Shown: positions 1-64,000, numbered from the stretch's first letter. The stretch: DNA of 64,000 nucleotides from Cyanobacteriota bacterium (GCA_025362325.1 JANYGO010000123.1:10229-74228), one strand, 5' to 3'. Numbers and translations are program-made. Notes: generated by a model from the letters alone, not told the origin.

Positions 1-1
1 G

Positions 2-454
2 TTTGTTCACCTCCCCAATCCCGTCGCAGCAGCCCGAGAACTATTGCGTATATTGAAACCAGGTGGTAAACTGGTGATTGTCGATAGCGATGCGGATCTG
101 TTTTGGCTGACAACTCCAGCCCTGTCGGTCGAGATTGTCAGGGAGAAATTTAAGCAGGTGATGGCTTCTCGGGGCGGCGATTTGTCGATCGGGCGAAATC
201 TGTGCCGCATTCTCCAAGAAGCTGGGTTTGGTAGCATCAATTTAGAAGCGGTTGTCAGCCATAGCGATATCATAGGAATTGAAGCGTTTCAACCTTTGCT
301 GGACTCCGGGCCTATTTTACAAATGGTCAAACAAGGGTTGATTTCCGAGTCGGAAATAGAAAGCTATCTGGTTTCGCGGGATAAATTTTTAGCTGAGGGC
401 GATCGATCGATGATGAGTTTTTGGTTGATGGCTTGCAAAGAAAAAAATAAATAG
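2..454 (+). CDS. Class I SAM-dependent methyltransferase, 5'-truncated by the window edge
   Basis: Frame is open from base 2 (FVHLPNPVAAARELLRILKPGGKLVIVD), a typical methyltransferase post-motif segment; stop at 454. Confidence 0.75.
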   Translation, partial: FVHLPNPVAAARELLRILKPGGKLVIVDSDADLFWLTTPALSVEIVREKFKQVMASRGGDLSIGRNLCRILQEAGFGSINLEAVVSHSDIIGIEAFQPLLDSGPILQMVKQGLISESEIESYLVSRDKFLAEGDRSMMSFWLMACKEKNK

Positions 455-492
455 ACATCTCGAATAACTCTCCAGCTTCCTCCCAGCAATGA

Positions 493-1185
493 CTAAGGAC
501 TAATGACCAATGACTCTAAAAAACTCTGATGTTCCGCTGTGGTCAATCCTTGCTGCAAAACCTCCAACACCCTCGCCAAATTCCCAGCTAACAAAGCATA
601 CTTGTCCAACCGCAAACCCGGAAATACTTCCGAACAAATTATCCCTTCAGCATTAGGTTCAAGCTGCACGTATTCCCCATCCCTCAACTTAAACCAATCT
701 AATTCACAATTATAAACCCGCCAAACTACGTATTCTTGTACTCCGTTGCGGCGGTAGACTCGGAGTTTTTCGTGCAAATCGTAGGAAGCGCTGCTGGCGG
801 CAATTTCAACAATTAATTCTGGTGCACCTTCAACATAATCATCATCGCTGATGTGCGATCGACCTCCCGTATCAATTCTCAACAAAGCATCCGGCTGAGG
901 TTCATTATCCGCATCCAAGCGCACAGTCGCATTGTCCCCCAATTCCACCCCAAGCGTAGCAGCCTCGTAAGTCCCCAGCCAAGTCATAATATGAGCGTGG
1001 GGCTTCCCGTGACTTCTGAATCTTAACGGTGATGCCATATAAACCATTCCTTCAATCAATTCAGCTTTTTTTAGTTCCGGCATTGCGCTGTAACGGCGCT
1101 CGAATTCAGCTCGGCTGAGCCGATCGCCATTTTCCAAAGGAAGTACAGTTAAAAGAGGATTGAGCAATCGCGGGCGTGCCATCAT
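493..1185 (-). CDS. Uma2 (DUF820) family endonuclease-like protein
   Basis: AELIEGMVYM, EPQPDALL, APELIVEIAASS, Y-GVQEYVVW motifs. Confidence 0.92.
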   Translation of the reverse strand: MMARPRLLNPLLTVLPLENGDRLSRAEFERRYSAMPELKKAELIEGMVYMASPLRFRSHGKPHAHIMTWLGTYEAATLGVELGDNATVRLDADNEPQPDALLRIDTGGRSHISDDDYVEGAPELIVEIAASSASYDLHEKLRVYRRNGVQEYVVWRVYNCELDWFKLRDGEYVQLEPNAEGIICSEVFPGLRLDKYALLAGNLARVLEVLQQGLTTAEHQSFLESLVISP

Positions 1186-1229
1186 AATAGTTACAGTTCG
1201 ATAAAAAATTAAGCAAACATAGCATCGCG

Positions 1230-1262
1230 GGGAGCGAGTTTCGTAGCAAAAAACTCGCTCCC
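1230..1262. terminator. 12-bp perfect hairpin, possible terminator or processing stem
   Basis: GGGAGCGAGTTT-(9 nt)-AAACTCGCTCCC between the hydrolase stop and the Uma2 start. Confidence 0.4.
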
Positions 1263-1352
1263 AAGATAAATTCTAACCAAATCTTCCGCTTCTTCCTTCG
1301 CGTCCTAGCACTGACGCGCGGCTTCGCCTAAAGCGCCTTCTTGCTTTCGTTT

Positions 1353-2060
1353 CTACCGCAAATATCCAATCCAAGCCGACAGAACCTCCGGCGAACCGTA
1401 CCACTTCCCCGGAGAACGAGGCGAATGCCACACTCCCTCCAACACCAAATTTTCCGCCCCGTCCAAATGAGCAGCTTCCACCGGCGTAATTCCATCCCCC
1501 CAAGTTTCGCCCTTCCCCACAGTCAACTCGTAACTTTTGTAAGCCAGCCAAGTCTTTAAACCCGGCTTGCCAAAAACAGCTTTCCCCGCAGCGCATACGT
1601 AGCGCACCTGCGGGTGAAAAGCTCCCGGATAGTGAATTTTGACAAAATCTAGGTTTTTGCGCGTCCAGCGCTCTTGAGAGACGTGCGGCGTGCCTAAAGT
1701 GATTAAAGTGTTGACAGAAGGATGAGCTTCCCACAAACCCGCGTCCTCCAGCACATCTGAGTGAATCGTGTAAGGCTTTTCGCCCAAATAAATCCGAGAA
1801 ATCCAGCCGCCTGCGGAATGAGCGACGAGATTGATCTGCGGTACGCCGTATTGCTGTAACATTTGTTTGACTGTACGATCGAGCTGCCGCAAAATTGGCA
1901 CCATCGATCGCCCGCCGAAAGTTGGCAACCAATCTCGCTTGCCCAGAGGTACTGTTATAGTTGGGAAACCTCGATCGACTAGAGATTTTTCTAATTCCCG
2001 ATAGTCTGAAGCAGCAGCAAAATATCCTGGCAAAATCACGGTTGGTAATGGCATTATCAA
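1353..2060 (-). CDS. Alpha/beta hydrolase (esterase/lipase family)
   Basis: Nucleophile elbow VAHSAGG, LITLGTPH, GDGITP and a C-terminal His (GVWHSP). Confidence 0.85.
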   Translation of the reverse strand: MIMPLPTVILPGYFAAASDYRELEKSLVDRGFPTITVPLGKRDWLPTFGGRSMVPILRQLDRTVKQMLQQYGVPQINLVAHSAGGWISRIYLGEKPYTIHSDVLEDAGLWEAHPSVNTLITLGTPHVSQERWTRKNLDFVKIHYPGAFHPQVRYVCAAGKAVFGKPGLKTWLAYKSYELTVGKGETWGDGITPVEAAHLDGAENLVLEGVWHSPRSPGKWYGSPEVLSAWIGYLR

Positions 2061-2076
2061 TTTGAGATTTTAGATC

Positions 2077-2192
2077 GGGACTTACACACTTGAAGCTTGA
2101 AACCCCGATGCCCCCTAGCCCCCCTTAAAAAGGGGGGAATCTCAAAAGCCCCCTTTTTAAGGGGGTTGGGGGATCTCTTCTGCGTAAGTCCT
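2077..2192. mobile_element. MITE-like element with GGACTTAC(A/G)CA terminal inverted repeats and a poly-C/poly-G hairpin interior
   Basis: GGGACTTACACA (2077) ... TGCGTAAGTCCT (2192); same ends as the element at 39745-39853. Confidence 0.65.
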
Positions 2193-2329
2193 ATACATTA
2201 TAGATTTGAGATTTTGCGATCGGGATGCTAGGATCTATTTTTCAAGTTCAAAGACGCTTGCCGAAGTATCCTTTGGATGGCTAACATCAGTCGCTGGTTA
2301 AACTTTTTGCTTGGGGAATATCTACTTCT

Positions 2330-2809
2330 ATGGCTCGCGAGCCGATTCCAACATTGTATTTTACCCTAGTTGTCGTTCACTTAGAAGACCGTTTTCTACT
2401 GGTACAAGAGCGCAAGTACGATCAGCAGTGGTATCTCCCAGCAGGGCGAGTGGAAAAAGGTGAGACTTTGCTGGATGCTGCTGTGCGCAATACCGTCGAG
2501 GAAGCGGGCATTTCTGTGATCGTAGAGGGAATTCTCAGGGTAGAGCATACGGTGATGCCTAGGGGCAATGTGCGCCTCAGGGTGATTTTTGTGGCCCGTC
2601 CTGAAGATAAGACGCCACCCAAGAGCAAGCCGGACGAGTATACTTTGTGTGCTGGTTGGTATTCTCTCAAAGAGTTAGACCAGTTGTCGCTGCGGGGCGA
2701 GGAGGTTCGGGAAATGTTTCAATATATGGCAAGCGGTGCTCCAATTTATCCGATCGACTTGCTGAGCATCGAGGGAGCTCCTTTTAAAACTTACCGTTAT
2801 CGCTGGTGA
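2330..2809 (+). CDS. NUDIX hydrolase
   Basis: WYLPAGRVEKGETLLDAAVRNTVEEAGI Nudix box, with RE changed to RN. Confidence 0.88.
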   Translation: MAREPIPTLYFTLVVVHLEDRFLLVQERKYDQQWYLPAGRVEKGETLLDAAVRNTVEEAGISVIVEGILRVEHTVMPRGNVRLRVIFVARPEDKTPPKSKPDEYTLCAGWYSLKELDQLSLRGEEVREMFQYMASGAPIYPIDLLSIEGAPFKTYRYRW

Positions 2810-3257
2810 ATCAACAGAGATTTGAGATTTTCCATTTTCGATTTGAGATTTACTCCACAGATTAATCTGGGAGCTTGAACAAAAGTCTAAAATTTTGAGA
2901 ATCGACCCTCACACTCGTGTACGTGGGACGGTACTCATGTTTGGGGGCCACCGAGGGGCCGCGGGCCTGGTTGGCAGCCACTAGATCAGTTTTTTGATGC
3001 TGTAACCGAATTGGAAACGCCGATCGATCCAACTTGTCGATCGTGTTTAATAAATTTGGTTCAGTTTTGGGCCCATAAATTGTCATCAAGGTCGATCGGC
3101 AATTTCGATGGCGATCATGCTAAGATTATACCTTTGAATTCCCAACAGTATCTTTTTAAATCGCTCCAAATAAAAAAATATCCATTCAAAATATCCATTC
3201 AAAATTACCAATTCCAGATTACCAATTACCAATTACCAATTCCCCATTCCCATTGTC

Positions 3258-4931
3258 ATGAATGACTCTTCGTCCCTAGCCAACGCCCTTTCCGAACCGC
3301 TGCGCCAGCCTTTTTGGTGGGCAGCCCTAGCTTCTGTCGGTCTTCACGGAGTGCTCGGAGTCGGCGCCCCGACGATCTCAAACATCATCTATGGTGGTGG
3401 AAATTCCTCAAAAAATATCCCCGGTTCCGTCGGCTTGATAGAACTAACTCCAGCAGAAGCCGGCCGCCTGCCGCAAACCATACCATCGAAGCCGACCAAT
3501 ACGCCGTTTTCGCTCGTAGCACCAGTTCCCCTCCCCGCCTCGCCCAATTTAGCCCCGCCCCTGCCCCTGCCCCCCGCCCCTGAATCTATCGCCTTGCCCG
3601 CCCTGCCGCCGGGAATGCCCCCTCCTGGATTCTTTTCGCCTCTGGCTCCAGCCCCTCTCCCCCCCTCAACGCTCCCAACAGCCCCGCCGCCTCCCAAAGC
3701 TCCAGCCCCCAATTTTGCAACCCCCTCCCAAAAAATACCCGCTTTCATCCCGGCAGTACCTCCCGGGGGTCAGCTTTTCCCGCCGTTACCCGGTAATTTT
3801 GATCGCAATATTCCACCGCCGCCACCTGGAGTCACAGGATTGCCCCAGCTTCCCGGCGGCCCACCGGAAGATGAGGCAGAGACGCTCAGAAAGACCATCG
3901 CCAGTAGGGGCGGACTCCCGCTATTTCCAGACGGAGCTCCAGTCTTTACCCCCCAATTCCCGATTACGGGCAGGAATTCGGGACAGGAGGAAGAACCAAA
4001 ATTGACTCAAAAAGATCCGAATAAACGGAATCTGATCGCAGAAACTCCCGAAGAAAGAATCAGGAGACAACAATTTGACCAGGGACAACGACAGCTAGAA
4101 CTCCCCGGACAACCGGGTTCAAACTTACGCACCGACAGAGAGACGCAGCTTGCTGCTGCCAATACCTATGTTGCTTTGTTTGAAAGATTCAAAAAGGCTT
4201 ACCCAGACTTGCAAATGACGGGCCCGACTCCTGTGAATGTGGCTTATCCCGCAGCGGCTTGCTCGCAAAAACTCGAAGGAGTAGCAGTTTTTGGAGCAGT
4301 TGTCAACCCTCAAGGCTTGCTCAAGGCCGAGCCTCAGGCGATCGTCCCCACTGGTTACGGTATTCTCGATAATGTAGCTAAAAATGCGATTATTAACCCC
4401 AATCAAATATTTCCAGCAGCCAGCACGCACAAGCTTTACCAGTTGGCTGTCGCCTTTAAATACGACGAAAAAGTTTGCAGCGGCATTCCTGTCACCCCAT
4501 CCACCGCCCCATCCACCGCCCCAACCAGGCCCAGACCAACAGGCCAGCAGTCACCGCTAGCCCCGACAGAGCCCTCCCTAGCGCCTAGGGAAGTCAAACC
4601 CCAGTTTGAGAAGCCACCGGCCCCCTCAAACAAACCGCAGCCCGGGGCCCAACAGTCGCCGCCCGCACCAAAACCCGCCAGCAAACCGTCTCCCTCAACT
4701 CAACCGAAACCAGCAGCCGAAAAATCGCCTTCTCCCCAACCCCAGCCCGCAGCCGAACAGTCCCCGTTACCGGAAGCTGCGCCTTCTCCCGTTGAAGTGT
4801 CGCCCTCACCAGAAGCTGCGCCAACTCCCGCCCCGGAAGTGTCGCCTTCTCCCGCCGCGGAAGTGTCGCCTTCTCCGGAAGCTGCACCTTCTCCGGAAGC
4901 TGCACCTTCTCCTGCTGCTACACCCAATTAA
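3258..4931 (+). CDS. TonB-family energy transducer-like protein (N-terminal TM helix, Pro-rich linker, TonB_C-like domain, Pro/Ala/Glu repeat tail)
   Basis: FWWAALASVGLHGVL TM with SxxxH motif; YPAAAC..EGVAVFGAVVNPQG..TGYGILDNVA resembles TonB_C. Confidence 0.65.
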   Translation: MNDSSSLANALSEPLRQPFWWAALASVGLHGVLGVGAPTISNIIYGGGNSSKNIPGSVGLIELTPAEAGRLPQTIPSKPTNTPFSLVAPVPLPASPNLAPPLPLPPAPESIALPALPPGMPPPGFFSPLAPAPLPPSTLPTAPPPPKAPAPNFATPSQKIPAFIPAVPPGGQLFPPLPGNFDRNIPPPPPGVTGLPQLPGGPPEDEAETLRKTIASRGGLPLFPDGAPVFTPQFPITGRNSGQEEEPKLTQKDPNKRNLIAETPEERIRRQQFDQGQRQLELPGQPGSNLRTDRETQLAAANTYVALFERFKKAYPDLQMTGPTPVNVAYPAAACSQKLEGVAVFGAVVNPQGLLKAEPQAIVPTGYGILDNVAKNAIINPNQIFPAASTHKLYQLAVAFKYDEKVCSGIPVTPSTAPSTAPTRPRPTGQQSPLAPTEPSLAPREVKPQFEKPPAPSNKPQPGAQQSPPAPKPASKPSPSTQPKPAAEKSPSPQPQPAAEQSPLPEAAPSPVEVSPSPEAAPTPAPEVSPSPAAEVSPSPEAAPSPEAAPSPAATPN

Positions 4932-4949
4932 TTGTTAATGGCGTGGGAA

Positions 4950-5125
4950 TTATTGGTGATTGGTGATTGGTGATTGGTGATTAGTCAGTAGGGTGCGTCA
5001 GTTGCCATCTTTGTTACCTAGCAAACCAATTTATATTTGCTAGCTCACTCTACATTTTTAACTGGATCTGACATCAAAAAATCCCACCCAATTACCAATT
5101 CCCAATTCCCAATTCCCAATTCCCT
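4950..5125. repeat. STRR heptamer tracts plus a GTAG-type REP-like inverted repeat (4988-5053) between convergent genes
   Basis: (TGGTGAT)n, GTAGGGTGCGTCA...GCTCACTCTAC, (CAATTCC)n. Confidence 0.75.
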
Positions 5126-5126
5126 C

Positions 5127-5867
5127 TCAATTGTATTGAACTTTATACATTTGGAATAAGTCGCCGCTTTGCTTTTTCACTACTTTAGCGCCAGCAGCTT
5201 TAATGACTTTTTCCCAATCTTCTATTGTCTCTAAAAATACTTCCCCGGCTCGATATGTTTCCAGAATTGCCCAATCTTCTGCTAAAGGAGCGTTGGGGTT
5301 GAGAACATCAAACACGAAGTGACCGCCCGGTTTTAATACCCGCTTTACTTCTGCCATGACAACCGCCCAATAATCTATGGGAAAATAGCAGCTAAAGCCT
5401 GTGGCGATGCACAAGTCGAATTGATCCTCTTCGTAATTTAAGCGGTGAGCGGGGGCTAATTCTACGCCTTTGAACAGCTTGGAATTGAGTTGAGGGCCGC
5501 GGGCGTTTAAGGCGTCTCTGGCTGCGCTGCTGATTTCTTGACCGTAAAACAGGGCTTCCCACTCCCGCCAAGGGTAGATGAGAAAGCTGACTCCGCAGCC
5601 AATGTCTAAACAGCGCTGATTTTTTTGAGGTTTGGCAATTTTCCAGAAGGGAGAAACTGTTTTTGCTTGGAGAGTTCCGGCGACTGATTCTAGGAAAATC
5701 GGCATTGCTTCGACTTCTTCGGGTAAGGCGAATGCTTCTCCTCGATATTCGCGATCGAACCGAGCAGCAACTGGGGATAGTAAAAGTGGCCAGCTATCTG
5801 ATTTGTCCTTGGCAAACCAAGTTGGCTCTGGACTAGAAGCAGCTAGGCGTTCGGACTTTTTAGACAT
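5127..5867 (-). CDS. Class I SAM-dependent methyltransferase
   Basis: CLDIGCGVS motif I; FDLCIATG; LKPGGHFVFD. Confidence 0.88.
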   Translation of the reverse strand: MSKKSERLAASSPEPTWFAKDKSDSWPLLLSPVAARFDREYRGEAFALPEEVEAMPIFLESVAGTLQAKTVSPFWKIAKPQKNQRCLDIGCGVSFLIYPWREWEALFYGQEISSAARDALNARGPQLNSKLFKGVELAPAHRLNYEEDQFDLCIATGFSCYFPIDYWAVVMAEVKRVLKPGGHFVFDVLNPNAPLAEDWAILETYRAGEVFLETIEDWEKVIKAAGAKVVKKQSGDLFQMYKVQYN

Positions 5868-5874
5868 TCTTGAA

Positions 5875-6075
5875 TTACCTTCTAGAGCCTTTGAGTGCTT
5901 TTGTAAAGTTTTGGCGGTAAGGCTTGTTAAAAATTAACGCGGGCCACAGCAGCGAGAGTTTCAGGCGATTTGCGAAACTTCTGTCGAAGTTTGTGCGATC
6001 AAAACCATTCCAAAATTTCCAGATACCGCCGCCGTAAGCGACTAGCAACACCAATCCAATTAACGGTTCCATCAA
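5875..6075 (-). CDS. Small membrane protein, conserved-hypothetical type
   Basis: 66 aa, two hydrophobic segments (IGLVLLVAYGGGIWKFW; LSLLWPALIF), directly upstream of and co-oriented with the methyltransferase. Confidence 0.7.
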   Translation of the reverse strand: MMEPLIGLVLLVAYGGGIWKFWNGFDRTNFDRSFANRLKLSLLWPALIFNKPYRQNFTKALKGSRR

Positions 6076-6289
6076 ATAACCCCCTAAGCGACTGATTGGA
6101 TTTTGAGTCAGCGAGGCAAAGCCCTACTCTTAATCTATCATTTTTCAGACGCCAAGGCGCACGGATACCCGTAGCAATTCCACCTTCAGCTAGAGACTTC
6201 AAAATCCCCGCTGGCGGCAAACTTAAAAATATAGCAGAAGGCAGAAGGAAGTTGGGCTAACGAGCAATGTACGGGATGTAACGAAAGAA

Positions 6290-6447
6290 AGGAAGTTCGG
6301 CAACGGATTATTTAACGGATGTAAAGGATAGAAGGAAGTTCGGCAACGGATTATTTAGATGTAACGGACGTAACGAATCAAGGGAAGAAGCAATATTCAG
6401 CAAGGGTTTCAGCAATTAAGAACGTCTTCACCGTCGGGCGCGGTTGC
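6290..6447. repeat. Composite dispersed repeat
   Basis: Unit AGGAAGTTCGGCAACGGATTATTTA at 6290 and 6333, also at 59096; 6402-6425 is a perfect inverted copy of 30867-30890. Confidence 0.7.
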
Positions 6448-6697
6448 TATCACAGCCAGGAAATAGCTTTTACATAGCAAGTAAGAAGCTACTTCTGCTA
6501 AAAGTCGATGCGGCAAATCCTAATTCGGTTGACATCGGTTGCTGTTGGGGAAGGGTTTCGCCTTTCGGGATTTCACAGATGCAACTACTCAAAGATAATT
6601 AACTAAGAATTGATAGCTGGTGCCCCACAAGTTACAGCAGGCAAGTTTTTTCTAGCGGACAATGAGGGTAGAGAGCTTTTTAAGCAAGGAGGATTTT

Positions 6698-9241
6698 ATG
6701 CGTGCAGTGCTGATGGCTGGGGGGTCGGGAACGAGGCTCAGACCCCTGACGTGCGATTTACCCAAACCGATGGTTCCTATTCTGAATCGCCCGATCGCAG
6801 AACACATTATCAATTTGCTAAAAAGGCACAATATTACGGAAATTATTGCTACGCTGCACTACCTCCCCGATGTCATGCGCGAATATTTTACTGATGGGGC
6901 AGAGTTTGGCGTTCAAATGACTTACGCTGTGGAGGAAGACCAACCGCTGGGTACGGCTGGTTGTGTCAAAAATATTGCGGAATTGCTCGATCGCACTTTT
7001 CTTGTGATCAGCGGCGACAGCATCACGGATTTTGACTTGACGGAAGCTATAAAATTTCACCGCAGCAATAAGTCCAAAGCCACGTTAATTTTAACTCGCG
7101 TTCCCAACCCGATGGAATTCGGGGTGGTGATAACCGACGAAAATTACCGCATCAGTCGCTTTCTGGAAAAACCCTCTAGCAGCGAAATTTTCTCCGATAC
7201 CGTCAACACGGGCACCTACATTTTAGAGCCCGAAGTCTTGGATTATCTGCCTGTAGATAAAGAGTGCGACTTCTCGAAAGACTTGTTTCCGCTGCTGCTG
7301 GAAAAAAACGAGCCGATGTACGGTTACATCGCCGATGGTTATTGGTGCGATGTCGGCCAACTGGATGTTTACCGGGAAGCTCAGTATGACGCGCTGCAGG
7401 GAAAGGTGAAACTGGATTTGACCTATTATGACGAAGTTCGATCGGGACTTTGGGTAGGTCAGAATACTTTTATTGACGATAGCGCGATCGTCGAAGTACC
7501 GGCGATGATCGGTAGCAATTGCCGGATTGGAGCAAGAGTCAAAATTGACGCGGGTTCAGTAATCGGAGATAACGTGACAGTCGGGGCCGATGCTAACCTC
7601 AAACGTCCGATCGTTTGGAATGGAGCAATTGTCGGCGAAGACGCTCACCTCAGAGCCTGCGTGATTTGCCGCAGCACCCGCGTAGACAGGCGCGCCCACG
7701 TCCTCGAAGGTGCTGTCGTCGGTTCAATGTCGATCGTGGGAGAAGAAGCGCAAGTCGGCCCTTCCGTCCGCGTCTGGCCGAGCAAAAATATTGAATCCGG
7801 TGCTCTGTTAAATCAAAATTTAATTTGGGGAGAACAAGCTAAGCGGAATTTATTCGGTCAGCGCGGCGTTCAAGGACTGGCAAATGTGGATATTACCCCG
7901 GAATTTGCGGTGAAATTGGGCGCGGCTTACGGCTCGACTTTGAAACCGGGGGCTTCGGTATCGGTTTCTCGCGATCAGCGGAGCATTTCGCGGATGGTTT
8001 CGAGGTCTTTGATTGCGGGTTTGATGTCGGTGGGAATTAATGTGGTCAATTTGGAATCGACGGCAATTCCGATCGCGCGCACGGTTTCGTCTACGCTGTC
8101 GATTGCTGGCGGCATTCACGTCCGCATTTCGCCCGATCGCTCCGACCACATTTTAATTGAATTCTTCGATATCAAAGGCATCAATATTACTAAAGCCGTG
8201 GAGAAAAAAATCGAGGGCGCTTATTTTAAGGAAGATTTGCGGCGAGCTCTAATTCCCGAAATTGGAGAGATGTCGTACTTCAACCAAGCTTTCGACATTT
8301 ACAACCGGATGTTTGAGCGGCAGATGAATGTTGAGGCAATTCGTTACAGCAATTCTAAGGTGGTAATCGATTACGTTTACGCGGTTTCTGGAGCGATTCT
8401 GCCGCAAGTGCTCGCCAAGTTCGGCTGCGATGCGGTGGTGCTCAATGCCAGTCTCAAACAGACTTCTCTGAGCAACGGGGAACGGGAATATTTGCTCGAC
8501 CAACTCGGCCGGGTGGTGAAAGCACTCAGCGCTAATTTTGGCGTGCAGGTGTCGGCCAACGGCGAACAGCTCATTTTGGTAGATGAGTCGGGAATCGCGA
8601 TTCGGGGGGAAATGCTGACGGCGCTGATGGTAAATTTGATGCTGACTTCCCATCCCAGAGGTACAGTAGTAGTGCCGGTTCATGCGTCTTCTGCGGTGGA
8701 GGCGATCGCCCGCCGCTATCAAAGCAAGGTAATCCGCACGAAGGCGAACCCAACTGCTTTGATGGAAGCCGCTAACCGGAACCCGGATGTAGTTTTGGGC
8801 GGCAGCGGCCTTATGGGTTTTATTTTCCCGCAGTTGCATCCGGGCTTTGACGGAATGTTCTGCATTGCTAAAGTGATAGAAATGATGACGATTCAGGAGC
8901 GATCGCTCGGACAGATCAAAGCCGAACTTCCCCGCGTCACCCACCGCAGTTACAGCGTCCGCTGTCCTTGGACGGTAAAAGGTTCGCTGATGCGGCATTT
9001 AGTAGAAACTCATTCGCCCGATCGTTTAGAATTAATAGATGGAGTGAAGATTTTTAACTACAGCGACGACAATTGGATATTAGTTTTGCCGGATGCTAGC
9101 GAACCCACCGTTCATATCTTCGCCAACAGCGAGGATCGAGATTGGGTATCTGAAACTTTGAAGGAGTACCGCACCCTCGTTCACGATTTTGTCACTCAAG
9201 CCGAGGCGGCCGTTCGCCAAGATAAATTTGGTAATGGGTAA
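6698..9241 (+). CDS. Bifunctional mannose-1-phosphate guanylyltransferase / phosphomannomutase-like protein
   Basis: MRAVLMAGGSGTRLRPLT..PKPM NTP-transferase motif, hexapeptide repeats, then a phosphohexomutase-like domain (LFGQRGVQG, SRDQR). ATG at 6698. Confidence 0.93.
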   Translation: MRAVLMAGGSGTRLRPLTCDLPKPMVPILNRPIAEHIINLLKRHNITEIIATLHYLPDVMREYFTDGAEFGVQMTYAVEEDQPLGTAGCVKNIAELLDRTFLVISGDSITDFDLTEAIKFHRSNKSKATLILTRVPNPMEFGVVITDENYRISRFLEKPSSSEIFSDTVNTGTYILEPEVLDYLPVDKECDFSKDLFPLLLEKNEPMYGYIADGYWCDVGQLDVYREAQYDALQGKVKLDLTYYDEVRSGLWVGQNTFIDDSAIVEVPAMIGSNCRIGARVKIDAGSVIGDNVTVGADANLKRPIVWNGAIVGEDAHLRACVICRSTRVDRRAHVLEGAVVGSMSIVGEEAQVGPSVRVWPSKNIESGALLNQNLIWGEQAKRNLFGQRGVQGLANVDITPEFAVKLGAAYGSTLKPGASVSVSRDQRSISRMVSRSLIAGLMSVGINVVNLESTAIPIARTVSSTLSIAGGIHVRISPDRSDHILIEFFDIKGINITKAVEKKIEGAYFKEDLRRALIPEIGEMSYFNQAFDIYNRMFERQMNVEAIRYSNSKVVIDYVYAVSGAILPQVLAKFGCDAVVLNASLKQTSLSNGEREYLLDQLGRVVKALSANFGVQVSANGEQLILVDESGIAIRGEMLTALMVNLMLTSHPRGTVVVPVHASSAVEAIARRYQSKVIRTKANPTALMEAANRNPDVVLGGSGLMGFIFPQLHPGFDGMFCIAKVIEMMTIQERSLGQIKAELPRVTHRSYSVRCPWTVKGSLMRHLVETHSPDRLELIDGVKIFNYSDDNWILVLPDASEPTVHIFANSEDRDWVSETLKEYRTLVHDFVTQAEAAVRQDKFGNG

Positions 9242-9430
9242 TTGGTTATTTTGTTGGTTGTTATTGGTTATTAGTTATTGGTTATTGGTTATTAGTTATT
9301 GGTTATTATTTAGTCATTTCAACCAACAACTAACAAATAACAATTAACAAATAACAACTAACAAATAACAACCAACAAATAACCAATGCCCCATGCCCCA
9401 TGCCCCATGCCCAATTCCCAATTCCCATTT
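9238..9430. repeat. STRR heptamer tracts
   Basis: (GGTTATT)n, (AACAAAT/AACT)n, (CCATGCC)n, (CAATTCC)n. Confidence 0.85.
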
Positions 9431-9435
9431 AAGTT

Positions 9436-9987
9436 ATGAATAGCTGCATTTTGATGGCGGAAATAATTCAACAACCGCAACTCCGTTATACTCCTGACAA
9501 TCAACTTCAAATTGCTGAAATGCTGGTGCAGTTTCCAGGCCCAAAACCTGAAGATCCGCCCGAACATCTGAAGGTGATAGGATGGGGCAATTTAGCTCAA
9601 GAAATTCACGAAAAATATCGCGAGGGCGATCGCGTGATTATTGAAGGCCGGCTGGGTATGAATACGATCGACAGAGATGGTGTTAAAGAAAAGCGCGCTG
9701 AACTGACAGCTCAAAGGATTTACAGTGTCGGTGCCGATGCAATGAGTGCGGCTCCGGCAACTAGAAGCGTCCCCGAACCGGCTCAAATGCGCGACAGTGC
9801 GCCCGCTAATGTGCCGAGCAATGTGGTTCCCATGAGTTCCCGAGGTCGCAGTTCTAACAACGCTCCAGCCCCTGCTAAGGGCCCGTCTAGCTCTGATTGG
9901 AACTCGCATCAGTCTTCTGAGTCCGATCGCAAGTCTGGTTCCTCTAACGAAGCTGATAATCCCGATTACGATCCGATTCCGTTTTAG
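9436..9987 (+). CDS. ssb: Single-stranded DNA-binding protein (cyanobacterial type)
   Basis: PQLRYTPDNQ..., VIIEGRL OB-fold, low-complexity linker and acidic DYDPIPF tip. Confidence 0.88.
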   Translation: MNSCILMAEIIQQPQLRYTPDNQLQIAEMLVQFPGPKPEDPPEHLKVIGWGNLAQEIHEKYREGDRVIIEGRLGMNTIDRDGVKEKRAELTAQRIYSVGADAMSAAPATRSVPEPAQMRDSAPANVPSNVVPMSSRGRSSNNAPAPAKGPSSSDWNSHQSSESDRKSGSSNEADNPDYDPIPF

Positions 9988-10161
9988 GACGTACGGTTGA
10001 AACCGCGTCTACACAGGCAAAACCCGGATGGTGCGCGGGTTGAAAAACGGGAGGTTAAATTTACGTTCTTTTCTTCAGTCTGCGGAGGCAGACTTCGTTT
10101 TTGTAGACGCGGTTTCAACCGTACGTCCTTGTTTGTGTAGATTCGGTTTCAACCGTACGTC
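9988..10161. repeat. REP/REPIN-like element with 25-bp perfect inverted repeats plus an extra half-copy
   Basis: GACGTACGGTTGAAACCGCGTCTAC (9988-10012) and GTAGACGCGGTTTCAACCGTACGTC (10103-10127); third copy to 10161. Confidence 0.8.
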
Positions 10162-10847
10162 TGATCCGATCGCACAATTTCGACTCCAAAAACGCGAGCA
10201 AACTCAGCGAGTACGATCAATCGCACTCGATCGACCTCAATTCCCGGTATAAATTGCTCCAAACTGCCAACGGGTCGATCGGGAATCCCGCAAGGTACAA
10301 TTTGCCCAAAACCTGCCAGATCCGGGCAAACATTGAGAGCAAAACCGTGCATCGTAATCCAGCGACTGACTTTAATGCCGATCGCACCCACCTTGCACCC
10401 ATCCACCCAAACCCCAGTCATTCCCGCAACCCGCGAACCCTTCAACCCGCAAACTTCCAGCACCCTCAGCAGCACTTCCTCCAACTGCCGCAAATACCAG
10501 TGCAAATCCTGCACGTGACGGCGCAAATTTAAAATCGGATAGCCCACCAACTGGCCTGGACAATGGTAAGTCACTTCACCACCGCGCTCAACTCGGTGCA
10601 ATTCCGGCTGAGTTTCGCTGTCAAATTTCAGAAATTCCAACTTCGATCCCAGCCCCAAAGTGTAAACAGGCGGATGTTCCAGCAAAATCAGCACATCAGG
10701 CAAATCAGGATTCTCGCGGCGCTCTTGCACCAGTTTTTGCTGGATTTCCCAAGCTTGGGAGTAAGGCACTTGTCCCCAATCGAAGAGCAAGCAGGGTTGT
10801 GCATTTAGGTGTTGAGCGATAATAGGGGAAAGCATGAAAAAAATCAA
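10149..10847 (-). CDS. lipB: Lipoyl(octanoyl) transferase
   Basis: [47 protein letters not shown]. Start may be slightly downstream of 10847. Confidence 0.96.
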
Positions 10848-10984
10848 TAGTGTTTTTACGCAATATTGGTGCAGTTTAAATCAAGAATTGTCAACATATA
10901 AAAAAAATTGAAAGAAAAGTGTTTTGTTGAATACATAATGCTATTGTATAAACTATACCCAAGTTACAGAAGGGAGGGAGCTCT

Positions 10985-11638
10985 ATGAAGCTTGTTATCC
11001 AGGGTAAAAATATAGAAATCACCGATGCGATTCGCGAGTACGTCAACGAAAAGATTGAAAAGGCGGTTAGCCATTTTAAAACTTTGACTACTGAAGTGGA
11101 CATTCATCTATCGGTGGCTCGTAACCCCAGGATCAATCCTAAGCAGACTGCTGAGGTGACAATTTATGCTAACGGTAGCGTGATTCGGGCTGAGGAAAGC
11201 ACGGAAAGCCTTTATGCCAGCATAGATTTGGTTGCCGACAAGATAGCTCGTCAACTGCGGAAATTTAAGGAAAAACGCCACGACAACAAAATCCAGAATA
11301 GTCCCAAAACAATTGCGGTAGTTGATGAACATCCTGTAGCAGCAGATTTGATTGGCGATCGAACTCCCGAACTTCCTGCTGAGGTGGTGAGGACTAAGTA
11401 TTTTGCCATGCCTCCAATGACTGTGCAAGAAGCTTTGGAACAATTGCAGATTATCGATCACGATTTCTATATGTTCCGCAATGCGGAAACTGACGAAATT
11501 AACGTGCTCTACGAACGCAAGACTCACGGTGGCTATGGAGTTATCCAACCCCGCAACGGCAACGGCAACGGTAATAGCAAAAATGGCAAAACTGCCGAAA
11601 GTGCAGCACATGAAAAATCAGGTGCTGCGAAAAGTTAA
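10985..11638 (+). CDS. hpf: Ribosome hibernation promoting factor (long HPF / LrtA)
   Basis: [36 protein letters not shown]-terminal [20 protein letters not shown]. Confidence 0.96.
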
Positions 11639-11652
11639 ATAATTGCTATTAG

Positions 11653-11680
11653 CAAAGAGAGGACTAAATTCCTCTCTTTG
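11653..11680 (+). terminator. Hairpin after hpf, probable terminator
   Basis: CAAAGAGAGG-(8 nt)-CCTCTCTTTG, 15 bp after the stop codon. Confidence 0.55.
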
Positions 11681-11691
11681 TCTTAGAAACT

Positions 11692-11820
11692 AGGAGAGGG
11701 CAGTGCAGTCTCCCTACGATGTTGTTTTGGGTAGGGACACGGCACTGCCGTCTCCTTCTTATCATTGCGGTACAACCGGAATTGATGCCGTTCGTGTAGA
11801 CGCGGTTTCAACCGCCGTCT
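11692..11820. repeat. GTAG-type REP-like inverted pair plus a half-copy of the 9988 family
   Basis: AGGAGAGGGCAGTGCAGTCTCCCTAC / GTAGGGACACGGCACTGCCGTCTCCT; GTAGACGCGGTTTCAACCGCCGTC near 11796. Confidence 0.7.
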
Positions 11821-12277
11821 AATTTTTAATACTTTCCAAAGTTTTGAGAGATTCCGAAACGTGAGCCTTAAAATCCAACATCGAGTCAAAAATATGCTTG
11901 ACAACGCCTTGTTTGTCGATCGCATAAGTCACTCTACCGGGCATAATCCACATAGTAGCCGGAACCCCGTACAATTGCCGAACCTTATTGCCCGTATCGC
12001 TCAACAAAGTAAAAGGTAACTGATATTTTGAGGCAAATTTCTCGTGGGATTGTTGCGAATCGTCACTAATTCCGATCACTTCCGCACCAGCGTCTTTGAA
12101 AACTTCATAACTATCTCGAAAAGCGCAAGCTTCCGCCGTGCATCCCGGTGTATCGTCTTTCGGGTAAAAGTAGACGATGACATTTTTTTGACCACGAAAA
12201 TCCTTGAGGCTGACTGATGCGCCAGTTTGCGACGTTAAGGTAAAATCCGGTGCCGTATCTCCTACTTTGACTGCCAT
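11819..12277 (-). CDS. bcp: Peroxiredoxin (BCP/PrxQ family)
   Basis: YFYPKDDTPGCTAEACAFRD motif; PGRVTY. Confidence 0.93.
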   Translation of the reverse strand: MAVKVGDTAPDFTLTSQTGASVSLKDFRGQKNVIVYFYPKDDTPGCTAEACAFRDSYEVFKDAGAEVIGISDDSQQSHEKFASKYQLPFTLLSDTGNKVRQLYGVPATMWIMPGRVTYAIDKQGVVKHIFDSMLDFKAHVSESLKTLESIKN

Positions 12278-12378
12278 ATTTGTTTGACTCAGTAACTCTG
12301 TTTGCGGAAAATTTTAACTTTTGTTATTGTACAGTTTTTTACAGCCCAATAGGTTTGCGATCGGCATAGTGCGGGGTT

Positions 12379-15300
12379 TTACCCCCCGTCTTGCTTCGAC
12401 AAAATCAAGTTGAGTACGTTCAACTCATTGGAACTCAAAAGGTACTTATCCGTAAACATCTTTTCCCGACTTTGCTCTAAACTGTAGCTTCTAAACACGA
12501 TAAACGGGAATTCGTGGTACTTAGGCCCGATCGGGATTATACTGTCTATCGGATAGGTCGATCGCACGGCAGCCGACAAAATATCCCGAAACATCAGATC
12601 CTCCGGTTCCTCCAGCTTGGTGTCAGCAAAATATTCCTGCATCGCATCCCCGCTGACAAAAGCAAACAAAGGTATGGCATAATAGCGATCGAACTGCTGG
12701 CTTTGCTGCTGGAAATACTGAGTTTTCTCCACATCGCCGCTGAGAAACTGCAATAATTCGATCGCGCCGCCCCTAATAGCCGATCGTAAATTCTCAGGGT
12801 AAGATTTGCTATCCCTAATGCGATACATATTTTCCAGCAACCCATTATCTAAACAGTTTTTAATTTCATTATTCAAGCGCATCTGATAGTTTTCATCCAA
12901 ACTTTTATCAGCCAAAGGCACTATCAACAAACCGCCACAAACATGACCAATCTCAAGATTCCCATAACCCAGCAAACCCTCAAGAGGATTGCACGCCTGC
13001 AAAAACTTCCGATTAAAATCCTCCCGCATTTCCAAGTAAGAATTGCCCGTTGAATGAGATGTATCAGAATTTGTCAAAACAAACTCCCCACGGCTCAAAA
13101 GCTGCTCCAGCCCCTCATAAACCTCCTTCAGTAACATATTTCCTCGGTTACTGCGGTGTTCGCTTTTCAAACTTTTAATCAAAGAAGCAATCTTGCTACT
13201 AAAAGTATCACCCACAGCCGAAATCGACTTCCCACCAATCGGAATCATCAAAAACCTTTCCCTACCCAAATATCCGTATCCCACAATCCGCGTCATCACC
13301 GCAGCCTTAAGAATTAGCAGCAAATTCAACAAACTCAACTTGCTTTCTCGTAGCGAAAGTTCCGGATCATCAGCATAGTAAACCGCTGTATCAGACAAGT
13401 AAAAAACCAACTCCTTAGCTTCACCATCCAGCGTATTACCATCCTCATCTTCCCCGCGCCCCCGATAGATAACTTGAATCACCTCCATCAGATTTTTCTC
13501 AATTTGAAAGCGGGGAATATCCACTAAAATATGCTTAGTTTTCGGGAAAGACAAGCCGCGACTTCCCGATGCAGTCATGAAAACTACTTTAACTTTGTTT
13601 TTGCACTTTTGTATTTGCTCCTTCTCCTCTTCCGAGATATTCGCGTGGACTTCCAGATAATCGGTGTAGCGCTTAAATTCTCGCTCATTTTGGATTCTAT
13701 CAATCAACTCAGCCAATCTTCGCTTATCCTGAATGTAGACGATAATTTGTTCAACTCTCGGTATTGCTAAGCGCTGATTGATATCCTCAACTATTTCAGA
13801 CTGTACCCGTTTTACCAAATCATTTTTGGGCTTCAAGGAAATATCTTCAGTAAATTTGGCAGCTTCTACAAACACCTTATAAGTTATCTCTAAACTGCTA
13901 GCTGGATAAGAATTAGTATTGATAACTTTAGCAGCTAATCGTTTGAATTCAAAAGGAGTCACCTGTAATGGTGGGATTTCCTCGGATTTTTTTGGTAGCT
14001 TTTTGAAATAAATTTTATCCGGTTCCGGCGAGGTATCATCGAGGTGTTGTTTAATCACATCCGGGTCAACAATCGAAGCGTCTGCTACAATAATTTTAGT
14101 GTTAAAACCGTGTTCCGGCTTGTGCAAATCATATTTTTTGACTAGCTTACCAATTCCATGCAGAAACTCAACGCCGCCGTCGTCTCCGGTAATTTCATCG
14201 ATCATAATGAAGATGTGTTTGATCCGGCTGGAGATTTCCTGCATTTTAGGAGAGATAACTTCTTTTCCCTGTTTGTTGTAAGCATCTTGAAAAATCTTCT
14301 CTAAATGTTGGAGAGTATTTTTTCCTTTTTCTGTCACCTTCAAAGACTGAATAGAAACGGTAGCCACGATATTGTTCGATGTCTTGCAATTGATGCGCGC
14401 ATATATTCCCTCACAAACACTATTTAGCACTCCATGCTTTTTGCCAATCCTAGGTTTAATTACGGTTTCTCCCTTCCTTTCCAATTGCGGCTTGTGAGAT
14501 TTGTTATGCTGTATTTTTGCGCCGTCATTGATGAAGTGCACAGTTTTTTGTTGAAAATTTTCGTGATAGTTATTGGCTGCGTAGTTGACGGTACATTGTC
14601 CAAAATTGCTGTCTATAATATCAGAACTTGAGTTAATACAAAATAATCGATTGTCGCACAACAAACCAGTCTTTTTGTCTCGGAATTTTTCGATAATATC
14701 TAAGTTAACTTGCTTGCGGGGACTGACGTAAAAGAACAAGAAACCGTCGTTTATATGGGTTTTGAGGAAATTTGCGATCGCAGTTGTTTTCCCAATTCCC
14801 GGATTCCCAGTCAAAAATAGGTAGGTTTCGTCAGATTCCAGTGCTTTGACAATTAATTGAGCGTGAGCATTTCTCAGGTGCAATCCGCGAGAAATTTGTA
14901 AATCATCTGCCAGTTTATCTGATATAATATCAATGGAATTGACAAAGTTATCGATCCGCTCTGTATGACATACAGGTGTGACATTTTTGCCAATCGTCAA
15001 CAAATCGCTGACAAACTTTTTACCCTTCTGAAAACTGTAACCTGCGTTAAGTTGGATCGCATCTAAAACTTCGGCGCGAGCATCATTAATCTGTTTATCT
15101 TTCGCTTCCTGCTGGTAGATTTTGGCACAATTCGCCAAGATGTCAATTTTATCATTGCGGAGGGAAATTGCGCTAATTGTGCGATCGCTATAACCGACAA
15201 CATTCAACAAAACCTCAGCATCATCAGGAATCATCTGAGTTGCTTTCAAAAAACCGTAGAAGCTGTGAGCGTAGCTACCAGCCTGAATCAACTTAGCGCT

Positions 15301-16053
15301 TTCCTTATCCTTATACTTAAAAGCCGTAAAATAGCGGTTTAAACCCTCCGAAAAGTCAATCCCTAAAGTGCTAGTATCGATTCGCAAATTAGAAAAAACA
15401 CTTTTCGATCGCAAATAGCTAATTTCTCTGAGCAAAGACTTCCGCATCACCTCTATTTCGTTCAGATTATCGACTTTTTCCGAAGTCAACGGGGGAGTAA
15501 ACACAGACAAATCAACGCACAGAATCCTAAAATCTCTACCATTCTGTAGCAGAATCAGGGTATCAGCTTGCAAAAACTCGCCTTTGTTCTTGTAGCGGCG
15601 GATGTAGGAGTTAATCTCATCGTCTGATAAATTCGGTTTCACCGTTTCAAACTGAGATAATACTTTCTTAAACCCTTTAAATATTTCTATTTCATCGTCC
15701 TTCTGGGTTCTAATACTGTTAGCGCAATTAAAACTACACTGAAAATACAATATTTGCGCTAAATTTAAATTCCAGCCAGTAGATTTGATGTACTCCCGGA
15801 AAAAATTTATCCCGCCCAAAAACCCTTTTTGAACAAAAAACAAGCTCCACTTTTCAACAACTTTAGCATCTAAACTACCAAGCAAATTAGCTTCCTTGAT
15901 TATCTCTGCTGTTATCTTTGGCAATTTAAGTTGTTGCAAGTCCAAACGGTAAGAATCGCCGAAATTGTGAGCTATATTTTCTCGCTGAATATACGCCAGA
16001 ATCCCGATATTGAATCCAACCTCAAACAGCCGTCCAAAATCTTCACCAATCAT
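12379..16053 (-). CDS. Large SF2-type helicase with a putative N-terminal RecB-like nuclease domain
   Basis: Walker A GNPGIGKT (~14784-14810), Walker B MIDEITGD (~14180-14208), motif V-like SRGLSFP, motif VI-like QVIYRGRG. Likely ATG at 16053, preceded by GGAGG. Confidence 0.8.
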   Translation of the reverse strand: MIGEDFGRLFEVGFNIGILAYIQRENIAHNFGDSYRLDLQQLKLPKITAEIIKEANLLGSLDAKVVEKWSLFFVQKGFLGGINFFREYIKSTGWNLNLAQILYFQCSFNCANSIRTQKDDEIEIFKGFKKVLSQFETVKPNLSDDEINSYIRRYKNKGEFLQADTLILLQNGRDFRILCVDLSVFTPPLTSEKVDNLNEIEVMRKSLLREISYLRSKSVFSNLRIDTSTLGIDFSEGLNRYFTAFKYKDKESAKLIQAGSYAHSFYGFLKATQMIPDDAEVLLNVVGYSDRTISAISLRNDKIDILANCAKIYQQEAKDKQINDARAEVLDAIQLNAGYSFQKGKKFVSDLLTIGKNVTPVCHTERIDNFVNSIDIISDKLADDLQISRGLHLRNAHAQLIVKALESDETYLFLTGNPGIGKTTAIANFLKTHINDGFLFFYVSPRKQVNLDIIEKFRDKKTGLLCDNRLFCINSSSDIIDSNFGQCTVNYAANNYHENFQQKTVHFINDGAKIQHNKSHKPQLERKGETVIKPRIGKKHGVLNSVCEGIYARINCKTSNNIVATVSIQSLKVTEKGKNTLQHLEKIFQDAYNKQGKEVISPKMQEISSRIKHIFIMIDEITGDDGGVEFLHGIGKLVKKYDLHKPEHGFNTKIIVADASIVDPDVIKQHLDDTSPEPDKIYFKKLPKKSEEIPPLQVTPFEFKRLAAKVINTNSYPASSLEITYKVFVEAAKFTEDISLKPKNDLVKRVQSEIVEDINQRLAIPRVEQIIVYIQDKRRLAELIDRIQNEREFKRYTDYLEVHANISEEEKEQIQKCKNKVKVVFMTASGSRGLSFPKTKHILVDIPRFQIEKNLMEVIQVIYRGRGEDEDGNTLDGEAKELVFYLSDTAVYYADDPELSLRESKLSLLNLLLILKAAVMTRIVGYGYLGRERFLMIPIGGKSISAVGDTFSSKIASLIKSLKSEHRSNRGNMLLKEVYEGLEQLLSRGEFVLTNSDTSHSTGNSYLEMREDFNRKFLQACNPLEGLLGYGNLEIGHVCGGLLIVPLADKSLDENYQMRLNNEIKNCLDNGLLENMYRIRDSKSYPENLRSAIRGGAIELLQFLSGDVEKTQYFQQQSQQFDRYYAIPLFAFVSGDAMQEYFADTKLEEPEDLMFRDILSAAVRSTYPIDSIIPIGPKYHEFPFIVFRSYSLEQSREKMFTDKYLLSSNELNVLNLILSKQDGG

Positions 16054-19000
16054 GATTAGTACCTCCCTCACCGACATTCAATACTTCTCTTACCTTATTC
16101 AAAAATGCCAGAGAATTAAAATCCGCGCTACCGCCAGCATGACTAAATACCGACAAAGCACCAATCGAGTCATCGCCAATAATCCGCTCGTAGGGGTCAA
16201 GTTTTAAACTAATATTTTGACGAGCTTCATACCTAGAAAAGTGGAACATTGTTAAATAGTGTAGCAAAGTATTTTTGATTGCACCATCATAAATCAAACC
16301 TTCACGAATATCTTGATCGTCTAGAATACCTTGATAGATATTCAACAGCGTCGAGTAGGAAATCACACCGTTGTAAAAGTTTTTTTCTCCTGACTGCTTG
16401 ACTTTAATCCCGTTAAACAAGTTGAAAAACATCACAGCTTGCTGACTCGTATCTGCAAACAAGCTTTCCAGTTCCATTGTATCTTGAATATAAAAAGATT
16501 TTCCCTGATCACCTAGGAAACTGCGGACATAGTATTTGTCAAAAAATATCGGATAAATCTTGATATCTCGGCGCTCTCCCTTCAAAGTTCGGAGCAGTTT
16601 TTTGGACATGAAAGACAATTCCTCATCTTCATCAGTCTTGGTAATATGCAGTGTACTCATGTAAGGTGCTTGCGAAATATATGCGAAATTCCGATATCCT
16701 TGTCGATAAAGCTGACTCATTACATCTTCAAGGATTAACGGCTCAGAATAAAGACGGCTGACACTGTAATTCTCGGAAAATGTTTTCAGCATTTCGACTT
16801 GAATTTTGCTGTCGTCTAGGCGATTGATTCCGACAACTTCTCCGATTAAGCTGGCTTGTCTTTGGAAGCGGTTTTGATTACCTCTTTTTGCATCACTATC
16901 TCGGCTGGAAACAACAATAATTGCTAACTTGTCTAATTCTGGAGCTAGCTGTACATTGTCGTCGAAGCGAAACTTTTTAGGAAGTATTGAATACATCGAA
17001 CTCAAACCGTTACGGATACGGAAACCATCAGGTTTTTCTCTAATCCGAAATCCTTGAGAAGTTGAGCGTTGTTTTTCACTCAAAAGATGAGACAATGTTT
17101 TGGAAAGATTAGCCATGAACTCTTCTGACGGTGAACGATGTTTCTTGTCGCCTTCGTGAAGTCTCACCATCGGAATAAACAAGTTGTTCGCAGTATTTTC
17201 TAGCAATATCTTCAAACAGATATAGGACAGCAGCAGCATGGTAAACTTATACACAAAAGTCGCCGCAGGCTGTAAACCTTTGTCACCGCTGTGTAGTCGT
17301 TTATCGTCATAGGGAAACAAAACTAATTTTGTCTGAAAATGCTTGTTGTAGATTGCTCTAGAGCGATCGGCTTTAGGTGCAGAAAGTACAGGCAAAATAT
17401 CAACGCCTTTGATATTATATTCCATGCTAAAATTTTGGCGTTCATTAGTCGGGAAATACCGGACATCTTCGATGCTGATATTGACTGGTAGCTGACAAAT
17501 AGATTTTTCATCGACACTAGGTTCTTTGACGGTAATATAATGAAGCGTTTGCTTATAATTTCGCTCCATAATTTCATTAAAAAATTTACCAGTCGTCAAA
17601 ATATTGTCAATATCTTCTACTAGACCTAGTTTGAGGTTTACGTGTCGCGTTTCTGTGCGGCTTGGCAAAATTGTCTGCCGCTCCAGAAAGCCTTTCAGCA
17701 TTCTTTTTAGATGCGTAATTTTGTGCTTTATATTAAACTGATTGAATCCTTTAATAAAGTTGCGAAAAAGCTCTTTTTTTTCCTCATCGTTAGAACCTTG
17801 CAAAACAGGCAATACTCTTTGTTCAAATATGGCGATCGGCTGATGATTGAATTCAGATTCAGGATCATAATTTTGTGCTAGTGGGTTGCTGCGGGAAGCA
17901 AACACAAAATAGTACAGCAATGCTAGTTTTAAGACTTTGCGTACAAAAGTTTCGGTATTAGAATACTCCTCAAATTCTGCTTTGTGTTCTTCACTATCTG
18001 GATTTAGCAGATTCAGATTATATTCAAATACTTCTTTTCCACCGCGCGCTTGAACTGGATTGTCAAATTTGATTTTTAGACCAAATACAAACTTACGTTC
18101 GTTACGAGAATTGTCCGTACTTTCTCCCAAGTAACCTGATACAATAGGAATAATTGGCAGTGCATCTAGGACTTCGGCTCTCGCGAAAATTTCTTTGTAA
18201 TTAACTCGAATACCAGCATAATTTACCTCATAATCACCATCGGATTTATTTGGAGCGTTGATGTATTCTTCTATCAATCTGAGGCGACGAATCAAGTCTT
18301 CTAAATAGATTACGCCTACAGTATCTGTGCTGCTAGCGCGGATGTGTTCTAGCAGATATTCCAAGTAAGTAATCTTAGCTTCTTTTTGAATTTTTCCGAG
18401 AGTTTCTTTGTCTACCAGTCGGATTAATTTGTGAAAATCCGAGTCAGGATTTTTAACCATCTCATCAAGACGGTGGTTAAGGTCTTCTTTCTCACTGCTA
18501 GTCTCGGCATTTTCATTGATATAATTTTCTAAGCCCTTCTTTAGTTCTTGTTCAAAAATATCAGTGTTTCGGACGGTAACGGTCAATTTATGCAGCTTTA
18601 AAGTCGCATGGCTTCCAGCACCTCGGCTTTCTAAAGTTAGCCTTTCTTTTTCTAATGGGTGGCGGGTGCCAAAATCGTATTTGAAGCCTAACTCTTGACC
18701 GTTTCCCCGAAAAGAAGGGGAATCTAAAGGACTGATCAAATTAGCGACAAACCTCTCACTCGAGGTATTTTGAGGCAGTTTAACTTCTAAATGTTGCCGC
18801 AAACACTCTCTAATCTGTCTGACTTGACTGCCAAAATGCTCCTCAATTTCCGGCGGTAAGTTAACAGTGGCAGAATCTGCTTGACGTTCAAAAGAACCCA
18901 AGGGTTGCCGCACTTGCTTCTTGGAAACATCCGCAGCAATGGTGTCAATATCAATTAGCAAGCGGCGGCTGTCTTCTGATACGCTAAACGGGTTCTTTCC

Positions 19001-19084
19001 CTGCAAAGTTTCTAAAATTTTGTCCAGCAAATCGCCGTAGTCTACTGGAACTAAATCGTCATCGCCTAGTCTTAAGATGTTCAC
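16043..19084 (-). CDS. 1013-aa hypothetical protein with a putative divergent, catalytically inactive Argonaute-like MID-PIWI C-terminus
   Basis: Long uninterrupted ORF, GTG start with GGAG upstream, overlaps the helicase start by 11 nt. MID/PIWI assignment is by-eye motif order only. Confidence 0.6.
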   Translation of the reverse strand: MNILRLGDDDLVPVDYGDLLDKILETLQGKNPFSVSEDSRRLLIDIDTIAADVSKKQVRQPLGSFERQADSATVNLPPEIEEHFGSQVRQIRECLRQHLEVKLPQNTSSERFVANLISPLDSPSFRGNGQELGFKYDFGTRHPLEKERLTLESRGAGSHATLKLHKLTVTVRNTDIFEQELKKGLENYINENAETSSEKEDLNHRLDEMVKNPDSDFHKLIRLVDKETLGKIQKEAKITYLEYLLEHIRASSTDTVGVIYLEDLIRRLRLIEEYINAPNKSDGDYEVNYAGIRVNYKEIFARAEVLDALPIIPIVSGYLGESTDNSRNERKFVFGLKIKFDNPVQARGGKEVFEYNLNLLNPDSEEHKAEFEEYSNTETFVRKVLKLALLYYFVFASRSNPLAQNYDPESEFNHQPIAIFEQRVLPVLQGSNDEEKKELFRNFIKGFNQFNIKHKITHLKRMLKGFLERQTILPSRTETRHVNLKLGLVEDIDNILTTGKFFNEIMERNYKQTLHYITVKEPSVDEKSICQLPVNISIEDVRYFPTNERQNFSMEYNIKGVDILPVLSAPKADRSRAIYNKHFQTKLVLFPYDDKRLHSGDKGLQPAATFVYKFTMLLLSYICLKILLENTANNLFIPMVRLHEGDKKHRSPSEEFMANLSKTLSHLLSEKQRSTSQGFRIREKPDGFRIRNGLSSMYSILPKKFRFDDNVQLAPELDKLAIIVVSSRDSDAKRGNQNRFQRQASLIGEVVGINRLDDSKIQVEMLKTFSENYSVSRLYSEPLILEDVMSQLYRQGYRNFAYISQAPYMSTLHITKTDEDEELSFMSKKLLRTLKGERRDIKIYPIFFDKYYVRSFLGDQGKSFYIQDTMELESLFADTSQQAVMFFNLFNGIKVKQSGEKNFYNGVISYSTLLNIYQGILDDQDIREGLIYDGAIKNTLLHYLTMFHFSRYEARQNISLKLDPYERIIGDDSIGALSVFSHAGGSADFNSLAFLNKVREVLNVGEGGTNHDW

Positions 19085-19097
19085 CCTGTTAACTCCT

Positions 19098-19367
19098 TTA
19101 AAATGCTTGAATCCACTCTTTGATTTCGTATTCTGTCCAAACCTGATTTACCCAATAGGGATCGGTTTCAACTAATTCTCGCACTTGGGCTTCGTCTGTG
19201 GCTTCGTAAATGGCGAAAACTTTAGTTAAGTCTTTGGTGGGCCCGATCGTACTTAATACACCCGATTCCTTCTGTTGAGCCAATCCAGCCAAATGAGCGT
19301 CTCGAAATGGTGCGCGTTTTTCCAGCACGTCTTCGCAGTAACTTCCCCACATTACATATTTGGTCAC
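19098..19367 (-). CDS. YciI family protein
   Basis: RAPFRDAHLAGL, IGPTKD, DPYWVNQVW..YEIKEW motifs. Confidence 0.9.
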   Translation of the reverse strand: MTKYVMWGSYCEDVLEKRAPFRDAHLAGLAQQKESGVLSTIGPTKDLTKVFAIYEATDEAQVRELVETDPYWVNQVWTEYEIKEWIQAF

Positions 19368-19526
19368 GGTTTTGAGCCTTGGATGAATTTGTTTAAAATT
19401 TATTGTACAATAAGTGTAGCAGGATTTAACGAATTTTTTTAGGATAAGATTGATTAACCGCAGAGGGCGCAGAGGGCGCAGAGGGAGAAGGGAAGAGTTA
19501 GGATTGTTAGATAGGAGGAGATAACT

Positions 19527-20096
19527 ATGACTTTGTTAGACATTCGGCTGCTGACGGTTCAAGAATATGACCGGATGACGGAAATTGGTATTTTTGATGA
19601 GGATGAACGGGTAGAATTACTAGCAGGACAGATAGTAAAGATGGCAGCAAAAGGAACAGCACACGGTGCGGCGGTTAAACGGACAGAGAAGCTACTGGAA
19701 AACCGTTTGGGAGAGCGGGTTTTGGTGCGGCTGCAAGACCCGGTTCGGCTGAATAATTACTCGGAACCTGAACCGGATATTTCTGTAGTTATACCAGATC
19801 CACTTTACTATGAAGACCACCATCCAACTCCTTCAGAAATTTATTTGATTATTGAAGTTGCGGATACTACTCTGAGAACGGATTGTGGCATAAAAGCGAA
19901 AATTTATGCTGAGTCGGGGATTACTGATTATTGGGTTTTGGATGTGAATAATCGGCAACTTCATGTTTTTAGAGAACCGAGTCAAGATGGTTATCAAAGT
20001 CGGGTAATGCTGGGGGACGATGCGAGTATTTCTCCTTGGCAATTTCCTGATATTTCTTTTTGTGTGTCAGAGATGTTGCGTCCACTAAGTTATTAA
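19527..20096 (+). CDS. Uma2 (DUF820) family endonuclease-like protein
   Basis: RVELLAGQIVKM, EPEPDISVV, LIIEVADTT, YAESGITDYWVLD. Confidence 0.92.
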   Translation: MTLLDIRLLTVQEYDRMTEIGIFDEDERVELLAGQIVKMAAKGTAHGAAVKRTEKLLENRLGERVLVRLQDPVRLNNYSEPEPDISVVIPDPLYYEDHHPTPSEIYLIIEVADTTLRTDCGIKAKIYAESGITDYWVLDVNNRQLHVFREPSQDGYQSRVMLGDDASISPWQFPDISFCVSEMLRPLSY

Positions 20097-20104
20097 TGTT
20101 ATGT

Positions 20105-20207
20105 CTGAGTTTTGAGGACTGAAGTCCTTACTACAAACCTGGGATTTAGGTTCGTAGTGAGGACTTTAGTCCTTCTTGAATGCGGACTAAAGTCCGCACT
20201 ACGAACG
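20105..20207. repeat. REP-like palindromes (GTAGTGAGGACTTTAGTCC family)
   Basis: GTTCGTAGTGAGGACTTTAGTCC...GGACTAAAGTCCGCACTACGAAC; related copies at ~34205, 42894-43040 and ~47696. Confidence 0.8.
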
Positions 20208-20208
20208 G

Positions 20209-22653
20209 TTAGCTTCTTAGACTAACGCCGAATTTTTCGACTAGGATGTCGCGGACTTTTTGTTGGGCTGGTTCGACATCGGTTTCGCTGAGGGTTCGAT
20301 CGCCCGATCGATAAATCAACCGAAATGCTAAACTACGTTGTCCCGCCGGTACGTTGTCCCCCCGATACTCGTCGAACAATTCCACCGAATCGAGCAAGCT
20401 ACCAGCCGCCCGCTTCATCGCACTCTGCATCTCAACCACCGCCACCTCAACCGGTGCGAAAAATGCAATATCCCTGTCGGAAGCGGGGAAACTCGAATAA
20501 CCCGCGAATTTGCGAGTCGAATTGCTTGATCGCCCTAATTCATCCAACAGCACAGCTAAATCTAATTGAAACACATAAACCTGTTCCGGCAAACCCTTTT
20601 CCTGCTGCAATTGCGGGTGTAACTGTCCGAAGATTCCCAACGGTTTCCCGTTTAACGATAGGGCGGCTGTGCGGCCCGGATGCAGGCGCGGATTAGACGA
20701 ATCCCCCGCATATTCCACAGCCAAACCCAAGCCCTGAAACACGCTTTCCAAAACACCTTTAGCCTCAAACCAAGTCAAAGGTCGATCGCGCCCATTTTGC
20801 TGCCATTTCCACACAGTCGGGTCGCCGCCAATAATCCCCGCAACGGCATCTGCTTCTTTCTTCGCATCCCCATCTTTCCAAAAAATGCGTCCGACTTCAA
20901 AACCGTTAAGCGCGCCGTTTCCCTGCTCCAAATTGTACTGGAAAGCATCGATCAAACCCGACAGCATTTCAGTCCGCAAAGCCGAATACTCGACAAACAA
21001 CGGATTCGCCAGTACAACTTGATTATCTCCCTCGGTTTTCACTAAAGAATAGTGCATCAACTCCGTCAAACCTGCCGCCCGAAAAGCCGATCGCACATTC
21101 CGTATTTGCGCGTATTCTGGAGATAGATAACCCGGTTCTGTTTCGCTGGGCAAAGTATCGCAGAAATTGTCGTAACCGTGGAGTCTCGCGACTTCTTCAA
21201 TTAAGTCGATTTCCCTTTCTAAATCACGGTAGCGGTAAGCAGGGACAGTTATCGCAAAAACTCGTTCTTTTTCCGTCGCAGCAACTTCGCAGCCCAACGC
21301 TGTGAGGATATTTTTTACCTCTGCCGGTTCCAGATATGCAGAACCTCCGGTTTCTCCTCTTTTCAGTTGTCCTAACACAGAGTTTACTCGATCGAGACGC
21401 AATTCGAGCGATCGCGACCAACTCAAATCTTCCCCCGAACTCGCCGTTTTCTGCACCGTCGCAGCGCCTCCCGCCAACTGCAAAATTAGGGCAACAGCGC
21501 GATCGCACGCCGTCGTCAAGGCTGCCTGATTTACCCCCCGTTCGTAGCGGATCGATGCCTCGCTGCGGAGGCCTTGAGCGCGGGCCGAACGGCGAATCGT
21601 TGCCTGGTCAAAAATCGCTGCTTCCAAGACTAAATTTTGCGTTCCTTCGTGCACTTCCGTCTCTTCGCCGCCCATTACCCCAGCTAAAGCAACGGGTTTG
21701 TCGCTAGCAGTAATTAACAGGTTTTGAGGTTGCAAATTGCGGTTTTGTCCGTCCAATGTTTTGAAGGATTCCCCTGTTTTGGCAAAGCGCACACCGATGT
21801 TGATGTCAGAAGTGCCAGTGAAGGATTGCAGGCGATCGCGATCGAAAGCGTGCAGCGGTTGTCCCCATTCCAGTAAAATGTAATTAGTTACGTCAACCAC
21901 ATTACTAATCGGCCGCACTCCCGCCGCCTGCAACCGCTGCTGCAACCAAACTGGAGACGGCGCAATTTTCACTCCTGAAATTTCTGTACCGATGTAAATC
22001 GGGCAGCCTTGTAGTTCCGATATTTTTACTGCTAAACTCGAACTTTCTTTGCCTTCAATAACAACACCCTTCGCTTCAGGAATTCTCAAACTTGCGCCAG
22101 TTAGTGCCGCCACTTCCCGCGCTACGCCCACCATGCTCAAAGCATCTGCACGGTTAGCAGTTGCTGTCAAGTCTAAAATCACATCGTCTAAACCTAAAAG
22201 CGGGCGAATATCGCTGCCCAATTCGGGATTTTCTAGCTCAAAAATGTGAATCCCTGCTGACTCTTTAGATAATCCCAATTCAGCGAGAGAGCAAATCATT
22301 CCTTCGGAAGGAATGCCGCGCAATTTAGCAGGTTTAATCTTTAAATCAATTGTTGATAAAAAAGTGCCGACAACGGCGACGGGCACGTAAATATCTGCCC
22401 TGGCGTTGGGTGCGCCGCAAACAATATTCAAGGCTTCTGGTTTGCCGACATCAACTTGACAAACTCTCAATTTGTCGGCGTTGGGATGTTGTTCGCAGGC
22501 GATGATTTTGCCCAATACTACGCCGTCGGCCCACGGGCGGCGGTCTTCGATTTCTTCGACTTCAAATCCGGCCATTGTCAGGCTTTCGGCTAATTCTTCC
22601 GGGGATATGGCCACATCCACCAATTCCCGCAGCCAGTTTAGAGAAATACGCAT
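20209..22653 (-). CDS. pheT: Phenylalanine--tRNA ligase beta subunit
   Basis: [51 protein letters not shown]-terminal RDIAF..SLAFRL. Confidence 0.98.
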
Positions 22654-23271
22654 AATTTTGTCAGTAGTTAGTTTTCAGTGCTCGGTAAGCTGTACTGCAT
22701 TTAAATTGTATATTTCAATGCCCTATTAAAACTCATCAAATCCTCTCTCCCCCTCTCCCCCTCTCCCCCTCTCTCCCCCTCATTAGTCTGCGCCGGCCGG
22801 CTTCGACTGTGCAGTCTCAGAATTTATTCCAGAAAGCTTTTCGTACCACATTAGTTTAATTTTGTCAAGACGATTGTGATACATATAAGCAAAAACGAGC
22901 GCTCGCCCTTTCGGTCGATGGCTGCTGGGGGATGAGTAACATTCTCAATCTGAGAATGAGGTATGCTAGAGGCATCTAACAGCGCAAAAAGCACCTAAGT
23001 TTAGAAAGACTTTACACAAAAAAGGGCAACTTTAGCAAGTCTTTAAACTATCTTCAAGGATAATCTACCGAAAAAACTCACAGCAGCGAGATAATCAAAA
23101 TAGGGAAAAGATATCGAGCTAAAAGACTTAGGTGCAATTCCAATTCGCACGCCGCAGCACGGCCCCCCAGCAACTGATAGATAAGTATTTCTAGCAGAAG
23201 CGGTCTAAGGGAATTTGTGCAGTCGAGCGATCGCTGGCAAGATCACAAAAACATAGGCAAACTCAATCAAC

Positions 23272-24906
23272 ATGAGCTACTGCGTAAATCCGGGCTGTCC
23301 CCATCCTCAAAATCCTCCTGACTCTATTCTCCAGTGTCAGACTTGCGGCGCGCGGCTATTGCTGCGCGCTCGCTACCAAGTCATTGAACCTTTAGGACAA
23401 GGAGGTTTTGGAGCTACATTTCTGGCAAAAGACATCTCTTTGCCCGGTCAACCTAGTTGCGTGGTCAAGCAACTGCGACCCAGTAGTTCGTCGCCGCGAG
23501 TTTTAGAAATGGCGCGGGAATTATTCAAGCGAGAGGCGAAAACCCTCGGCCAACTGGGCGACCACCCGCAAGTACCGAGGCTGCTAGACTATTTTGAAAC
23601 CGAACAGCAATTTTACTTAGTTCAAGAGTATGTAAAAGGCTCGACTTTGAAACAAGAAGTCAAGCAATCAGGGCGTTTTAATGAGTCGGACGTTAAAAAT
23701 TTTCTATTAGAAATTATGCCTGTCGTGCAATACATCCACAGCCAAGGAGTAATTCACAGAGACATTAAGCCAGCAAATATTATTCGCCGAGTTCAAGACA
23801 ATCACTTGGTTCTGATTGACTTCGGAGCGGTAAAAGACCAAGTTAGCCAAACAATATTATTAGACCCCGCTGACCAAAGCGCCAACACGAAATTTTCAGT
23901 CGGCACGTTTAGTTTTGCTCCCCCAGAACAAATGGCGCTGCGGCCGATATTTGCCAGCGACATCTATGCCTTGGGCATGACTTGCTTGTATTTGCTGACA
24001 GGAAAGTCTCCCAAGGATTTAGATTTTGATGCAGTAACCGGCGAAATTGTTTGGCAGCCCCACGTTCAGTTGAGTCCAAATTTTGGGCGGATTCTCGATA
24101 AAATGCTCAAGCCGATCGTCAGTCACCGCTTTCAATCGGCAGCAGATGTCGTCAAAGCTGTGAATGGCGAATTTGAAGACGCAGACCTTTGCGACGGCTT
24201 GGCAACTCAATTCAACGGCTTTAGTCATAAAGTTGAAGAACCGACGATATTTAACGGTGACGCTACTTCCTGGCCTTCGCCCCAGACTAACACGGGTCAA
24301 GATTTGCGATCGCCAAAGCAAAGCATTCGCGGTAAAACTTCCTTCACTCAATCGGGGAATACGGGAATGCAGCCCAGAGTTTCCCGGACTCTGGCTGAGT
24401 CTGGCAGAACTTTCGGAACAGCCGCATTTTCCAACGGCAATTTAGCAGCGACAAAGGTCACGAAAGCTGTTATTAAGTGGGACAGCAACAGTTTGCGAGC
24501 GGCATATTTTAAAGGAAAACGCGATTTTGCTGACTGTGAACTGTCGGGTTTGCAATTGCCAAAAGCGCAGTTGGCGGGGGGGAATTTTTATCAGGCTAGG
24601 TTGGTGAAGGCAAATTTGCAAGCAGCGGATTTGTCGGGGGCGAATCTCGGCCACGCGAGGTTAATTAAGGCGAATTTACGATCGGCAAATTTGACAGAAG
24701 CTTATTGCAGCACTGCTAATTTTGAAGGCGCGGATTTCCGAGGTGCTGACTTGACGGGCGCTTATTTGAGCAAGGCGAATTTGCGGGGCGCGAATTTGTG
24801 CGGCGCGAATCTGACTGACGCTACAGTTACCGAGGAACAACTCGCAAGTGCAAAGACAAATTGGCTGACTACTAAGCCGGATGGTAAGCGGGGTTTTGGA
24901 TTTTAA
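23272..24906 (+). CDS. Ser/Thr protein kinase with C-terminal pentapeptide repeats
   Basis: YCVNPGC zinc-ribbon start, LGQGGFG, HRDIKPAN, DFG, APPEQ; A(D/N)LxxA repeats at the C-terminus. Confidence 0.95.
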   Translation: MSYCVNPGCPHPQNPPDSILQCQTCGARLLLRARYQVIEPLGQGGFGATFLAKDISLPGQPSCVVKQLRPSSSSPRVLEMARELFKREAKTLGQLGDHPQVPRLLDYFETEQQFYLVQEYVKGSTLKQEVKQSGRFNESDVKNFLLEIMPVVQYIHSQGVIHRDIKPANIIRRVQDNHLVLIDFGAVKDQVSQTILLDPADQSANTKFSVGTFSFAPPEQMALRPIFASDIYALGMTCLYLLTGKSPKDLDFDAVTGEIVWQPHVQLSPNFGRILDKMLKPIVSHRFQSAADVVKAVNGEFEDADLCDGLATQFNGFSHKVEEPTIFNGDATSWPSPQTNTGQDLRSPKQSIRGKTSFTQSGNTGMQPRVSRTLAESGRTFGTAAFSNGNLAATKVTKAVIKWDSNSLRAAYFKGKRDFADCELSGLQLPKAQLAGGNFYQARLVKANLQAADLSGANLGHARLIKANLRSANLTEAYCSTANFEGADFRGADLTGAYLSKANLRGANLCGANLTDATVTEEQLASAKTNWLTTKPDGKRGFGF

Positions 24907-25025
24907 TTCGTCATTAGTCATCAGTCATTGGTCATTAGTCAGTAGTTAGTAGTCATTAGTTAGTGGGTAGCTGCTACGAATAACAACAGTCAACAGTCAA
25001 CAGTCAACAGTCAACAGTCAACTTC
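24905..25025. repeat. STRR heptamer tracts
   Basis: (GTCATTA/G)n and (CAACAGT)n. Confidence 0.8.
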
Positions 25026-25098
25026 TCCCTCCCCCAGTCAGGTGATTCCTCAGGAGGAAGTTCGATCACCCCTCATCCGCCTAAATTAAAAAATAGCA

Positions 25099-28000
25099 AT
25101 GGAGGATTCGATCGCACAAACAATGAAACTGCTCAACCGCCACACTCGACCTCTTCTGCACGCCGGCATCCTGGCCCTGGCCTACTTTGTTACCGGAAAA
25201 CTTGCAGCGTCGATCCTGGGACTGGTGAAAGCCGAAGCCTCCCCGGTGTGGCCGCCCGCCGGCATTGCTCTGGCGGCCATGCTGCTGCAAGGGCGGCGGG
25301 TGTGGCCCTTCATAGCCCTCGGTTCCGTGCTGTTAAACTCTACCGCCGGTATACCCTCGGCCGTCATTGTCACATCCGCCTTTAGCGTCACCCTGCAAGC
25401 GCTGACTGGGGAGGCTGCGCTCAGTCGGAGCGGATTTTCTACTAAGCTCGATCGACTGCGAGATGTTCTGGGTTTGGTGGTGGGCGCTGCGATCGGGTCT
25501 ACTTTCCTCGGTTCTACCCTCGGCAACTTGGGCGCGTGCATTTTTGGTTGGGCTCCGTGGAGCAATTTCTCTCGTAACTGGTGGACTGCGTGGCTCGGAG
25601 ACGGCATGGGAATCTTGATTGTGACCCCAGTCCTGCTGACTTTGAACCACGCCGTTGAAAGTTGTAAATTTGCCAGAAAACTTAAACTTAAACCCCGGAT
25701 TGTTTCAACTTTAAGCGCCGTTTTTAACTGGGAAAAATACCAATTACCAATTGCCAATTACCAATTATCAAATACTAATTGGCGGCGCACATCTAATCTG
25801 CGATTTTTAATTTCTAATTATTTAGAAATAGCGCTCTGGCTGACTCTCTTCCTCAGCGTTAGCTGGCTGGTTTTTTGCTCGAAAATACAGGCGGCGAGCG
25901 CTCTGTATCCGCTGGAGTATTTGCCTTTTCCTCTGATAGTTTGGGCCGCCCTGCGGTTTCGCCAACCAGGAGCGATTTTTGCTTATTCGATCGTCTCTTG
26001 TATCGCGATTTGGGGAACGGTGCAGGGCGGCGGCCCGTTTTTGGCTAAAAGCGATACTCTCAAACAGGCGGTTTTATTTTTACAAGCTTTTATCGGTACG
26101 ATCGCCCTTGTAGCCCTGATGTTGGCTGCTGCTGTCGCTGAACGCGAGCAAGCCTTGGTGGAGGTGCACCGCACGGCCGCTCTGTTGCGCGACGCTCACG
26201 CTAGTTTAGCCAACGCTCAGCGCATCGCACTTTTGGGCAATTGGGATTTAAATTGCGTCGCCGTCAAGCCTCCTGAAAACTGTGGAGCATCCCCAGAACA
26301 CCCTACAGCCAATATCGAATTGCGGTGGTCGGATGAACTTTACCGCCTCTTGGGTTTGACTCCAGGAACTGTCAAACCGACACCATCCGTTTTTTTGCAG
26401 GCGGTACATCCAGACGATCGAGAATTGGTGGCGCGATCGCAATGTCAAGCGATGTTCGATCGCCAACCCTATTGCATTAACTACCGAATTGTGATCGCCG
26501 ACGGCTCCCTGCGAACAGTCTGCGAACAGTCGGCAATTAACTCTAACGTCATCGCCGCCACAGTCCAAGACGTTACCGAGCGCCACCGCGCGGAAGCTGC
26601 TTTGCGGGTGTCCTCCGATCGCGATCGTCTGCTCTCAGAAATGGCCCTGCGCATTCGCCAATCCCTCGACCTCGAAGCAATTCTCAATACTACTGTTGCC
26701 GAAGTCCGGCAATTTTTCAAGGCAGACCGCGCTTTCATCGGTATTATGGACGCGGGCGGGGCAAATCTTCCTAGCCCGGTGTACGGTAAAATTGTAGCTG
26801 AGTCTGTCGGTTCCCAATGCCGTTCTATTCTGGGGTTGGTGCTCGATGACGAGAATCACGTCGCAGACTTGAGAACTTTTTATGCCCACAACCGCGTCCG
26901 AGCTGTCTGCGATACTGCTGCGGTGCAACTGTGCGATACAGTTGCCAAATACTACCAGGACTTTCAAATTCGCGCGACTTTAAATGTGCCGATCGTCCTG
27001 GGGGATGAATTGTTCGGGATCTTGGCCGTCAACCATTGCTTCGAGCCCCGCCAGTGGCAAGAATTTGAAATTGATTTGTTAGAAAAACTCGCTACCCAAG
27101 TCGCGATCGCCCTCCAACAAGCTCAACTTTTGCAGCAGGTAAAAGAGCTGAATGCTAACTTAGAATCTCAAGTGGAGGAACGCACTCGCCAACTACAGCA
27201 AAAAATGCACGAACTGCAAGAAAGCAACCGCCTCAAAGATTTATTTTTGCACGCAGTTTCTCACAACCTCCGCACTCCCGTGATGGGAATGTTAATCCTG
27301 CTGAAAAATTTGCTCAACAAATCTCCCTGTGAATCGCTAAACGATGTTCCAGTTTCTCGATCGATTTTGCAGCGGATCGTTCAGGCCAGCGAACACCAGT
27401 TGACTATGGTTAATTCCTTGCTCGACGCTCACGCTAGCGAGGTTGAAGGTATTATTCTCAATACTGTACCGCTGCACTTGCAGTCTTTGACTTCCCGAAT
27501 TGTTGCCGATTTAGAGCCGATGTTGGCAAAGAATCAAGCAACTTTGACGTTTGAAATACCGACAGATTTGCCACAAGTCCATGCCGACAGCAAACACTTG
27601 CAGCGGGTGCTACAAAATCTGCTGACTAATGCGATCAAACACAATCATCCGGGAGTTAATATAACTTTTAAAGCCGAGGTAATTGAAGTTGAAAAAACAC
27701 TGATCCCTCAAGGAAATTCACAGATTTTAACATCTCTAAATAATCCCCTCGCCCGCTGTATCGCTAACCTCGCCTCTGCTGCGGGCGATCGTCCTGAAAT
27801 GCTCGATACCCAGAAAAAGCAAGAAATCCGCGCCAAGTTTCACCTCGACGGCAGTTGCCAACTGTCCCGCTATCAGGGTCAAATTAGCAATATCGGCGCC
27901 AAATTGCCCAGAGTCACCGTAAAAATGGTTCGCTGTACTGTAACAGATAATGGAGTAGGAATCAGCGCCAAACAGCAAGAATCTCTGTTTGAACTTTACG

Positions 28001-28155
28001 TTCAAGACCCCAATAGCCGACAATTAACAGGGCTGGGTTTGGGACTGTACCTCTCCAGGCAAATTATCAAAGCTCATGGTGGCGAAATCGGTGTCGAAAG
28101 CACTCCCCGAGGCGGCTCGACTTTCTGGTTTTCGCTACCTGCTGTCAACATTTAG
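25099..28155 (+). CDS. MASE1-PAS-GAF sensor histidine kinase
   Basis: WPPAGIALA and WW..WLGDGMG (MASE1); VHPDDRE (PAS); LQQAQL (GAF end); SHNLRTP H-box; DNGVGI and GLGLGL boxes. Confidence 0.9.
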   Translation: MEDSIAQTMKLLNRHTRPLLHAGILALAYFVTGKLAASILGLVKAEASPVWPPAGIALAAMLLQGRRVWPFIALGSVLLNSTAGIPSAVIVTSAFSVTLQALTGEAALSRSGFSTKLDRLRDVLGLVVGAAIGSTFLGSTLGNLGACIFGWAPWSNFSRNWWTAWLGDGMGILIVTPVLLTLNHAVESCKFARKLKLKPRIVSTLSAVFNWEKYQLPIANYQLSNTNWRRTSNLRFLISNYLEIALWLTLFLSVSWLVFCSKIQAASALYPLEYLPFPLIVWAALRFRQPGAIFAYSIVSCIAIWGTVQGGGPFLAKSDTLKQAVLFLQAFIGTIALVALMLAAAVAEREQALVEVHRTAALLRDAHASLANAQRIALLGNWDLNCVAVKPPENCGASPEHPTANIELRWSDELYRLLGLTPGTVKPTPSVFLQAVHPDDRELVARSQCQAMFDRQPYCINYRIVIADGSLRTVCEQSAINSNVIAATVQDVTERHRAEAALRVSSDRDRLLSEMALRIRQSLDLEAILNTTVAEVRQFFKADRAFIGIMDAGGANLPSPVYGKIVAESVGSQCRSILGLVLDDENHVADLRTFYAHNRVRAVCDTAAVQLCDTVAKYYQDFQIRATLNVPIVLGDELFGILAVNHCFEPRQWQEFEIDLLEKLATQVAIALQQAQLLQQVKELNANLESQVEERTRQLQQKMHELQESNRLKDLFLHAVSHNLRTPVMGMLILLKNLLNKSPCESLNDVPVSRSILQRIVQASEHQLTMVNSLLDAHASEVEGIILNTVPLHLQSLTSRIVADLEPMLAKNQATLTFEIPTDLPQVHADSKHLQRVLQNLLTNAIKHNHPGVNITFKAEVIEVEKTLIPQGNSQILTSLNNPLARCIANLASAAGDRPEMLDTQKKQEIRAKFHLDGSCQLSRYQGQISNIGAKLPRVTVKMVRCTVTDNGVGISAKQQESLFELYVQDPNSRQLTGLGLGLYLSRQIIKAHGGEIGVESTPRGGSTFWFSLPAVNI

Positions 28156-28191
28156 GGGTAAGGTGCGCACTGCGCAGCCAAAGAGTCAGTT

Positions 28192-29979
28192 ATGAATTAT
28201 CCTGGCCATAAAAAATCAATTGAGGAATTAACGGTTTATGAGGTGTGGCGCGATCGCTTCCTGCGAGATAGGCTGCGCCCTGCTGTGCGAATTGCGATCT
28301 TTTTTGCCTTCACAATCATTGTCTATCTTCTGGGCGAAGCAGTTTTCGCTCCCCGGGAGTTTAAAATTATTTATTTATACACTAGCGCTGCTGTAGAATT
28401 GGGTTTACTGACCTGTTTGGTATTACAAAAAACTGCGATCGGACAGCGCTATCCCGGTTTGCTATTTTTGGGTTTTTCCTGGTCGCTAACTGTCGTTGTA
28501 CAAATTGGGTTAGCCGCCGCAAAAATCGGGGACTTACCACTTTTAACCTGGAGTTTAGCGTTTCTCACCCAAGCGACGCTGATGCCCGTCCGCTGGCGGC
28601 TCCACCTAATTTCTCAACTCGGCGTTTTGTTCTGCCACGTCGGCATAAATTTAATTTTAAATCTGAGTTTTGCTAAGTATACTGCTTTTAGGCTGAGCGG
28701 GTTTTATTTATATTTATTTTGGTTTTGTTTGATCTGCGATTTATCGGTTTATTGGTACGAATGCTTACAACGGACAGAGTTTAGTACCAGGCGCGAGTTG
28801 GAATCTGCTTACCAACAATTGGAGGCGGCGGAGGCGAAGTACCGCAGCATTTTTGAGAATGCCGGCGAGGGTATTTTTCAAAGCTCTCCCAACGGTCGCT
28901 ATATTACGGCAAATCCAGCTTTGGCGCGGATTTACGGCTGCGATTCCCCGGAAGAAGTGACGGCAAAGTTTACTGATATCGAGCGGCAGTTGTATGTCGA
29001 TCCGGTTCGCAGAAATGAGTTTTTGCGATCGATCGAGGAAAGCAACACAGTATCGGATTTTGAGTCACAAATTTACCGCTCAGACGGCAGTATTGTCTGG
29101 ATTTCCGAAAAAGCACGGGCGGTACGAGATAGCAGCGGTTCCGTGCTTTATTATGAGGGTTTAATTCAGGATATCACGCAGCGCAAACAGGCACAAGAAT
29201 CGCAGCGGCTGTTTATTCACGCTCTTTCTCACGACTTGCGCAACCCCGTGGCGGGAATGTTAATGGTGCTGAAAAATTGGCAGACGAAAACCGGGGAATC
29301 CATCGCAATTCCCCGTTCTATTTTGGTGCGGATGATTCAAGGTAGCGAGCAGCAATTGCGGTTGATCAATTCGCTGCTGGAAGTTCACGCCGGGGAATTG
29401 CGCGGTTTGATCCTGCACTGCGATCGGGTTGATTTGAGGGCAGTAGTTGAAGCTGCGGCGGCAGATTTGGAGCCTTTAATGAATGAGGCTCAAGCTACTT
29501 TTACAAATTTGTTGACCGAGGATTTGCCAGCCGTGAATGCTGATACTACTCAGTTGTGGCGAGTGTTTTCTAATTTGATTTCTAATGCTTTAAAATACAA
29601 TTTGCCCGGACTGAATTTAACAGTTTCAGCGCAAGTAATAAATGCAGAAAAATTAATTATAAGTCAAAGCAAAGCGAAACAAAATATAGAGCAATTACAA
29701 ATTATCAATTACCAATTCCCCATTACCGATTCCCCAACTAGCATGATTTGCTGTACGGTTGAAGATGACGGGGTGGGAATATTGCCGGAACAGTGCGAAC
29801 ATCTTTTTGACCTTTATGTTAGGGGTAATCAATCCCGACACTCCGTAGGTTTGGGTTTGGGTCTATATCTTTGTCGGCAAATTATTGAGGCTCACGGCGG
29901 GGAAATAGGGGTAATTAGCAGTCCCGGTGCTGGGGCAATTTTTTGGTTTACTTTGCCCCTAGCTGAAAATTATCGGTAA
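28192..29979 (+). CDS. Membrane-bound PAS sensor histidine kinase
   Basis: Multi-TM N-terminus; YRSIFENAGEGIFQ..ANPALARIYG PAS; SHDLRNP H-box; DDGVGI and GLGLGL boxes. Confidence 0.92.
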   Translation: MNYPGHKKSIEELTVYEVWRDRFLRDRLRPAVRIAIFFAFTIIVYLLGEAVFAPREFKIIYLYTSAAVELGLLTCLVLQKTAIGQRYPGLLFLGFSWSLTVVVQIGLAAAKIGDLPLLTWSLAFLTQATLMPVRWRLHLISQLGVLFCHVGINLILNLSFAKYTAFRLSGFYLYLFWFCLICDLSVYWYECLQRTEFSTRRELESAYQQLEAAEAKYRSIFENAGEGIFQSSPNGRYITANPALARIYGCDSPEEVTAKFTDIERQLYVDPVRRNEFLRSIEESNTVSDFESQIYRSDGSIVWISEKARAVRDSSGSVLYYEGLIQDITQRKQAQESQRLFIHALSHDLRNPVAGMLMVLKNWQTKTGESIAIPRSILVRMIQGSEQQLRLINSLLEVHAGELRGLILHCDRVDLRAVVEAAAADLEPLMNEAQATFTNLLTEDLPAVNADTTQLWRVFSNLISNALKYNLPGLNLTVSAQVINAEKLIISQSKAKQNIEQLQIINYQFPITDSPTSMICCTVEDDGVGILPEQCEHLFDLYVRGNQSRHSVGLGLGLYLCRQIIEAHGGEIGVISSPGAGAIFWFTLPLAENYR

Positions 29980-30205
29980 ATTTTTTGTATGCTTAACTAC
30001 ATTTGATAATTGGGTTTTACCGTAGCAGCTGGGCTCCGTGCGGGTGCAGGAAAATTAGTCGATAGAACTATTGATTTTAATTTAAAAAAGTGGTATATTC
30101 ACTTAAATATTTTACCGAAAAACTTTTTTTCCTACATTCAGATTTTCTTTATAAACAGCATTTAATCTAGAAAATATCTAAAACTAAATAAAATATCGAT
30201 AATTT

Positions 30206-30694
30206 ATGTTTGTCCACAAAAGCTCAGAAAATACAGCTAAAGACGATGCAGCTAAGTACGACTCAGCTAAATATAACGAGCGGTCGTTCTCAACTTTAAT
30301 CCGGGCGCTACGTCTTTCCCAAGGTTACTTTTCTTTCGTTTTAGTCCATTGCAACTCGCTGGCTTTGCGGCAGGAAATACTCGATCGACTCCAAGCAACT
30401 GGCGCCCAGAAACCGCAGCCACTGTTTTTGCCAAAATCGGCGACAACTGTCTACACCACAATCGCAGCATTCGTAGACGGCGAACAGCCTCCAGCGTTAA
30501 TGATCCTCGGTTTGGAGTCAGTGGAGTCGATCAATCGACTCCTGGTTTCTACCAACCTACTGTGTAGCGAATTCAGCAATAAATTCTCCTTTCCCGTCGT
30601 CTTTTGGGTAACAGATGAACTTCTGAGAAAAATCATCCGCACCGCCCCAGACTTATATAATCGCATGACGACAATTAGATTCATCAGTGATTAG
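30206..30694 (+). CDS. Stand-alone (probably truncated) N-terminal domain of the type found on cyanobacterial STAND/TPR/WD40 proteins
   Basis: LIRALRLSQGYFSFVLVHCN, PALMILGLES, FPVVFWVTDELL..APDLY; stop codon abuts a repeat tract. Confidence 0.55.
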   Translation: MFVHKSSENTAKDDAAKYDSAKYNERSFSTLIRALRLSQGYFSFVLVHCNSLALRQEILDRLQATGAQKPQPLFLPKSATTVYTTIAAFVDGEQPPALMILGLESVESINRLLVSTNLLCSEFSNKFSFPVVFWVTDELLRKIIRTAPDLYNRMTTIRFISD

Positions 30695-31015
30695 TCATGG
30701 GCCAAACAGGGCATTGGCCAAACAGGTCATGGGCCAAACAGGGCATTGGGCATGGGCCAAACAGGGCATTGGGCATGGGCCAAACAGGGCATTAGTCATT
30801 GGTCATTAGTCATTGGTCATTGGTCATTGGTCATTGGTCATCAGTCAACTGCGACCGAGGGTGAGCACGTTCTTAATTGCTGAAACCCTTAATTTTCTTT
30901 CTTCTTCCTTCTTCCCTCTTCCTTCTTCCTGATGACTACTGACTAATGACTACTGACCAATGACCAATGACCAATGACTACTGACTACTGACTACTGACT
31001 ACTGACTAATGACTT
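30695..31015. repeat. Composite tandem-repeat tract
   Basis: (GGCCAAACAGGGCATT..) x5, (GTCATTG)n, purine/pyrimidine tract, (TGACTAC/TGACCAA)n. Confidence 0.85.
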
Positions 31016-31016
31016 A

Positions 31017-31505
31017 TTATTTAAACTCTGCTTCCCAAATCAAAACTAATTCGCGCGCCGCCGCACTTCCCTCAGCCGGAAAATCCGCCAAAAAGTCTTT
31101 ATCCCCCCCCACGTCATAAGGCCCTTCCTTAAACTCCAAAATCACAGTGTCCACAGCCAAAGCTACCAATGTGTGAATAGTGCCCTCTGGAAGTTCCACG
31201 GCGCGGGTGGGCCCGACAGCGCTGACTCGCAACGATCGCAAGATTTGACCGTTTTCGTTCAAAATCAGAATACCCACTTCTCCTTGAATCACGACAAAAA
31301 ACTCAAAACCGTTGACAGCAGGCGGGCGCAGGTGTCGGTGAGGGCGCACGTAAGTACCCGGTTGCAGCACGTTGACAAACCGCTGCACCTTTTCTGACAA
31401 ATCGTGGAAATTGTAGTTTTGTCGCTGGCGGGGGCTGTTGCGGGATGAAGCTGTAACTTTGTCTAGCAATTCCTGCGTCAGACACTTAATCGGAGGGGGC
31501 TGCAC
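31017..31505 (-). CDS. WbuC-family cupin-fold metalloprotein
   Basis: SPRQRQNYNFH, LQPGTYVRPHRH, HTLVAL, EFKEGPY. Confidence 0.9.
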   Translation of the reverse strand: MQPPPIKCLTQELLDKVTASSRNSPRQRQNYNFHDLSEKVQRFVNVLQPGTYVRPHRHLRPPAVNGFEFFVVIQGEVGILILNENGQILRSLRVSAVGPTRAVELPEGTIHTLVALAVDTVILEFKEGPYDVGGDKDFLADFPAEGSAAARELVLIWEAEFK

Positions 31506-31581
31506 AACAGATATCCTGTATTTAATAGTTTTTGAACAAATGGGCTAGTCTGAGATCATCTTTACCAGCATCTCTTGACAT

Positions 31582-32808
31582 ATGAAAATCGCAAATCAGG
31601 TGCGTACCACTAAGGCAATGCGTTTGTCAAGTATTTTTAGAACCAGTATTAGCTCGATCGCCCTTTGGACTATTCTAGTCTGCGCCAGTACAGTTTCTGC
31701 ATCTGAAGCGAGGGCTGGGGCACTGTCGGTTCAGCAGCAATTGCCACAGGAGCAAGTTAAAGAAGAGATTCGCAATCGAGTTCAAGAAGAAGTTGACATT
31801 GCTTTCAGTCGCACTGCCCTGCTGCTGAACGGGATTATAATTGCCTTAACTTTGCTTCCGACAGCAGCCGGAGTCGGTGTTTGGTTTCTGTTGGGCAAAT
31901 TGTCCAAGCAGACAACAATTGCTCGCCAAGAAATTGAAAGCCTCCATTACGATACCATCTCTCAATTAAAACTATTAATTTCCGACGCTGAAAGTATCTT
32001 AGGCGAAATTCAACACCAAAGTCACCCAGCGGATGTAGAAACAGACCTTTTATTGCCCGACGCCCAAATTCAAGAATTTGCTCCGGTTAACTACGGTAAT
32101 TACCAACAGTTATTGACGGCGGCAGACTATGCCAAACAGGGAGATGCTTGTTTCTTTGAAAACCGCTACGAAGATGCGATCACAGCTTACAATCAGGCCC
32201 TGCAAATTCAGCCGGATTTAGCCGACACTTGGAACAACCGGGGAGTCGTGCTGACGAGAATGCAGCGGTATCCAGAGGCGATCGCCTCCTACGAACAAGC
32301 TACCACAATTCGCCCGACTTATCCCGACGCTTGGAACAACCGAGGCGTGGTATTGTTGGAATTGCAGAAGTACCCGGAGGCGATCGGCTGTTACGAACAA
32401 GCAATCCAAGCCAAACCCGATTATGCCGACGCTTGGAACAACCGAGGCGTTGCTTTTTCCAAAATGCAGGAGTACGAACAAGCAGTAATTTCGTACAATC
32501 AAGCCCTCAAAATCAAAAATGATTATACTGACGCTTGGAACAACCGAGGCGTTGCACTCTCCAAATTGCAAAAATACGAAGCGGCGATCGATTCTTATGA
32601 AAATGCTGCAAAAATTCGACCTGATTTTTACAGAATTTGGTATAACAAAGCCAGATGTTATGCGCTACAAGGTAAAATTGAATTAGCAATTGAAAATTTA
32701 AAGCGCGCCCTCAATCTCAATCCGAATTTGTGTAAACAGTTGGCAAAAAGTGAAGCTGATTTGGAGAAGATTCGCGAGCACGATGTATTTAAGCAGTTGA
32801 TTAATTAA
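31582..32808 (+). CDS. TPR-repeat protein with N-terminal membrane segments
   Basis: Repeated 34-aa AWNNRGV units (102-bp period) and terminal WYNKARCYALQG. Confidence 0.92.
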   Translation: MKIANQVRTTKAMRLSSIFRTSISSIALWTILVCASTVSASEARAGALSVQQQLPQEQVKEEIRNRVQEEVDIAFSRTALLLNGIIIALTLLPTAAGVGVWFLLGKLSKQTTIARQEIESLHYDTISQLKLLISDAESILGEIQHQSHPADVETDLLLPDAQIQEFAPVNYGNYQQLLTAADYAKQGDACFFENRYEDAITAYNQALQIQPDLADTWNNRGVVLTRMQRYPEAIASYEQATTIRPTYPDAWNNRGVVLLELQKYPEAIGCYEQAIQAKPDYADAWNNRGVAFSKMQEYEQAVISYNQALKIKNDYTDAWNNRGVALSKLQKYEAAIDSYENAAKIRPDFYRIWYNKARCYALQGKIELAIENLKRALNLNPNLCKQLAKSEADLEKIREHDVFKQLIN

Positions 32809-32818
32809 TCGGAACTCT

Positions 32819-32881
32819 GTAGGGTGCGTGACTACAAATTATTTCAAATTTATCACTGGTGACTAATAAAAGTCACGCACC
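32819..32881. repeat. GTAG-type REP-like inverted repeat
   Basis: GTAGGGTGCGTGACT...AGTCACGCACC. Confidence 0.7.
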
Positions 32882-32896
32882 GAAAAATTACGCTAT

Positions 32897-33979
32897 CTAC
32901 ATTCGATCTATCAATTCATCCGAAGTCACACAAAGTCTTGTGCTGTCTCGATTACTTTTGCCAATATTACACTTTTTGCAAAGAGTTTGTAGATTACTTA
33001 TATCGTTAGAACCACCTTTTGAACGGGGGATAATGTGGTCAACTTCCAATAAAACTCCATCTTCTTTTGACGATCTACCACAGCTAAGACATTTCCATTT
33101 ATCTCTAGCAAGTACAGCCCACCATTTACCTGCTCTCACAAAAGAATAACTGTCTAGTTCAGGTATTTCTGAAGAATCGAAATCTTCCTCATCGCTTTCT
33201 TCTGTTTCTATGTCATTTTCGGTATTTTTAAAAGCGAGATAAAATTCTTTGAATTGCTCAAGCCTATTTTCAAGCTGAGGTTCTCGTCCTTCACCAATAC
33301 AAATAAATGATTCTGCTAAAGCGTATAAGAGGATGAATGCAATAATTAGTTCAGACAATCCTCGCCCTGGACTGACAGGAAAGTAGTATTTTGGTGATAT
33401 CAACCTTATACCATATGCCGTTATTTCTTCAGGCACAATTGCCTTATGAAGAGGTAGAACTTCAAATTCAGGATTATAGGTCGTATGTGAAATACGTGCT
33501 ACCGATAATAGTGGCCGCAAGACATTGCTATACTTAGCGATAAGTTGGGAAATTCTTGCCACGTAAGCATCATCAACGCCTTGACGAAATGGCATTAACT
33601 CAGTATGAATTGTTCCGCTAGGAAATACCTTAAACGTTAGGTAAGTGGGATGATGAAAGAATGGCTGTCCATTTCTCCTGAGAATTTTGAGCGGTTTCTC
33701 ACCCCGTTTTGCAATAATTCCAATATGAACAAAGCCATAGTCTTTGTTCTCCTTTGCTTTATCTCGATGACTTGGAGAGTAGGCAAAAGTCATTCTCTCG
33801 TATGGATTCACATCGTAGACTTGCGCCACAACATCAAGGGTATAACGCAGTAACGTTTCTAGCCGAGGAAAGAAATAATTTTGCAGTGTTGAAAGCCTGG
33901 TTTTTGTGTCAGGGATATTGAAAATTTGAGTATCCCTCTTTTCAAAAATCACTTCATTAATATTGTGACTATCTTGCAC
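32897..33979 (-). CDS. HNH endonuclease with an unrecognised N-terminal domain
   Basis: C-terminal [41 protein letters not shown]; GTG start. Confidence 0.88.
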
Positions 33980-34304
33980 GTTTCTGACTCCCTGTATTTC
34001 ACGAGCTATTCAATCATATCAAATCCATTTACACTCCTTATGATATCATTTAAGATTTGACATATGTCATTGCGAGCTTTTAGCGAAGCAATCGCAATCG
34101 CTACGATATCATTCCGATGCTGCCGGAAAGGATATCACACCGATCGATAGCTTGCTAGTTTGCTGTATTCCTAACTTGTGGTGGAATTCGAGTCTATCAC
34201 ATATTGCGGACTAAAGTCCACACTACAAACTAATTTTAGTGCAGCCCATCGATCGGACATGATGTAATGGGTTGGGTTTCGTTCCTCAACCCAACCTACA
34301 ACTA

Positions 34305-35177
34305 CTACAAATATTTCTGCAATAGCAAACCCATTTTCTCCTTAGTTGCGGCAGGCACGTTGTCAAGCCGAGTCAGAATTGCATATTTCAAAGCTGAATG
34401 CGACTCAGAAACGGGGGGATTTTCAGTTAGTCTCCGCACTGTTTCTTGAATGGCTTTTTGGGCATTTTCGGCATTGCGGTGCAAGTTTGCAACAACCATT
34501 TCTACGGTTACGCTGTCGTGATCCTCATGCCAGCAGTCGTAGTCTGTGACTAATGCTAAAGTTGCGTAGGCAATTTCTGCTTCTCTGGCTAATTTTGCTT
34601 CCGGCAAATTGGTCATCCCGATAACTGTCGCCCCCCAACTGCGGTAAAGGTGGGATTCTGCTTTTGTGGAAAATGCGGGGCCTTCCATGCAGACGTAGGT
34701 GCCACCGCGGTGCAGGGAAACGTCGGGGAGGTTCAAGGATTCGATCGCACTTGCCAATACTTTAGCCAATTCGCCGCAAACCGGGTCGCCAAATGTAATG
34801 TGACCGACAATTCCTTCTCCGAAAAAGGTAGAAACTCGATTTTTGGTGCGATCGATAAACTGATCCGGTACTACCATATCTAAAGGTTTCGCCTCTGCTT
34901 TCAGGGAACCAACCGCCGACGCCGAGATTAAATACTCAACGCCCAAACTCTTCATTGCGTAAATATTTGCTCGATAAGGCACTTCCGAGGGCAAAAAAGT
35001 GTGGTTGCGGCCGTGTCTTGCCAGAAATGCGACCGGCGTACCGTCTAATGTTCCCACAATCGCGGCATCCGACGGCGAACCAAAAGGTGTATCGATTTTC
35101 ACCTCTTCAATATCCTTGAGGGCCTCCATTTTATACAAACCGCTACCGCCGATAATTCCGATCTTTGCCTGTGCCAT
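34305..35177 (-). CDS. mtnP: S-methyl-5'-thioadenosine phosphorylase
   Basis: [53 protein letters not shown]. Confidence 0.96.
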
Positions 35178-35245
35178 TTTGACCCTCTGCTGGAGTTTTA
35201 CAAGAGTGATTCTATCTGGCCATCGTTAAGTTGGCGTAAAGATAA

Positions 35246-35394
35246 GTCAATTACCCACCACGCTCGCGGAGTACCGCAGAGCGTGGGGGCTTGTATCTAA
35301 TTGCGCGTGCGAGATGCAATCGCTTTTACGAGCTCGCATTCCTCCCGCCGCCAACCGAGGCGGTATGGTGGGGGAATCCTGCTGTTCTAGTTGA
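35246..35394 (+). mobile_element. Miniature non-autonomous IS200/IS605-type element (left-end and right-end hairpins, no ORF)
   Basis: GTCAATTACCCACCACGCT..AGCGTGGGGGCTTG left end and CATTCCTCCCGCC..GGTGGGGGAATCC right end, about 45 bp apart. Confidence 0.6.
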
Positions 35395-35420
35395 ATATTT
35401 CCTGAAAATAGTTACTCAAC

Positions 35421-35545
35421 ATACAGCGGTTCTCAAGCGTGGTGAGGATAGCCCTATGCCCTATGCCCTATGCCCTATGCCCTATGCCCTATGCCCTATG
35501 CCCTATGCCGTTCGCGTACCTGATCTTTCTGAGAAAGGCTATACA
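35421..35545. repeat. MITE-like element with imperfect TIRs enclosing a (GCCCTAT)n tract
   Basis: ATACAGCGGTTCTCA... and ...TGAGAAAGGCTATA around about eight heptamers. Confidence 0.55.
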
Positions 35546-35651
35546 CTATATTGTCACTCAAAAAATGTGATTTCAATCACAATCTAACTTCACTAAATCT
35601 TTAAAAATAAAGGTACAGAGTTCTGCTATGTACTTTTAGAGTGTTAAGACC

Positions 35652-35852
35652 ATGACAGTCAGTTCTGCTACCGTCCCTAAAGTCTCTGTGGAGGCGATCG
35701 CCCAGCGAATCTTTGCCTTCCGCCAAATTACCCCCCTCGACAGACAACTGCTTCACTCAGCATTCCTCGACGGGCTCGACAAAAAGGATCATTTTCACAT
35801 TGACAGAGTGTGTCAGGGCATCCAAAACGGATTGATTCTGGTTGTGGAATAA
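35652..35852 (+). CDS. Small cyanobacterial hypothetical protein
   Basis: 66 aa; IAQRIFAFRQITPLD..IDRV..G..LVVE pattern seen in small cyanobacterial proteins. Confidence 0.65.
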   Translation: MTVSSATVPKVSVEAIAQRIFAFRQITPLDRQLLHSAFLDGLDKKDHFHIDRVCQGIQNGLILVVE

Positions 35853-36213
35853 CTTGGCTGCACTATCTCTTGCTAGACGAAGAGGTTGTTCTAAAATTTG
35901 TGTTTGAGTCTGTATCTGCTGGAACTAAGTTCGGGCAGTATTTTATTATGTTTGGGCGCGCGAGCAATATTCACATCTATCTCAAGTTTGAATTTTGAAG
36001 ATAAATTCAAACTTGAGATCTTGAAAGCTCAGCAGCAAATCGCTGTATTCCCGATCGCCTTTAGAAAAATTTTAGATATTTTTAACACAAAATTTATCAT
36101 AAATATGCTGTCTAAAGATTTGACAATTATTTACATTTTCGGATTAAAAATCCACACTCATTTACATTTTATTGCTAAAAATTGGTCAAAATTTAAGGAG
36201 ATATTATAACTTC

Positions 36214-36232
36214 GATAATCTCAACTTAACCT
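36214..36232 (+). promoter_or_regulatory. Possible Pho box (SphR site)
   Basis: CTTAACCT (36225-36232) fits PyTTAAPyPy(T/A); a 6/8 copy lies 11 bp upstream; located 113 bp before a phosphatase gene. Confidence 0.35.
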
Positions 36233-36344
36233 AGTTCCATCAAAGTAAGAGGGAGTCAATTATTAGCAGAGCGCCATTGAATGTCAATGGTGTTTTTACG
36301 GCTAAATTTGGCATAAATTTACCCAATAATTAGGAACTAGATCA

Positions 36345-39300
36345 GTGAGAAATGTCATCATTTTTGTTGCAGACGGGCTCCGTCCTGATTCTGTAAATCC
36401 TACTGACGCGCCCACACTCTTCAACCTGCGCCAGCAAGGGGTAAACTTCACCAACAGCCACGCGCTATTTCCCACCTTTACAACACCCAACGCATCGGCG
36501 ATCGCCACGGGACACTACCTAGGCGATACAGGTGACTTCAGCAACACCATCTATGCAGGATTTCCCGTCCCCGGAGCAGCCGGCAGCGTCACCCCATTCA
36601 TCGAAAATAACGCCGTCCTCGCCGACATCGACGAAAAATTCCCCGGAAACGGCTTCTTAGACGAAGAATCCCTGCTCGCATTCGCCAGACAAAACGGCTA
36701 CAGCACAGCAGCCGTCGGCAAACTCGGCCCCATCTTAATTCAAGATGTCACCCAAGGCAATCGAGTTAACGGCACAGTCCCTCCTCCGACCACCATTATC
36801 ATCGACGACACCACCGGCAAAACAGGCGGTGTCCCCCTCAACGCCGACATTACCAAAGCGCTGACCACAGCGGGTTTGCCCGTCGTCACCCCCGATCGCG
36901 GAGCCAACGGCACCAGCGGCACCAACACCACAGCCGGAACCTTGGTGGCTAACAATTCCCAGCAGCAATTCTTTGCCGACGCTACTACCAAAGCAGTTTT
37001 ACCCCTATTTAAAGACAAAGCCCAGCCTTTCGCCTTAGTCTACTGGTCGCGCGACCCCGACGGCACCCAGCACAACCAAGGCGACAGCCTCAACAGCCTC
37101 ACCCCCGGCATCAACGGCCCGACCTCCAAAGCAGCCGTCAAAGATGCCGACAACAACCTCAAACAACTGCTAGATTACCTGCAAGCCAGCGGTCAAGCCG
37201 ACAATACCGATGTTTTCGTCACGGCCGACCACGGATTTTCGACAATCAGCAAATCTGCCGTAGACGCAGCCGGAACCAAAACCACCAGCTACGCGGCATC
37301 GCTCAATTATGCGGGCGTGAACACCGGCTTTTTGCCCAAAGGATTTGTGGCAATTGACCTAGCACGCGCCTTAAATTTGCCGCTGTACGACCCCGACACT
37401 GCCCTCGTACCCCTGAGCGGTGGCAACGTCACGTACACTCCCGTCGATGCTACCCAAGGTCAACTGCCGAAATCCGGCAACGGTTTGATCGGCGGTACGG
37501 GAAAAGTCACAAACTCCCAGACAGACGCCAAAGTCGTAGTCGCAGCCAACGGCGGCTCGGATTTAATTTACATTCCCAATAACGACCCGGCCGTTGCTCA
37601 ACAAGTAGTCAACGTGCTGGCGCAGCAGGATTACATCAGCGGGATTTTTGCCGATACTCAAACCCTCGGCCCGATCGCCGGAACCTTGCCTTTATCGTCG
37701 ATCGGACTGCAAGGATCTGCAAAAACCCCAGTTCCGTCGATCGTCGTCAACTTCCGCACCTTTGCTACCGACGCCAGCAAACCGGCCGGCAGCCAAGTAG
37801 AAATTGCCGATACTGGCTTGCAGCAGGGACAGGGAATGCACGGCAGTTTCGGCCGCGGCGATACTTTTAATAACATGGTGGCGATCGGGCCAGACTTTAA
37901 AAAAGGCTTTACAGATACCGCCCCAGTTAGCAATGCCGACCTAGCGCCGACACTGGCGAAAATTTTGGGCTTCCAACTTCCCAGCACCGGCGACTTGAAA
38001 GGCCGCGTGATCGAAGAAGCTTTAACCGGCGGGCCTAGCACCGTATCTTCTACTGCTGGAACCCTCCGGTCAAGTGCGGCGACTAACGGCGCGCAGACAG
38101 TTTTAAACTACCAGCAGGTAGGCAACACCCGCTATTTTGACACTGCTGGATTTCTGGGGCGCACCGTGGGTCTGACAGCTTTCGCAGCAGTCGCTCCGGC
38201 ATTCCCCACGCCTAGTTCGACGGGATTTGTGAAAAGTTTGTCATTTTTGGGAGAAGCGGCTTTCCCGGCGCGCACAGTTACAGTAGACGGGACGCTGTTG
38301 GGCGGGCTTTCCGGGATTACTTACGACGCGATAAATAACCGTTACTACGCTATTTCGGACGATCGCGGTAGTGCGCCCAACGAACCGGGACAGGCTCCAC
38401 GCTTCTATACAATGAGTGTGGATTTGACAGGTGGGACGCTGGACAACAATAAGGTGAAGTTTACCGGAGTCACAGCCCTACGAAAACCAGACGGCTCAAC
38501 TTTTGCGCCGCTGAGTACGGATACCGAAGGCATCGGTGTCACCGGAAAAGGTACGGTGTATATTTCCTCGGAGGGGGAAGTTAGCGGCACGAATACCATC
38601 CGGGTAGCACCGTTTATTAAAGAGTTTTCCTTAGCAAACGGCCAGCAAGTGGGAACTCTCCCAATTCCGTCGAAGTTTCTCCCAGACTCGGCGACAGCAG
38701 CTTCGCAGACAAAGGGAACTTATGACAATTTGGCGTTTGAAAGTGTGGCGGTGACGCCTAACGGCAAAACTCTGGTGTCGGCGAGCGAGAATGCTTTGGC
38801 TCAAGATGGGCCGAGGGGTACGGCTAGCAGCGGCAGTCGATCGCGCATTGTCAAATTTAACTTAGCATCGGGAGTAGCTGGCAAGGAATTTCTCTATCAA
38901 ACTGACGCGGTGGCGGTGGCGCCCAATCCGGCGACGGGTTTTGCGACGGCGGGTTTGGTGGATTTGTTGGCTTTGGACAATACGGGGAATCACCTTTTGG
39001 CTTTGGAGCGATCGTATTCGTCGGGCGTAGCGGGCACGGGAAACACTATTAAGCTGTACGAAGTGAATCTGGATGGCGCGACCAATATTAAGGGTACTGA
39101 CAGCCTTAACGCTTTGTCTGCGAGTCAGCTTGCTAGCATTCAACCGGCTCAAAAACAACTGCTGCTAAATTTTGACAAGCTGAATCTGCCGTCAGGGTTA
39201 GATAATGTCGAGGGTTTGACTTTCGGGCCGACTCTTGCGGATGGCCGTCGCTCTTTGGTTTTGGTGAGCGACGACAACTTTAGCCCGGGGAATGCTGCGA

Positions 39301-39677
39301 CAACACCGGCGCAGCCGCGTTCTTTTACTCAAGTTTTGGCTTTTGCGGTGGATGTGGGTAGTTCTGCGACGCGGGCGGCGGCTGGTATCGATCTGGTTAC
39401 GGGTTCGAGTTTGAGCGGAGTACCAGATTTTCTCACAGACGGAGGTTCGCAGGGAGTGACTCAGGGAAGCGACAATCTAATTCTGGCCGCGAGTACCGAT
39501 TTGTTTGGTTCAGGAGCAAGCTCTTTGTCTCCTGTGCCAAGTTTGCCGGATGTGCAAGCAGGTGCGAACAATGCGATATTAGATGCGATCGCATCTAAAA
39601 CGAGTTCGCAGGCTGAGTCTAATTCGTTCTTTGGGGCTGTGACCGGCGATTCACAGCCAGTAGGTTTAGCTCTTTAA
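36345..39677 (+). CDS. Alkaline-phosphatase-superfamily (NPP-like) domain fused to a phytase-like esterase beta-propeller
   Basis: VADGLRPD, FPTFTTPNASAIATG, TADHGFST, GMHGS; then GGLSGITYD, DTEGI, NLAFESV, DNVEGLTFGP, LVSDDNF. Confidence 0.88.
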   Translation: MRNVIIFVADGLRPDSVNPTDAPTLFNLRQQGVNFTNSHALFPTFTTPNASAIATGHYLGDTGDFSNTIYAGFPVPGAAGSVTPFIENNAVLADIDEKFPGNGFLDEESLLAFARQNGYSTAAVGKLGPILIQDVTQGNRVNGTVPPPTTIIIDDTTGKTGGVPLNADITKALTTAGLPVVTPDRGANGTSGTNTTAGTLVANNSQQQFFADATTKAVLPLFKDKAQPFALVYWSRDPDGTQHNQGDSLNSLTPGINGPTSKAAVKDADNNLKQLLDYLQASGQADNTDVFVTADHGFSTISKSAVDAAGTKTTSYAASLNYAGVNTGFLPKGFVAIDLARALNLPLYDPDTALVPLSGGNVTYTPVDATQGQLPKSGNGLIGGTGKVTNSQTDAKVVVAANGGSDLIYIPNNDPAVAQQVVNVLAQQDYISGIFADTQTLGPIAGTLPLSSIGLQGSAKTPVPSIVVNFRTFATDASKPAGSQVEIADTGLQQGQGMHGSFGRGDTFNNMVAIGPDFKKGFTDTAPVSNADLAPTLAKILGFQLPSTGDLKGRVIEEALTGGPSTVSSTAGTLRSSAATNGAQTVLNYQQVGNTRYFDTAGFLGRTVGLTAFAAVAPAFPTPSSTGFVKSLSFLGEAAFPARTVTVDGTLLGGLSGITYDAINNRYYAISDDRGSAPNEPGQAPRFYTMSVDLTGGTLDNNKVKFTGVTALRKPDGSTFAPLSTDTEGIGVTGKGTVYISSEGEVSGTNTIRVAPFIKEFSLANGQQVGTLPIPSKFLPDSATAASQTKGTYDNLAFESVAVTPNGKTLVSASENALAQDGPRGTASSGSRSRIVKFNLASGVAGKEFLYQTDAVAVAPNPATGFATAGLVDLLALDNTGNHLLALERSYSSGVAGTGNTIKLYEVNLDGATNIKGTDSLNALSASQLASIQPAQKQLLLNFDKLNLPSGLDNVEGLTFGPTLADGRRSLVLVSDDNFSPGNAATTPAQPRSFTQVLAFAVDVGSSATRAAAGIDLVTGSSLSGVPDFLTDGGSQGVTQGSDNLILAASTDLFGSGASSLSPVPSLPDVQAGANNAILDAIASKTSSQAESNSFFGAVTGDSQPVGLAL

Positions 39678-39744
39678 TACCGTTAACTTTTGCATCGGAA
39701 CTATTTAGCTGTAGGGGTACGCGCCTGCGAGAAATCTTGAAATC

Positions 39745-39853
39745 AGGACTTACACATTAATGCCAAAGAAACCGGGTTTTTTACCTAATCTGTGGACTAC
39801 AACAAAGGATTTTCGTAAAAAACCCGGTTTCTGACCCCCCGTGCATAAGTCCT
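39745..39853. mobile_element. MITE with AGGACTTACACA/TGCATAAGTCCT TIRs and an internal GAAACCGGGTTT...AAACCCGGTTTC hairpin
   Basis: TIRs and internal palindrome seen directly; related interiors at 46890, 51788 and 59155. Confidence 0.7.
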
Positions 39854-39989
39854 ATAAATTTAAACCAAGACTATTTACACTCACGCACCTCCCCAATGAT
39901 TGAATAATTTCGGAGTATTTCATAGGTGTCATACCAATTTTCAAAACTTGTGCAGTCGTAGAGTGCGTCGCTCTCAAAAATGCCTTGCA

Positions 39990-40829
39990 TCAAGCATTAA
40001 AATTCAGCAGCCAAAAGCCAGTATAAGTCATCCCAGTATCATCCGGTTGTACCAACAAAAAATGCAATCCTTGACTCGATTGCTTGCGCTGTTGGTAAAC
40101 TTCCGCCGCCGCTTTTACTTCGCTATCTTCAAAAGTAGCGACAACCCACCTATCTGCTAACCCAGCTTCCAATATCAATCCGTCGGGAGCTCCGGCGATA
40201 TAATTCAATGCGAAGGGTTTGGCATCCTGAAGCCATCTAGCCAAGCGCATCGACTGGCGCCCGCCGTCAATCACCACTCCGGGCACGGGGACTGTTGAGG
40301 CTAGGCCCAAGTTCAGCGGTAACAGCGATTCGGGCATTTCCAATATTGGGAGGGGAAGCCCTGAGAAAGCTTCTGCGATGTCGCCGGCGGGTAGGGAAGC
40401 AAAACGCCAGCCGTCGCCCCAGAGGTTTTCGGGTAGGGGGACAGGTGGTGGAGTGTCAAGGGCGATCGCCCGATAAGCTTCACCTGTATAATTAGGCAAA
40501 CTGGAATATTCTTGGGCGCGTTGTTGCAGCAGGGTTTTCAGAGCCGAAGTGCGCCGAGTCGCTTCTACTTTGACACCCAAAACTTTGCCCGCAGCTTCGA
40601 TTAAGCCGAGAGACTGAGGTCTAAATACTTGAATGATGTCGGGCAAATTATGAATTTTAGCTTGCTGCTGCAACTGGGCGGCTAACCAATTAGAGTTTGC
40701 TTCCGACTGGCGGCAAACAGCGCTAAATTGAAAAGTCTGTGCCCAGTCGCAGATGAGGAGTTCCCACAATGGTTTGCCGGTTTCGTCTCGGAGAGGGCGG
40801 CGGTAGAAATCGGCTTGCCAAATACGCAT
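39990..40829 (-). CDS. Tab2/Atab2-family RNA-binding protein
   Basis: IWQADFYRRP..LWELLIC, FRPQ, VPGVVIDGGRQSMRLARWL, GLHFLLVQPDD..TGFWLL. Confidence 0.92.
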   Translation of the reverse strand: MRIWQADFYRRPLRDETGKPLWELLICDWAQTFQFSAVCRQSEANSNWLAAQLQQQAKIHNLPDIIQVFRPQSLGLIEAAGKVLGVKVEATRRTSALKTLLQQRAQEYSSLPNYTGEAYRAIALDTPPPVPLPENLWGDGWRFASLPAGDIAEAFSGLPLPILEMPESLLPLNLGLASTVPVPGVVIDGGRQSMRLARWLQDAKPFALNYIAGAPDGLILEAGLADRWVVATFEDSEVKAAAEVYQQRKQSSQGLHFLLVQPDDTGMTYTGFWLLNFNA

Positions 40830-40874
40830 GGGAATTAAAAAATAAAGTCAACTTGACTCGATTATTTTAATCTG

Positions 40875-41182
40875 GTTTCGATGCGCGATCGGGATTTAGG
40901 GGTTTTCTTGCGAGGGCTTACGTTGTACCGTCGTTTCAAGCCCTACGTCGGGAAAATGGGTTTTCCCGCTTTAGCAATCCTGCGATTATCGATCCGCGAT
41001 CTGGTTTCAATCCCTAGTAGGGGTTTATGGGTTTTCCCGCAGCCAATCCAGCAGCATAGCATTGCTAGTGCCACGTTTCAATCCCTAGTAGGGGTTTATG
41101 GGTTTTCCCGCGAGACTACAAAATTGTCACACGTATTTTTTACTCGTTTCAATCCCTAGTAGGGGTTTATGGGTTTTCCCGC
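40875..41182 (-). CRISPR. Orphan CRISPR array: three identical 37-bp repeats, two degenerate trailer repeats, three 34-bp spacers and one 21-bp spacer
   Basis: GTTTCAATCCCTAGTAGGGGTTTATGGGTTTTCCCGC at 41004, 41075 and 41146; degenerate copies at 40933 and 40875; minus-strand repeat ends ATTGAAAC. Confidence 0.92.
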
Positions 41183-41400
41183 CGCCGGTGTTTGAAGCGG
41201 TTGCTGTATTTGGTTTTCAAGGTTCATTTCCGGTACTCTGCTCTCAAAGTACCATTTCAGCCTTCAGTCTGTCAATACGCAATTTTTCATATAGCCTTCA
41301 AATTCTTATCTGGTATGGGTTTTAGCGATCGCGGGCATCGTTTTTTTGACCTATTGGCATCAAACCCTTGCAGCGTCTGTATTACAGCCTCAAAATTCAA
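41183..41400 (-). promoter_or_regulatory. Probable CRISPR leader
   Basis: AT-rich non-coding stretch next to the intact end of the array, opposite the degenerate end. Confidence 0.6.
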
Positions 41401-41562
41401 CACGCCAATTTTTACACTTACTGACTCCCGCATTTTAAAACAAAAATCTAGTTTGATCGCCCAATCCAACCAAACCCACACCCTCAATCCTACCCTTTCC
41501 TGCAAACAAACGAGGCTATCATAAATAAACTGTCAACCTTTATCATTGTCGCTGCATTTACC

Positions 41563-42873
41563 ATGAACCCTGCCCTCACTCAATTTGGCACCCAAATGTC
41601 CCAACTCACAGGAGTTCGGGCAATTATGAAAGATATTATTGAAACACTCAGAGCCGGCAACGGGCAGGAATTTATCAACTTAAGCGCCGGAAATCCCGTG
41701 ATATTGCCGCAAGTCGAGCAGTTGTGGCGCGATTGCACTGCGGAACTTTTGGCCAGCCCAGAATACGGCGAAGTCGTTTGTCGCTACGGTTCCAGCCAAG
41801 GTTATCAGCCGTTTATCGATGCAGTATTGGCCGATTTTAACCAACGTTACAATCTCAATTTGACCGATCGCAATATCCTAATTACTCCGGGAAGTCAATC
41901 AATCTACTTCTACGCAGCCAACGCTTTCGGCGGCTACACTGCACCACAAACAGACGTGAACGATCCAAAATCTCAAATCCGCAACCTAAAATCGATCGTC
42001 CTTCCGCTGAGCCCTGACTACACCGGTTACGGCGGCGTCAGCTTAATTCCCGAAGCAGTCATCGCCTGCAAACCCACCCTAGATATCGATACAGCCACCC
42101 ACCGATTCAAATATCGCCCGGATTTCAGCCAACTGTCCATCGATGAAACCACCGGTTGCGTCATCTTTTCCCGCCCCTGCAACCCCACGGGAAACGTCCT
42201 TACCGACGACGAAGTTAAGAAAATCGCCGATTTAGCAGCCGCTTTCGACGCGCCCGTGTTAGTCGATTCCGCCTACGGGCCTCCCTTCCCCGCTTTGAAT
42301 TTTACCGAAATGACGCCGATTTTCGGTGGCAATATTGTGCACTGCATGAGTTTGTCGAAAGCCGGATTACCCGGTGAAAGAATCGGAATTGCGATCGGCG
42401 ATGAAGGCATCATTAAAACATTAGAATCTTTTCAGACCAATATGTGCATTCATTCGCCCAGATACGGACAGGCGATCGCAACTAGGGCCATTGCGAGCGG
42501 CGCACTAGCCGACATTTCCCTCAACGTAATTCGCCCGTACTATCAAAGCAAATTTGCGATCGTTGAAGCAACTCTAGAACACGCAATGCCGAAGGATTTA
42601 CCCTGGTTCTTGCATCGAGGCGAAGGAGCAATCTTTGCCTGGTTGTGGCTCAAAGATTTGCCAATGACTGATTGGGAAATGTATCAAGAATTGAAGAAAG
42701 TCGGCGTAATTGTGGTGCCGGGAAGTTCTTTCTTCCCCGGTTTGCGGGAAGATTGGCAGCACAAGCACGAGTGTTTGCGCATCAGTTTGACTGCCACAAA
42801 TGATGAGATTGAAACTGCGATGAAACGCTTGGCTCAACTGGTGAAAAAAGTTTATCGCTCGGCAGTCATTTAG
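41563..42873 (+). CDS. avtA: Valine--pyruvate transaminase
   Basis: GVRAIMKDI, LSAGNP, SRPCNPTGN, DSAYG, SLSKAGLPGERIG, GAIFAWLW. Confidence 0.93.
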   Translation: MNPALTQFGTQMSQLTGVRAIMKDIIETLRAGNGQEFINLSAGNPVILPQVEQLWRDCTAELLASPEYGEVVCRYGSSQGYQPFIDAVLADFNQRYNLNLTDRNILITPGSQSIYFYAANAFGGYTAPQTDVNDPKSQIRNLKSIVLPLSPDYTGYGGVSLIPEAVIACKPTLDIDTATHRFKYRPDFSQLSIDETTGCVIFSRPCNPTGNVLTDDEVKKIADLAAAFDAPVLVDSAYGPPFPALNFTEMTPIFGGNIVHCMSLSKAGLPGERIGIAIGDEGIIKTLESFQTNMCIHSPRYGQAIATRAIASGALADISLNVIRPYYQSKFAIVEATLEHAMPKDLPWFLHRGEGAIFAWLWLKDLPMTDWEMYQELKKVGVIVVPGSSFFPGLREDWQHKHECLRISLTATNDEIETAMKRLAQLVKKVYRSAVI

Positions 42874-42893
42874 TAATACCATTTTCGACGAGG

Positions 42894-43040
42894 TTTGTAG
42901 TGAGGACTTTAGTCCTCGGATGGATGCGGACTAAAGTCCTCACTACAAACCAGTGAGGACTTTAGTCCTCGGATGGATGCGGACTAAAGTCCTCACTACA
43001 AACCTGATGGATGCGGACTAAAGTCCTCACTACAAACCTG
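42894..43040. repeat. Tandem REP-like palindromes
   Basis: Repeated GTGAGGACTTTAGTCCTCGGATGGATGCGGACTAAAGTCCTCACTACAAACC between convergent genes. Confidence 0.85.
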
Positions 43041-43047
43041 TCAACTG

Positions 43048-43512
43048 TTAAAGAACTTTGTGAGTGTGTTCGTGCTGTTTCACATTGTCTTCTGTGCGAA
43101 TCACGCGCTCGGTGTTGAGCACTCTTTTGCGTTCTAATGAATAACTAAAGTCGTTGCGAACTGTTCCTTGGGGAATGTGTACTTGAGCTTCGGGGCGGAT
43201 TTTGTAAGTGCGGGCTGCGGCGATCGCCCGAAAGCCGAATTCTTCGCTAAACTGAGCTTCTGCGGGGAATTCCGGCATCCTCTTGGGTGATTCGCCGTCG
43301 AGCACTGATCCTAAAGTTGTCCCCCAAGCCATTTCATAGGATGTGGGAATTCCTTTGACAATTGCTTCCAAAGCTGCTGAGGGGATAGGTTCAATTACTT
43401 TTACTTGATGGACTTCGCCTTCTTCTTTGATGAAGCAAGTGGCCAAACCCACTGCTATGTAGTCGTCGGTGCCGAGTTCGGGTGCGCTGGGATAAACTGT
43501 TGCAGTTGTCAT
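43048..43512 (-). CDS. Cyanobacterial conserved-hypothetical protein
   Basis: DYIAVGLATCFIKEEG..IEPIPSAALE..GIPTSY..ERKRVLN..DNVKQH; protein-like 154-aa ORF. Confidence 0.8.
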   Translation of the reverse strand: MTTATVYPSAPELGTDDYIAVGLATCFIKEEGEVHQVKVIEPIPSAALEAIVKGIPTSYEMAWGTTLGSVLDGESPKRMPEFPAEAQFSEEFGFRAIAAARTYKIRPEAQVHIPQGTVRNDFSYSLERKRVLNTERVIRTEDNVKQHEHTHKVL

Positions 43513-43706
43513 AAAAATCTTGTGAGTAGGAGTTAAAAATTGGGTGCGAAAAATCCAGCGATTTTTAGATGTATGATTTGAGATTTTTTCTACGGATATT
43601 TCTGGGGGATTTTACCTAAAAAATCTCAAACAGACTGTTCTAATATCTAACATTGTTGGGTTAAGCTCCCAAGAGCCGATCGCGCCAGTTGGTCGATCGT
43701 ACCACA

Positions 43707-44267
43707 TTAAGGTAACTGCCGGATAATTCGGCAAGGATTCCCCGCAGCCACCACGTTGGCGGGAATATCTTTGACAACAACACTGCCTGCGCCGATCGTG
43801 CTATTGTCGCCAATAGTGACTCCAGGGCAAATAATACTGCCGCCGCCAATCCAAACATTATTGCCAATATTAATCTCAGCGGCGAGTTCTCTGCCGGAAA
43901 GTCTAATATCCGGGTCTGTGGGGTGAGAAGCGGTGTAAATTTGGACGTTGGGCCCGCACAGCAAATTTTCCCCGATGTTAACTCGATTGCAGTCGAGAAT
44001 CACGCAACCAAAATTTATGTACAATCCGTTTCCAGCATAAATATTGCTGCCGTAGTCGCAGTAAAAAGGCTGCTCGATTTCAACTTTTGGCCCGACTGCG
44101 CCGAACAATTCCGTGAGAATTGCTAACCGTTTCTCGGGTTCGTCTTCGTGGGTAGAATTGTAGATTCTAGCGAGGCGGCGGGCGCGCTGGCGTTCGGCAA
44201 TTAATTGCTCATCCGCAGCTAAATATAATTCGCCGGCGAGCATTTTTTGTTTTTCGGTTTTTTCCAT
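43707..44267 (-). CDS. Sugar O-acetyltransferase (maltose acetyltransferase family)
   Basis: MEKTEKQKMLAGELY, FYCDYGSNI, hexapeptide repeats, VAAGNPCR. ATG at 44267. Confidence 0.93.
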   Translation of the reverse strand: MEKTEKQKMLAGELYLAADEQLIAERQRARRLARIYNSTHEDEPEKRLAILTELFGAVGPKVEIEQPFYCDYGSNIYAGNGLYINFGCVILDCNRVNIGENLLCGPNVQIYTASHPTDPDIRLSGRELAAEINIGNNVWIGGGSIICPGVTIGDNSTIGAGSVVVKDIPANVVAAGNPCRIIRQLP

Positions 44268-44340
44268 AATAATCGGCCGTAATAATCGGCCGTAATAATC
44301 GGCCGGAATCATCGGCGGAATCATCGGCGGAATAAGATAA

Positions 44341-44512
44341 GACGGCGGTTGAAACCGCGTCTACACAAACAATGTCCGCCGGACGCCGACGGTCGAAAAT
44401 AAGGTAATCTTAACCCAATACGCGATTGATAAGACAGCGGTTTCAACCGCGAGCGTCTTCTTCAACCCTTGGCAATGCGGGTTTTGCTTGTATAGACGCG
44501 GTTTCAACCGCC
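44341..44512. repeat. REP/REPIN-like element of the 9988 family
   Basis: GACGGCGGTTGAAACCGCGTCTAC...TAGACGCGGTTTCAACCGCC; overlaps the 3' end of the MBL gene. Confidence 0.75.
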
Positions 44513-45201
44513 CGGTATTCTTGATTCTGCAAACAAACAGCTAAATCCAGATTGGTTAATTGCTCAAAAGCGCGATTGATCGATCCTCGTCCGCGCAAAA
44601 AGCCAGTATTGGCAGCGGGGCAGATATATTGCAGAGTAGACTGAGAAAATCGATCGATAATTGACTGAACGCTGTTAATTTGCCTGGGCCAGTGAAAAGT
44701 TTTTGCCGTTCTCTGCGGTACTGGAGCGCCTTCGCGGTTGGGGAGCAAGTGTCTGCCACTAAACAGCACTCCACCACTACCACTATCATAAAGGCAAGAG
44801 GAACCCGGAGAGTGGCCGGGAGTCCACAATGCTGTGATGCGATCGCTCACAGCCAATTCTCGCTCAAAAACCGTCACCTGCAATCCCGGGAGCAAATAAG
44901 CTTCCTGTTCTTGAATCAGGATATCGCAGCCCGTGGCTTCCTGAATCTCCCGCGCCTTGGCGATAGCGCCGCGGTGGGTGAGAAACAGCAAGCGCACACC
45001 GCCGCGCGAATCCAAAAAGGTTTGGTTGATCTCATTCCAAGCAGGACAATCCACCAGGATGTTCGATTCGTTTTCTACAATGAAATAAGCTGTCGCACCC
45101 AGGGTATCCCGGTTAGGCGCGAAAGCAAAGGTATTAGCCAGCACGAGTCTGGGCTGTTTGGACACTGAACTCTGTTGTTTCAAGGAACTATTGAGAGGCA
45201 T
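44443..45201 (-). CDS. MBL-fold metallo-hydrolase
   Basis: NILVDCP, LFLTHRG, WTPGHSPGSSCL, LFSGRHL. Alternative GTG start at 45165. Confidence 0.85.
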   Translation of the reverse strand: MPLNSSLKQQSSVSKQPRLVLANTFAFAPNRDTLGATAYFIVENESNILVDCPAWNEINQTFLDSRGGVRLLFLTHRGAIAKAREIQEATGCDILIQEQEAYLLPGLQVTVFERELAVSDRITALWTPGHSPGSSCLYDSGSGGVLFSGRHLLPNREGAPVPQRTAKTFHWPRQINSVQSIIDRFSQSTLQYICPAANTGFLRGRGSINRAFEQLTNLDLAVCLQNQEYRAVETASIQAKPALPRVEEDARG

Positions 45202-45213
45202 GGAATAAATATT

Positions 45214-46686
45214 ATGTTCTTTTTACTATGGTTGTTTGTATTGGGACTGATATCTTACTATTTATTGCAGAGCAGCATCAGCCGCATCACGCGAACTCCG
45301 ATATGGCTGCTGTGGCTGGTAATGATGGCGCCGGCGCTGATTTGGAGCGGTTGGGTTTTAGCTAACGGCGCCAAAAAAACAGCACCGCCGGAGTTGGTAA
45401 TTATACCTTTTTTGGTTTGCCCTGTTTTGTACTGGTTTTTGGTGCAGTTGGGCCGCAAGGAAATAACCCCCGAAACCCAAACGCAGGTAGCAGGCGATGC
45501 GACTGAACCGGCAAAGCCAAAACCGCCCCTGCGCCCGATCGATGCAGCGGAAGAAGCGAGTTTGCGCGATTGTTTTCCTTGGTCAATTTACTTTTTGCGC
45601 GATTTGGAATTTCGGCCGCAGGCTGTAATTTGTCGCGGACAGTTGCGGACGAATCCGGAGGCGGCTTATCAGGCGGTTCGGGAGAATGTGGAGCAGCATT
45701 TTGGCGATCGCTTTTTAGTCATATTTCAAAATAGCTTGAGCGGTCAACCTTTTTTTGCCATAGTTCCCAATCCCAGCCGCCAATTAGGGGAAAGTCCGGT
45801 CAAAACAGCATCTGTAACTCGACCATTTTTTGCCTTAGCTTTGGTGCTGATTACGGTGTTTACCACTACGATTGTCGGCGCGCAAATTGCCGGAGTTACT
45901 GAAAAAGTTTTGCAGTCTAACCCGTCTGTCTTGCTCCAGGGTTTGCCTTATTCGCTGGCTCTCATTGCAATTTTGGGATGTCACGAATCCGGTCACTATT
46001 TAGCTGCCAGATTCTACAAAATTCGCACGACTTTGCCTTATTTTATTCCGGTTCCTTTTTTCTTGGGAACTTTTGGCGCTTTCATTCAAATGCGGAGTCC
46101 AATTCCCAACCGCCGAGCTTTATTTGACATCAGTATTGCCGGCCCGCTTGCGGGTTTAGTGGCGACAGTGCCGTTGTTGATTTGGGGTTTGGCTCGTTCG
46201 ACAATTGTACCGCTGTCTGACAAGTCGGGAATGTTGAATTTTGATTCTTTTAGTCCGAAGTTTTCGCTGCTGATGACTTTGTTGAGCAAGTTAACTTTGG
46301 GCGGCGCTTTCAATGCGGAAACTGCGATTAATTTGCATCCGGTAGCAGTCGCTGGTTATTTGGGTTTGATCGTGACGGCGTTTAATTTGATGCCTGTGGG
46401 TCAATTCGACGGCGGACACATTGTACACGCGATGTTCGGCCAGCGTGCGAGTATGGCGATCGGGCAAGTTGCTAGACTTTGTATGTTGCTGCTTTCTTTT
46501 TTGGAACAGGGTTTGCTACTATGGGCAATTATTTTGTTTTTGACGCCGCTAAACGACGAACCGGCGTTGAATGATGTTAGCGAATTGGATAATCGCCGTG
46601 ATTTTTTGGGGTTGCTGGCGATCGGGCTTTTGTTGATTATTTTGTTGCCGGCTCCCAAGATACTCGTTCAGTGGTTAAATGTTTAG
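45214..46686 (+). CDS. Site-2 protease (peptidase M50)
   Basis: HESGH, ISIAGPLAG, NLMPVGQFDGGH; multi-TM. ATG at 45214. Confidence 0.93.
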   Translation: MFFLLWLFVLGLISYYLLQSSISRITRTPIWLLWLVMMAPALIWSGWVLANGAKKTAPPELVIIPFLVCPVLYWFLVQLGRKEITPETQTQVAGDATEPAKPKPPLRPIDAAEEASLRDCFPWSIYFLRDLEFRPQAVICRGQLRTNPEAAYQAVRENVEQHFGDRFLVIFQNSLSGQPFFAIVPNPSRQLGESPVKTASVTRPFFALALVLITVFTTTIVGAQIAGVTEKVLQSNPSVLLQGLPYSLALIAILGCHESGHYLAARFYKIRTTLPYFIPVPFFLGTFGAFIQMRSPIPNRRALFDISIAGPLAGLVATVPLLIWGLARSTIVPLSDKSGMLNFDSFSPKFSLLMTLLSKLTLGGAFNAETAINLHPVAVAGYLGLIVTAFNLMPVGQFDGGHIVHAMFGQRASMAIGQVARLCMLLLSFLEQGLLLWAIILFLTPLNDEPALNDVSELDNRRDFLGLLAIGLLLIILLPAPKILVQWLNV

Positions 46687-46889
46687 AAGTCATTAGTCAT
46701 TAGTCATTAGTCATCAGTTATCAGTCATCACGAAGAAGGAAGAAGCAAGAAGCAAGAATGAAGAAGTCATTAGTTATCAGTCATAAATTATCAGTCATCA
46801 GGAAGAAGGAAGAGGGAAGAGGGATTTAATTATCGTCGCGAGAGACGGAATAAAAGACGGTTCACAAATTATGCAATGGTTGCTATATT

Positions 46890-46980
46890 AGGACTTACAC
46901 AGGGGGGGGTTATAAACCCGGTTTCTGACTAGATACTTCGCTAGCAAACCAAGATTTATCGCAGAAACCGGGTTTCTTTG
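46890..46980. repeat. Truncated MITE of the AGGACTTACACA / GAAACCGGGTTT family
   Basis: Left TIR and internal palindrome present; no clear right TIR. Confidence 0.6.
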
Positions 46981-47071
46981 GTGTAACTTTTGCATCCAAG
47001 CGAGTTGGGGGTTTTTCAACTTGATTTATATCTCCAAGTGATGTTTGTTTCCACCGACTTATCTGAGAAAT

Positions 47072-47674
47072 ATGTCCTACAAATCCTTCACTTTCCAACA
47101 ATTAAAAGATCTGTTTGGATTGGAGCTATCACTCAGTCCGATTTTATCGAGTGCCAAGGTTATTCCTTTAGAACCCTCCGAATGGCTGTGGAAAACCCTC
47201 GAAATTAGTTCTAACAATGCGGTGACAACTGCAAAAGAACGTTCGCAACGGATTATTTCTCCTATTTTGTTAGAGTGTAGAGAAAAAAATAACCGACAAT
47301 TTTCTATCTTTTCCGGTTGGTCATTTGATGTAGATTTTTCTCGGGGATTGCATGGAGAATGCGACTTTCTGCTGTCTGGCGTGCCCTTGGATTTTGAAAT
47401 TAAAGTTCCGTTTTTTGCAGTCAGAGAAACGAAAGGCGGAGAAATAGAATCTTGTCTGCCGCAGTGTGCCGCACAAATGGTGGCAGCTCAGCTATTTAAT
47501 GAAGGCCAACAAAATTCAATATCTACTGTATTTGGCTGCGTCACTACTGGCGTTGTCTGGCGGTTTCTTAAATTAGAAGGAAATAATTTAATTATTGATG
47601 ATGATGTTTATTATCTCGATAATCTTCCTCTGATTTTAGGGGTTTTGCAAAAAATCGTTAATTTATACCAATAA
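47072..47674 (+). CDS. Restriction-endonuclease-fold (PD-(D/E)XK-like) cyanobacterial hypothetical protein
   Basis: GECDFLLS..RETK..QCAAQMVAAQLFN..GCVTTG..WRFLKL. ATG at 47072. Confidence 0.7.
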   Translation: MSYKSFTFQQLKDLFGLELSLSPILSSAKVIPLEPSEWLWKTLEISSNNAVTTAKERSQRIISPILLECREKNNRQFSIFSGWSFDVDFSRGLHGECDFLLSGVPLDFEIKVPFFAVRETKGGEIESCLPQCAAQMVAAQLFNEGQQNSISTVFGCVTTGVVWRFLKLEGNNLIIDDDVYYLDNLPLILGVLQKIVNLYQ

Positions 47675-47796
47675 TCTAACGACTATAATAAAATAGGTTT
47701 GTAGTGAGGACGACCGTTCTCATGAATTGATGAGGATTCTCCGTCTTTACTGCGAACCTAATTAATTTTTTTGAGCGCAAATCAAATAATATAGCT

Positions 47797-48365
47797 GTGC
47801 TAAGGATCGCACTTACTCCCGAACAAACAGCGCTAATTCCAGTCGATCGCGCTTCTGTGGCGGCAAATTGGACTTTCGATCGCACCAGTTGATCGCCCGC
47901 CAAAAATTCATTTTGACAGCGAAACTTTGCTCCACGCTTTATGTCAGCCAGCAGTCGAATTTGCAGACAAGTTCAGCGTATACTCGGATCGCGGCGTGCT
48001 GCTACCGACAAAAATCGGTGAAGTTGCGCCGCAGTCTGGAGAAGCTTTATGGCTGCGGCGCAGAAAATAATGCCGAAGTGGGGCGAGTTTTGTTTCAGGC
48101 GATCGGCTATCGGAAAAGTTGTCAAGAATTGCCCGCAATAGAATTGGATACTTGGCAAGAATATACTTTGTGGCAAATCAATAATCAGGTTGATGTAGAG
48201 CCAATTTATTTGTTAAAGATGACTTGTCCGAGTACGGGATACATTCACGCTTTGCGAGTGGCGCCACAAGTGCGATCCTCGAAGAGGGCTTCGCTAACGG
48301 CATCAGCAGCGATTAGTTGGGTAAATTGGGGAATCGAACCTGGAGATTTTGCAGTGCAAAGTTGA
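47797..48365 (+). pseudogene. DUF6745-type gene remnant (internally deleted and frameshifted)
   Basis: LTPEQTALIPV N-terminus in one frame; EPIYLLKMTCPSTGYIHALRV..AISWVNWGIEP..FAVQS C-terminus in another. Confidence 0.6.
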
Positions 48366-48627
48366 TGGTATCGGGAGCATTTGTGCGCCAGTTTTGGTAC
48401 TGCATCGTCTTCGCTTGCTTGCCGATATTATCTTTTCTGTGGCGGGAAGTAGCGCTCCCGCGATAAAAATATTTTTACAAAAACCTGCGACTCACATTCG
48501 TATAACTTGCTACTATTAGATCGTTAAAACAACTTTATTCCCAAAGAAATAGTCCTAATTGTATTGACCCCAGCCTGGGCTAGATCGTTATAATATTGGA
48601 CATCCTGTACTCAAATAAAAACTAGCT

Positions 48628-49755
48628 ATGAATATTTTTATACTCTCTTCACGGGCTTTATCTTCCCATGTTTCCTGGGACCCGGTTTTTGAATTAGAAA
48701 ATATTCTGGTACGAACCTGCAACGCACAACTTTTGATACCATCAGCCCGTCACTGGCTGGAGCGATCGGAGAAAATGCCGCCACTTGCTAATCGAATCGT
48801 GCGTAAAGCTATCAAGTCTACTACAGGTTTCTATAAGTTAGATTCATTACCTGAACTGTCGAACCAGCCCAATGTTTTGCTGACTGTTGGCCTCTCAGGC
48901 TCAAATCTGGAGCTGCTATCGAGCATACCTAACTGGCGCCAGCGTTTTGATGTGGTGATCGGTTATGTATTCGATGCCTGGGATACAAACAGTTACTCAA
49001 AAAATGTCTATAATTTAGATCGTTTATTCGTGCCGCTGCCCGAAGTTATAGATGAACTCACCCAACAGTTTAATATACCAGTATCGCTGCTGCCTTTTGG
49101 TGCAGATGTTCTCGCTCAAGGTTCGTGTCAAGTCAAACGTTCCATCGATGTAACCAGCTTCGGGCGGATACCCGCACAGTATCACAATGCTTTCTTCAAT
49201 AAATTCAATCAACCGGGTTCTGACCAAATTTACTATAAATCGACACCCCGCACGGGAGAAGTGTATCCCAAATTGCCTTACGAACAGCGACAAGATGAGG
49301 AGGATACTCTGCTGCTATTTCATATGCTGAGAAATAGCAAGATTACCTTAGCATTTGATACTCTCTATCCTGGTATGCGTAAGTTTCCTTACTCGTTTGT
49401 TACGTTGCGGTGGTTTTACGGGGCTGCGACTGGTGGCGCGATTGTTGGTAAACGTCCCACTACGCCTCTAATGGATGAGTTGTTTGATTGGGAAGATGCA
49501 ACTATAGAATTGCCGGAAAGTCCCCAAAAAAGTGTGGAATTAATTGCAGAACTTTTACAGGATACGAAGCGCCTTCAGTCTATATACAAACGCAACTATG
49601 TCGAGAGTTTAGCTCGTCACGATTGGAGATATCGAATTCAGAGTATGCTGGAAAAAGTTGATGTTCCCCTACCTCACCAGCTACGGGAAGAATTGTTGGA
49701 ACTAAAAATGCTTCATCACAAGTTGGTCGCAAAGGAGCTAGCTGTCAAAAAATAA
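48628..49755 (+). CDS. Glycosyltransferase (GT-B, CgeB-like C-terminus)
   Basis: LLPFGAD, IDVTSFGR, VTLRWFYGAATGGAIVG, HDWRYRI. Confidence 0.75.
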   Translation: MNIFILSSRALSSHVSWDPVFELENILVRTCNAQLLIPSARHWLERSEKMPPLANRIVRKAIKSTTGFYKLDSLPELSNQPNVLLTVGLSGSNLELLSSIPNWRQRFDVVIGYVFDAWDTNSYSKNVYNLDRLFVPLPEVIDELTQQFNIPVSLLPFGADVLAQGSCQVKRSIDVTSFGRIPAQYHNAFFNKFNQPGSDQIYYKSTPRTGEVYPKLPYEQRQDEEDTLLLFHMLRNSKITLAFDTLYPGMRKFPYSFVTLRWFYGAATGGAIVGKRPTTPLMDELFDWEDATIELPESPQKSVELIAELLQDTKRLQSIYKRNYVESLARHDWRYRIQSMLEKVDVPLPHQLREELLELKMLHHKLVAKELAVKK

Positions 49756-49823
49756 AAGCGATAGATGTGAAGAGGATGACGCTGAACTTTGCGGTGAATC
49801 GCTCGCTGATTTTCCGTAATAGT

Positions 49824-50120
49824 TTATTGGCGCCGAATTACTGAACGGAGTAGAGATGACTTAGTTTTTTGTATGAGGAGAAGCAAGTTGATAATTTGAA
49901 AACCCAGCGAGTCTTTGTACGGAATTTTACACTGATTGGTATTAATAAACAAAAAATCACAGGTATCCATGTCAGGCAACAAATATGAAAATGGGAGGCA
50001 GACAAAACCCAATCTTTTTAATCGCTTGACAATTGTGTTAACTTCTTCAGCGCTAATAGAACCGGGAACAAAATCGTGAAACTCGATAGTGATTTGCTTG
50101 GTATTGCAGAATGAATAGAG
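49824..50120 (-). pseudogene. C-terminal fragment of an FkbM-like methyltransferase
   Basis: KQITIEFHDF...RLKRLGF...DFLFIN; no SAM-binding N-terminus, and upstream DNA is a dispersed repeat. Confidence 0.5.
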
Positions 50121-50123
50121 CCG

Positions 50124-50225
50124 ATACCCGTACGGAATCAATGGTTTGATTCGGGTTATGCAACCCAACGACGGAGCTCGGGGGGCAAGCTGTCAACTGT
50201 CCACTGTCGAGCGGTCAACTGCTAT
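50124..50225. repeat. Dispersed repeat, inverted copy of 54420-54495
   Basis: A 41-bp core matches 54453-54493 at 38/41 and shares CAGTTGAC/CGCTCGACAG heptamer-like units. Confidence 0.75.
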
Positions 50226-50527
50226 ATCTCTTCGCTAAATTGACCGACATTTGCCCCTAAATAGATAACTAAAGACTGAGAGTCTATTAATTTGGTATAA
50301 ATAGTATGAGTTTTAAGATTGGTCAATCCTGAATGCTTTTGCCAGAAGTCGATAGATTTTACTAAAAAATTATAAAGTGTCATGGCTGAACCCATAAATC
50401 ATAGTTTATAAATATAAGGTATGGTGTGTGCTGGAGTAAACTCGAAAAATTAATTAATTGTAACAACACCTTGGTAGGATATAGGCAGCTACAGTCCCAC
50501 ATCTTAAATCTAAAACCTCAAATCGAC

Positions 50528-51709
50528 ATGAGCCAGCATCCAGACCGCATTGCGCCTCACGGCGGCATCCTGGTCAACCGCATTGCCACGCTAGACCAAA
50601 GACAAGAATTTTTCGACAAAGCAGAAGTGTTGCCGCGAGTCCAGCTTTCGGATCGATCGATCTCCGACCTGCAAATGATCGCGATCGGCGCCATGAGTCC
50701 CCTCAAAGGGTTCATGAACGAAGCTGATTATCGATCGGTCGTTAAAGAAATGCGCCTTTCCAACGGCCTCCCTTGGTCGGTTCCCATCACCCTCTCCGTC
50801 AGCGAAGCAGTCGCCGACACCCTCGCAGAAGGCAATTTAGTGCGCCTCGACTCGCCGGCGGGCGAATTTGTCGGGCTCTTGGAGCTCGCAGAAAAATACC
50901 GCTACAGCAAAGAAGAAGAAGCCCTCAACGTCTACCGCACCGACGACCTCAAACACCCGGGCGTCCAAGTAGTAGACAAATCCGGGCCAGTGAACCTCGC
51001 AGGCGACGTTTGGCTGCTGGAACGCGAACTAGATGTCCGGTTTCCCCAATACCAAATTGACCCGGCGAAATCGAGACTGCTGTTCAAAGAAAAAGGATGG
51101 AAAACCATAGTCGGTTTCCAAACCCGAAACCCCATTCACCGGGCGCACGAATACATCCAAAAATGCGCCTTAGAAACAGTAGACGGCTTGTTCCTGCACC
51201 CGCTAGTCGGGACGACTAAAGATGACGACATCCCCGCTGACGTGCGGATGCGCTGCTACTCCATTCTTCTAGAAAAATACTATCCAAAAGAGCGCGTAAT
51301 TTTGGCAATTAATCCGGCGGCCATGCGCTACGCCGGGCCCAGAGAAGCAATTTTTCATGCTTTGATTCGCAAAAACTACGGCTGCACTCACTTTATTGTG
51401 GGGCGCGATCACGCTGGAGTTGGCGATTATTACGGCACTTACGATGCCCAATACATTTTTGACGAATTTGAGCCGGGAGAACTGGGAATTGTGCCGATGA
51501 AATTCGAGCACGCTTTCTATTGCACGCTGACGGAACAAATGGCTACAACTAAAACAAGTCCCAGCACTCCCGAACAGCGGGTGCATTTGTCGGGAACCAA
51601 AGTTCGGGAAATGCTGCGCGCTGGAAAGTTGCCGCCGCCGCAGTTTTCCCGGCCGGAAGTCGCCGCCGAATTGGCTAAGGCCATGAATATTTTCAATTAC
51701 GAGATTTAA
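50528..51709 (+). CDS. sat: Sulfate adenylyltransferase
   Basis: [56 protein letters not shown] at 50528. Confidence 0.97.
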
Positions 51710-51787
51710 ATCTTGAACCTTGATGTGGGCGGCATTCTGAATAGTTTTGAATTTTGAGTTTTGAGTTTTGAGTTTTAAACTTGAGTC

Positions 51788-51897
51788 CGGGACTCACGGG
51801 CGCGTCGAAACCGGGTTTTTTACCAAAAATACCTGCTTAAAACCCTCCATTTCGGTTAAAAAACCCGGTTTCTTTGTTCGGAGTGCGTCCAGGAGTC
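51788..51897. repeat. MITE-like element with GAAACCGGGTTT...AAACCCGGTTTC hairpin
   Basis: Imperfect ends GACTCACGGGCGC / GCGTCCAGGAGTC around the family palindrome. Confidence 0.65.
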
Positions 51898-52029
51898 AAC
51901 TGAAAACTCAAAAGTTAAAACTAAAAAATTCTCTTAATACTAAACACTCACAATCTAATTAAATCCCCGAAAATTATTGAGGGGAATTTAACTTAAAATT
52001 CCCACCTGAAAATTCAAAGCTATTTAAAA

Positions 52030-54192
52030 ATGGGACTGAAGCGGCGGGAATTTTTGCAGCAAGCTGGCCGGGTGCTGGCCACCATCGGAATCAGCGAGGC
52101 TTTGTGGCTGCGGTTGGGCGATCGCTACCTCCAAGCGATCGCCCAGCCGACAGCCCGCAAATTGGCTTTGTTGGTAGGCGTTGACAAATATCCAGACTCG
52201 CCCCTGCGCGGCTGCGTCACGGATGTGGAATTGCAGCGGGAACTGCTGATCTATCGCTTTGGGTTTGCGCCGTCGGACATTCTGACTTTGACTGACGCTC
52301 AAGCTACGAGGGAAAATATCGAGACGGCTTTTGTGACTCACTTGACTCAACAAGCAAAACCCGGTGATGCGGTAGTGTTTCACTTCAGCGGCTGCGGTAG
52401 CCGAGTCAGTTCGATCGAGTCTCCCGGAAAAATGCAAAACAGTTTGGTGCCGGCGGATGACGTTTTGCCGCCCACCGCAAACGGCTCTGTGAATGATATT
52501 TTAGAGGAAACGCTACTGCATTTGGTGCGATCGCTCGCGACAGAAAATGCGATCGCCATCCTCGACACCAGCTATTCCTATCCGGGTTACCCAAAAAACG
52601 GCAACTTTCGCATTCGCTGCCGCCCCCGCGCCACCGTCGGGCAGCCAAGCCTCGCAGAATTAACGTTTGCTGAAGGTCTCAAGTCCCGCCCAAATCTGCG
52701 ATCGGCGGCCGCCGTACTTACCGCGGCCGCGAGTTCCCAATTCGCCGCCGAACAAGAGTGGAACGGATTTAGCGCCGGTTTGTTTACCTATGCCCTCACT
52801 CAAACTCTGTGGTGGGCAACTCCCGCTAACAGCTTCAGCATCAGTTTCAGCCGCGCCGCCGGTCAAGTCGAGCAAATGGCGGGGTTATCGCAGCAACCGC
52901 AAATTCGCAATTACGATTTAACAGCCGCGCCGGCGGTGAATTTTGGCAGTTTAATCTTGAATTCCCCTAGTGCTGACGGCGCTGTGACGGCGGTGGAAGA
53001 CGGCGGCAAAACTGTGCAGTTGTGGCTGGGCGGGTTGTCGCCCGGGGTTTTGGAGTCCGCAGGGGGATCGGTGTTTGCTGTGGATTCCTCCGAGGGCGTG
53101 AAGCTGTTGCTGCGGGGACGCACTGGCCTCTCTGCTAAAGCCCAAGTTTTAGACGGGATCGATCGCACCGACGCGCAACTGGCAGCCGGCGAATTGGTGA
53201 GGGAACAAATTCGGGTATTGCCGCGAAACATCGGTTTGACAGTAGCTTTGGACTCGGGTTTGGAACGCATCGAGCGGGTGGACGCCACCAGTGCTTTCGC
53301 GACTGTGCCACAAGTTTCGGCTGTAGGGAAGGAGCAAGCTGCTGACTTTCGGTTCGGCAGAGTCCCGGAAACGATTGTGGCTCAAACTCAAGAGGCCCCT
53401 CAGCCTGCTTTGTATCAAGGCCGCTACGGTTTGTTTTCTTTGGGTCAAATACTGATTCCCGATACCGAGGGCGACGGGGGAGAAGCAGTCAAGGTGGCGG
53501 TGCAGCGGTTGACTCCGCAGTTGAAAGCGCTGCTGGCGGCGAAGTTGCTGCGGCTGACTGCTAATGAGGAGTCTTCGCGGCTGAAGGTGCGGGCTGTTTT
53601 GGCAACTCTGGTGCCACAAGCTCGGGCGGTGGCGCAGCGTTCGCCGGTGCGGGCCGGCGGTGATTACCGCCTCGAACCCCTGAGCGTGGAAAGCGAGAAG
53701 TCGGCAAAGTTCGATCTACTAAGCGTGCAGAACGGGAGCCGAATTCAGTACCGGTTGTATAACGATGGCGATCGCCCGGTTTACTTTGCGGTGTTTTGCT
53801 CGGACAGCGCGGGACGGCTCTCTGCGATCGGCGCTGAGGGCAAAGACTCTGAGTCCTGGAAGTCGCGGGCGATCGCCCCTGGGGAGAATTTGAGCGTGCC
53901 GGCGGCTGGGGCTTTGGGATGGGCGGTATCTGGGGCGATCGGACTGGCGGTAGCTCGAATTATATTTAGTGAGAGTCCCTTCGCTCAAACTCTGGCGGCA
54001 ATAGAAATGCAGCAAGCAAGGGATGCCGTGTCCGTGGTGCTGTCGAATCCTTTAAATGTAGCGCGGGCAGTGCTGGAAGATTTGCACGCGGCTAGCATAC
54101 CGAGTGTGCAGAAAGTGGGGATATCGACGGACGATTTGGCTTTGGATGTAGGTGTTTGGGCAACTTTAAGTTTTGTTTATCGAGTAGTTTAA
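52030..54192 (+). CDS. Caspase-family (peptidase C14) protein with twin-arginine signal, catalytically degenerate
   Basis: KRREFLQ; ALLVGVDKY..LRGCVTDV; FHFSGCGS; LDTSY; AGLFTYALTQ. Confidence 0.88.
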   Translation: MGLKRREFLQQAGRVLATIGISEALWLRLGDRYLQAIAQPTARKLALLVGVDKYPDSPLRGCVTDVELQRELLIYRFGFAPSDILTLTDAQATRENIETAFVTHLTQQAKPGDAVVFHFSGCGSRVSSIESPGKMQNSLVPADDVLPPTANGSVNDILEETLLHLVRSLATENAIAILDTSYSYPGYPKNGNFRIRCRPRATVGQPSLAELTFAEGLKSRPNLRSAAAVLTAAASSQFAAEQEWNGFSAGLFTYALTQTLWWATPANSFSISFSRAAGQVEQMAGLSQQPQIRNYDLTAAPAVNFGSLILNSPSADGAVTAVEDGGKTVQLWLGGLSPGVLESAGGSVFAVDSSEGVKLLLRGRTGLSAKAQVLDGIDRTDAQLAAGELVREQIRVLPRNIGLTVALDSGLERIERVDATSAFATVPQVSAVGKEQAADFRFGRVPETIVAQTQEAPQPALYQGRYGLFSLGQILIPDTEGDGGEAVKVAVQRLTPQLKALLAAKLLRLTANEESSRLKVRAVLATLVPQARAVAQRSPVRAGGDYRLEPLSVESEKSAKFDLLSVQNGSRIQYRLYNDGDRPVYFAVFCSDSAGRLSAIGAEGKDSESWKSRAIAPGENLSVPAAGALGWAVSGAIGLAVARIIFSESPFAQTLAAIEMQQARDAVSVVLSNPLNVARAVLEDLHAASIPSVQKVGISTDDLALDVGVWATLSFVYRVV

Positions 54193-54414
54193 TTTGAGGA
54201 GCGCCAAGGTTTTCTGCCGCCTATAATCCGCCTCTCTCCTAGTCCGAAATCGAGCTTCAATTCCAACTCCGTAAATGCCTAACTTCTGATATTGGCGATC
54301 GATCGCAAATAGGAACTTTTACAGGATTGATGAAATCTCAAATACCGAGGGAGGCATGATGGTGGCGATTTTATCGGAAAAGAGAAGTATTTTTGCTGAT
54401 TTCGCTCGGCAACA

Positions 54415-54715
54415 GCTATGGCAGTGGACAGTTGACAGTTGACCGCTCGACAGTTGCATAACCCGAATCAAATCATTGATGCAGTACGGGTATTGACAGT
54501 TGACCGCTCGACAGTTGACAGTTGACCGCTCGACAGTGGATCTGGGACAGTTACATAACGGGAATCAAACCATTGATGCTTGACCATAAAGAATTGGTTT
54601 AAAGCCTCCACCTGATCGGGATAAATTAAAAAAAAACTATTCATTACTCCAATCCTCGGACTTATGATTGTCAAGTGCTGTCAACTGTCCACTGTCAACT
54701 GTCAACTGAATGAAC
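54415..54715. repeat. STRR-like tract and dispersed repeat
   Basis: (GACAGTT)n, GACCGCTCGACAG units, two CATAAC..GAATCAAA..CATTGAT cores, (TGTCAAC)n. Confidence 0.8.
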
Positions 54716-55098
54716 GTCATCTACCCTCAAACGCCAGCCTTTGAGCTTTGGTTAGAAAGTCACCCCAGACAGGGCTAGCAGTGTGTGTGTACCTTAGCCG
54801 ATGATCGGACAAAAGCCAAACATCTCAACCTAGGGCGGCCCCCCAGCACCTTACTTAATTCACATAATTCACATAAATTATTGACGGCTCTTAATAAAAG
54901 GCTTAAGTTGTTGATAAAATGTTTTAATTTATCAAAAACATGGTATAATCTTTTTCTAGTTTAACAAGATGAGCCAGCCAGCGGAAAAAATCCAAAGCTC
55001 CCCGCAATTATTGAATGCTAGTAGTTTCAGACTAATGGCAGGCGGGCGAGTTCATCGCAGGTGAGCTGATAATTTCAATCTCACACATTGGTCAAACC

Positions 55099-57504
55099 AT
55101 GCGAAGCTTTGCGAAAGTGAAGTTGTGGAAATTAACGGGAATATTGCCAGCGGGATTTAAGGGCGAACACCATCTTCGCTATAAAGCTGCGCTGTTAATT
55201 TTGGGTGTAACAATTTTGGTGGCTAGCATCGCTGCTTGTATCAGCTATCAAAGCGTGCGCCGCTTGATTGTCCGCAATTTAGAGCGAAATGCTTTGTTAG
55301 AAGTTAAGGAGTGCGGTAACAATATCGATCGCTGGATTGGTACTAGAAAGGCTGAGATAGAAATCCTCGCCAACACTCCTCCGGTGCGATCGATGAAATG
55401 GTCAGTGGCAGAGCCTTATTTAAAATCGGAAGTAAATCGACTGCAAGAATTCCTGCATTTAGCATTAATTGAACCCGATGGTTCTTATTTCACTACAAAA
55501 GTCGGCAGAGCTTTGATAAATGTCAGCGATCGCCAACACTTCAAAAAGGCAATGGCGGGACAAGTCTATGTTTCAGATCCTACCATTTCTCGCACGCTCA
55601 GACAACAACGTATTGTTCCCATTTCGGCTCCGGTGTGGTCAAATTCGGCAAAGTCTATTGATAAAACAGTCAAAAAGCCGATCGGAGTAATGAACGGCGT
55701 CATTAGCATCGATCGAATTGCCGAAGTAGTAGGAAAGCTGGAATATGGGGCTGGAACTTACGCTTTTGTTCTCAATTCTCAAGGAGTGCCGATTGTCCAT
55801 CCCGACGCTCGGTTAATGGGAAATATCGACAAAGCAGCTCCCAGTCTTTTAGAGTCAGCAGATACTAATTTGGCGAATGTAGCCCGAGAGATGATTTATC
55901 AAAAAACGGCCATTTTGCAGACTGAAATTAACGATGCCAAAGTTTATGTGGCCTATCTTCCTTTAGAACAAGCTGAATGGTCGATCGCCCTGGTAATTCC
56001 CCGCGACAATATCGAGAAAGAACTGCTCCCCTTAAATATATTAGCAGCCACCGCCGCCGTACTTGCCGCCACAGCTATTTTGGCAGCAATTCTGGCACTG
56101 AAGCTGTTTGCTGAAAGCTGCATTCGCACTCGCACAGAAGCCCTTCTGCACCGCTTGACCGGTCGGATTCGCGCTTGCTTGGGGCTCGATCACATCCTGC
56201 AAACTACAGTAGACGAACTCGGTACTTTGCTCAAGCTCGATCGAGCAATTTTCGGGTGGTACGATCCCCGACAAGATACTGTAGAATTTTGCTGGGAATA
56301 TTGCCGGCAAGGTTTACCGGGGCGCTTGGGAATCTTCGGCGCCCAAACAGGGCCCTGTGGAGATTTAGCTGCACGGCTTCATCGGTGCGAAACGATACTT
56401 CTCAAGAAAACCTGCACCCCCGATGCCACAGCGTCTCAGGAGTCCGTCCATCTCGAACTCACAGACAGCCACTACGCAGCAGTACCCCTACTGACTCAGA
56501 CTAATCGGTTGGGATATCTGTTCGCCAGTGCAAATCGGCGGTTTGCGACTCCCGACGAGGTGGAAGTTTTGGAAGCAATTGCAGACTCGCTGGCGATCGC
56601 AATTTCCCAATCCCAACTCCAGGGGCAAATTCAAGAACAACTCAAACTTTTGGAAGAAGTATTAGCCAAACTCAGAAGAACCGAAGAGCATTTAGTACAA
56701 AGCGAAAAAATGACAATTGTCGGTCAACTCGCCGCCGGAATTGCCCAGGAAATTAACAACCCGATTAACTTTATATACGCCCGCCTGATTCACGTCAACG
56801 ATTATATCAAAGATTTGCTCAATATACTTCACCTCTATCGCCAACAATATCCCCAGCCTGTGCCGCAAATTTCCAAAAAATTAGAGAGCTTCGACCTAGA
56901 TTTTATCAGCCAAGACTTCCCGCAAATTCTCACCTCTCTCAAAATAGGAACCGATGGCATTCGCCAGATAGTCCTGGCGTTGCGGAACATTTCACTTCCA
57001 GACGAAGCCAACAAAAAACGCGCCAACATTCACGAAAGCATCGACAATATTCTGCTGTTGCTCGCTCACAAGCTAGAGCCAAAAATCTTAGTAGTCAAGG
57101 AGTACAGCAACCTGCCGCCAATTTTATGTTATCCCGGTCAACTGAGCCAAGTCTTCGCTAATATCCTCAGCAATGCTATTGATGCTGTTAACAGTATTGA
57201 CAAAACTCACCAAATTATTACAATTAAAACACATATTGTCGAGCATTCTACAGGCAGGTTTATTGCAGTATCCATCGCCCACAACGGCTCCCGAATTCCG
57301 CTGGAAATTCAAGACAGAATATTTGACCCATTTTACCATACTAAATCTTTGAAAAATCTTACAGGATTGGGGCTGTCGGTTTGCTATAAAATTATTGTAG
57401 AGTTGCACGGTGGTCGCCTGACAGTTCAATCTCAGGTGCCATCTCAGACTTTATCTCAAACTAGCATCGGTGCTGAGTTTATAGTACAATTGCCGATATT
57501 TTGA
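55099..57504 (+). CDS. Cache-GAF sensor histidine-kinase-like protein lacking the phosphoacceptor His
   Basis: TM-dCache (VSDRQHFKKAM..YVSDP) - TM - GAF - QSEKM..GIAQEINNPINFI - HATPase (VFANILSNAIDA, FDPF, TGLGLS). Confidence 0.88.
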   Translation: MRSFAKVKLWKLTGILPAGFKGEHHLRYKAALLILGVTILVASIAACISYQSVRRLIVRNLERNALLEVKECGNNIDRWIGTRKAEIEILANTPPVRSMKWSVAEPYLKSEVNRLQEFLHLALIEPDGSYFTTKVGRALINVSDRQHFKKAMAGQVYVSDPTISRTLRQQRIVPISAPVWSNSAKSIDKTVKKPIGVMNGVISIDRIAEVVGKLEYGAGTYAFVLNSQGVPIVHPDARLMGNIDKAAPSLLESADTNLANVAREMIYQKTAILQTEINDAKVYVAYLPLEQAEWSIALVIPRDNIEKELLPLNILAATAAVLAATAILAAILALKLFAESCIRTRTEALLHRLTGRIRACLGLDHILQTTVDELGTLLKLDRAIFGWYDPRQDTVEFCWEYCRQGLPGRLGIFGAQTGPCGDLAARLHRCETILLKKTCTPDATASQESVHLELTDSHYAAVPLLTQTNRLGYLFASANRRFATPDEVEVLEAIADSLAIAISQSQLQGQIQEQLKLLEEVLAKLRRTEEHLVQSEKMTIVGQLAAGIAQEINNPINFIYARLIHVNDYIKDLLNILHLYRQQYPQPVPQISKKLESFDLDFISQDFPQILTSLKIGTDGIRQIVLALRNISLPDEANKKRANIHESIDNILLLLAHKLEPKILVVKEYSNLPPILCYPGQLSQVFANILSNAIDAVNSIDKTHQIITIKTHIVEHSTGRFIAVSIAHNGSRIPLEIQDRIFDPFYHTKSLKNLTGLGLSVCYKIIVELHGGRLTVQSQVPSQTLSQTSIGAEFIVQLPIF

Positions 57505-57831
57505 TGGAAACTGTTAACAGTCGATCGAGCGTGGTGAATGATGAATGCTTTGGTCTTCATATTAGTCCGCGTCGGCGGAGGAAAGTTGGTCTAGGACGAT
57601 CGATTTCAATCGCCCAGTTTTTATTTCAATTCATCCAAACATTAACTGGTAGTTGATAACTCTCGCTCCTAATACAGGTAAGCGCGGATTTTTTCAACCC
57701 TCGCCAATTGTGAAAAAAATATGATAATAAAATGAATGAATTATGATAAAAATGTAACTTTATCAAAGTTTAGTGTAAAGTAAAACAGTCAAGAGAAATA
57801 CTTTACCTATAACATCTAACAGTTTACAAAA

Positions 57832-58413
57832 ATGGATGCAGCCACTACCGTTTTCCTTTCCTTGGGACTAGCAGCAGATGCTTTTGCTGTTGCTGTTTCT
57901 AGCGGTTTAGCAATCAAACACATGAAGGTCAATAAAGCTTTAAAAATCGCCTTATTTTTTGGCGGCTTTCAAGCTGTGATGCCCATAATCGGATGGTTGG
58001 CAGGTCTGAGTTTTAGTTCTTGGATAACACCGATCGACCATTGGATAGCTTTTGGGCTTTTGAGTTTCATTGGCGGTAAAATGATTTACGAATCGCTGCA
58101 AAGCAAAGAATGTGAGAAAAAGTTCAATCCCTTAGATACGGGGACTTTGATAACACTTTCGGTAGCAACTAGCTTAGATGCCTTGGCCGTGGGCATTGGA
58201 TTTGCAGTGCTAAAAACTTCGATCGGCCCAGTCGTTAGTGCGATCGGCTTTATTACTTTCCTTGTAGTATTTGCTGGCGTGTTTATCGGTCACAAGTGCG
58301 GAGACTTATTTGGAAATAAAATAGAGTTCCTCGGAGGAGTAATTTTGATTATTATTGGAACCAATACCTTATTTTCGCATTTAACAGAAGGGGCATCAGT
58401 CATTAGTCATTAG
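57832..58413 (+). CDS. mntP: Manganese efflux pump MntP family protein
   Basis: LAADAFAVAV, FGGFQAVMP, DHWIAF, ATSLDALAVG, EFLGGVILI. Confidence 0.92.
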   Translation: MDAATTVFLSLGLAADAFAVAVSSGLAIKHMKVNKALKIALFFGGFQAVMPIIGWLAGLSFSSWITPIDHWIAFGLLSFIGGKMIYESLQSKECEKKFNPLDTGTLITLSVATSLDALAVGIGFAVLKTSIGPVVSAIGFITFLVVFAGVFIGHKCGDLFGNKIEFLGGVILIIIGTNTLFSHLTEGASVISH

Positions 58414-58539
58414 TCAGCAGTCATTGTTTGCTGTGCAAACAGTGACATCAGCAGTCTTTACCTCCAATTCCCAATTCTCCATTCCCAATTCCCCAAAAAT
58501 GCTATAACAGCAATATTGCATTATAAGGATAAAAATTAT

Positions 58540-59094
58540 GTGCTAAAACTTTACGGCCCAGGTCGCAGCAGGGCCTCAATTGTCAAGTGGTATCTCGAAG
58601 AAATAGCGATTCCTTACGAATTTGTCATGCTGGATATGCAGGCAGGGGAACACTTGCAGCCAGAGTTTCTTGAAATTAACCCGATCGGCAAAGTACCGGC
58701 AATTGTTGACGGAGATTTTAAACTTTGGGAATCCGGCGCAATTTTGCTGTATTTAGCTCAAAAATATGGTAAAATGCCCGAAACTTTGGAGCAGCAAGCT
58801 CAAGTTGTGCAGTGGGTGATCTTTGCTAACGCCACCCTGGGGCCGGGAATATTTGTCGAAGCTAGTCGCGATCGCGAAACCCCGAAAATGTTAGAACCGT
58901 TAAATCGCATCTTCGAGAAACAGCAGTTTTTAATGGGCGATGAATTCGGTGTGGCCGACGCAGCAGTCGGGTCAATGTTGGCCTACATTCCGATGATGCT
59001 AAAACTTGACCTCAGTGCTTATCCGGCTGTGGTAGATTACATCAAGCGGATTTCGGAAAGACCGGCATTTAAAAGTGCGATCGGCGGGAGTTGA
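58540..59094 (+). CDS. Glutathione S-transferase family protein
   Basis: LKLYG..SRASIVKWYLEE, INPIGKVPAI, LWESGAILLYL, FGVADAAVGS. GTG start at 58540. Confidence 0.93.
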   Translation: MLKLYGPGRSRASIVKWYLEEIAIPYEFVMLDMQAGEHLQPEFLEINPIGKVPAIVDGDFKLWESGAILLYLAQKYGKMPETLEQQAQVVQWVIFANATLGPGIFVEASRDRETPKMLEPLNRIFEKQQFLMGDEFGVADAAVGSMLAYIPMMLKLDLSAYPAVVDYIKRISERPAFKSAIGGS

Positions 59095-59154
59095 AAGAAG
59101 TTCGGCAACCGATTTTTTAACGGATGTAATGGATATAGGACTGGTGCGCTGCAA

Positions 59155-59325
59155 ACTAAGAAACCGGGTTTTTAACCGAGATCCAAGGTTTTAGTCAAGT
59201 ATTGGGTTAAAAACCCGGTTTCTCGCCACCCCTGCGCAAGTCTCAAGAAACCGGGTTTTGCACCGAGATTGAGGGTTTTAGTCAAGTATTTGGTTAAAAA
59301 CCCGGTTTCTGGCCACCCCTGCGTC
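59155..59325. repeat. Tandem dimer of the GAAACCGGGTTT hairpin element
   Basis: Two consecutive AAGAAACCGGGTTT..TTAGTCAAGTATT..AAAAACCCGGTTTCT..CCACCCCTGCG units. Confidence 0.8.
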
Positions 59326-59369
59326 CAGGAATACGATTGAAGGAAGAAACAAAAATTAACACCTAAAAA

Positions 59370-59395
59370 CAGGGGCAATTGGTGAATTGCCCCTG
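59370..59395. terminator. Bidirectional intrinsic terminator between gst and psbK
   Basis: CAGGGGCAATT-GGTG-AATTGCCCCTG with T-runs on both strands. Confidence 0.75.
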
Positions 59396-59414
59396 ATTTT
59401 TAATGAAATCAAAC

Positions 59415-59552
59415 TTATCTGAACCCGACAGCGGCTTGCCAGACAAAAGCCAGCAGCAAGAAAAACACGGGAATCACTGGCAAAACATTAACCAAAGGGT
59501 CAAAGATCGCATAAGCCTCGGGCAGTTTAGCCAACAGTAATGCAGCTTCCAT
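59415..59552 (-). CDS. psbK: Photosystem II reaction centre protein K (absent from the ORF track)
   Basis: Manual translation: [45 protein letters not shown]. Confidence 0.97.
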
Positions 59553-59612
59553 GAATCAACCTACCTATCCAACACAATTTTCATAATTGTCGCATATCTT
59601 AAACCAAGGCAA

Positions 59613-60743
59613 TCACGATCTATCGACACTCGGTGTCAGCCAGTGGGCAAACTCTTCCGTAAATCGATCGGCCAAAATCGCCTCCCGCATCCTCCCAGTA
59701 AAGCGAATCAACTCCGTGACGTTGTGCAGCGCCAGCAAAGTATAGCTGAGTGCTTCCTTAGCCCGCGCCAAATGGGCTAAATAAGCCCGACTGAATTTTT
59801 GGCAGGTATAGCAAGGACAAGACTCATCTAGGGGAGCAAAATCCTCCCGAAACCTAGCATTTTTCAAATTCCAGCGTTCCCCACGCACAAAAGCCGTCCC
59901 GTGGCGGCCGAGCCGAGTTGGAATCACGCAATCAAACATATCTACGCCACTCGCCACAGCCAGCGCCATTTCCCGATAGGTACCAATTCCCATCAAATAA
60001 CGGGGCTTATTTGCCGGCAACAGCGGCGCAGTAACTCTCACAATCTCTGCGATCAAATCCCCCGATTCCCCAACGCTAACACCGCCGATCGCATAACCGG
60101 GCAAATCTAAGTCTACCAATTGGTTAGCAGCGCGCGATCGCAAATCGGGGAAAACGCCCCCCTGCACGATGCCGAACAAAGCTTGATCCGGGCGCGAGTG
60201 AGCCTGCATACAGCGTTGCAGCCAGCGGTAAGTGCGATTTGTCGCCGCCTCCACCTCGTCCCGCGTCGCTGGGTAGGGCGGACACTCGTCAAAGGCCATA
60301 ATCACATCAGCGCCTAACTCGTTCTGAATCTCGATCGATTTTTCCGGCGTTAAATTAATGATGCGGCCGTCGCGGGGAGCTCGAAAAGTCACCCCATTCT
60401 CAGAGATAGTCCGCATTTGGCTCAAGCTAAACACCTGAAAGCCGCCCGAATCCGTCAGAATCGGGCCCGGCCAAGCCATAAATTTGTGCAATCCGCCCGC
60501 GCCTGCGACAATCCGTTCCCCCGGCTGCAAGTGCAAGTGATAAGTATTTGCCAAAACCATTTGAGAACCCGCGTCCTCAAGATGTGCCGGGGTCAAGGTT
60601 TTGACATTAGCCAGCGTCCCCACGGGCATAAATTTAGGCGTTTCCACAACACCGTGGGGAGTGCTAAAAACCCCTGCACGCGCTTGGGTATGGCTGCAAT
60701 TAGCTTCACATTTAAAAGAAAATCTCGCGTTGTCTTCAGTCAT
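59613..60743 (-). CDS. tgt: tRNA-guanine(34) transglycosylase
   Basis: [60 protein letters not shown]. Confidence 0.97.
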
Positions 60744-60848
60744 TAGTCCCCGACGATCGTTAACCGCTACTGGGCAGTCGTTGTTATCTAACCTATTCTT
60801 ATTGAGATTGAGACAAAAAACTCACAACCGATGACTAATGACTGACGA

Positions 60849-61298
60849 TTAAAATAGGGAATCATCCTCATCCAATTGCAGATCCCAGTTCCCTGAGAGT
60901 ACCTGATCGACCACTGCATCCAAAGCCGCAGCATTTAAATTTCGGGCGACTTGCTCTTGCAAAGGGGTGGACAGGGGAATTAACCGCAACAGCCGTCCGT
61001 CTTGGATCAGGTCAAAATAAGCACCATCGACCGGGGACTGTTTCAGTTCTAGGTAATCAAAACTATACACGTTCAAATAAAGCGCATGGTTGGCAATCAG
61101 GGTAGAACGCTCGGGGTTGGCGAAGACTTCGAGCACATAACCTTCCCCTTCGCTGTAAATCTTGCCATCTTGTATGTGAAGGTAGCGGACACGTCCTAAA
61201 TCAAACAGCAATCTTTTGATATCGCGCTTGTTGACGACAATGCCTGTATCGATGATGCAAGGAGCAACTACCCTGTTATTAAATTGGTCGTGACTCAT
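60849..61298 (-). CDS. Cyanobacterial conserved-hypothetical protein
   Basis: 149-aa ORF co-oriented upstream of tgt; PCIIDTGIVVNKRDI..LDLGRVRY..YLNV.SFDYLEL. Confidence 0.75.
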   Translation of the reverse strand: MSHDQFNNRVVAPCIIDTGIVVNKRDIKRLLFDLGRVRYLHIQDGKIYSEGEGYVLEVFANPERSTLIANHALYLNVYSFDYLELKQSPVDGAYFDLIQDGRLLRLIPLSTPLQEQVARNLNAAALDAVVDQVLSGNWDLQLDEDDSLF

Positions 61299-61558
61299 GG
61301 AGCAAAAGCCTCTGTTGTAATATGTTCCCGTCTTGGAAATCAGGGAGTTAGCTAGAATTCTTGGTTCGGGAAACGCGGATCTTGAGTTTAGCCTTTTTAG
61401 ATAGGGATCTTGGGGATCGCTGCCTGCCGAGGTTTTCCGGGGAAAACAGCGAGCGGCAGGAGGAAGGCCCGCTCCAAACGACTAAGGTGTTACAGTTCCA
61501 ATTCTGGCACAAGCTAATGGATTGACAACTGCATACGAGATGAAAAACTTTCTATCTT

Positions 61559-62356
61559 ATGGTGGATGATAAATTGGTTCGCTCTACGATCGACTTTTTC
61601 CGGAATCAAGGCGCTGCCATCGCAGCCGCGGTCGCTTTTTATACTTGTTTGCCGGTGCCGCTGTCTTGGACTTTGGAGTTTCGGGGCATTGCTCGCTTGG
61701 CACCGGCGATCGGGCTTTTGATTGGCGGGATGCTGGGACTGGCGGATCTTGGGTTGCAGTTGTTGGGTATGCCGGCTCTGACTCGATCGGCCTTGGTGGT
61801 AGTCTCGGGCATCGCCGTGACTGGCGGGCTGCACCTAGACGGGGCAATGGACGCGGCGGACGGGCTGGCTGTACCCGACCCGGTGCGCCGACTGGAAGTC
61901 ATGCGGGACAGCGTTACAGGGGCTTTTGGGGCGATGGCTGCGATCGCGATCGTCCTACTCAAAACTGCGGCGCTCTCGGACTTGAGTAACTATCGGTGGC
62001 TGGCTTTGATGGGTGTGGCGGGTTGGGGCAGGTGGGGCCAATTGGTGGCGATCGCCCGCTATCCCTATCTACGGGCCGAGGGTAAGGGAGCTTTTCATAA
62101 AGAATCGATTTATTCTCCTTTTGATTTTATCCCGGGAGTGCTGTTGTTGCTAAGTTTGAGCGTGCTGCAAGTTGTCTTGGAGGGCGATCGGTGGCTGTTG
62201 GCGGTGGGGATGGCTTTGGGGGGAAGTGCGATCGGAATTTTTGCCGGAGCCTGGTTTAACCACCGTTTAGGCGGCCACACGGGCGATACTTACGGTGCTG
62301 TAGTCGAGTGGACGGAGGCTTTGTTGTTATGTCTTTTGGCGGCTTTGGAAGGGTGA
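61559..62356 (+). CDS. cobS: Adenosylcobinamide-GDP ribazoletransferase (cobalamin synthase)
   Basis: [49 protein letters not shown]. Confidence 0.95.
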
Positions 62357-62514
62357 AGATAATTCGGCGATTGAAATCGCTACTACACAAACGAAGTCTG
62401 CCTCCGCAGACTAAGAGGTGAAAATCCGAACTCGACTTTGATATTTTCTATCCTGTCTGCCTTCAATTGCCACGCTAGATTAGATACAGCAAACCTCAAA
62501 CTTTTAAGAAAGCT

Positions 62515-62811
62515 ATGGGATATTTAATTGGCGCAATCGTCCTGGGAATGTTAATTTGGGCCGGGTTCGAGATTGTCCAAACCATCCGCAACTGGGAATC
62601 CAATCCCACAGAAACTACCAGCAAAATTCAGGCTGATATGATCAAAGAAACATATCGCGGTCAATTGGGGGGTCAGGCATTGGACGGAGGGAGTCAGGTT
62701 GTCCTACAAGCTATCCAAGCCAGTCACTGCGCCACTGAAGCAGCTTGCGAAGCTTCCCCCAACGCGATAGTCCATGTCGTAGAAGGCTTGTTGCACGTGG
62801 TGCATCATTAA
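62515..62811 (+). CDS. Hypothetical protein with an N-terminal membrane anchor
   Basis: ATG-started 98-aa ORF, hydrophobic N-terminus; no recognised motif. Confidence 0.5.
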   Translation: MGYLIGAIVLGMLIWAGFEIVQTIRNWESNPTETTSKIQADMIKETYRGQLGGQALDGGSQVVLQAIQASHCATEAACEASPNAIVHVVEGLLHVVHH

Positions 62812-62849
62812 AATTGCGATGGGAGCATCCCATTTTTGCAAATATATCC

Positions 62850-62925
62850 GTAGGGGCGAAGCATTGCGGCAGTAAGTCTCTGCTTATAACTAATAAATTA
62901 TCTGCCGTCAGGTGCTTCGCCCTAC
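62850..62925. repeat. GTAG-type REP-like inverted repeat
   Basis: GTAGGGGCGAAGCA...TGCTTCGCCCTAC. Confidence 0.7.
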
Positions 62926-63025
62926 AAAATTGAGATGCACCCATTGCGATCGGGTAAAAAACATAATAACCACTGGTAGAATGAATGGAAAATGCAACTG
63001 CAAATTTTCCATTCATTCTCAATTC

Positions 63026-64000
63026 TTACGCTTTCGGCTCAACCCAAACCGTCATCCCTTCAACCCTCAAACCTTTGCCGCGAGTGCCGCAATATTGACC
63101 GTTAGCAGTAACAGGAGTATCACCCACATTCTGGATATGAGCCGTATAAAATACGTCGTACTTATCAGCTTCCGGCCCAGTCAGCCGCGCGGCAAATCCC
63201 TCAATGCGCTTAGCTTTGCCCCGGAAACCGGCCAACTCCCCTTCCGAGATCCAAGCAGTATCGCCAACTCCTTCAACGTGAGCCATGTACTGCAAATTTA
63301 AACCGGCTGCGGGAGGCTCTATTTTAATTTGAAATCCTTCGACGCGACGCCCTTGAGCCTTTGTACCAGCATATTCTCGATCGCTAAAAGTTCGATCGCC
63401 AATTCCTTGAATATGCGCCAACACTTTTAAACCCACAGGCGCCGCAGCTTGGGCACTCGCAGACGGCGCGATCCAAACTTTGATGCCCTCAATTCTCAAA
63501 GCTTTGCCACGAGTGCCGCAATAATCGCCGTTGGAGGACACATCGGTGTCGCCGATATTCTGAATGTGAGCGGTATAAAATACGTCGTACTTATCAGCTT
63601 GCGGCCCGCTCAATCGCACTGCAAATCCTTCAATTCGTTTCGCTTGACCCCGAAAACCTGCCAATTCTCCATCGCTAATCCAAGGAGTATCGCCAACACC
63701 TTCGACGTGAGCCATGTACTCGACTGTTAAGCCGGCAATTGGTGGCTCGATATTAATTCCAAATCCTTCGACGCGCCGCCCTTGAGCTTTCGTACCGGCG
63801 TATTCTTGAGCACCGAAAGTTCGATCGCCAATTCCCTGAATGTGCGCCAAAACTTTCAATCCCAAACCGCCCTCTACTGGCGCTTGTTGAATCTCCCGAG
63901 GTGCCCCAAAGATAATGTTGCCGGAGCCGGTTGTTTGCAGGGATTTGGGTACTTCCACGCTGGGAACGATAATCACCTCGTGCATGGGTGCCGAAGGTGC
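63026..64000 (-). CDS. Clostridial hydrophobic-W (ChW)-repeat protein, possibly 5'-truncated by the window edge
   Basis: Repeated AH(I/V)(Q/E)G(I/V)GD..GT/GF..RR(V/I)EG units; frame is open from ATG 63985 to the window end. Confidence 0.75.
   Translation of the reverse strand, partial: APSAPMHEVIIVPSVEVPKSLQTTGSGNIIFGAPREIQQAPVEGGLGLKVLAHIQGIGDRTFGAQEYAGTKAQGRRVEGFGINIEPPIAGLTVEYMAHVEGVGDTPWISDGELAGFRGQAKRIEGFAVRLSGPQADKYDVFYTAHIQNIGDTDVSSNGDYCGTRGKALRIEGIKVWIAPSASAQAAAPVGLKVLAHIQGIGDRTFSDREYAGTKAQGRRVEGFQIKIEPPAAGLNLQYMAHVEGVGDTAWISEGELAGFRGKAKRIEGFAARLTGPEADKYDVFYTAHIQNVGDTPVTANGQYCGTRGKGLRVEGMTVWVEPKA

Follow-up and report, generated by a model that had tools for sequence, protein, structure and literature searches.

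The window, a 64,000-nucleotide stretch of DNA from a Cyanobacteriota bacterium, carries two long overlapping genes on its minus strand, here termed P1 and P2. The question raised by this locus is whether the two form an undescribed system in which an inactive, Argonaute-like protein is coupled to a nuclease-helicase that acts against plasmids or phages, as proposed in an initial annotation of the sequence.

Layout and pairing of the two genes

The initial annotation described two minus-strand ORFs sharing 11 nt, with a GGAGG site inside the upstream gene, in a block more AT-rich than its neighbours and without an integrase or transposase nearby. Each of these observations was reproduced (Table 1). 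The overlap is ATGATTGGTGA, the minus strand at the junction reads GAGGGAGGTACTAATCATGATTGGTGA and the GGAGG lies 8 nt 5′ of the P2 ATG. GC content is 0.37-0.41 over P1 and P2 against 0.45-0.52 in the flanks, and no integrase or transposase was found within ~7 kb of the pair. Genes for Bcp/AhpC-TSA, HPF, LipB and SSB lie on one side, and genes for YCII, Uma2 and PheT on the other. The longest P2 ORF extends over 12379-16077 (minus strand, 1232 aa). Since alignments with P2 homologues begin at residue 8-10 of this ORF, and P2 starts ~3 nt past the P1 stop in many relatives, we take the ATG at 16053 to be the conserved P2 start. P1 begins with GTG and has an AGGAG of its own (19097-19093), 8 nt upstream.

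Table 1. Features of the P1-P2 locus, in window coordinates.
Feature	Residues	Position	Strand	Description or basis
P1		16043-19084	minus	1013 aa, GTG start; ORF and translation
P1 N-terminal half	1-586	17327..19084	minus	confidently folded in the model; without family assignment
P1 MID-like Rossmann domain	~587-707	16964..17326	minus	model and column conservation, 49 homologues
P1 PIWI-like RNase H-fold domain	~719-1004	16073..16930	minus	model secondary structure, conservation, Foldseek
Coupling junction		16043..16066	minus	GGAGG 16066-16062, P2 ATG 16053-16051, P1 stop TGA 16045-16043
P2		12379-16053	minus	1224 aa from ATG 16053; SF2 helicase-like ATPase extended by N- and C-terminal domains
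P2 candidate RecB/Cas4-like PD-(D/E)xK nuclease domain	1-300	15154..16053	minus	motif-level inference only
YCII-domain gene		19098..19367	minus	Pfam YCII 1.2e-18; directly upstream of P1

The genetic coupling of P1 and P2 is tight, and in relatives the two genes as a rule abut or overlap. The two are adjacent at 37/37 Microcoleaceae loci, in all ten other cyanobacterial genomes, on both Nostocales plasmids examined and at five of the seven distant, non-cyanobacterial genomic loci; at the remaining two, P2 was not found within 10 kb of the P1 homologue. One apparent P1-P2 fusion also occurs. The expected co-occurrence of the genes thus held almost everywhere that the family was found, down to 25% identity, and the identities of P1 and P2 co-vary (Spearman 0.77). 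No third gene is conserved beside the pair at the other cyanobacterial and distant loci compared.

Predicted folds and motifs of P1 and P2

P1 had no match in Pfam at E≤1, in NCBIfam or in PADLOC, none of 49 diverse relatives matched Pfam at E≤0.01, and no Argonaute was found among PDB sequences by phmmer or profile search. At the level of structure, the proposal that P1 is Argonaute-like was upheld. Foldseek comparison of an AF2 model of P1 (pLDDT 88.4, pTM 0.89) with the PDB returned only Argonaute/PIWI proteins at ranks 1-8 (TtAgo, MpAgo, Mili, XauSPARDA Ago, EfPiwi, CrtAgo, MILI and NbaSPARDA; E 8.5e-6 to 4.8e-3, prob 0.90-1.0), and beyond rank 8 the probability was below 0.25 except for the QDE-2 MID-PIWI (0.47) and RuvC (0.35). 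TM-scores were low (TMt 0.23-0.38), as expected when multi-domain proteins are superposed globally. The model demonstrates an Argonaute/PIWI fold for P1, with a Rossmann-like MID and an RNase H-like PIWI architecture. If membership of the Argonautes is judged by fold, P1 qualifies, whereas by sequence family (Piwi, MID, PAZ or solved Argonautes) it does not. In the model, the N-terminal half comprises a long helical hairpin (177-275) together with a small alpha/beta domain, modules rich in beta structure and a bundle of helices. Some of this half is probably the counterpart of N/L1/PAZ-like/L2, since full-length TtAgo and Mili align with P1 over 528-731 columns.

In the PIWI-like domain, where the Foldseek matches are MID-PIWI proteins including short pAgos, the recognisable motifs are VSSRxxD at 725-731 and Y802-I-S804-Q-A-P807. 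Within the strand-1 motif V-S-S-R, S727 is kept in 43/49 homologues; at position 804 of the strand-4 motif Y-I-S/A-Q-A-P, 42/49 have Ala and 5/49 have Ser. We placed the catalytic Asp positions by aligning these motifs, without structural superposition, to what we take to be the canonical GxDVxH and YRDG. On this basis P1 lacks the DEDX tetrad, with Ser or Ala at the Asp positions, and would, at the level of motifs, be catalytically inactive.

The MID-like domain, modelled with a beta-alpha-beta-alpha-beta-alpha-beta pattern, holds the conserved residues K662, H666, S676-Q677-G678, N692, S696, Y698 and K703 across the 49 homologues, down to 21% identity. Q677 does not vary among them, and position 703, 26 residues further on, is Lys or Arg in 44/49; this is presumably the same spacing as in the AfPiwi and TtAgo MID pockets. 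The first pair of the pocket, however, is K662/H666 and not the canonical Y/R/H..K. Because of this pair, and because the C-terminus is neither conserved nor confidently modelled, guide binding by P1 is not assured.

The description of P2 as a nuclease-helicase fared unevenly: the helicase is supported by motifs, Pfam and fold, the nuclease by a motif pattern alone. Pfam Helicase_C matched at 1.8e-6 (28.6 bits against a cut-off of 23.5), alongside P-loop matches, and the aligned sequences do not vary in SF2 motifs I, II and VI (GNPGIGKTT at 416-424, D619-E620 and Q860xxYRGRG867). Foldseek with the AF2 model (pLDDT 81.4) gave 220 PDB matches at E≤1e-3, of which the 50 listed are all SF2-type helicases or translocases, the best being UvrB, Brr2 (Ski2-like), HrpA (DEAH) and Mfd, with Lhr and RecQ also present. 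By its motifs together with its modelled fold, P2 meets the criterion for an SF2 helicase, which calls for Walker A, DExx, motif VI and two RecA-like domains. The only PADLOC match was a marginal one to mad8 (E 0.005). The N-terminal domain carries the set E11; G158..A163-D164; D181-L-S183; K254..Q257xxxY261, in which E11, D164, D181 and Q257xxxY261 are invariant in alignments of 26 and 12 sequences. In the model D164 stands at the start of strand 165-171 and D181 at the end of strand 174-183 of a hairpin, and the invariant residues lie on this hairpin plus a helix. RecB/Cas4-type nucleases carry the motifs E, hD, (D/E)xK and QxxxY on an alpha-beta-beta-beta-alpha-beta core; in P2, motif III reads D-L-S, without the Lys. 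This domain had no Pfam or PDB profile match, and whole-chain Foldseek returned helicases only, with no domain-level match to a nuclease fold. The P2 N-terminus is a candidate RecB-like nuclease at the level of motifs only, and its activity is inferred. A further region of ~320 aa follows at the C-terminus.

Distribution, mobility and allele turnover

Universal, purely vertical conservation would have counted against the initial annotation and is not what we found. The family occurs in 61/401 cyanobacterial genomes and 28/155 genera, both present and absent within single genera, and some copies are pseudogenes; in the genus of the window it was in every sampled genome. The family is mobile: six conjugative Nostocales plasmids carry copies, and integrases adjoin those on the two examined. 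On cyanobacterial chromosomes, the pair occupies family-specific, conserved sites among housekeeping genes (pheT/bcp, purQ, dnaN, icd and miaA), where neither mobile-element genes nor an obvious defence island were seen. One distant locus is preceded by a WYL regulator and followed by an Eco57I-type methyltransferase, and another has ZorA/ZorB-like genes nearby.

Purifying selection, with omega about 0.17 (0.17 for P1 and 0.16 for P2), identifies both as real genes; these values are twice those of the flanks (0.07-0.09). P1 dS ranges over 0.14-1.19 against 0.33-0.72 for PheT. In one case P1 dS is 0.14 and PheT dS 0.64, whereas in a 68%-identity class the values are about 1.1 and about 0.5. P1 dS far above or far below that of PheT indicates exchange of alleles between lineages at a fixed chromosomal locus. 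In a congener, the same site holds a divergent pair plus an extra P1.

A separate point, missed by the initial annotation, is that within Microcoleaceae the pair occupies a single conserved position, surrounded by housekeeping genes.

Function and relation to known systems

The reading that we hold, with modest confidence and without any experiment, RNA data or model of the complex, is that P1-P2 is a guide-directed sensor coupled to a helicase(-nuclease) effector against plasmids or phages. P1, long and predicted to be catalytically inactive, would bind a short nucleic-acid guide in its MID-type pocket and with it recognise a complementary nucleic acid, the nature of both guide and target being inferred. 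P2, which would be translated in step with P1, may then be recruited or activated by target-bound P1, through a contact that is likewise an inference, and would unwind and damage the target DNA by a logic such as that of DdmDE or Cascade-Cas3. Plasmids and phages would be the likeliest targets, the defence phenotype itself being presumed.

No described system matched the pair in PADLOC, Pfam, NCBIfam, PDB sequences or literature searches, in keeping with the earlier failure to recognise it as any named system. P1-P2 is probably an undescribed two-gene module, to which DdmDE and pPIWI-RE are analogues and not relatives. DdmDE of Vibrio cholerae, which consists of DdmE, a long-C pAgo with C-APAZ and INS, and the helicase-nuclease DdmD, also pairs an inactive Argonaute-fold protein without DEDX with a ~1200-aa SF2 helicase bearing a PD-(D/E)xK nuclease (putative in P2), and the probable logic, in which a sensor recruits a processive effector, is shared (10.1101/2024.05.10.593530). 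Membership of DdmDE was rejected: sequence and profile searches linked neither protein to the PDB chains of DdmE or DdmD, and PADLOC gave no match. Nor does DdmE appear among the best 50 structural matches of P1, or DdmD among those of P2. DdmE is presumably some 300 aa shorter than P1 (1013 aa). In P2 the nuclease-like motifs (11-261) come before Walker A (416-424), which would reverse the domain order of DdmD, where an N-terminal SF2 helicase precedes a C-terminal PD-(D/E)xK nuclease. P2 also has its additional C-terminal region, the first MID pair of P1 is K/H rather than Tyr/Lys, and in cyanobacteria P1-P2 has a fixed place on the chromosome amid housekeeping genes.

Long-B and short pAgo systems (BPAN, SPARTA and SPARDA) likewise join an inactive PIWI sensor to a separate effector, and the structural matches of P1 include short pAgos, those of SPARDA and CrtAgo. 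Their effectors, however, are nucleases or NADases that act through oligomerisation and abortive infection, with no helicase, and they are not related to P1-P2 in sequence. Type I CRISPR Cascade-Cas3 offers an analogy only: there, a sensor that carries a guide recruits a fusion of nuclease and SF2 helicase, with the nuclease first, but its proteins are not related to P1 and P2, and the P1-P2 module has no associated CRISPR array.

Could the pair instead be a very divergent pPIWI-RE branch whose REase has become fused to the helicase? Both follow one logic in their components: overlapping genes couple a PIWI-fold protein to an SF2 helicase and to restriction-endonuclease-like motifs (whose nuclease function is putative in P2). 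P1 is also similar to descriptions of PIWI-RE in its size, ~1000 aa, and in its uncharacterised N-terminal half. Yet neither P1 (at E≤1), P2 nor the 49 P1 relatives (at E≤0.01) matched Pfam models of this family (X, Y, Z, MID, RNaseH and REase), which we take Pfam to include, and on this comparison membership was rejected. The P1-then-helicase order is opposite to that of P. stutzeri, where dinG precedes piwi-re, P2 is structurally closest to UvrB, Ski2-like, DEAH and Mfd proteins rather than to DinG/XPD, and there is neither a separate REase gene nor a conserved third gene; we regard this origin as highly improbable. The structure of P1 bears on a different possibility, that it uses no guide and its Argonaute fold senses a protein or DNA structure to control the P2 helicase. 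Sensor-helicase pairs such as Hachiman, and PIWI-fold proteins that work without guides such as Med13, provide models, and the non-canonical K662/H666 pair, the poorly conserved and low-confidence C-terminus, the lack of a sequence-level link to any Argonaute family and the unassigned N-terminal half of ~590 aa would all fit. Against this, S-Q and K are conserved at the canonical MID spacing and the TtAgo and Mili alignments exceed a bare RNase H core, so that a guide-free P1 seems to us improbable.

A cellular, non-defence role remains possible because of the conserved Microcoleaceae site. The pair might serve genome maintenance in large, filamentous or polyploid bacteria, by finishing replication, decatenating or resolving chromosome copies, or processing recombination intermediates. 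TtAgo, SeAgo and PsPIWI-RE reportedly have such roles. Among named organisms, carriers comprise filamentous cyanobacteria, the mycelial Ktedonobacteria Thermosporothrix and Thermogemmatispora, and five clusters of the Epulopiscium group, organisms that are large-celled or polyploid. Synteny among housekeeping genes in several cyanobacterial families, the presence of the pair throughout the sampled genomes of the window's genus and purifying selection are in line with this role, as is the phenotype of PsPIWI-RE deletion, altered cell division and ciprofloxacin sensitivity (PMC10991935). However, alleles much older or younger than their flanks speak for exchange and not vertical descent; the patchiness within genera, the pseudogenes, the plasmid copies beside integrases, the WYL and restriction-modification context at one locus and the doubled omega also weigh against it, and the taxon pattern rests on few named clusters, most family members being metagenome proteins. 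We consider genome maintenance unlikely. Its stronger form, that the module is not primarily immune and performs guide-directed chromosome maintenance in large, filamentous or highly polyploid bacteria such as filamentous cyanobacteria, Ktedonobacteria and Epulopiscium, we consider more doubtful still; if true, guides derived from the chromosome would direct the helicase-nuclease to sister or homologous copies of the genome, to resolve them, convert genes between them or control their number.

Beside the module, for which we continue to favour a guide-directed role against plasmids and phages, the YCII gene lies 13 nt from P1 in the window and has a constant 16-nt spacing to P1 in the 37 Microcoleaceae loci, and no terminator-like site was seen between the two on the minus strand. 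Outside Microcoleaceae, in the other families examined, it is absent beside the pair. Co-transcription of the YCII gene with P1-P2 is probable, but only in Microcoleaceae; elsewhere the gene does not belong to the conserved module.

Arrangement and linkage of the gene pair

Two long ORFs, both on the minus strand, lie within 12379-19084 and encode the Argonaute-like protein P1 and the SF2 helicase-like protein P2. Their junction, GAGGGAGGTACTAATCATGATTGGTGA on the minus strand, includes a GGAGG, the P2 ATG and the P1 stop. Relatives of P2 align only from residue 8-10 of its longest reading, and in many of them P2 starts ∼3 nt past the P1 stop. The 11-nt overlap, from which, together with the GGAGG, the initial annotation had argued for translational coupling, is therefore borne out as the conserved arrangement, with P2 a protein of 1224 residues. 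The P1 GTG is preceded by its own AGGAG at 8 nt, and P1 follows the stop of a YCII-domain gene at a distance of 13 nt. The AT-richness of the block noted at first reading also holds, GC being 0.37-0.41 across the pair versus 0.45-0.52 in both flanks, which carry ordinary genes (a GMPP/PGM-like fusion, SSB, LipB, HPF and Bcp on one side; YCII, Uma2 and PheT on the other). Promoter and terminator scans gave results no better than shuffled sequence. The YCII gene was considered as a component of the module and rejected, since it adjoins the pair only within Microcoleaceae. The Uma2-family gene is oriented divergently from YCII-P1-P2 and occupies the same spot in most, not all, Microcoleaceae loci.

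Coordinates of features in the window and in compared loci
Feature	Sequence	Coordinates	Strand	Remarks
P1	window	19084-16043	minus	GTG start, 1013 aa
P1 stop	window	16045-16043	minus	
GGAGG before P2 start	window	16066-16062	minus	
P2, longest reading	window	ATG 16077	minus	1232 aa
P2, conserved start	window	16053-16051	minus	in-frame ATG, 1224 aa
Uma2-family gene	window	19527-20096	plus	putative restriction-endonuclease-like
Single P1+P2 frame	L062 (ENA ERZ25039476 contig_57627)	47-6133		2028 aa
Solo P1 locus	L069 (Ca. Epulonipiscium viviparus CP117982.1)	10001-17884		P1 homologue of 955 aa
P1-P2 separation	L060	10680-12385		2-kb insert
P1-P2 separation	L057	10913-12127		1.2-kb gap
Two-P1 locus	L051 (G292:C11:44000-63999)	8289-17967		
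HTH-WYL-WCX regulator	L063	94-1038		before pair
N6_Mtase/Eco57I/TaqI_C-type methyltransferase	L063	8690-10411		after pair
ZnuA/ZnuC/ZnuB-type ABC cassette	L002 (and equivalents)	14879-18196		∼3.5 kb

The association of the two genes recurs well beyond the window. P2 lies directly after P1 in all 37 Microcoleus, Tychonema, Kamptonema and Lyngbya loci with enough sequence, in 10 of 10 other cyanobacterial genomes from several families (38-48% P1 identity), in both conjugative Nostocales plasmids examined (with a 4-nt overlap on T. variabilis plasmid C) and in five of seven distant non-cyanobacterial genomic loci at 23-30% identity, the exceptions being Ca. Epulonipiscium viviparus and Thermosporothrix hazakensis, where P1 has no P2 within 10 kb. 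P1 identity and P2 identity, each measured against the window copies, co-vary across loci (Spearman 0.77). On one high-GC metagenome contig the two proteins form a single frame; this fusion is unverified because the contig also carries a frameshift farther along, near the P2 C terminus, and an assembly error is possible. We consider it very probable that P1 functions together with P2 as a pair.

Fold and conserved residues of P1 and P2

P1 had no match in Pfam, NCBIfam or PADLOC, and searches of PDB sequences with phmmer and with a profile of 49 relatives returned nothing relevant. These 49 diverse relatives searched against Pfam gave no relevant family, only scattered noise. HMMER, run exhaustively over 1.84 billion cluster representatives, recovered 273 clusters (E<=1e-3), with identity reaching down to 25% and full-length members mostly of ∼950-1100 aa. 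An AlphaFold2 model built with a 49-sequence alignment was confident (mean pLDDT 88.4, pTM 0.89), and its Foldseek matches in the PDB at ranks 1 to 8 were all Argonaute or PIWI proteins: T. thermophilus Ago (TtAgo; E 8.5e-6), Marinitoga Ago, mouse Mili (two entries), the short pAgos of two SPARDA systems, Ephydatia Piwi and CrtAgo. Matches past rank 8 were seemingly unrelated, with prob below 0.25, except for two RNase H-fold proteins, QDE-2 MID-PIWI (prob 0.47) and RuvC (prob 0.35). The alignments spanned 528 columns with full-length TtAgo and 731 with Mili, exceeding MID-PIWI alone, and the secondary structure of the model includes a Rossmann-like unit (587-707) and an RNase H-like unit (719-1004). 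The Argonaute-like character first assigned to P1 thus stands, and an Argonaute fold is, in our judgement, likely.

Column conservation gives K-L-A-I-x-x-V-S-S-R-x-x-D for PIWI-like strand 1 and Y-I-(A/S)-Q-A-P-Y for strand 4. The canonical PIWI motifs are GxDVxH and YRDG. In a by-eye alignment to these motifs, S727 and A/S804 occupy what we take to be the two Asp positions and, because neither holds Asp, P1 has no evident DEDX tetrad. The MID-like part has an invariant or almost invariant S676-Q677-G678, with K703 26 residues past Q677, and K662 and H666 15 and 11 residues ahead of it. The 5′-phosphate pocket is formed by Y123, K127, Q137 and K163 in AfPiwi and by R418, K422, Q433 and K457 in TtAgo; the spacing of K662, H666, Q677 and K703 matches both, although the first pair is K/H in P1 versus Y/R-K in those pockets.

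The initial annotation had called the partner a nuclease-helicase, of which the helicase half is well founded. In an alignment of 26 P2 sequences reaching 25% identity, with residues counted from ATG 16053, the SF2 motifs GNPGIGKTT (416-424), D619-E620 and QxxYRGRG (860-867) are invariant; P2 scores above the Pfam Helicase_C threshold, and its model (pLDDT 81.4) matches the folds of UvrB, Brr2, HrpA, Mfd, Lhr and RecQ-type helicases. The nuclease half rests on residues 1-300, where E11, K157-G158, A163-D164, D181, K254 and Q257-A-x-x-Y261 are invariant. This set resembles RecB/Cas4 motifs I-IV, with D164 opening and D181 closing a beta hairpin, and the position of the motif-III lysine taken by S183. 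A 12-sequence profile of the N terminus found only a chance match in the PDB, a viral Rep protein (E 0.05), a Pfam search of the N terminus at E<=10 gave only noise, and the matches listed by whole-chain Foldseek for the PDB and BFVD were all helicases, which leaves the N- and C-terminal domains without an assignment. Since neither profiles nor folds gave confirmation of a nuclease, the designation nuclease-helicase is plausible but unproven.

Relation to described systems

By analogy, DdmDE would be the nearest system to the pair in logic, not in descent. DdmE belongs to the long-C clade, has C-APAZ and INS domains and a MID pocket of Tyr363, Gln376 and Lys405, and DdmD has an N-terminal helicase and a C-terminal nuclease (10.1101/2024.05.10.593530). 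In P2, whose putative nuclease is N-terminal, this domain order is reversed, no sequence or profile link joins the two systems, and both DdmE and DdmD are missing from the top 50 fold matches. DdmE is also ∼300 aa shorter than P1. With pPIWI-RE the pair shares its component list, but its helicase is not of the DinG type, its genes run in the opposite order and it has no separate REase gene. Pfam includes pPIWI_RE-specific models, and no such model matches the pair. Literature searches on locus tags and accessions, Argonaute with Epulopiscium, PIWI-RE, DdmE and Argonaute-like with helicase found no description of the family, and no named system matched P1 in the databases searched. An Argonaute-type sensor with a helicase effector is a kind already known, of which the pair would be a new form.

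Distribution, turnover and proposed role

The pair is both vertically kept and mobile. Microcoleaceae share the order PheT-(Uma2)-YCII-P1-P2-(ZnuABC in some)-Bcp, and in other families the pair occupies different housekeeping sites: after purQ (three genomes), or adjoining dnaN, icd, miaA or a transglutaminase gene. Its distribution is patchy: the family occurs in 61 of 401 sampled cyanobacterial genomes and 28 of 155 genera, all in one order, and single genera contain both carriers and non-carriers. Decayed P1 copies in four genomes (short fragments with internal stop codons in G071 and G152, a split by a single stop in G208, matches in two pieces in G296) show continuing loss in some lineages. 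Six conjugative plasmids carry the family, with integrases alongside in both of the two examined; no phage carriers were found.

At the conserved Microcoleus site, alleles are out of step with their flanks. Relative to the window, dS is 0.14-1.19 for P1 versus 0.33-0.72 for PheT; the nearest P1 (94% identity, dS 0.14) has as its neighbour a PheT gene that is among the most distant (dS 0.64), one class of loci has P1 dS of ∼1.1 with PheT dS of ∼0.5, and in some loci a P1 close to that of the window is paired with a distant P2. Both proteins are clearly under purifying selection, with omega of 0.17 (P1) and 0.16 (P2), roughly double the 0.07-0.09 of the flanks. Locus L051, from the same genus, contains at this conserved site YCII, a divergent P1 (46% identity), a divergent P2 (54%), a second intact P1 (64%) and bcp, the second P1 having no P2 of its own and lying directly before bcp. 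Genome G320 has the same pattern, and in such loci two P1 sensors may share one P2 helicase. Turnover and mobility of this kind are typical of genetic-conflict genes.

As the best-supported model, we propose two steps: P1 would act as an inactive Argonaute-type sensor, binding a short guide and recognizing a complementary target, and P2, produced in stoichiometric step with P1, would be the effector, using ATP to unwind the target and probably cutting it. Only folds and motifs are shown, and everything on guides, targets, P1-P2 contacts and phenotype is inference. The main rival is chromosome maintenance, for which the pair's housekeeping contexts speak, as do its named carriers (filamentous cyanobacteria, mycelial Ktedonobacteria and Epulopiscium-group bacteria) and the precedent of TtAgo, SeAgo and PsPIWI-RE. 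Plasmid and phage defence remains the most likely role because of the mobility, allele turnover and patchiness of the family, and of two distant loci, one with a WYL regulator and a restriction-modification methyltransferase, the other with ZorA/ZorB-like genes. The initial reading is thus supported at the fold and genomic level; that the pair is a guide-directed system against foreign DNA we favour only slightly, its function and nuclease activity being untested.

If correct, these assignments would define a new Argonaute-fold clade unrecognizable by sequence, its ∼270 clusters at 50% identity consisting of members currently labelled 'hypothetical protein'. They would also provide only the second Argonaute wired to a helicase(-nuclease), after DdmDE, independent of it in origin and with another domain order; a 2026 review still gives DdmDE as the example of such coupling. 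Ecologically important filamentous cyanobacteria (Microcoleus, Planktothrix, Nostocales) commonly carry the pair, as do their conjugative plasmids, so that plasmid uptake and retention during genetic work on these organisms could be influenced by it. A fixed site with exchanged alleles would offer a natural system for studying the evolution of such modules, and, as a tool for programmable DNA targeting, a long Argonaute that is inactive but has its own motor could likewise be attractive.

Several loci vary around the pair. On the low-GC metagenome contig L063 it lies between a regulator and a methyltransferase gene, a defence-island-like setting. ZorA-like (PF28082) and OmpA/ZorB-like genes lie ∼2.6 kb downstream of the solo P1 of Ca. 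Epulonipiscium viviparus; P1 is also solo in Thermosporothrix hazakensis (L070). P1 and P2 are separated in two cyanobacterial genomes, in L057 by a gap with no long ORF and in L060 by an insert containing three ORFs on the opposite strand (254, 161 and 122 aa), of which a Pfam scan covered only the 254-aa one, without a match. In some Microcoleus loci P2 and bcp are set apart by extra sequence, which proved to be a ZnuABC transporter cassette, unrelated to the pair; its presence in about a third to a half of the Microcoleus loci and its absence from the window mark the P2-bcp junction as a place where genes are gained and lost.
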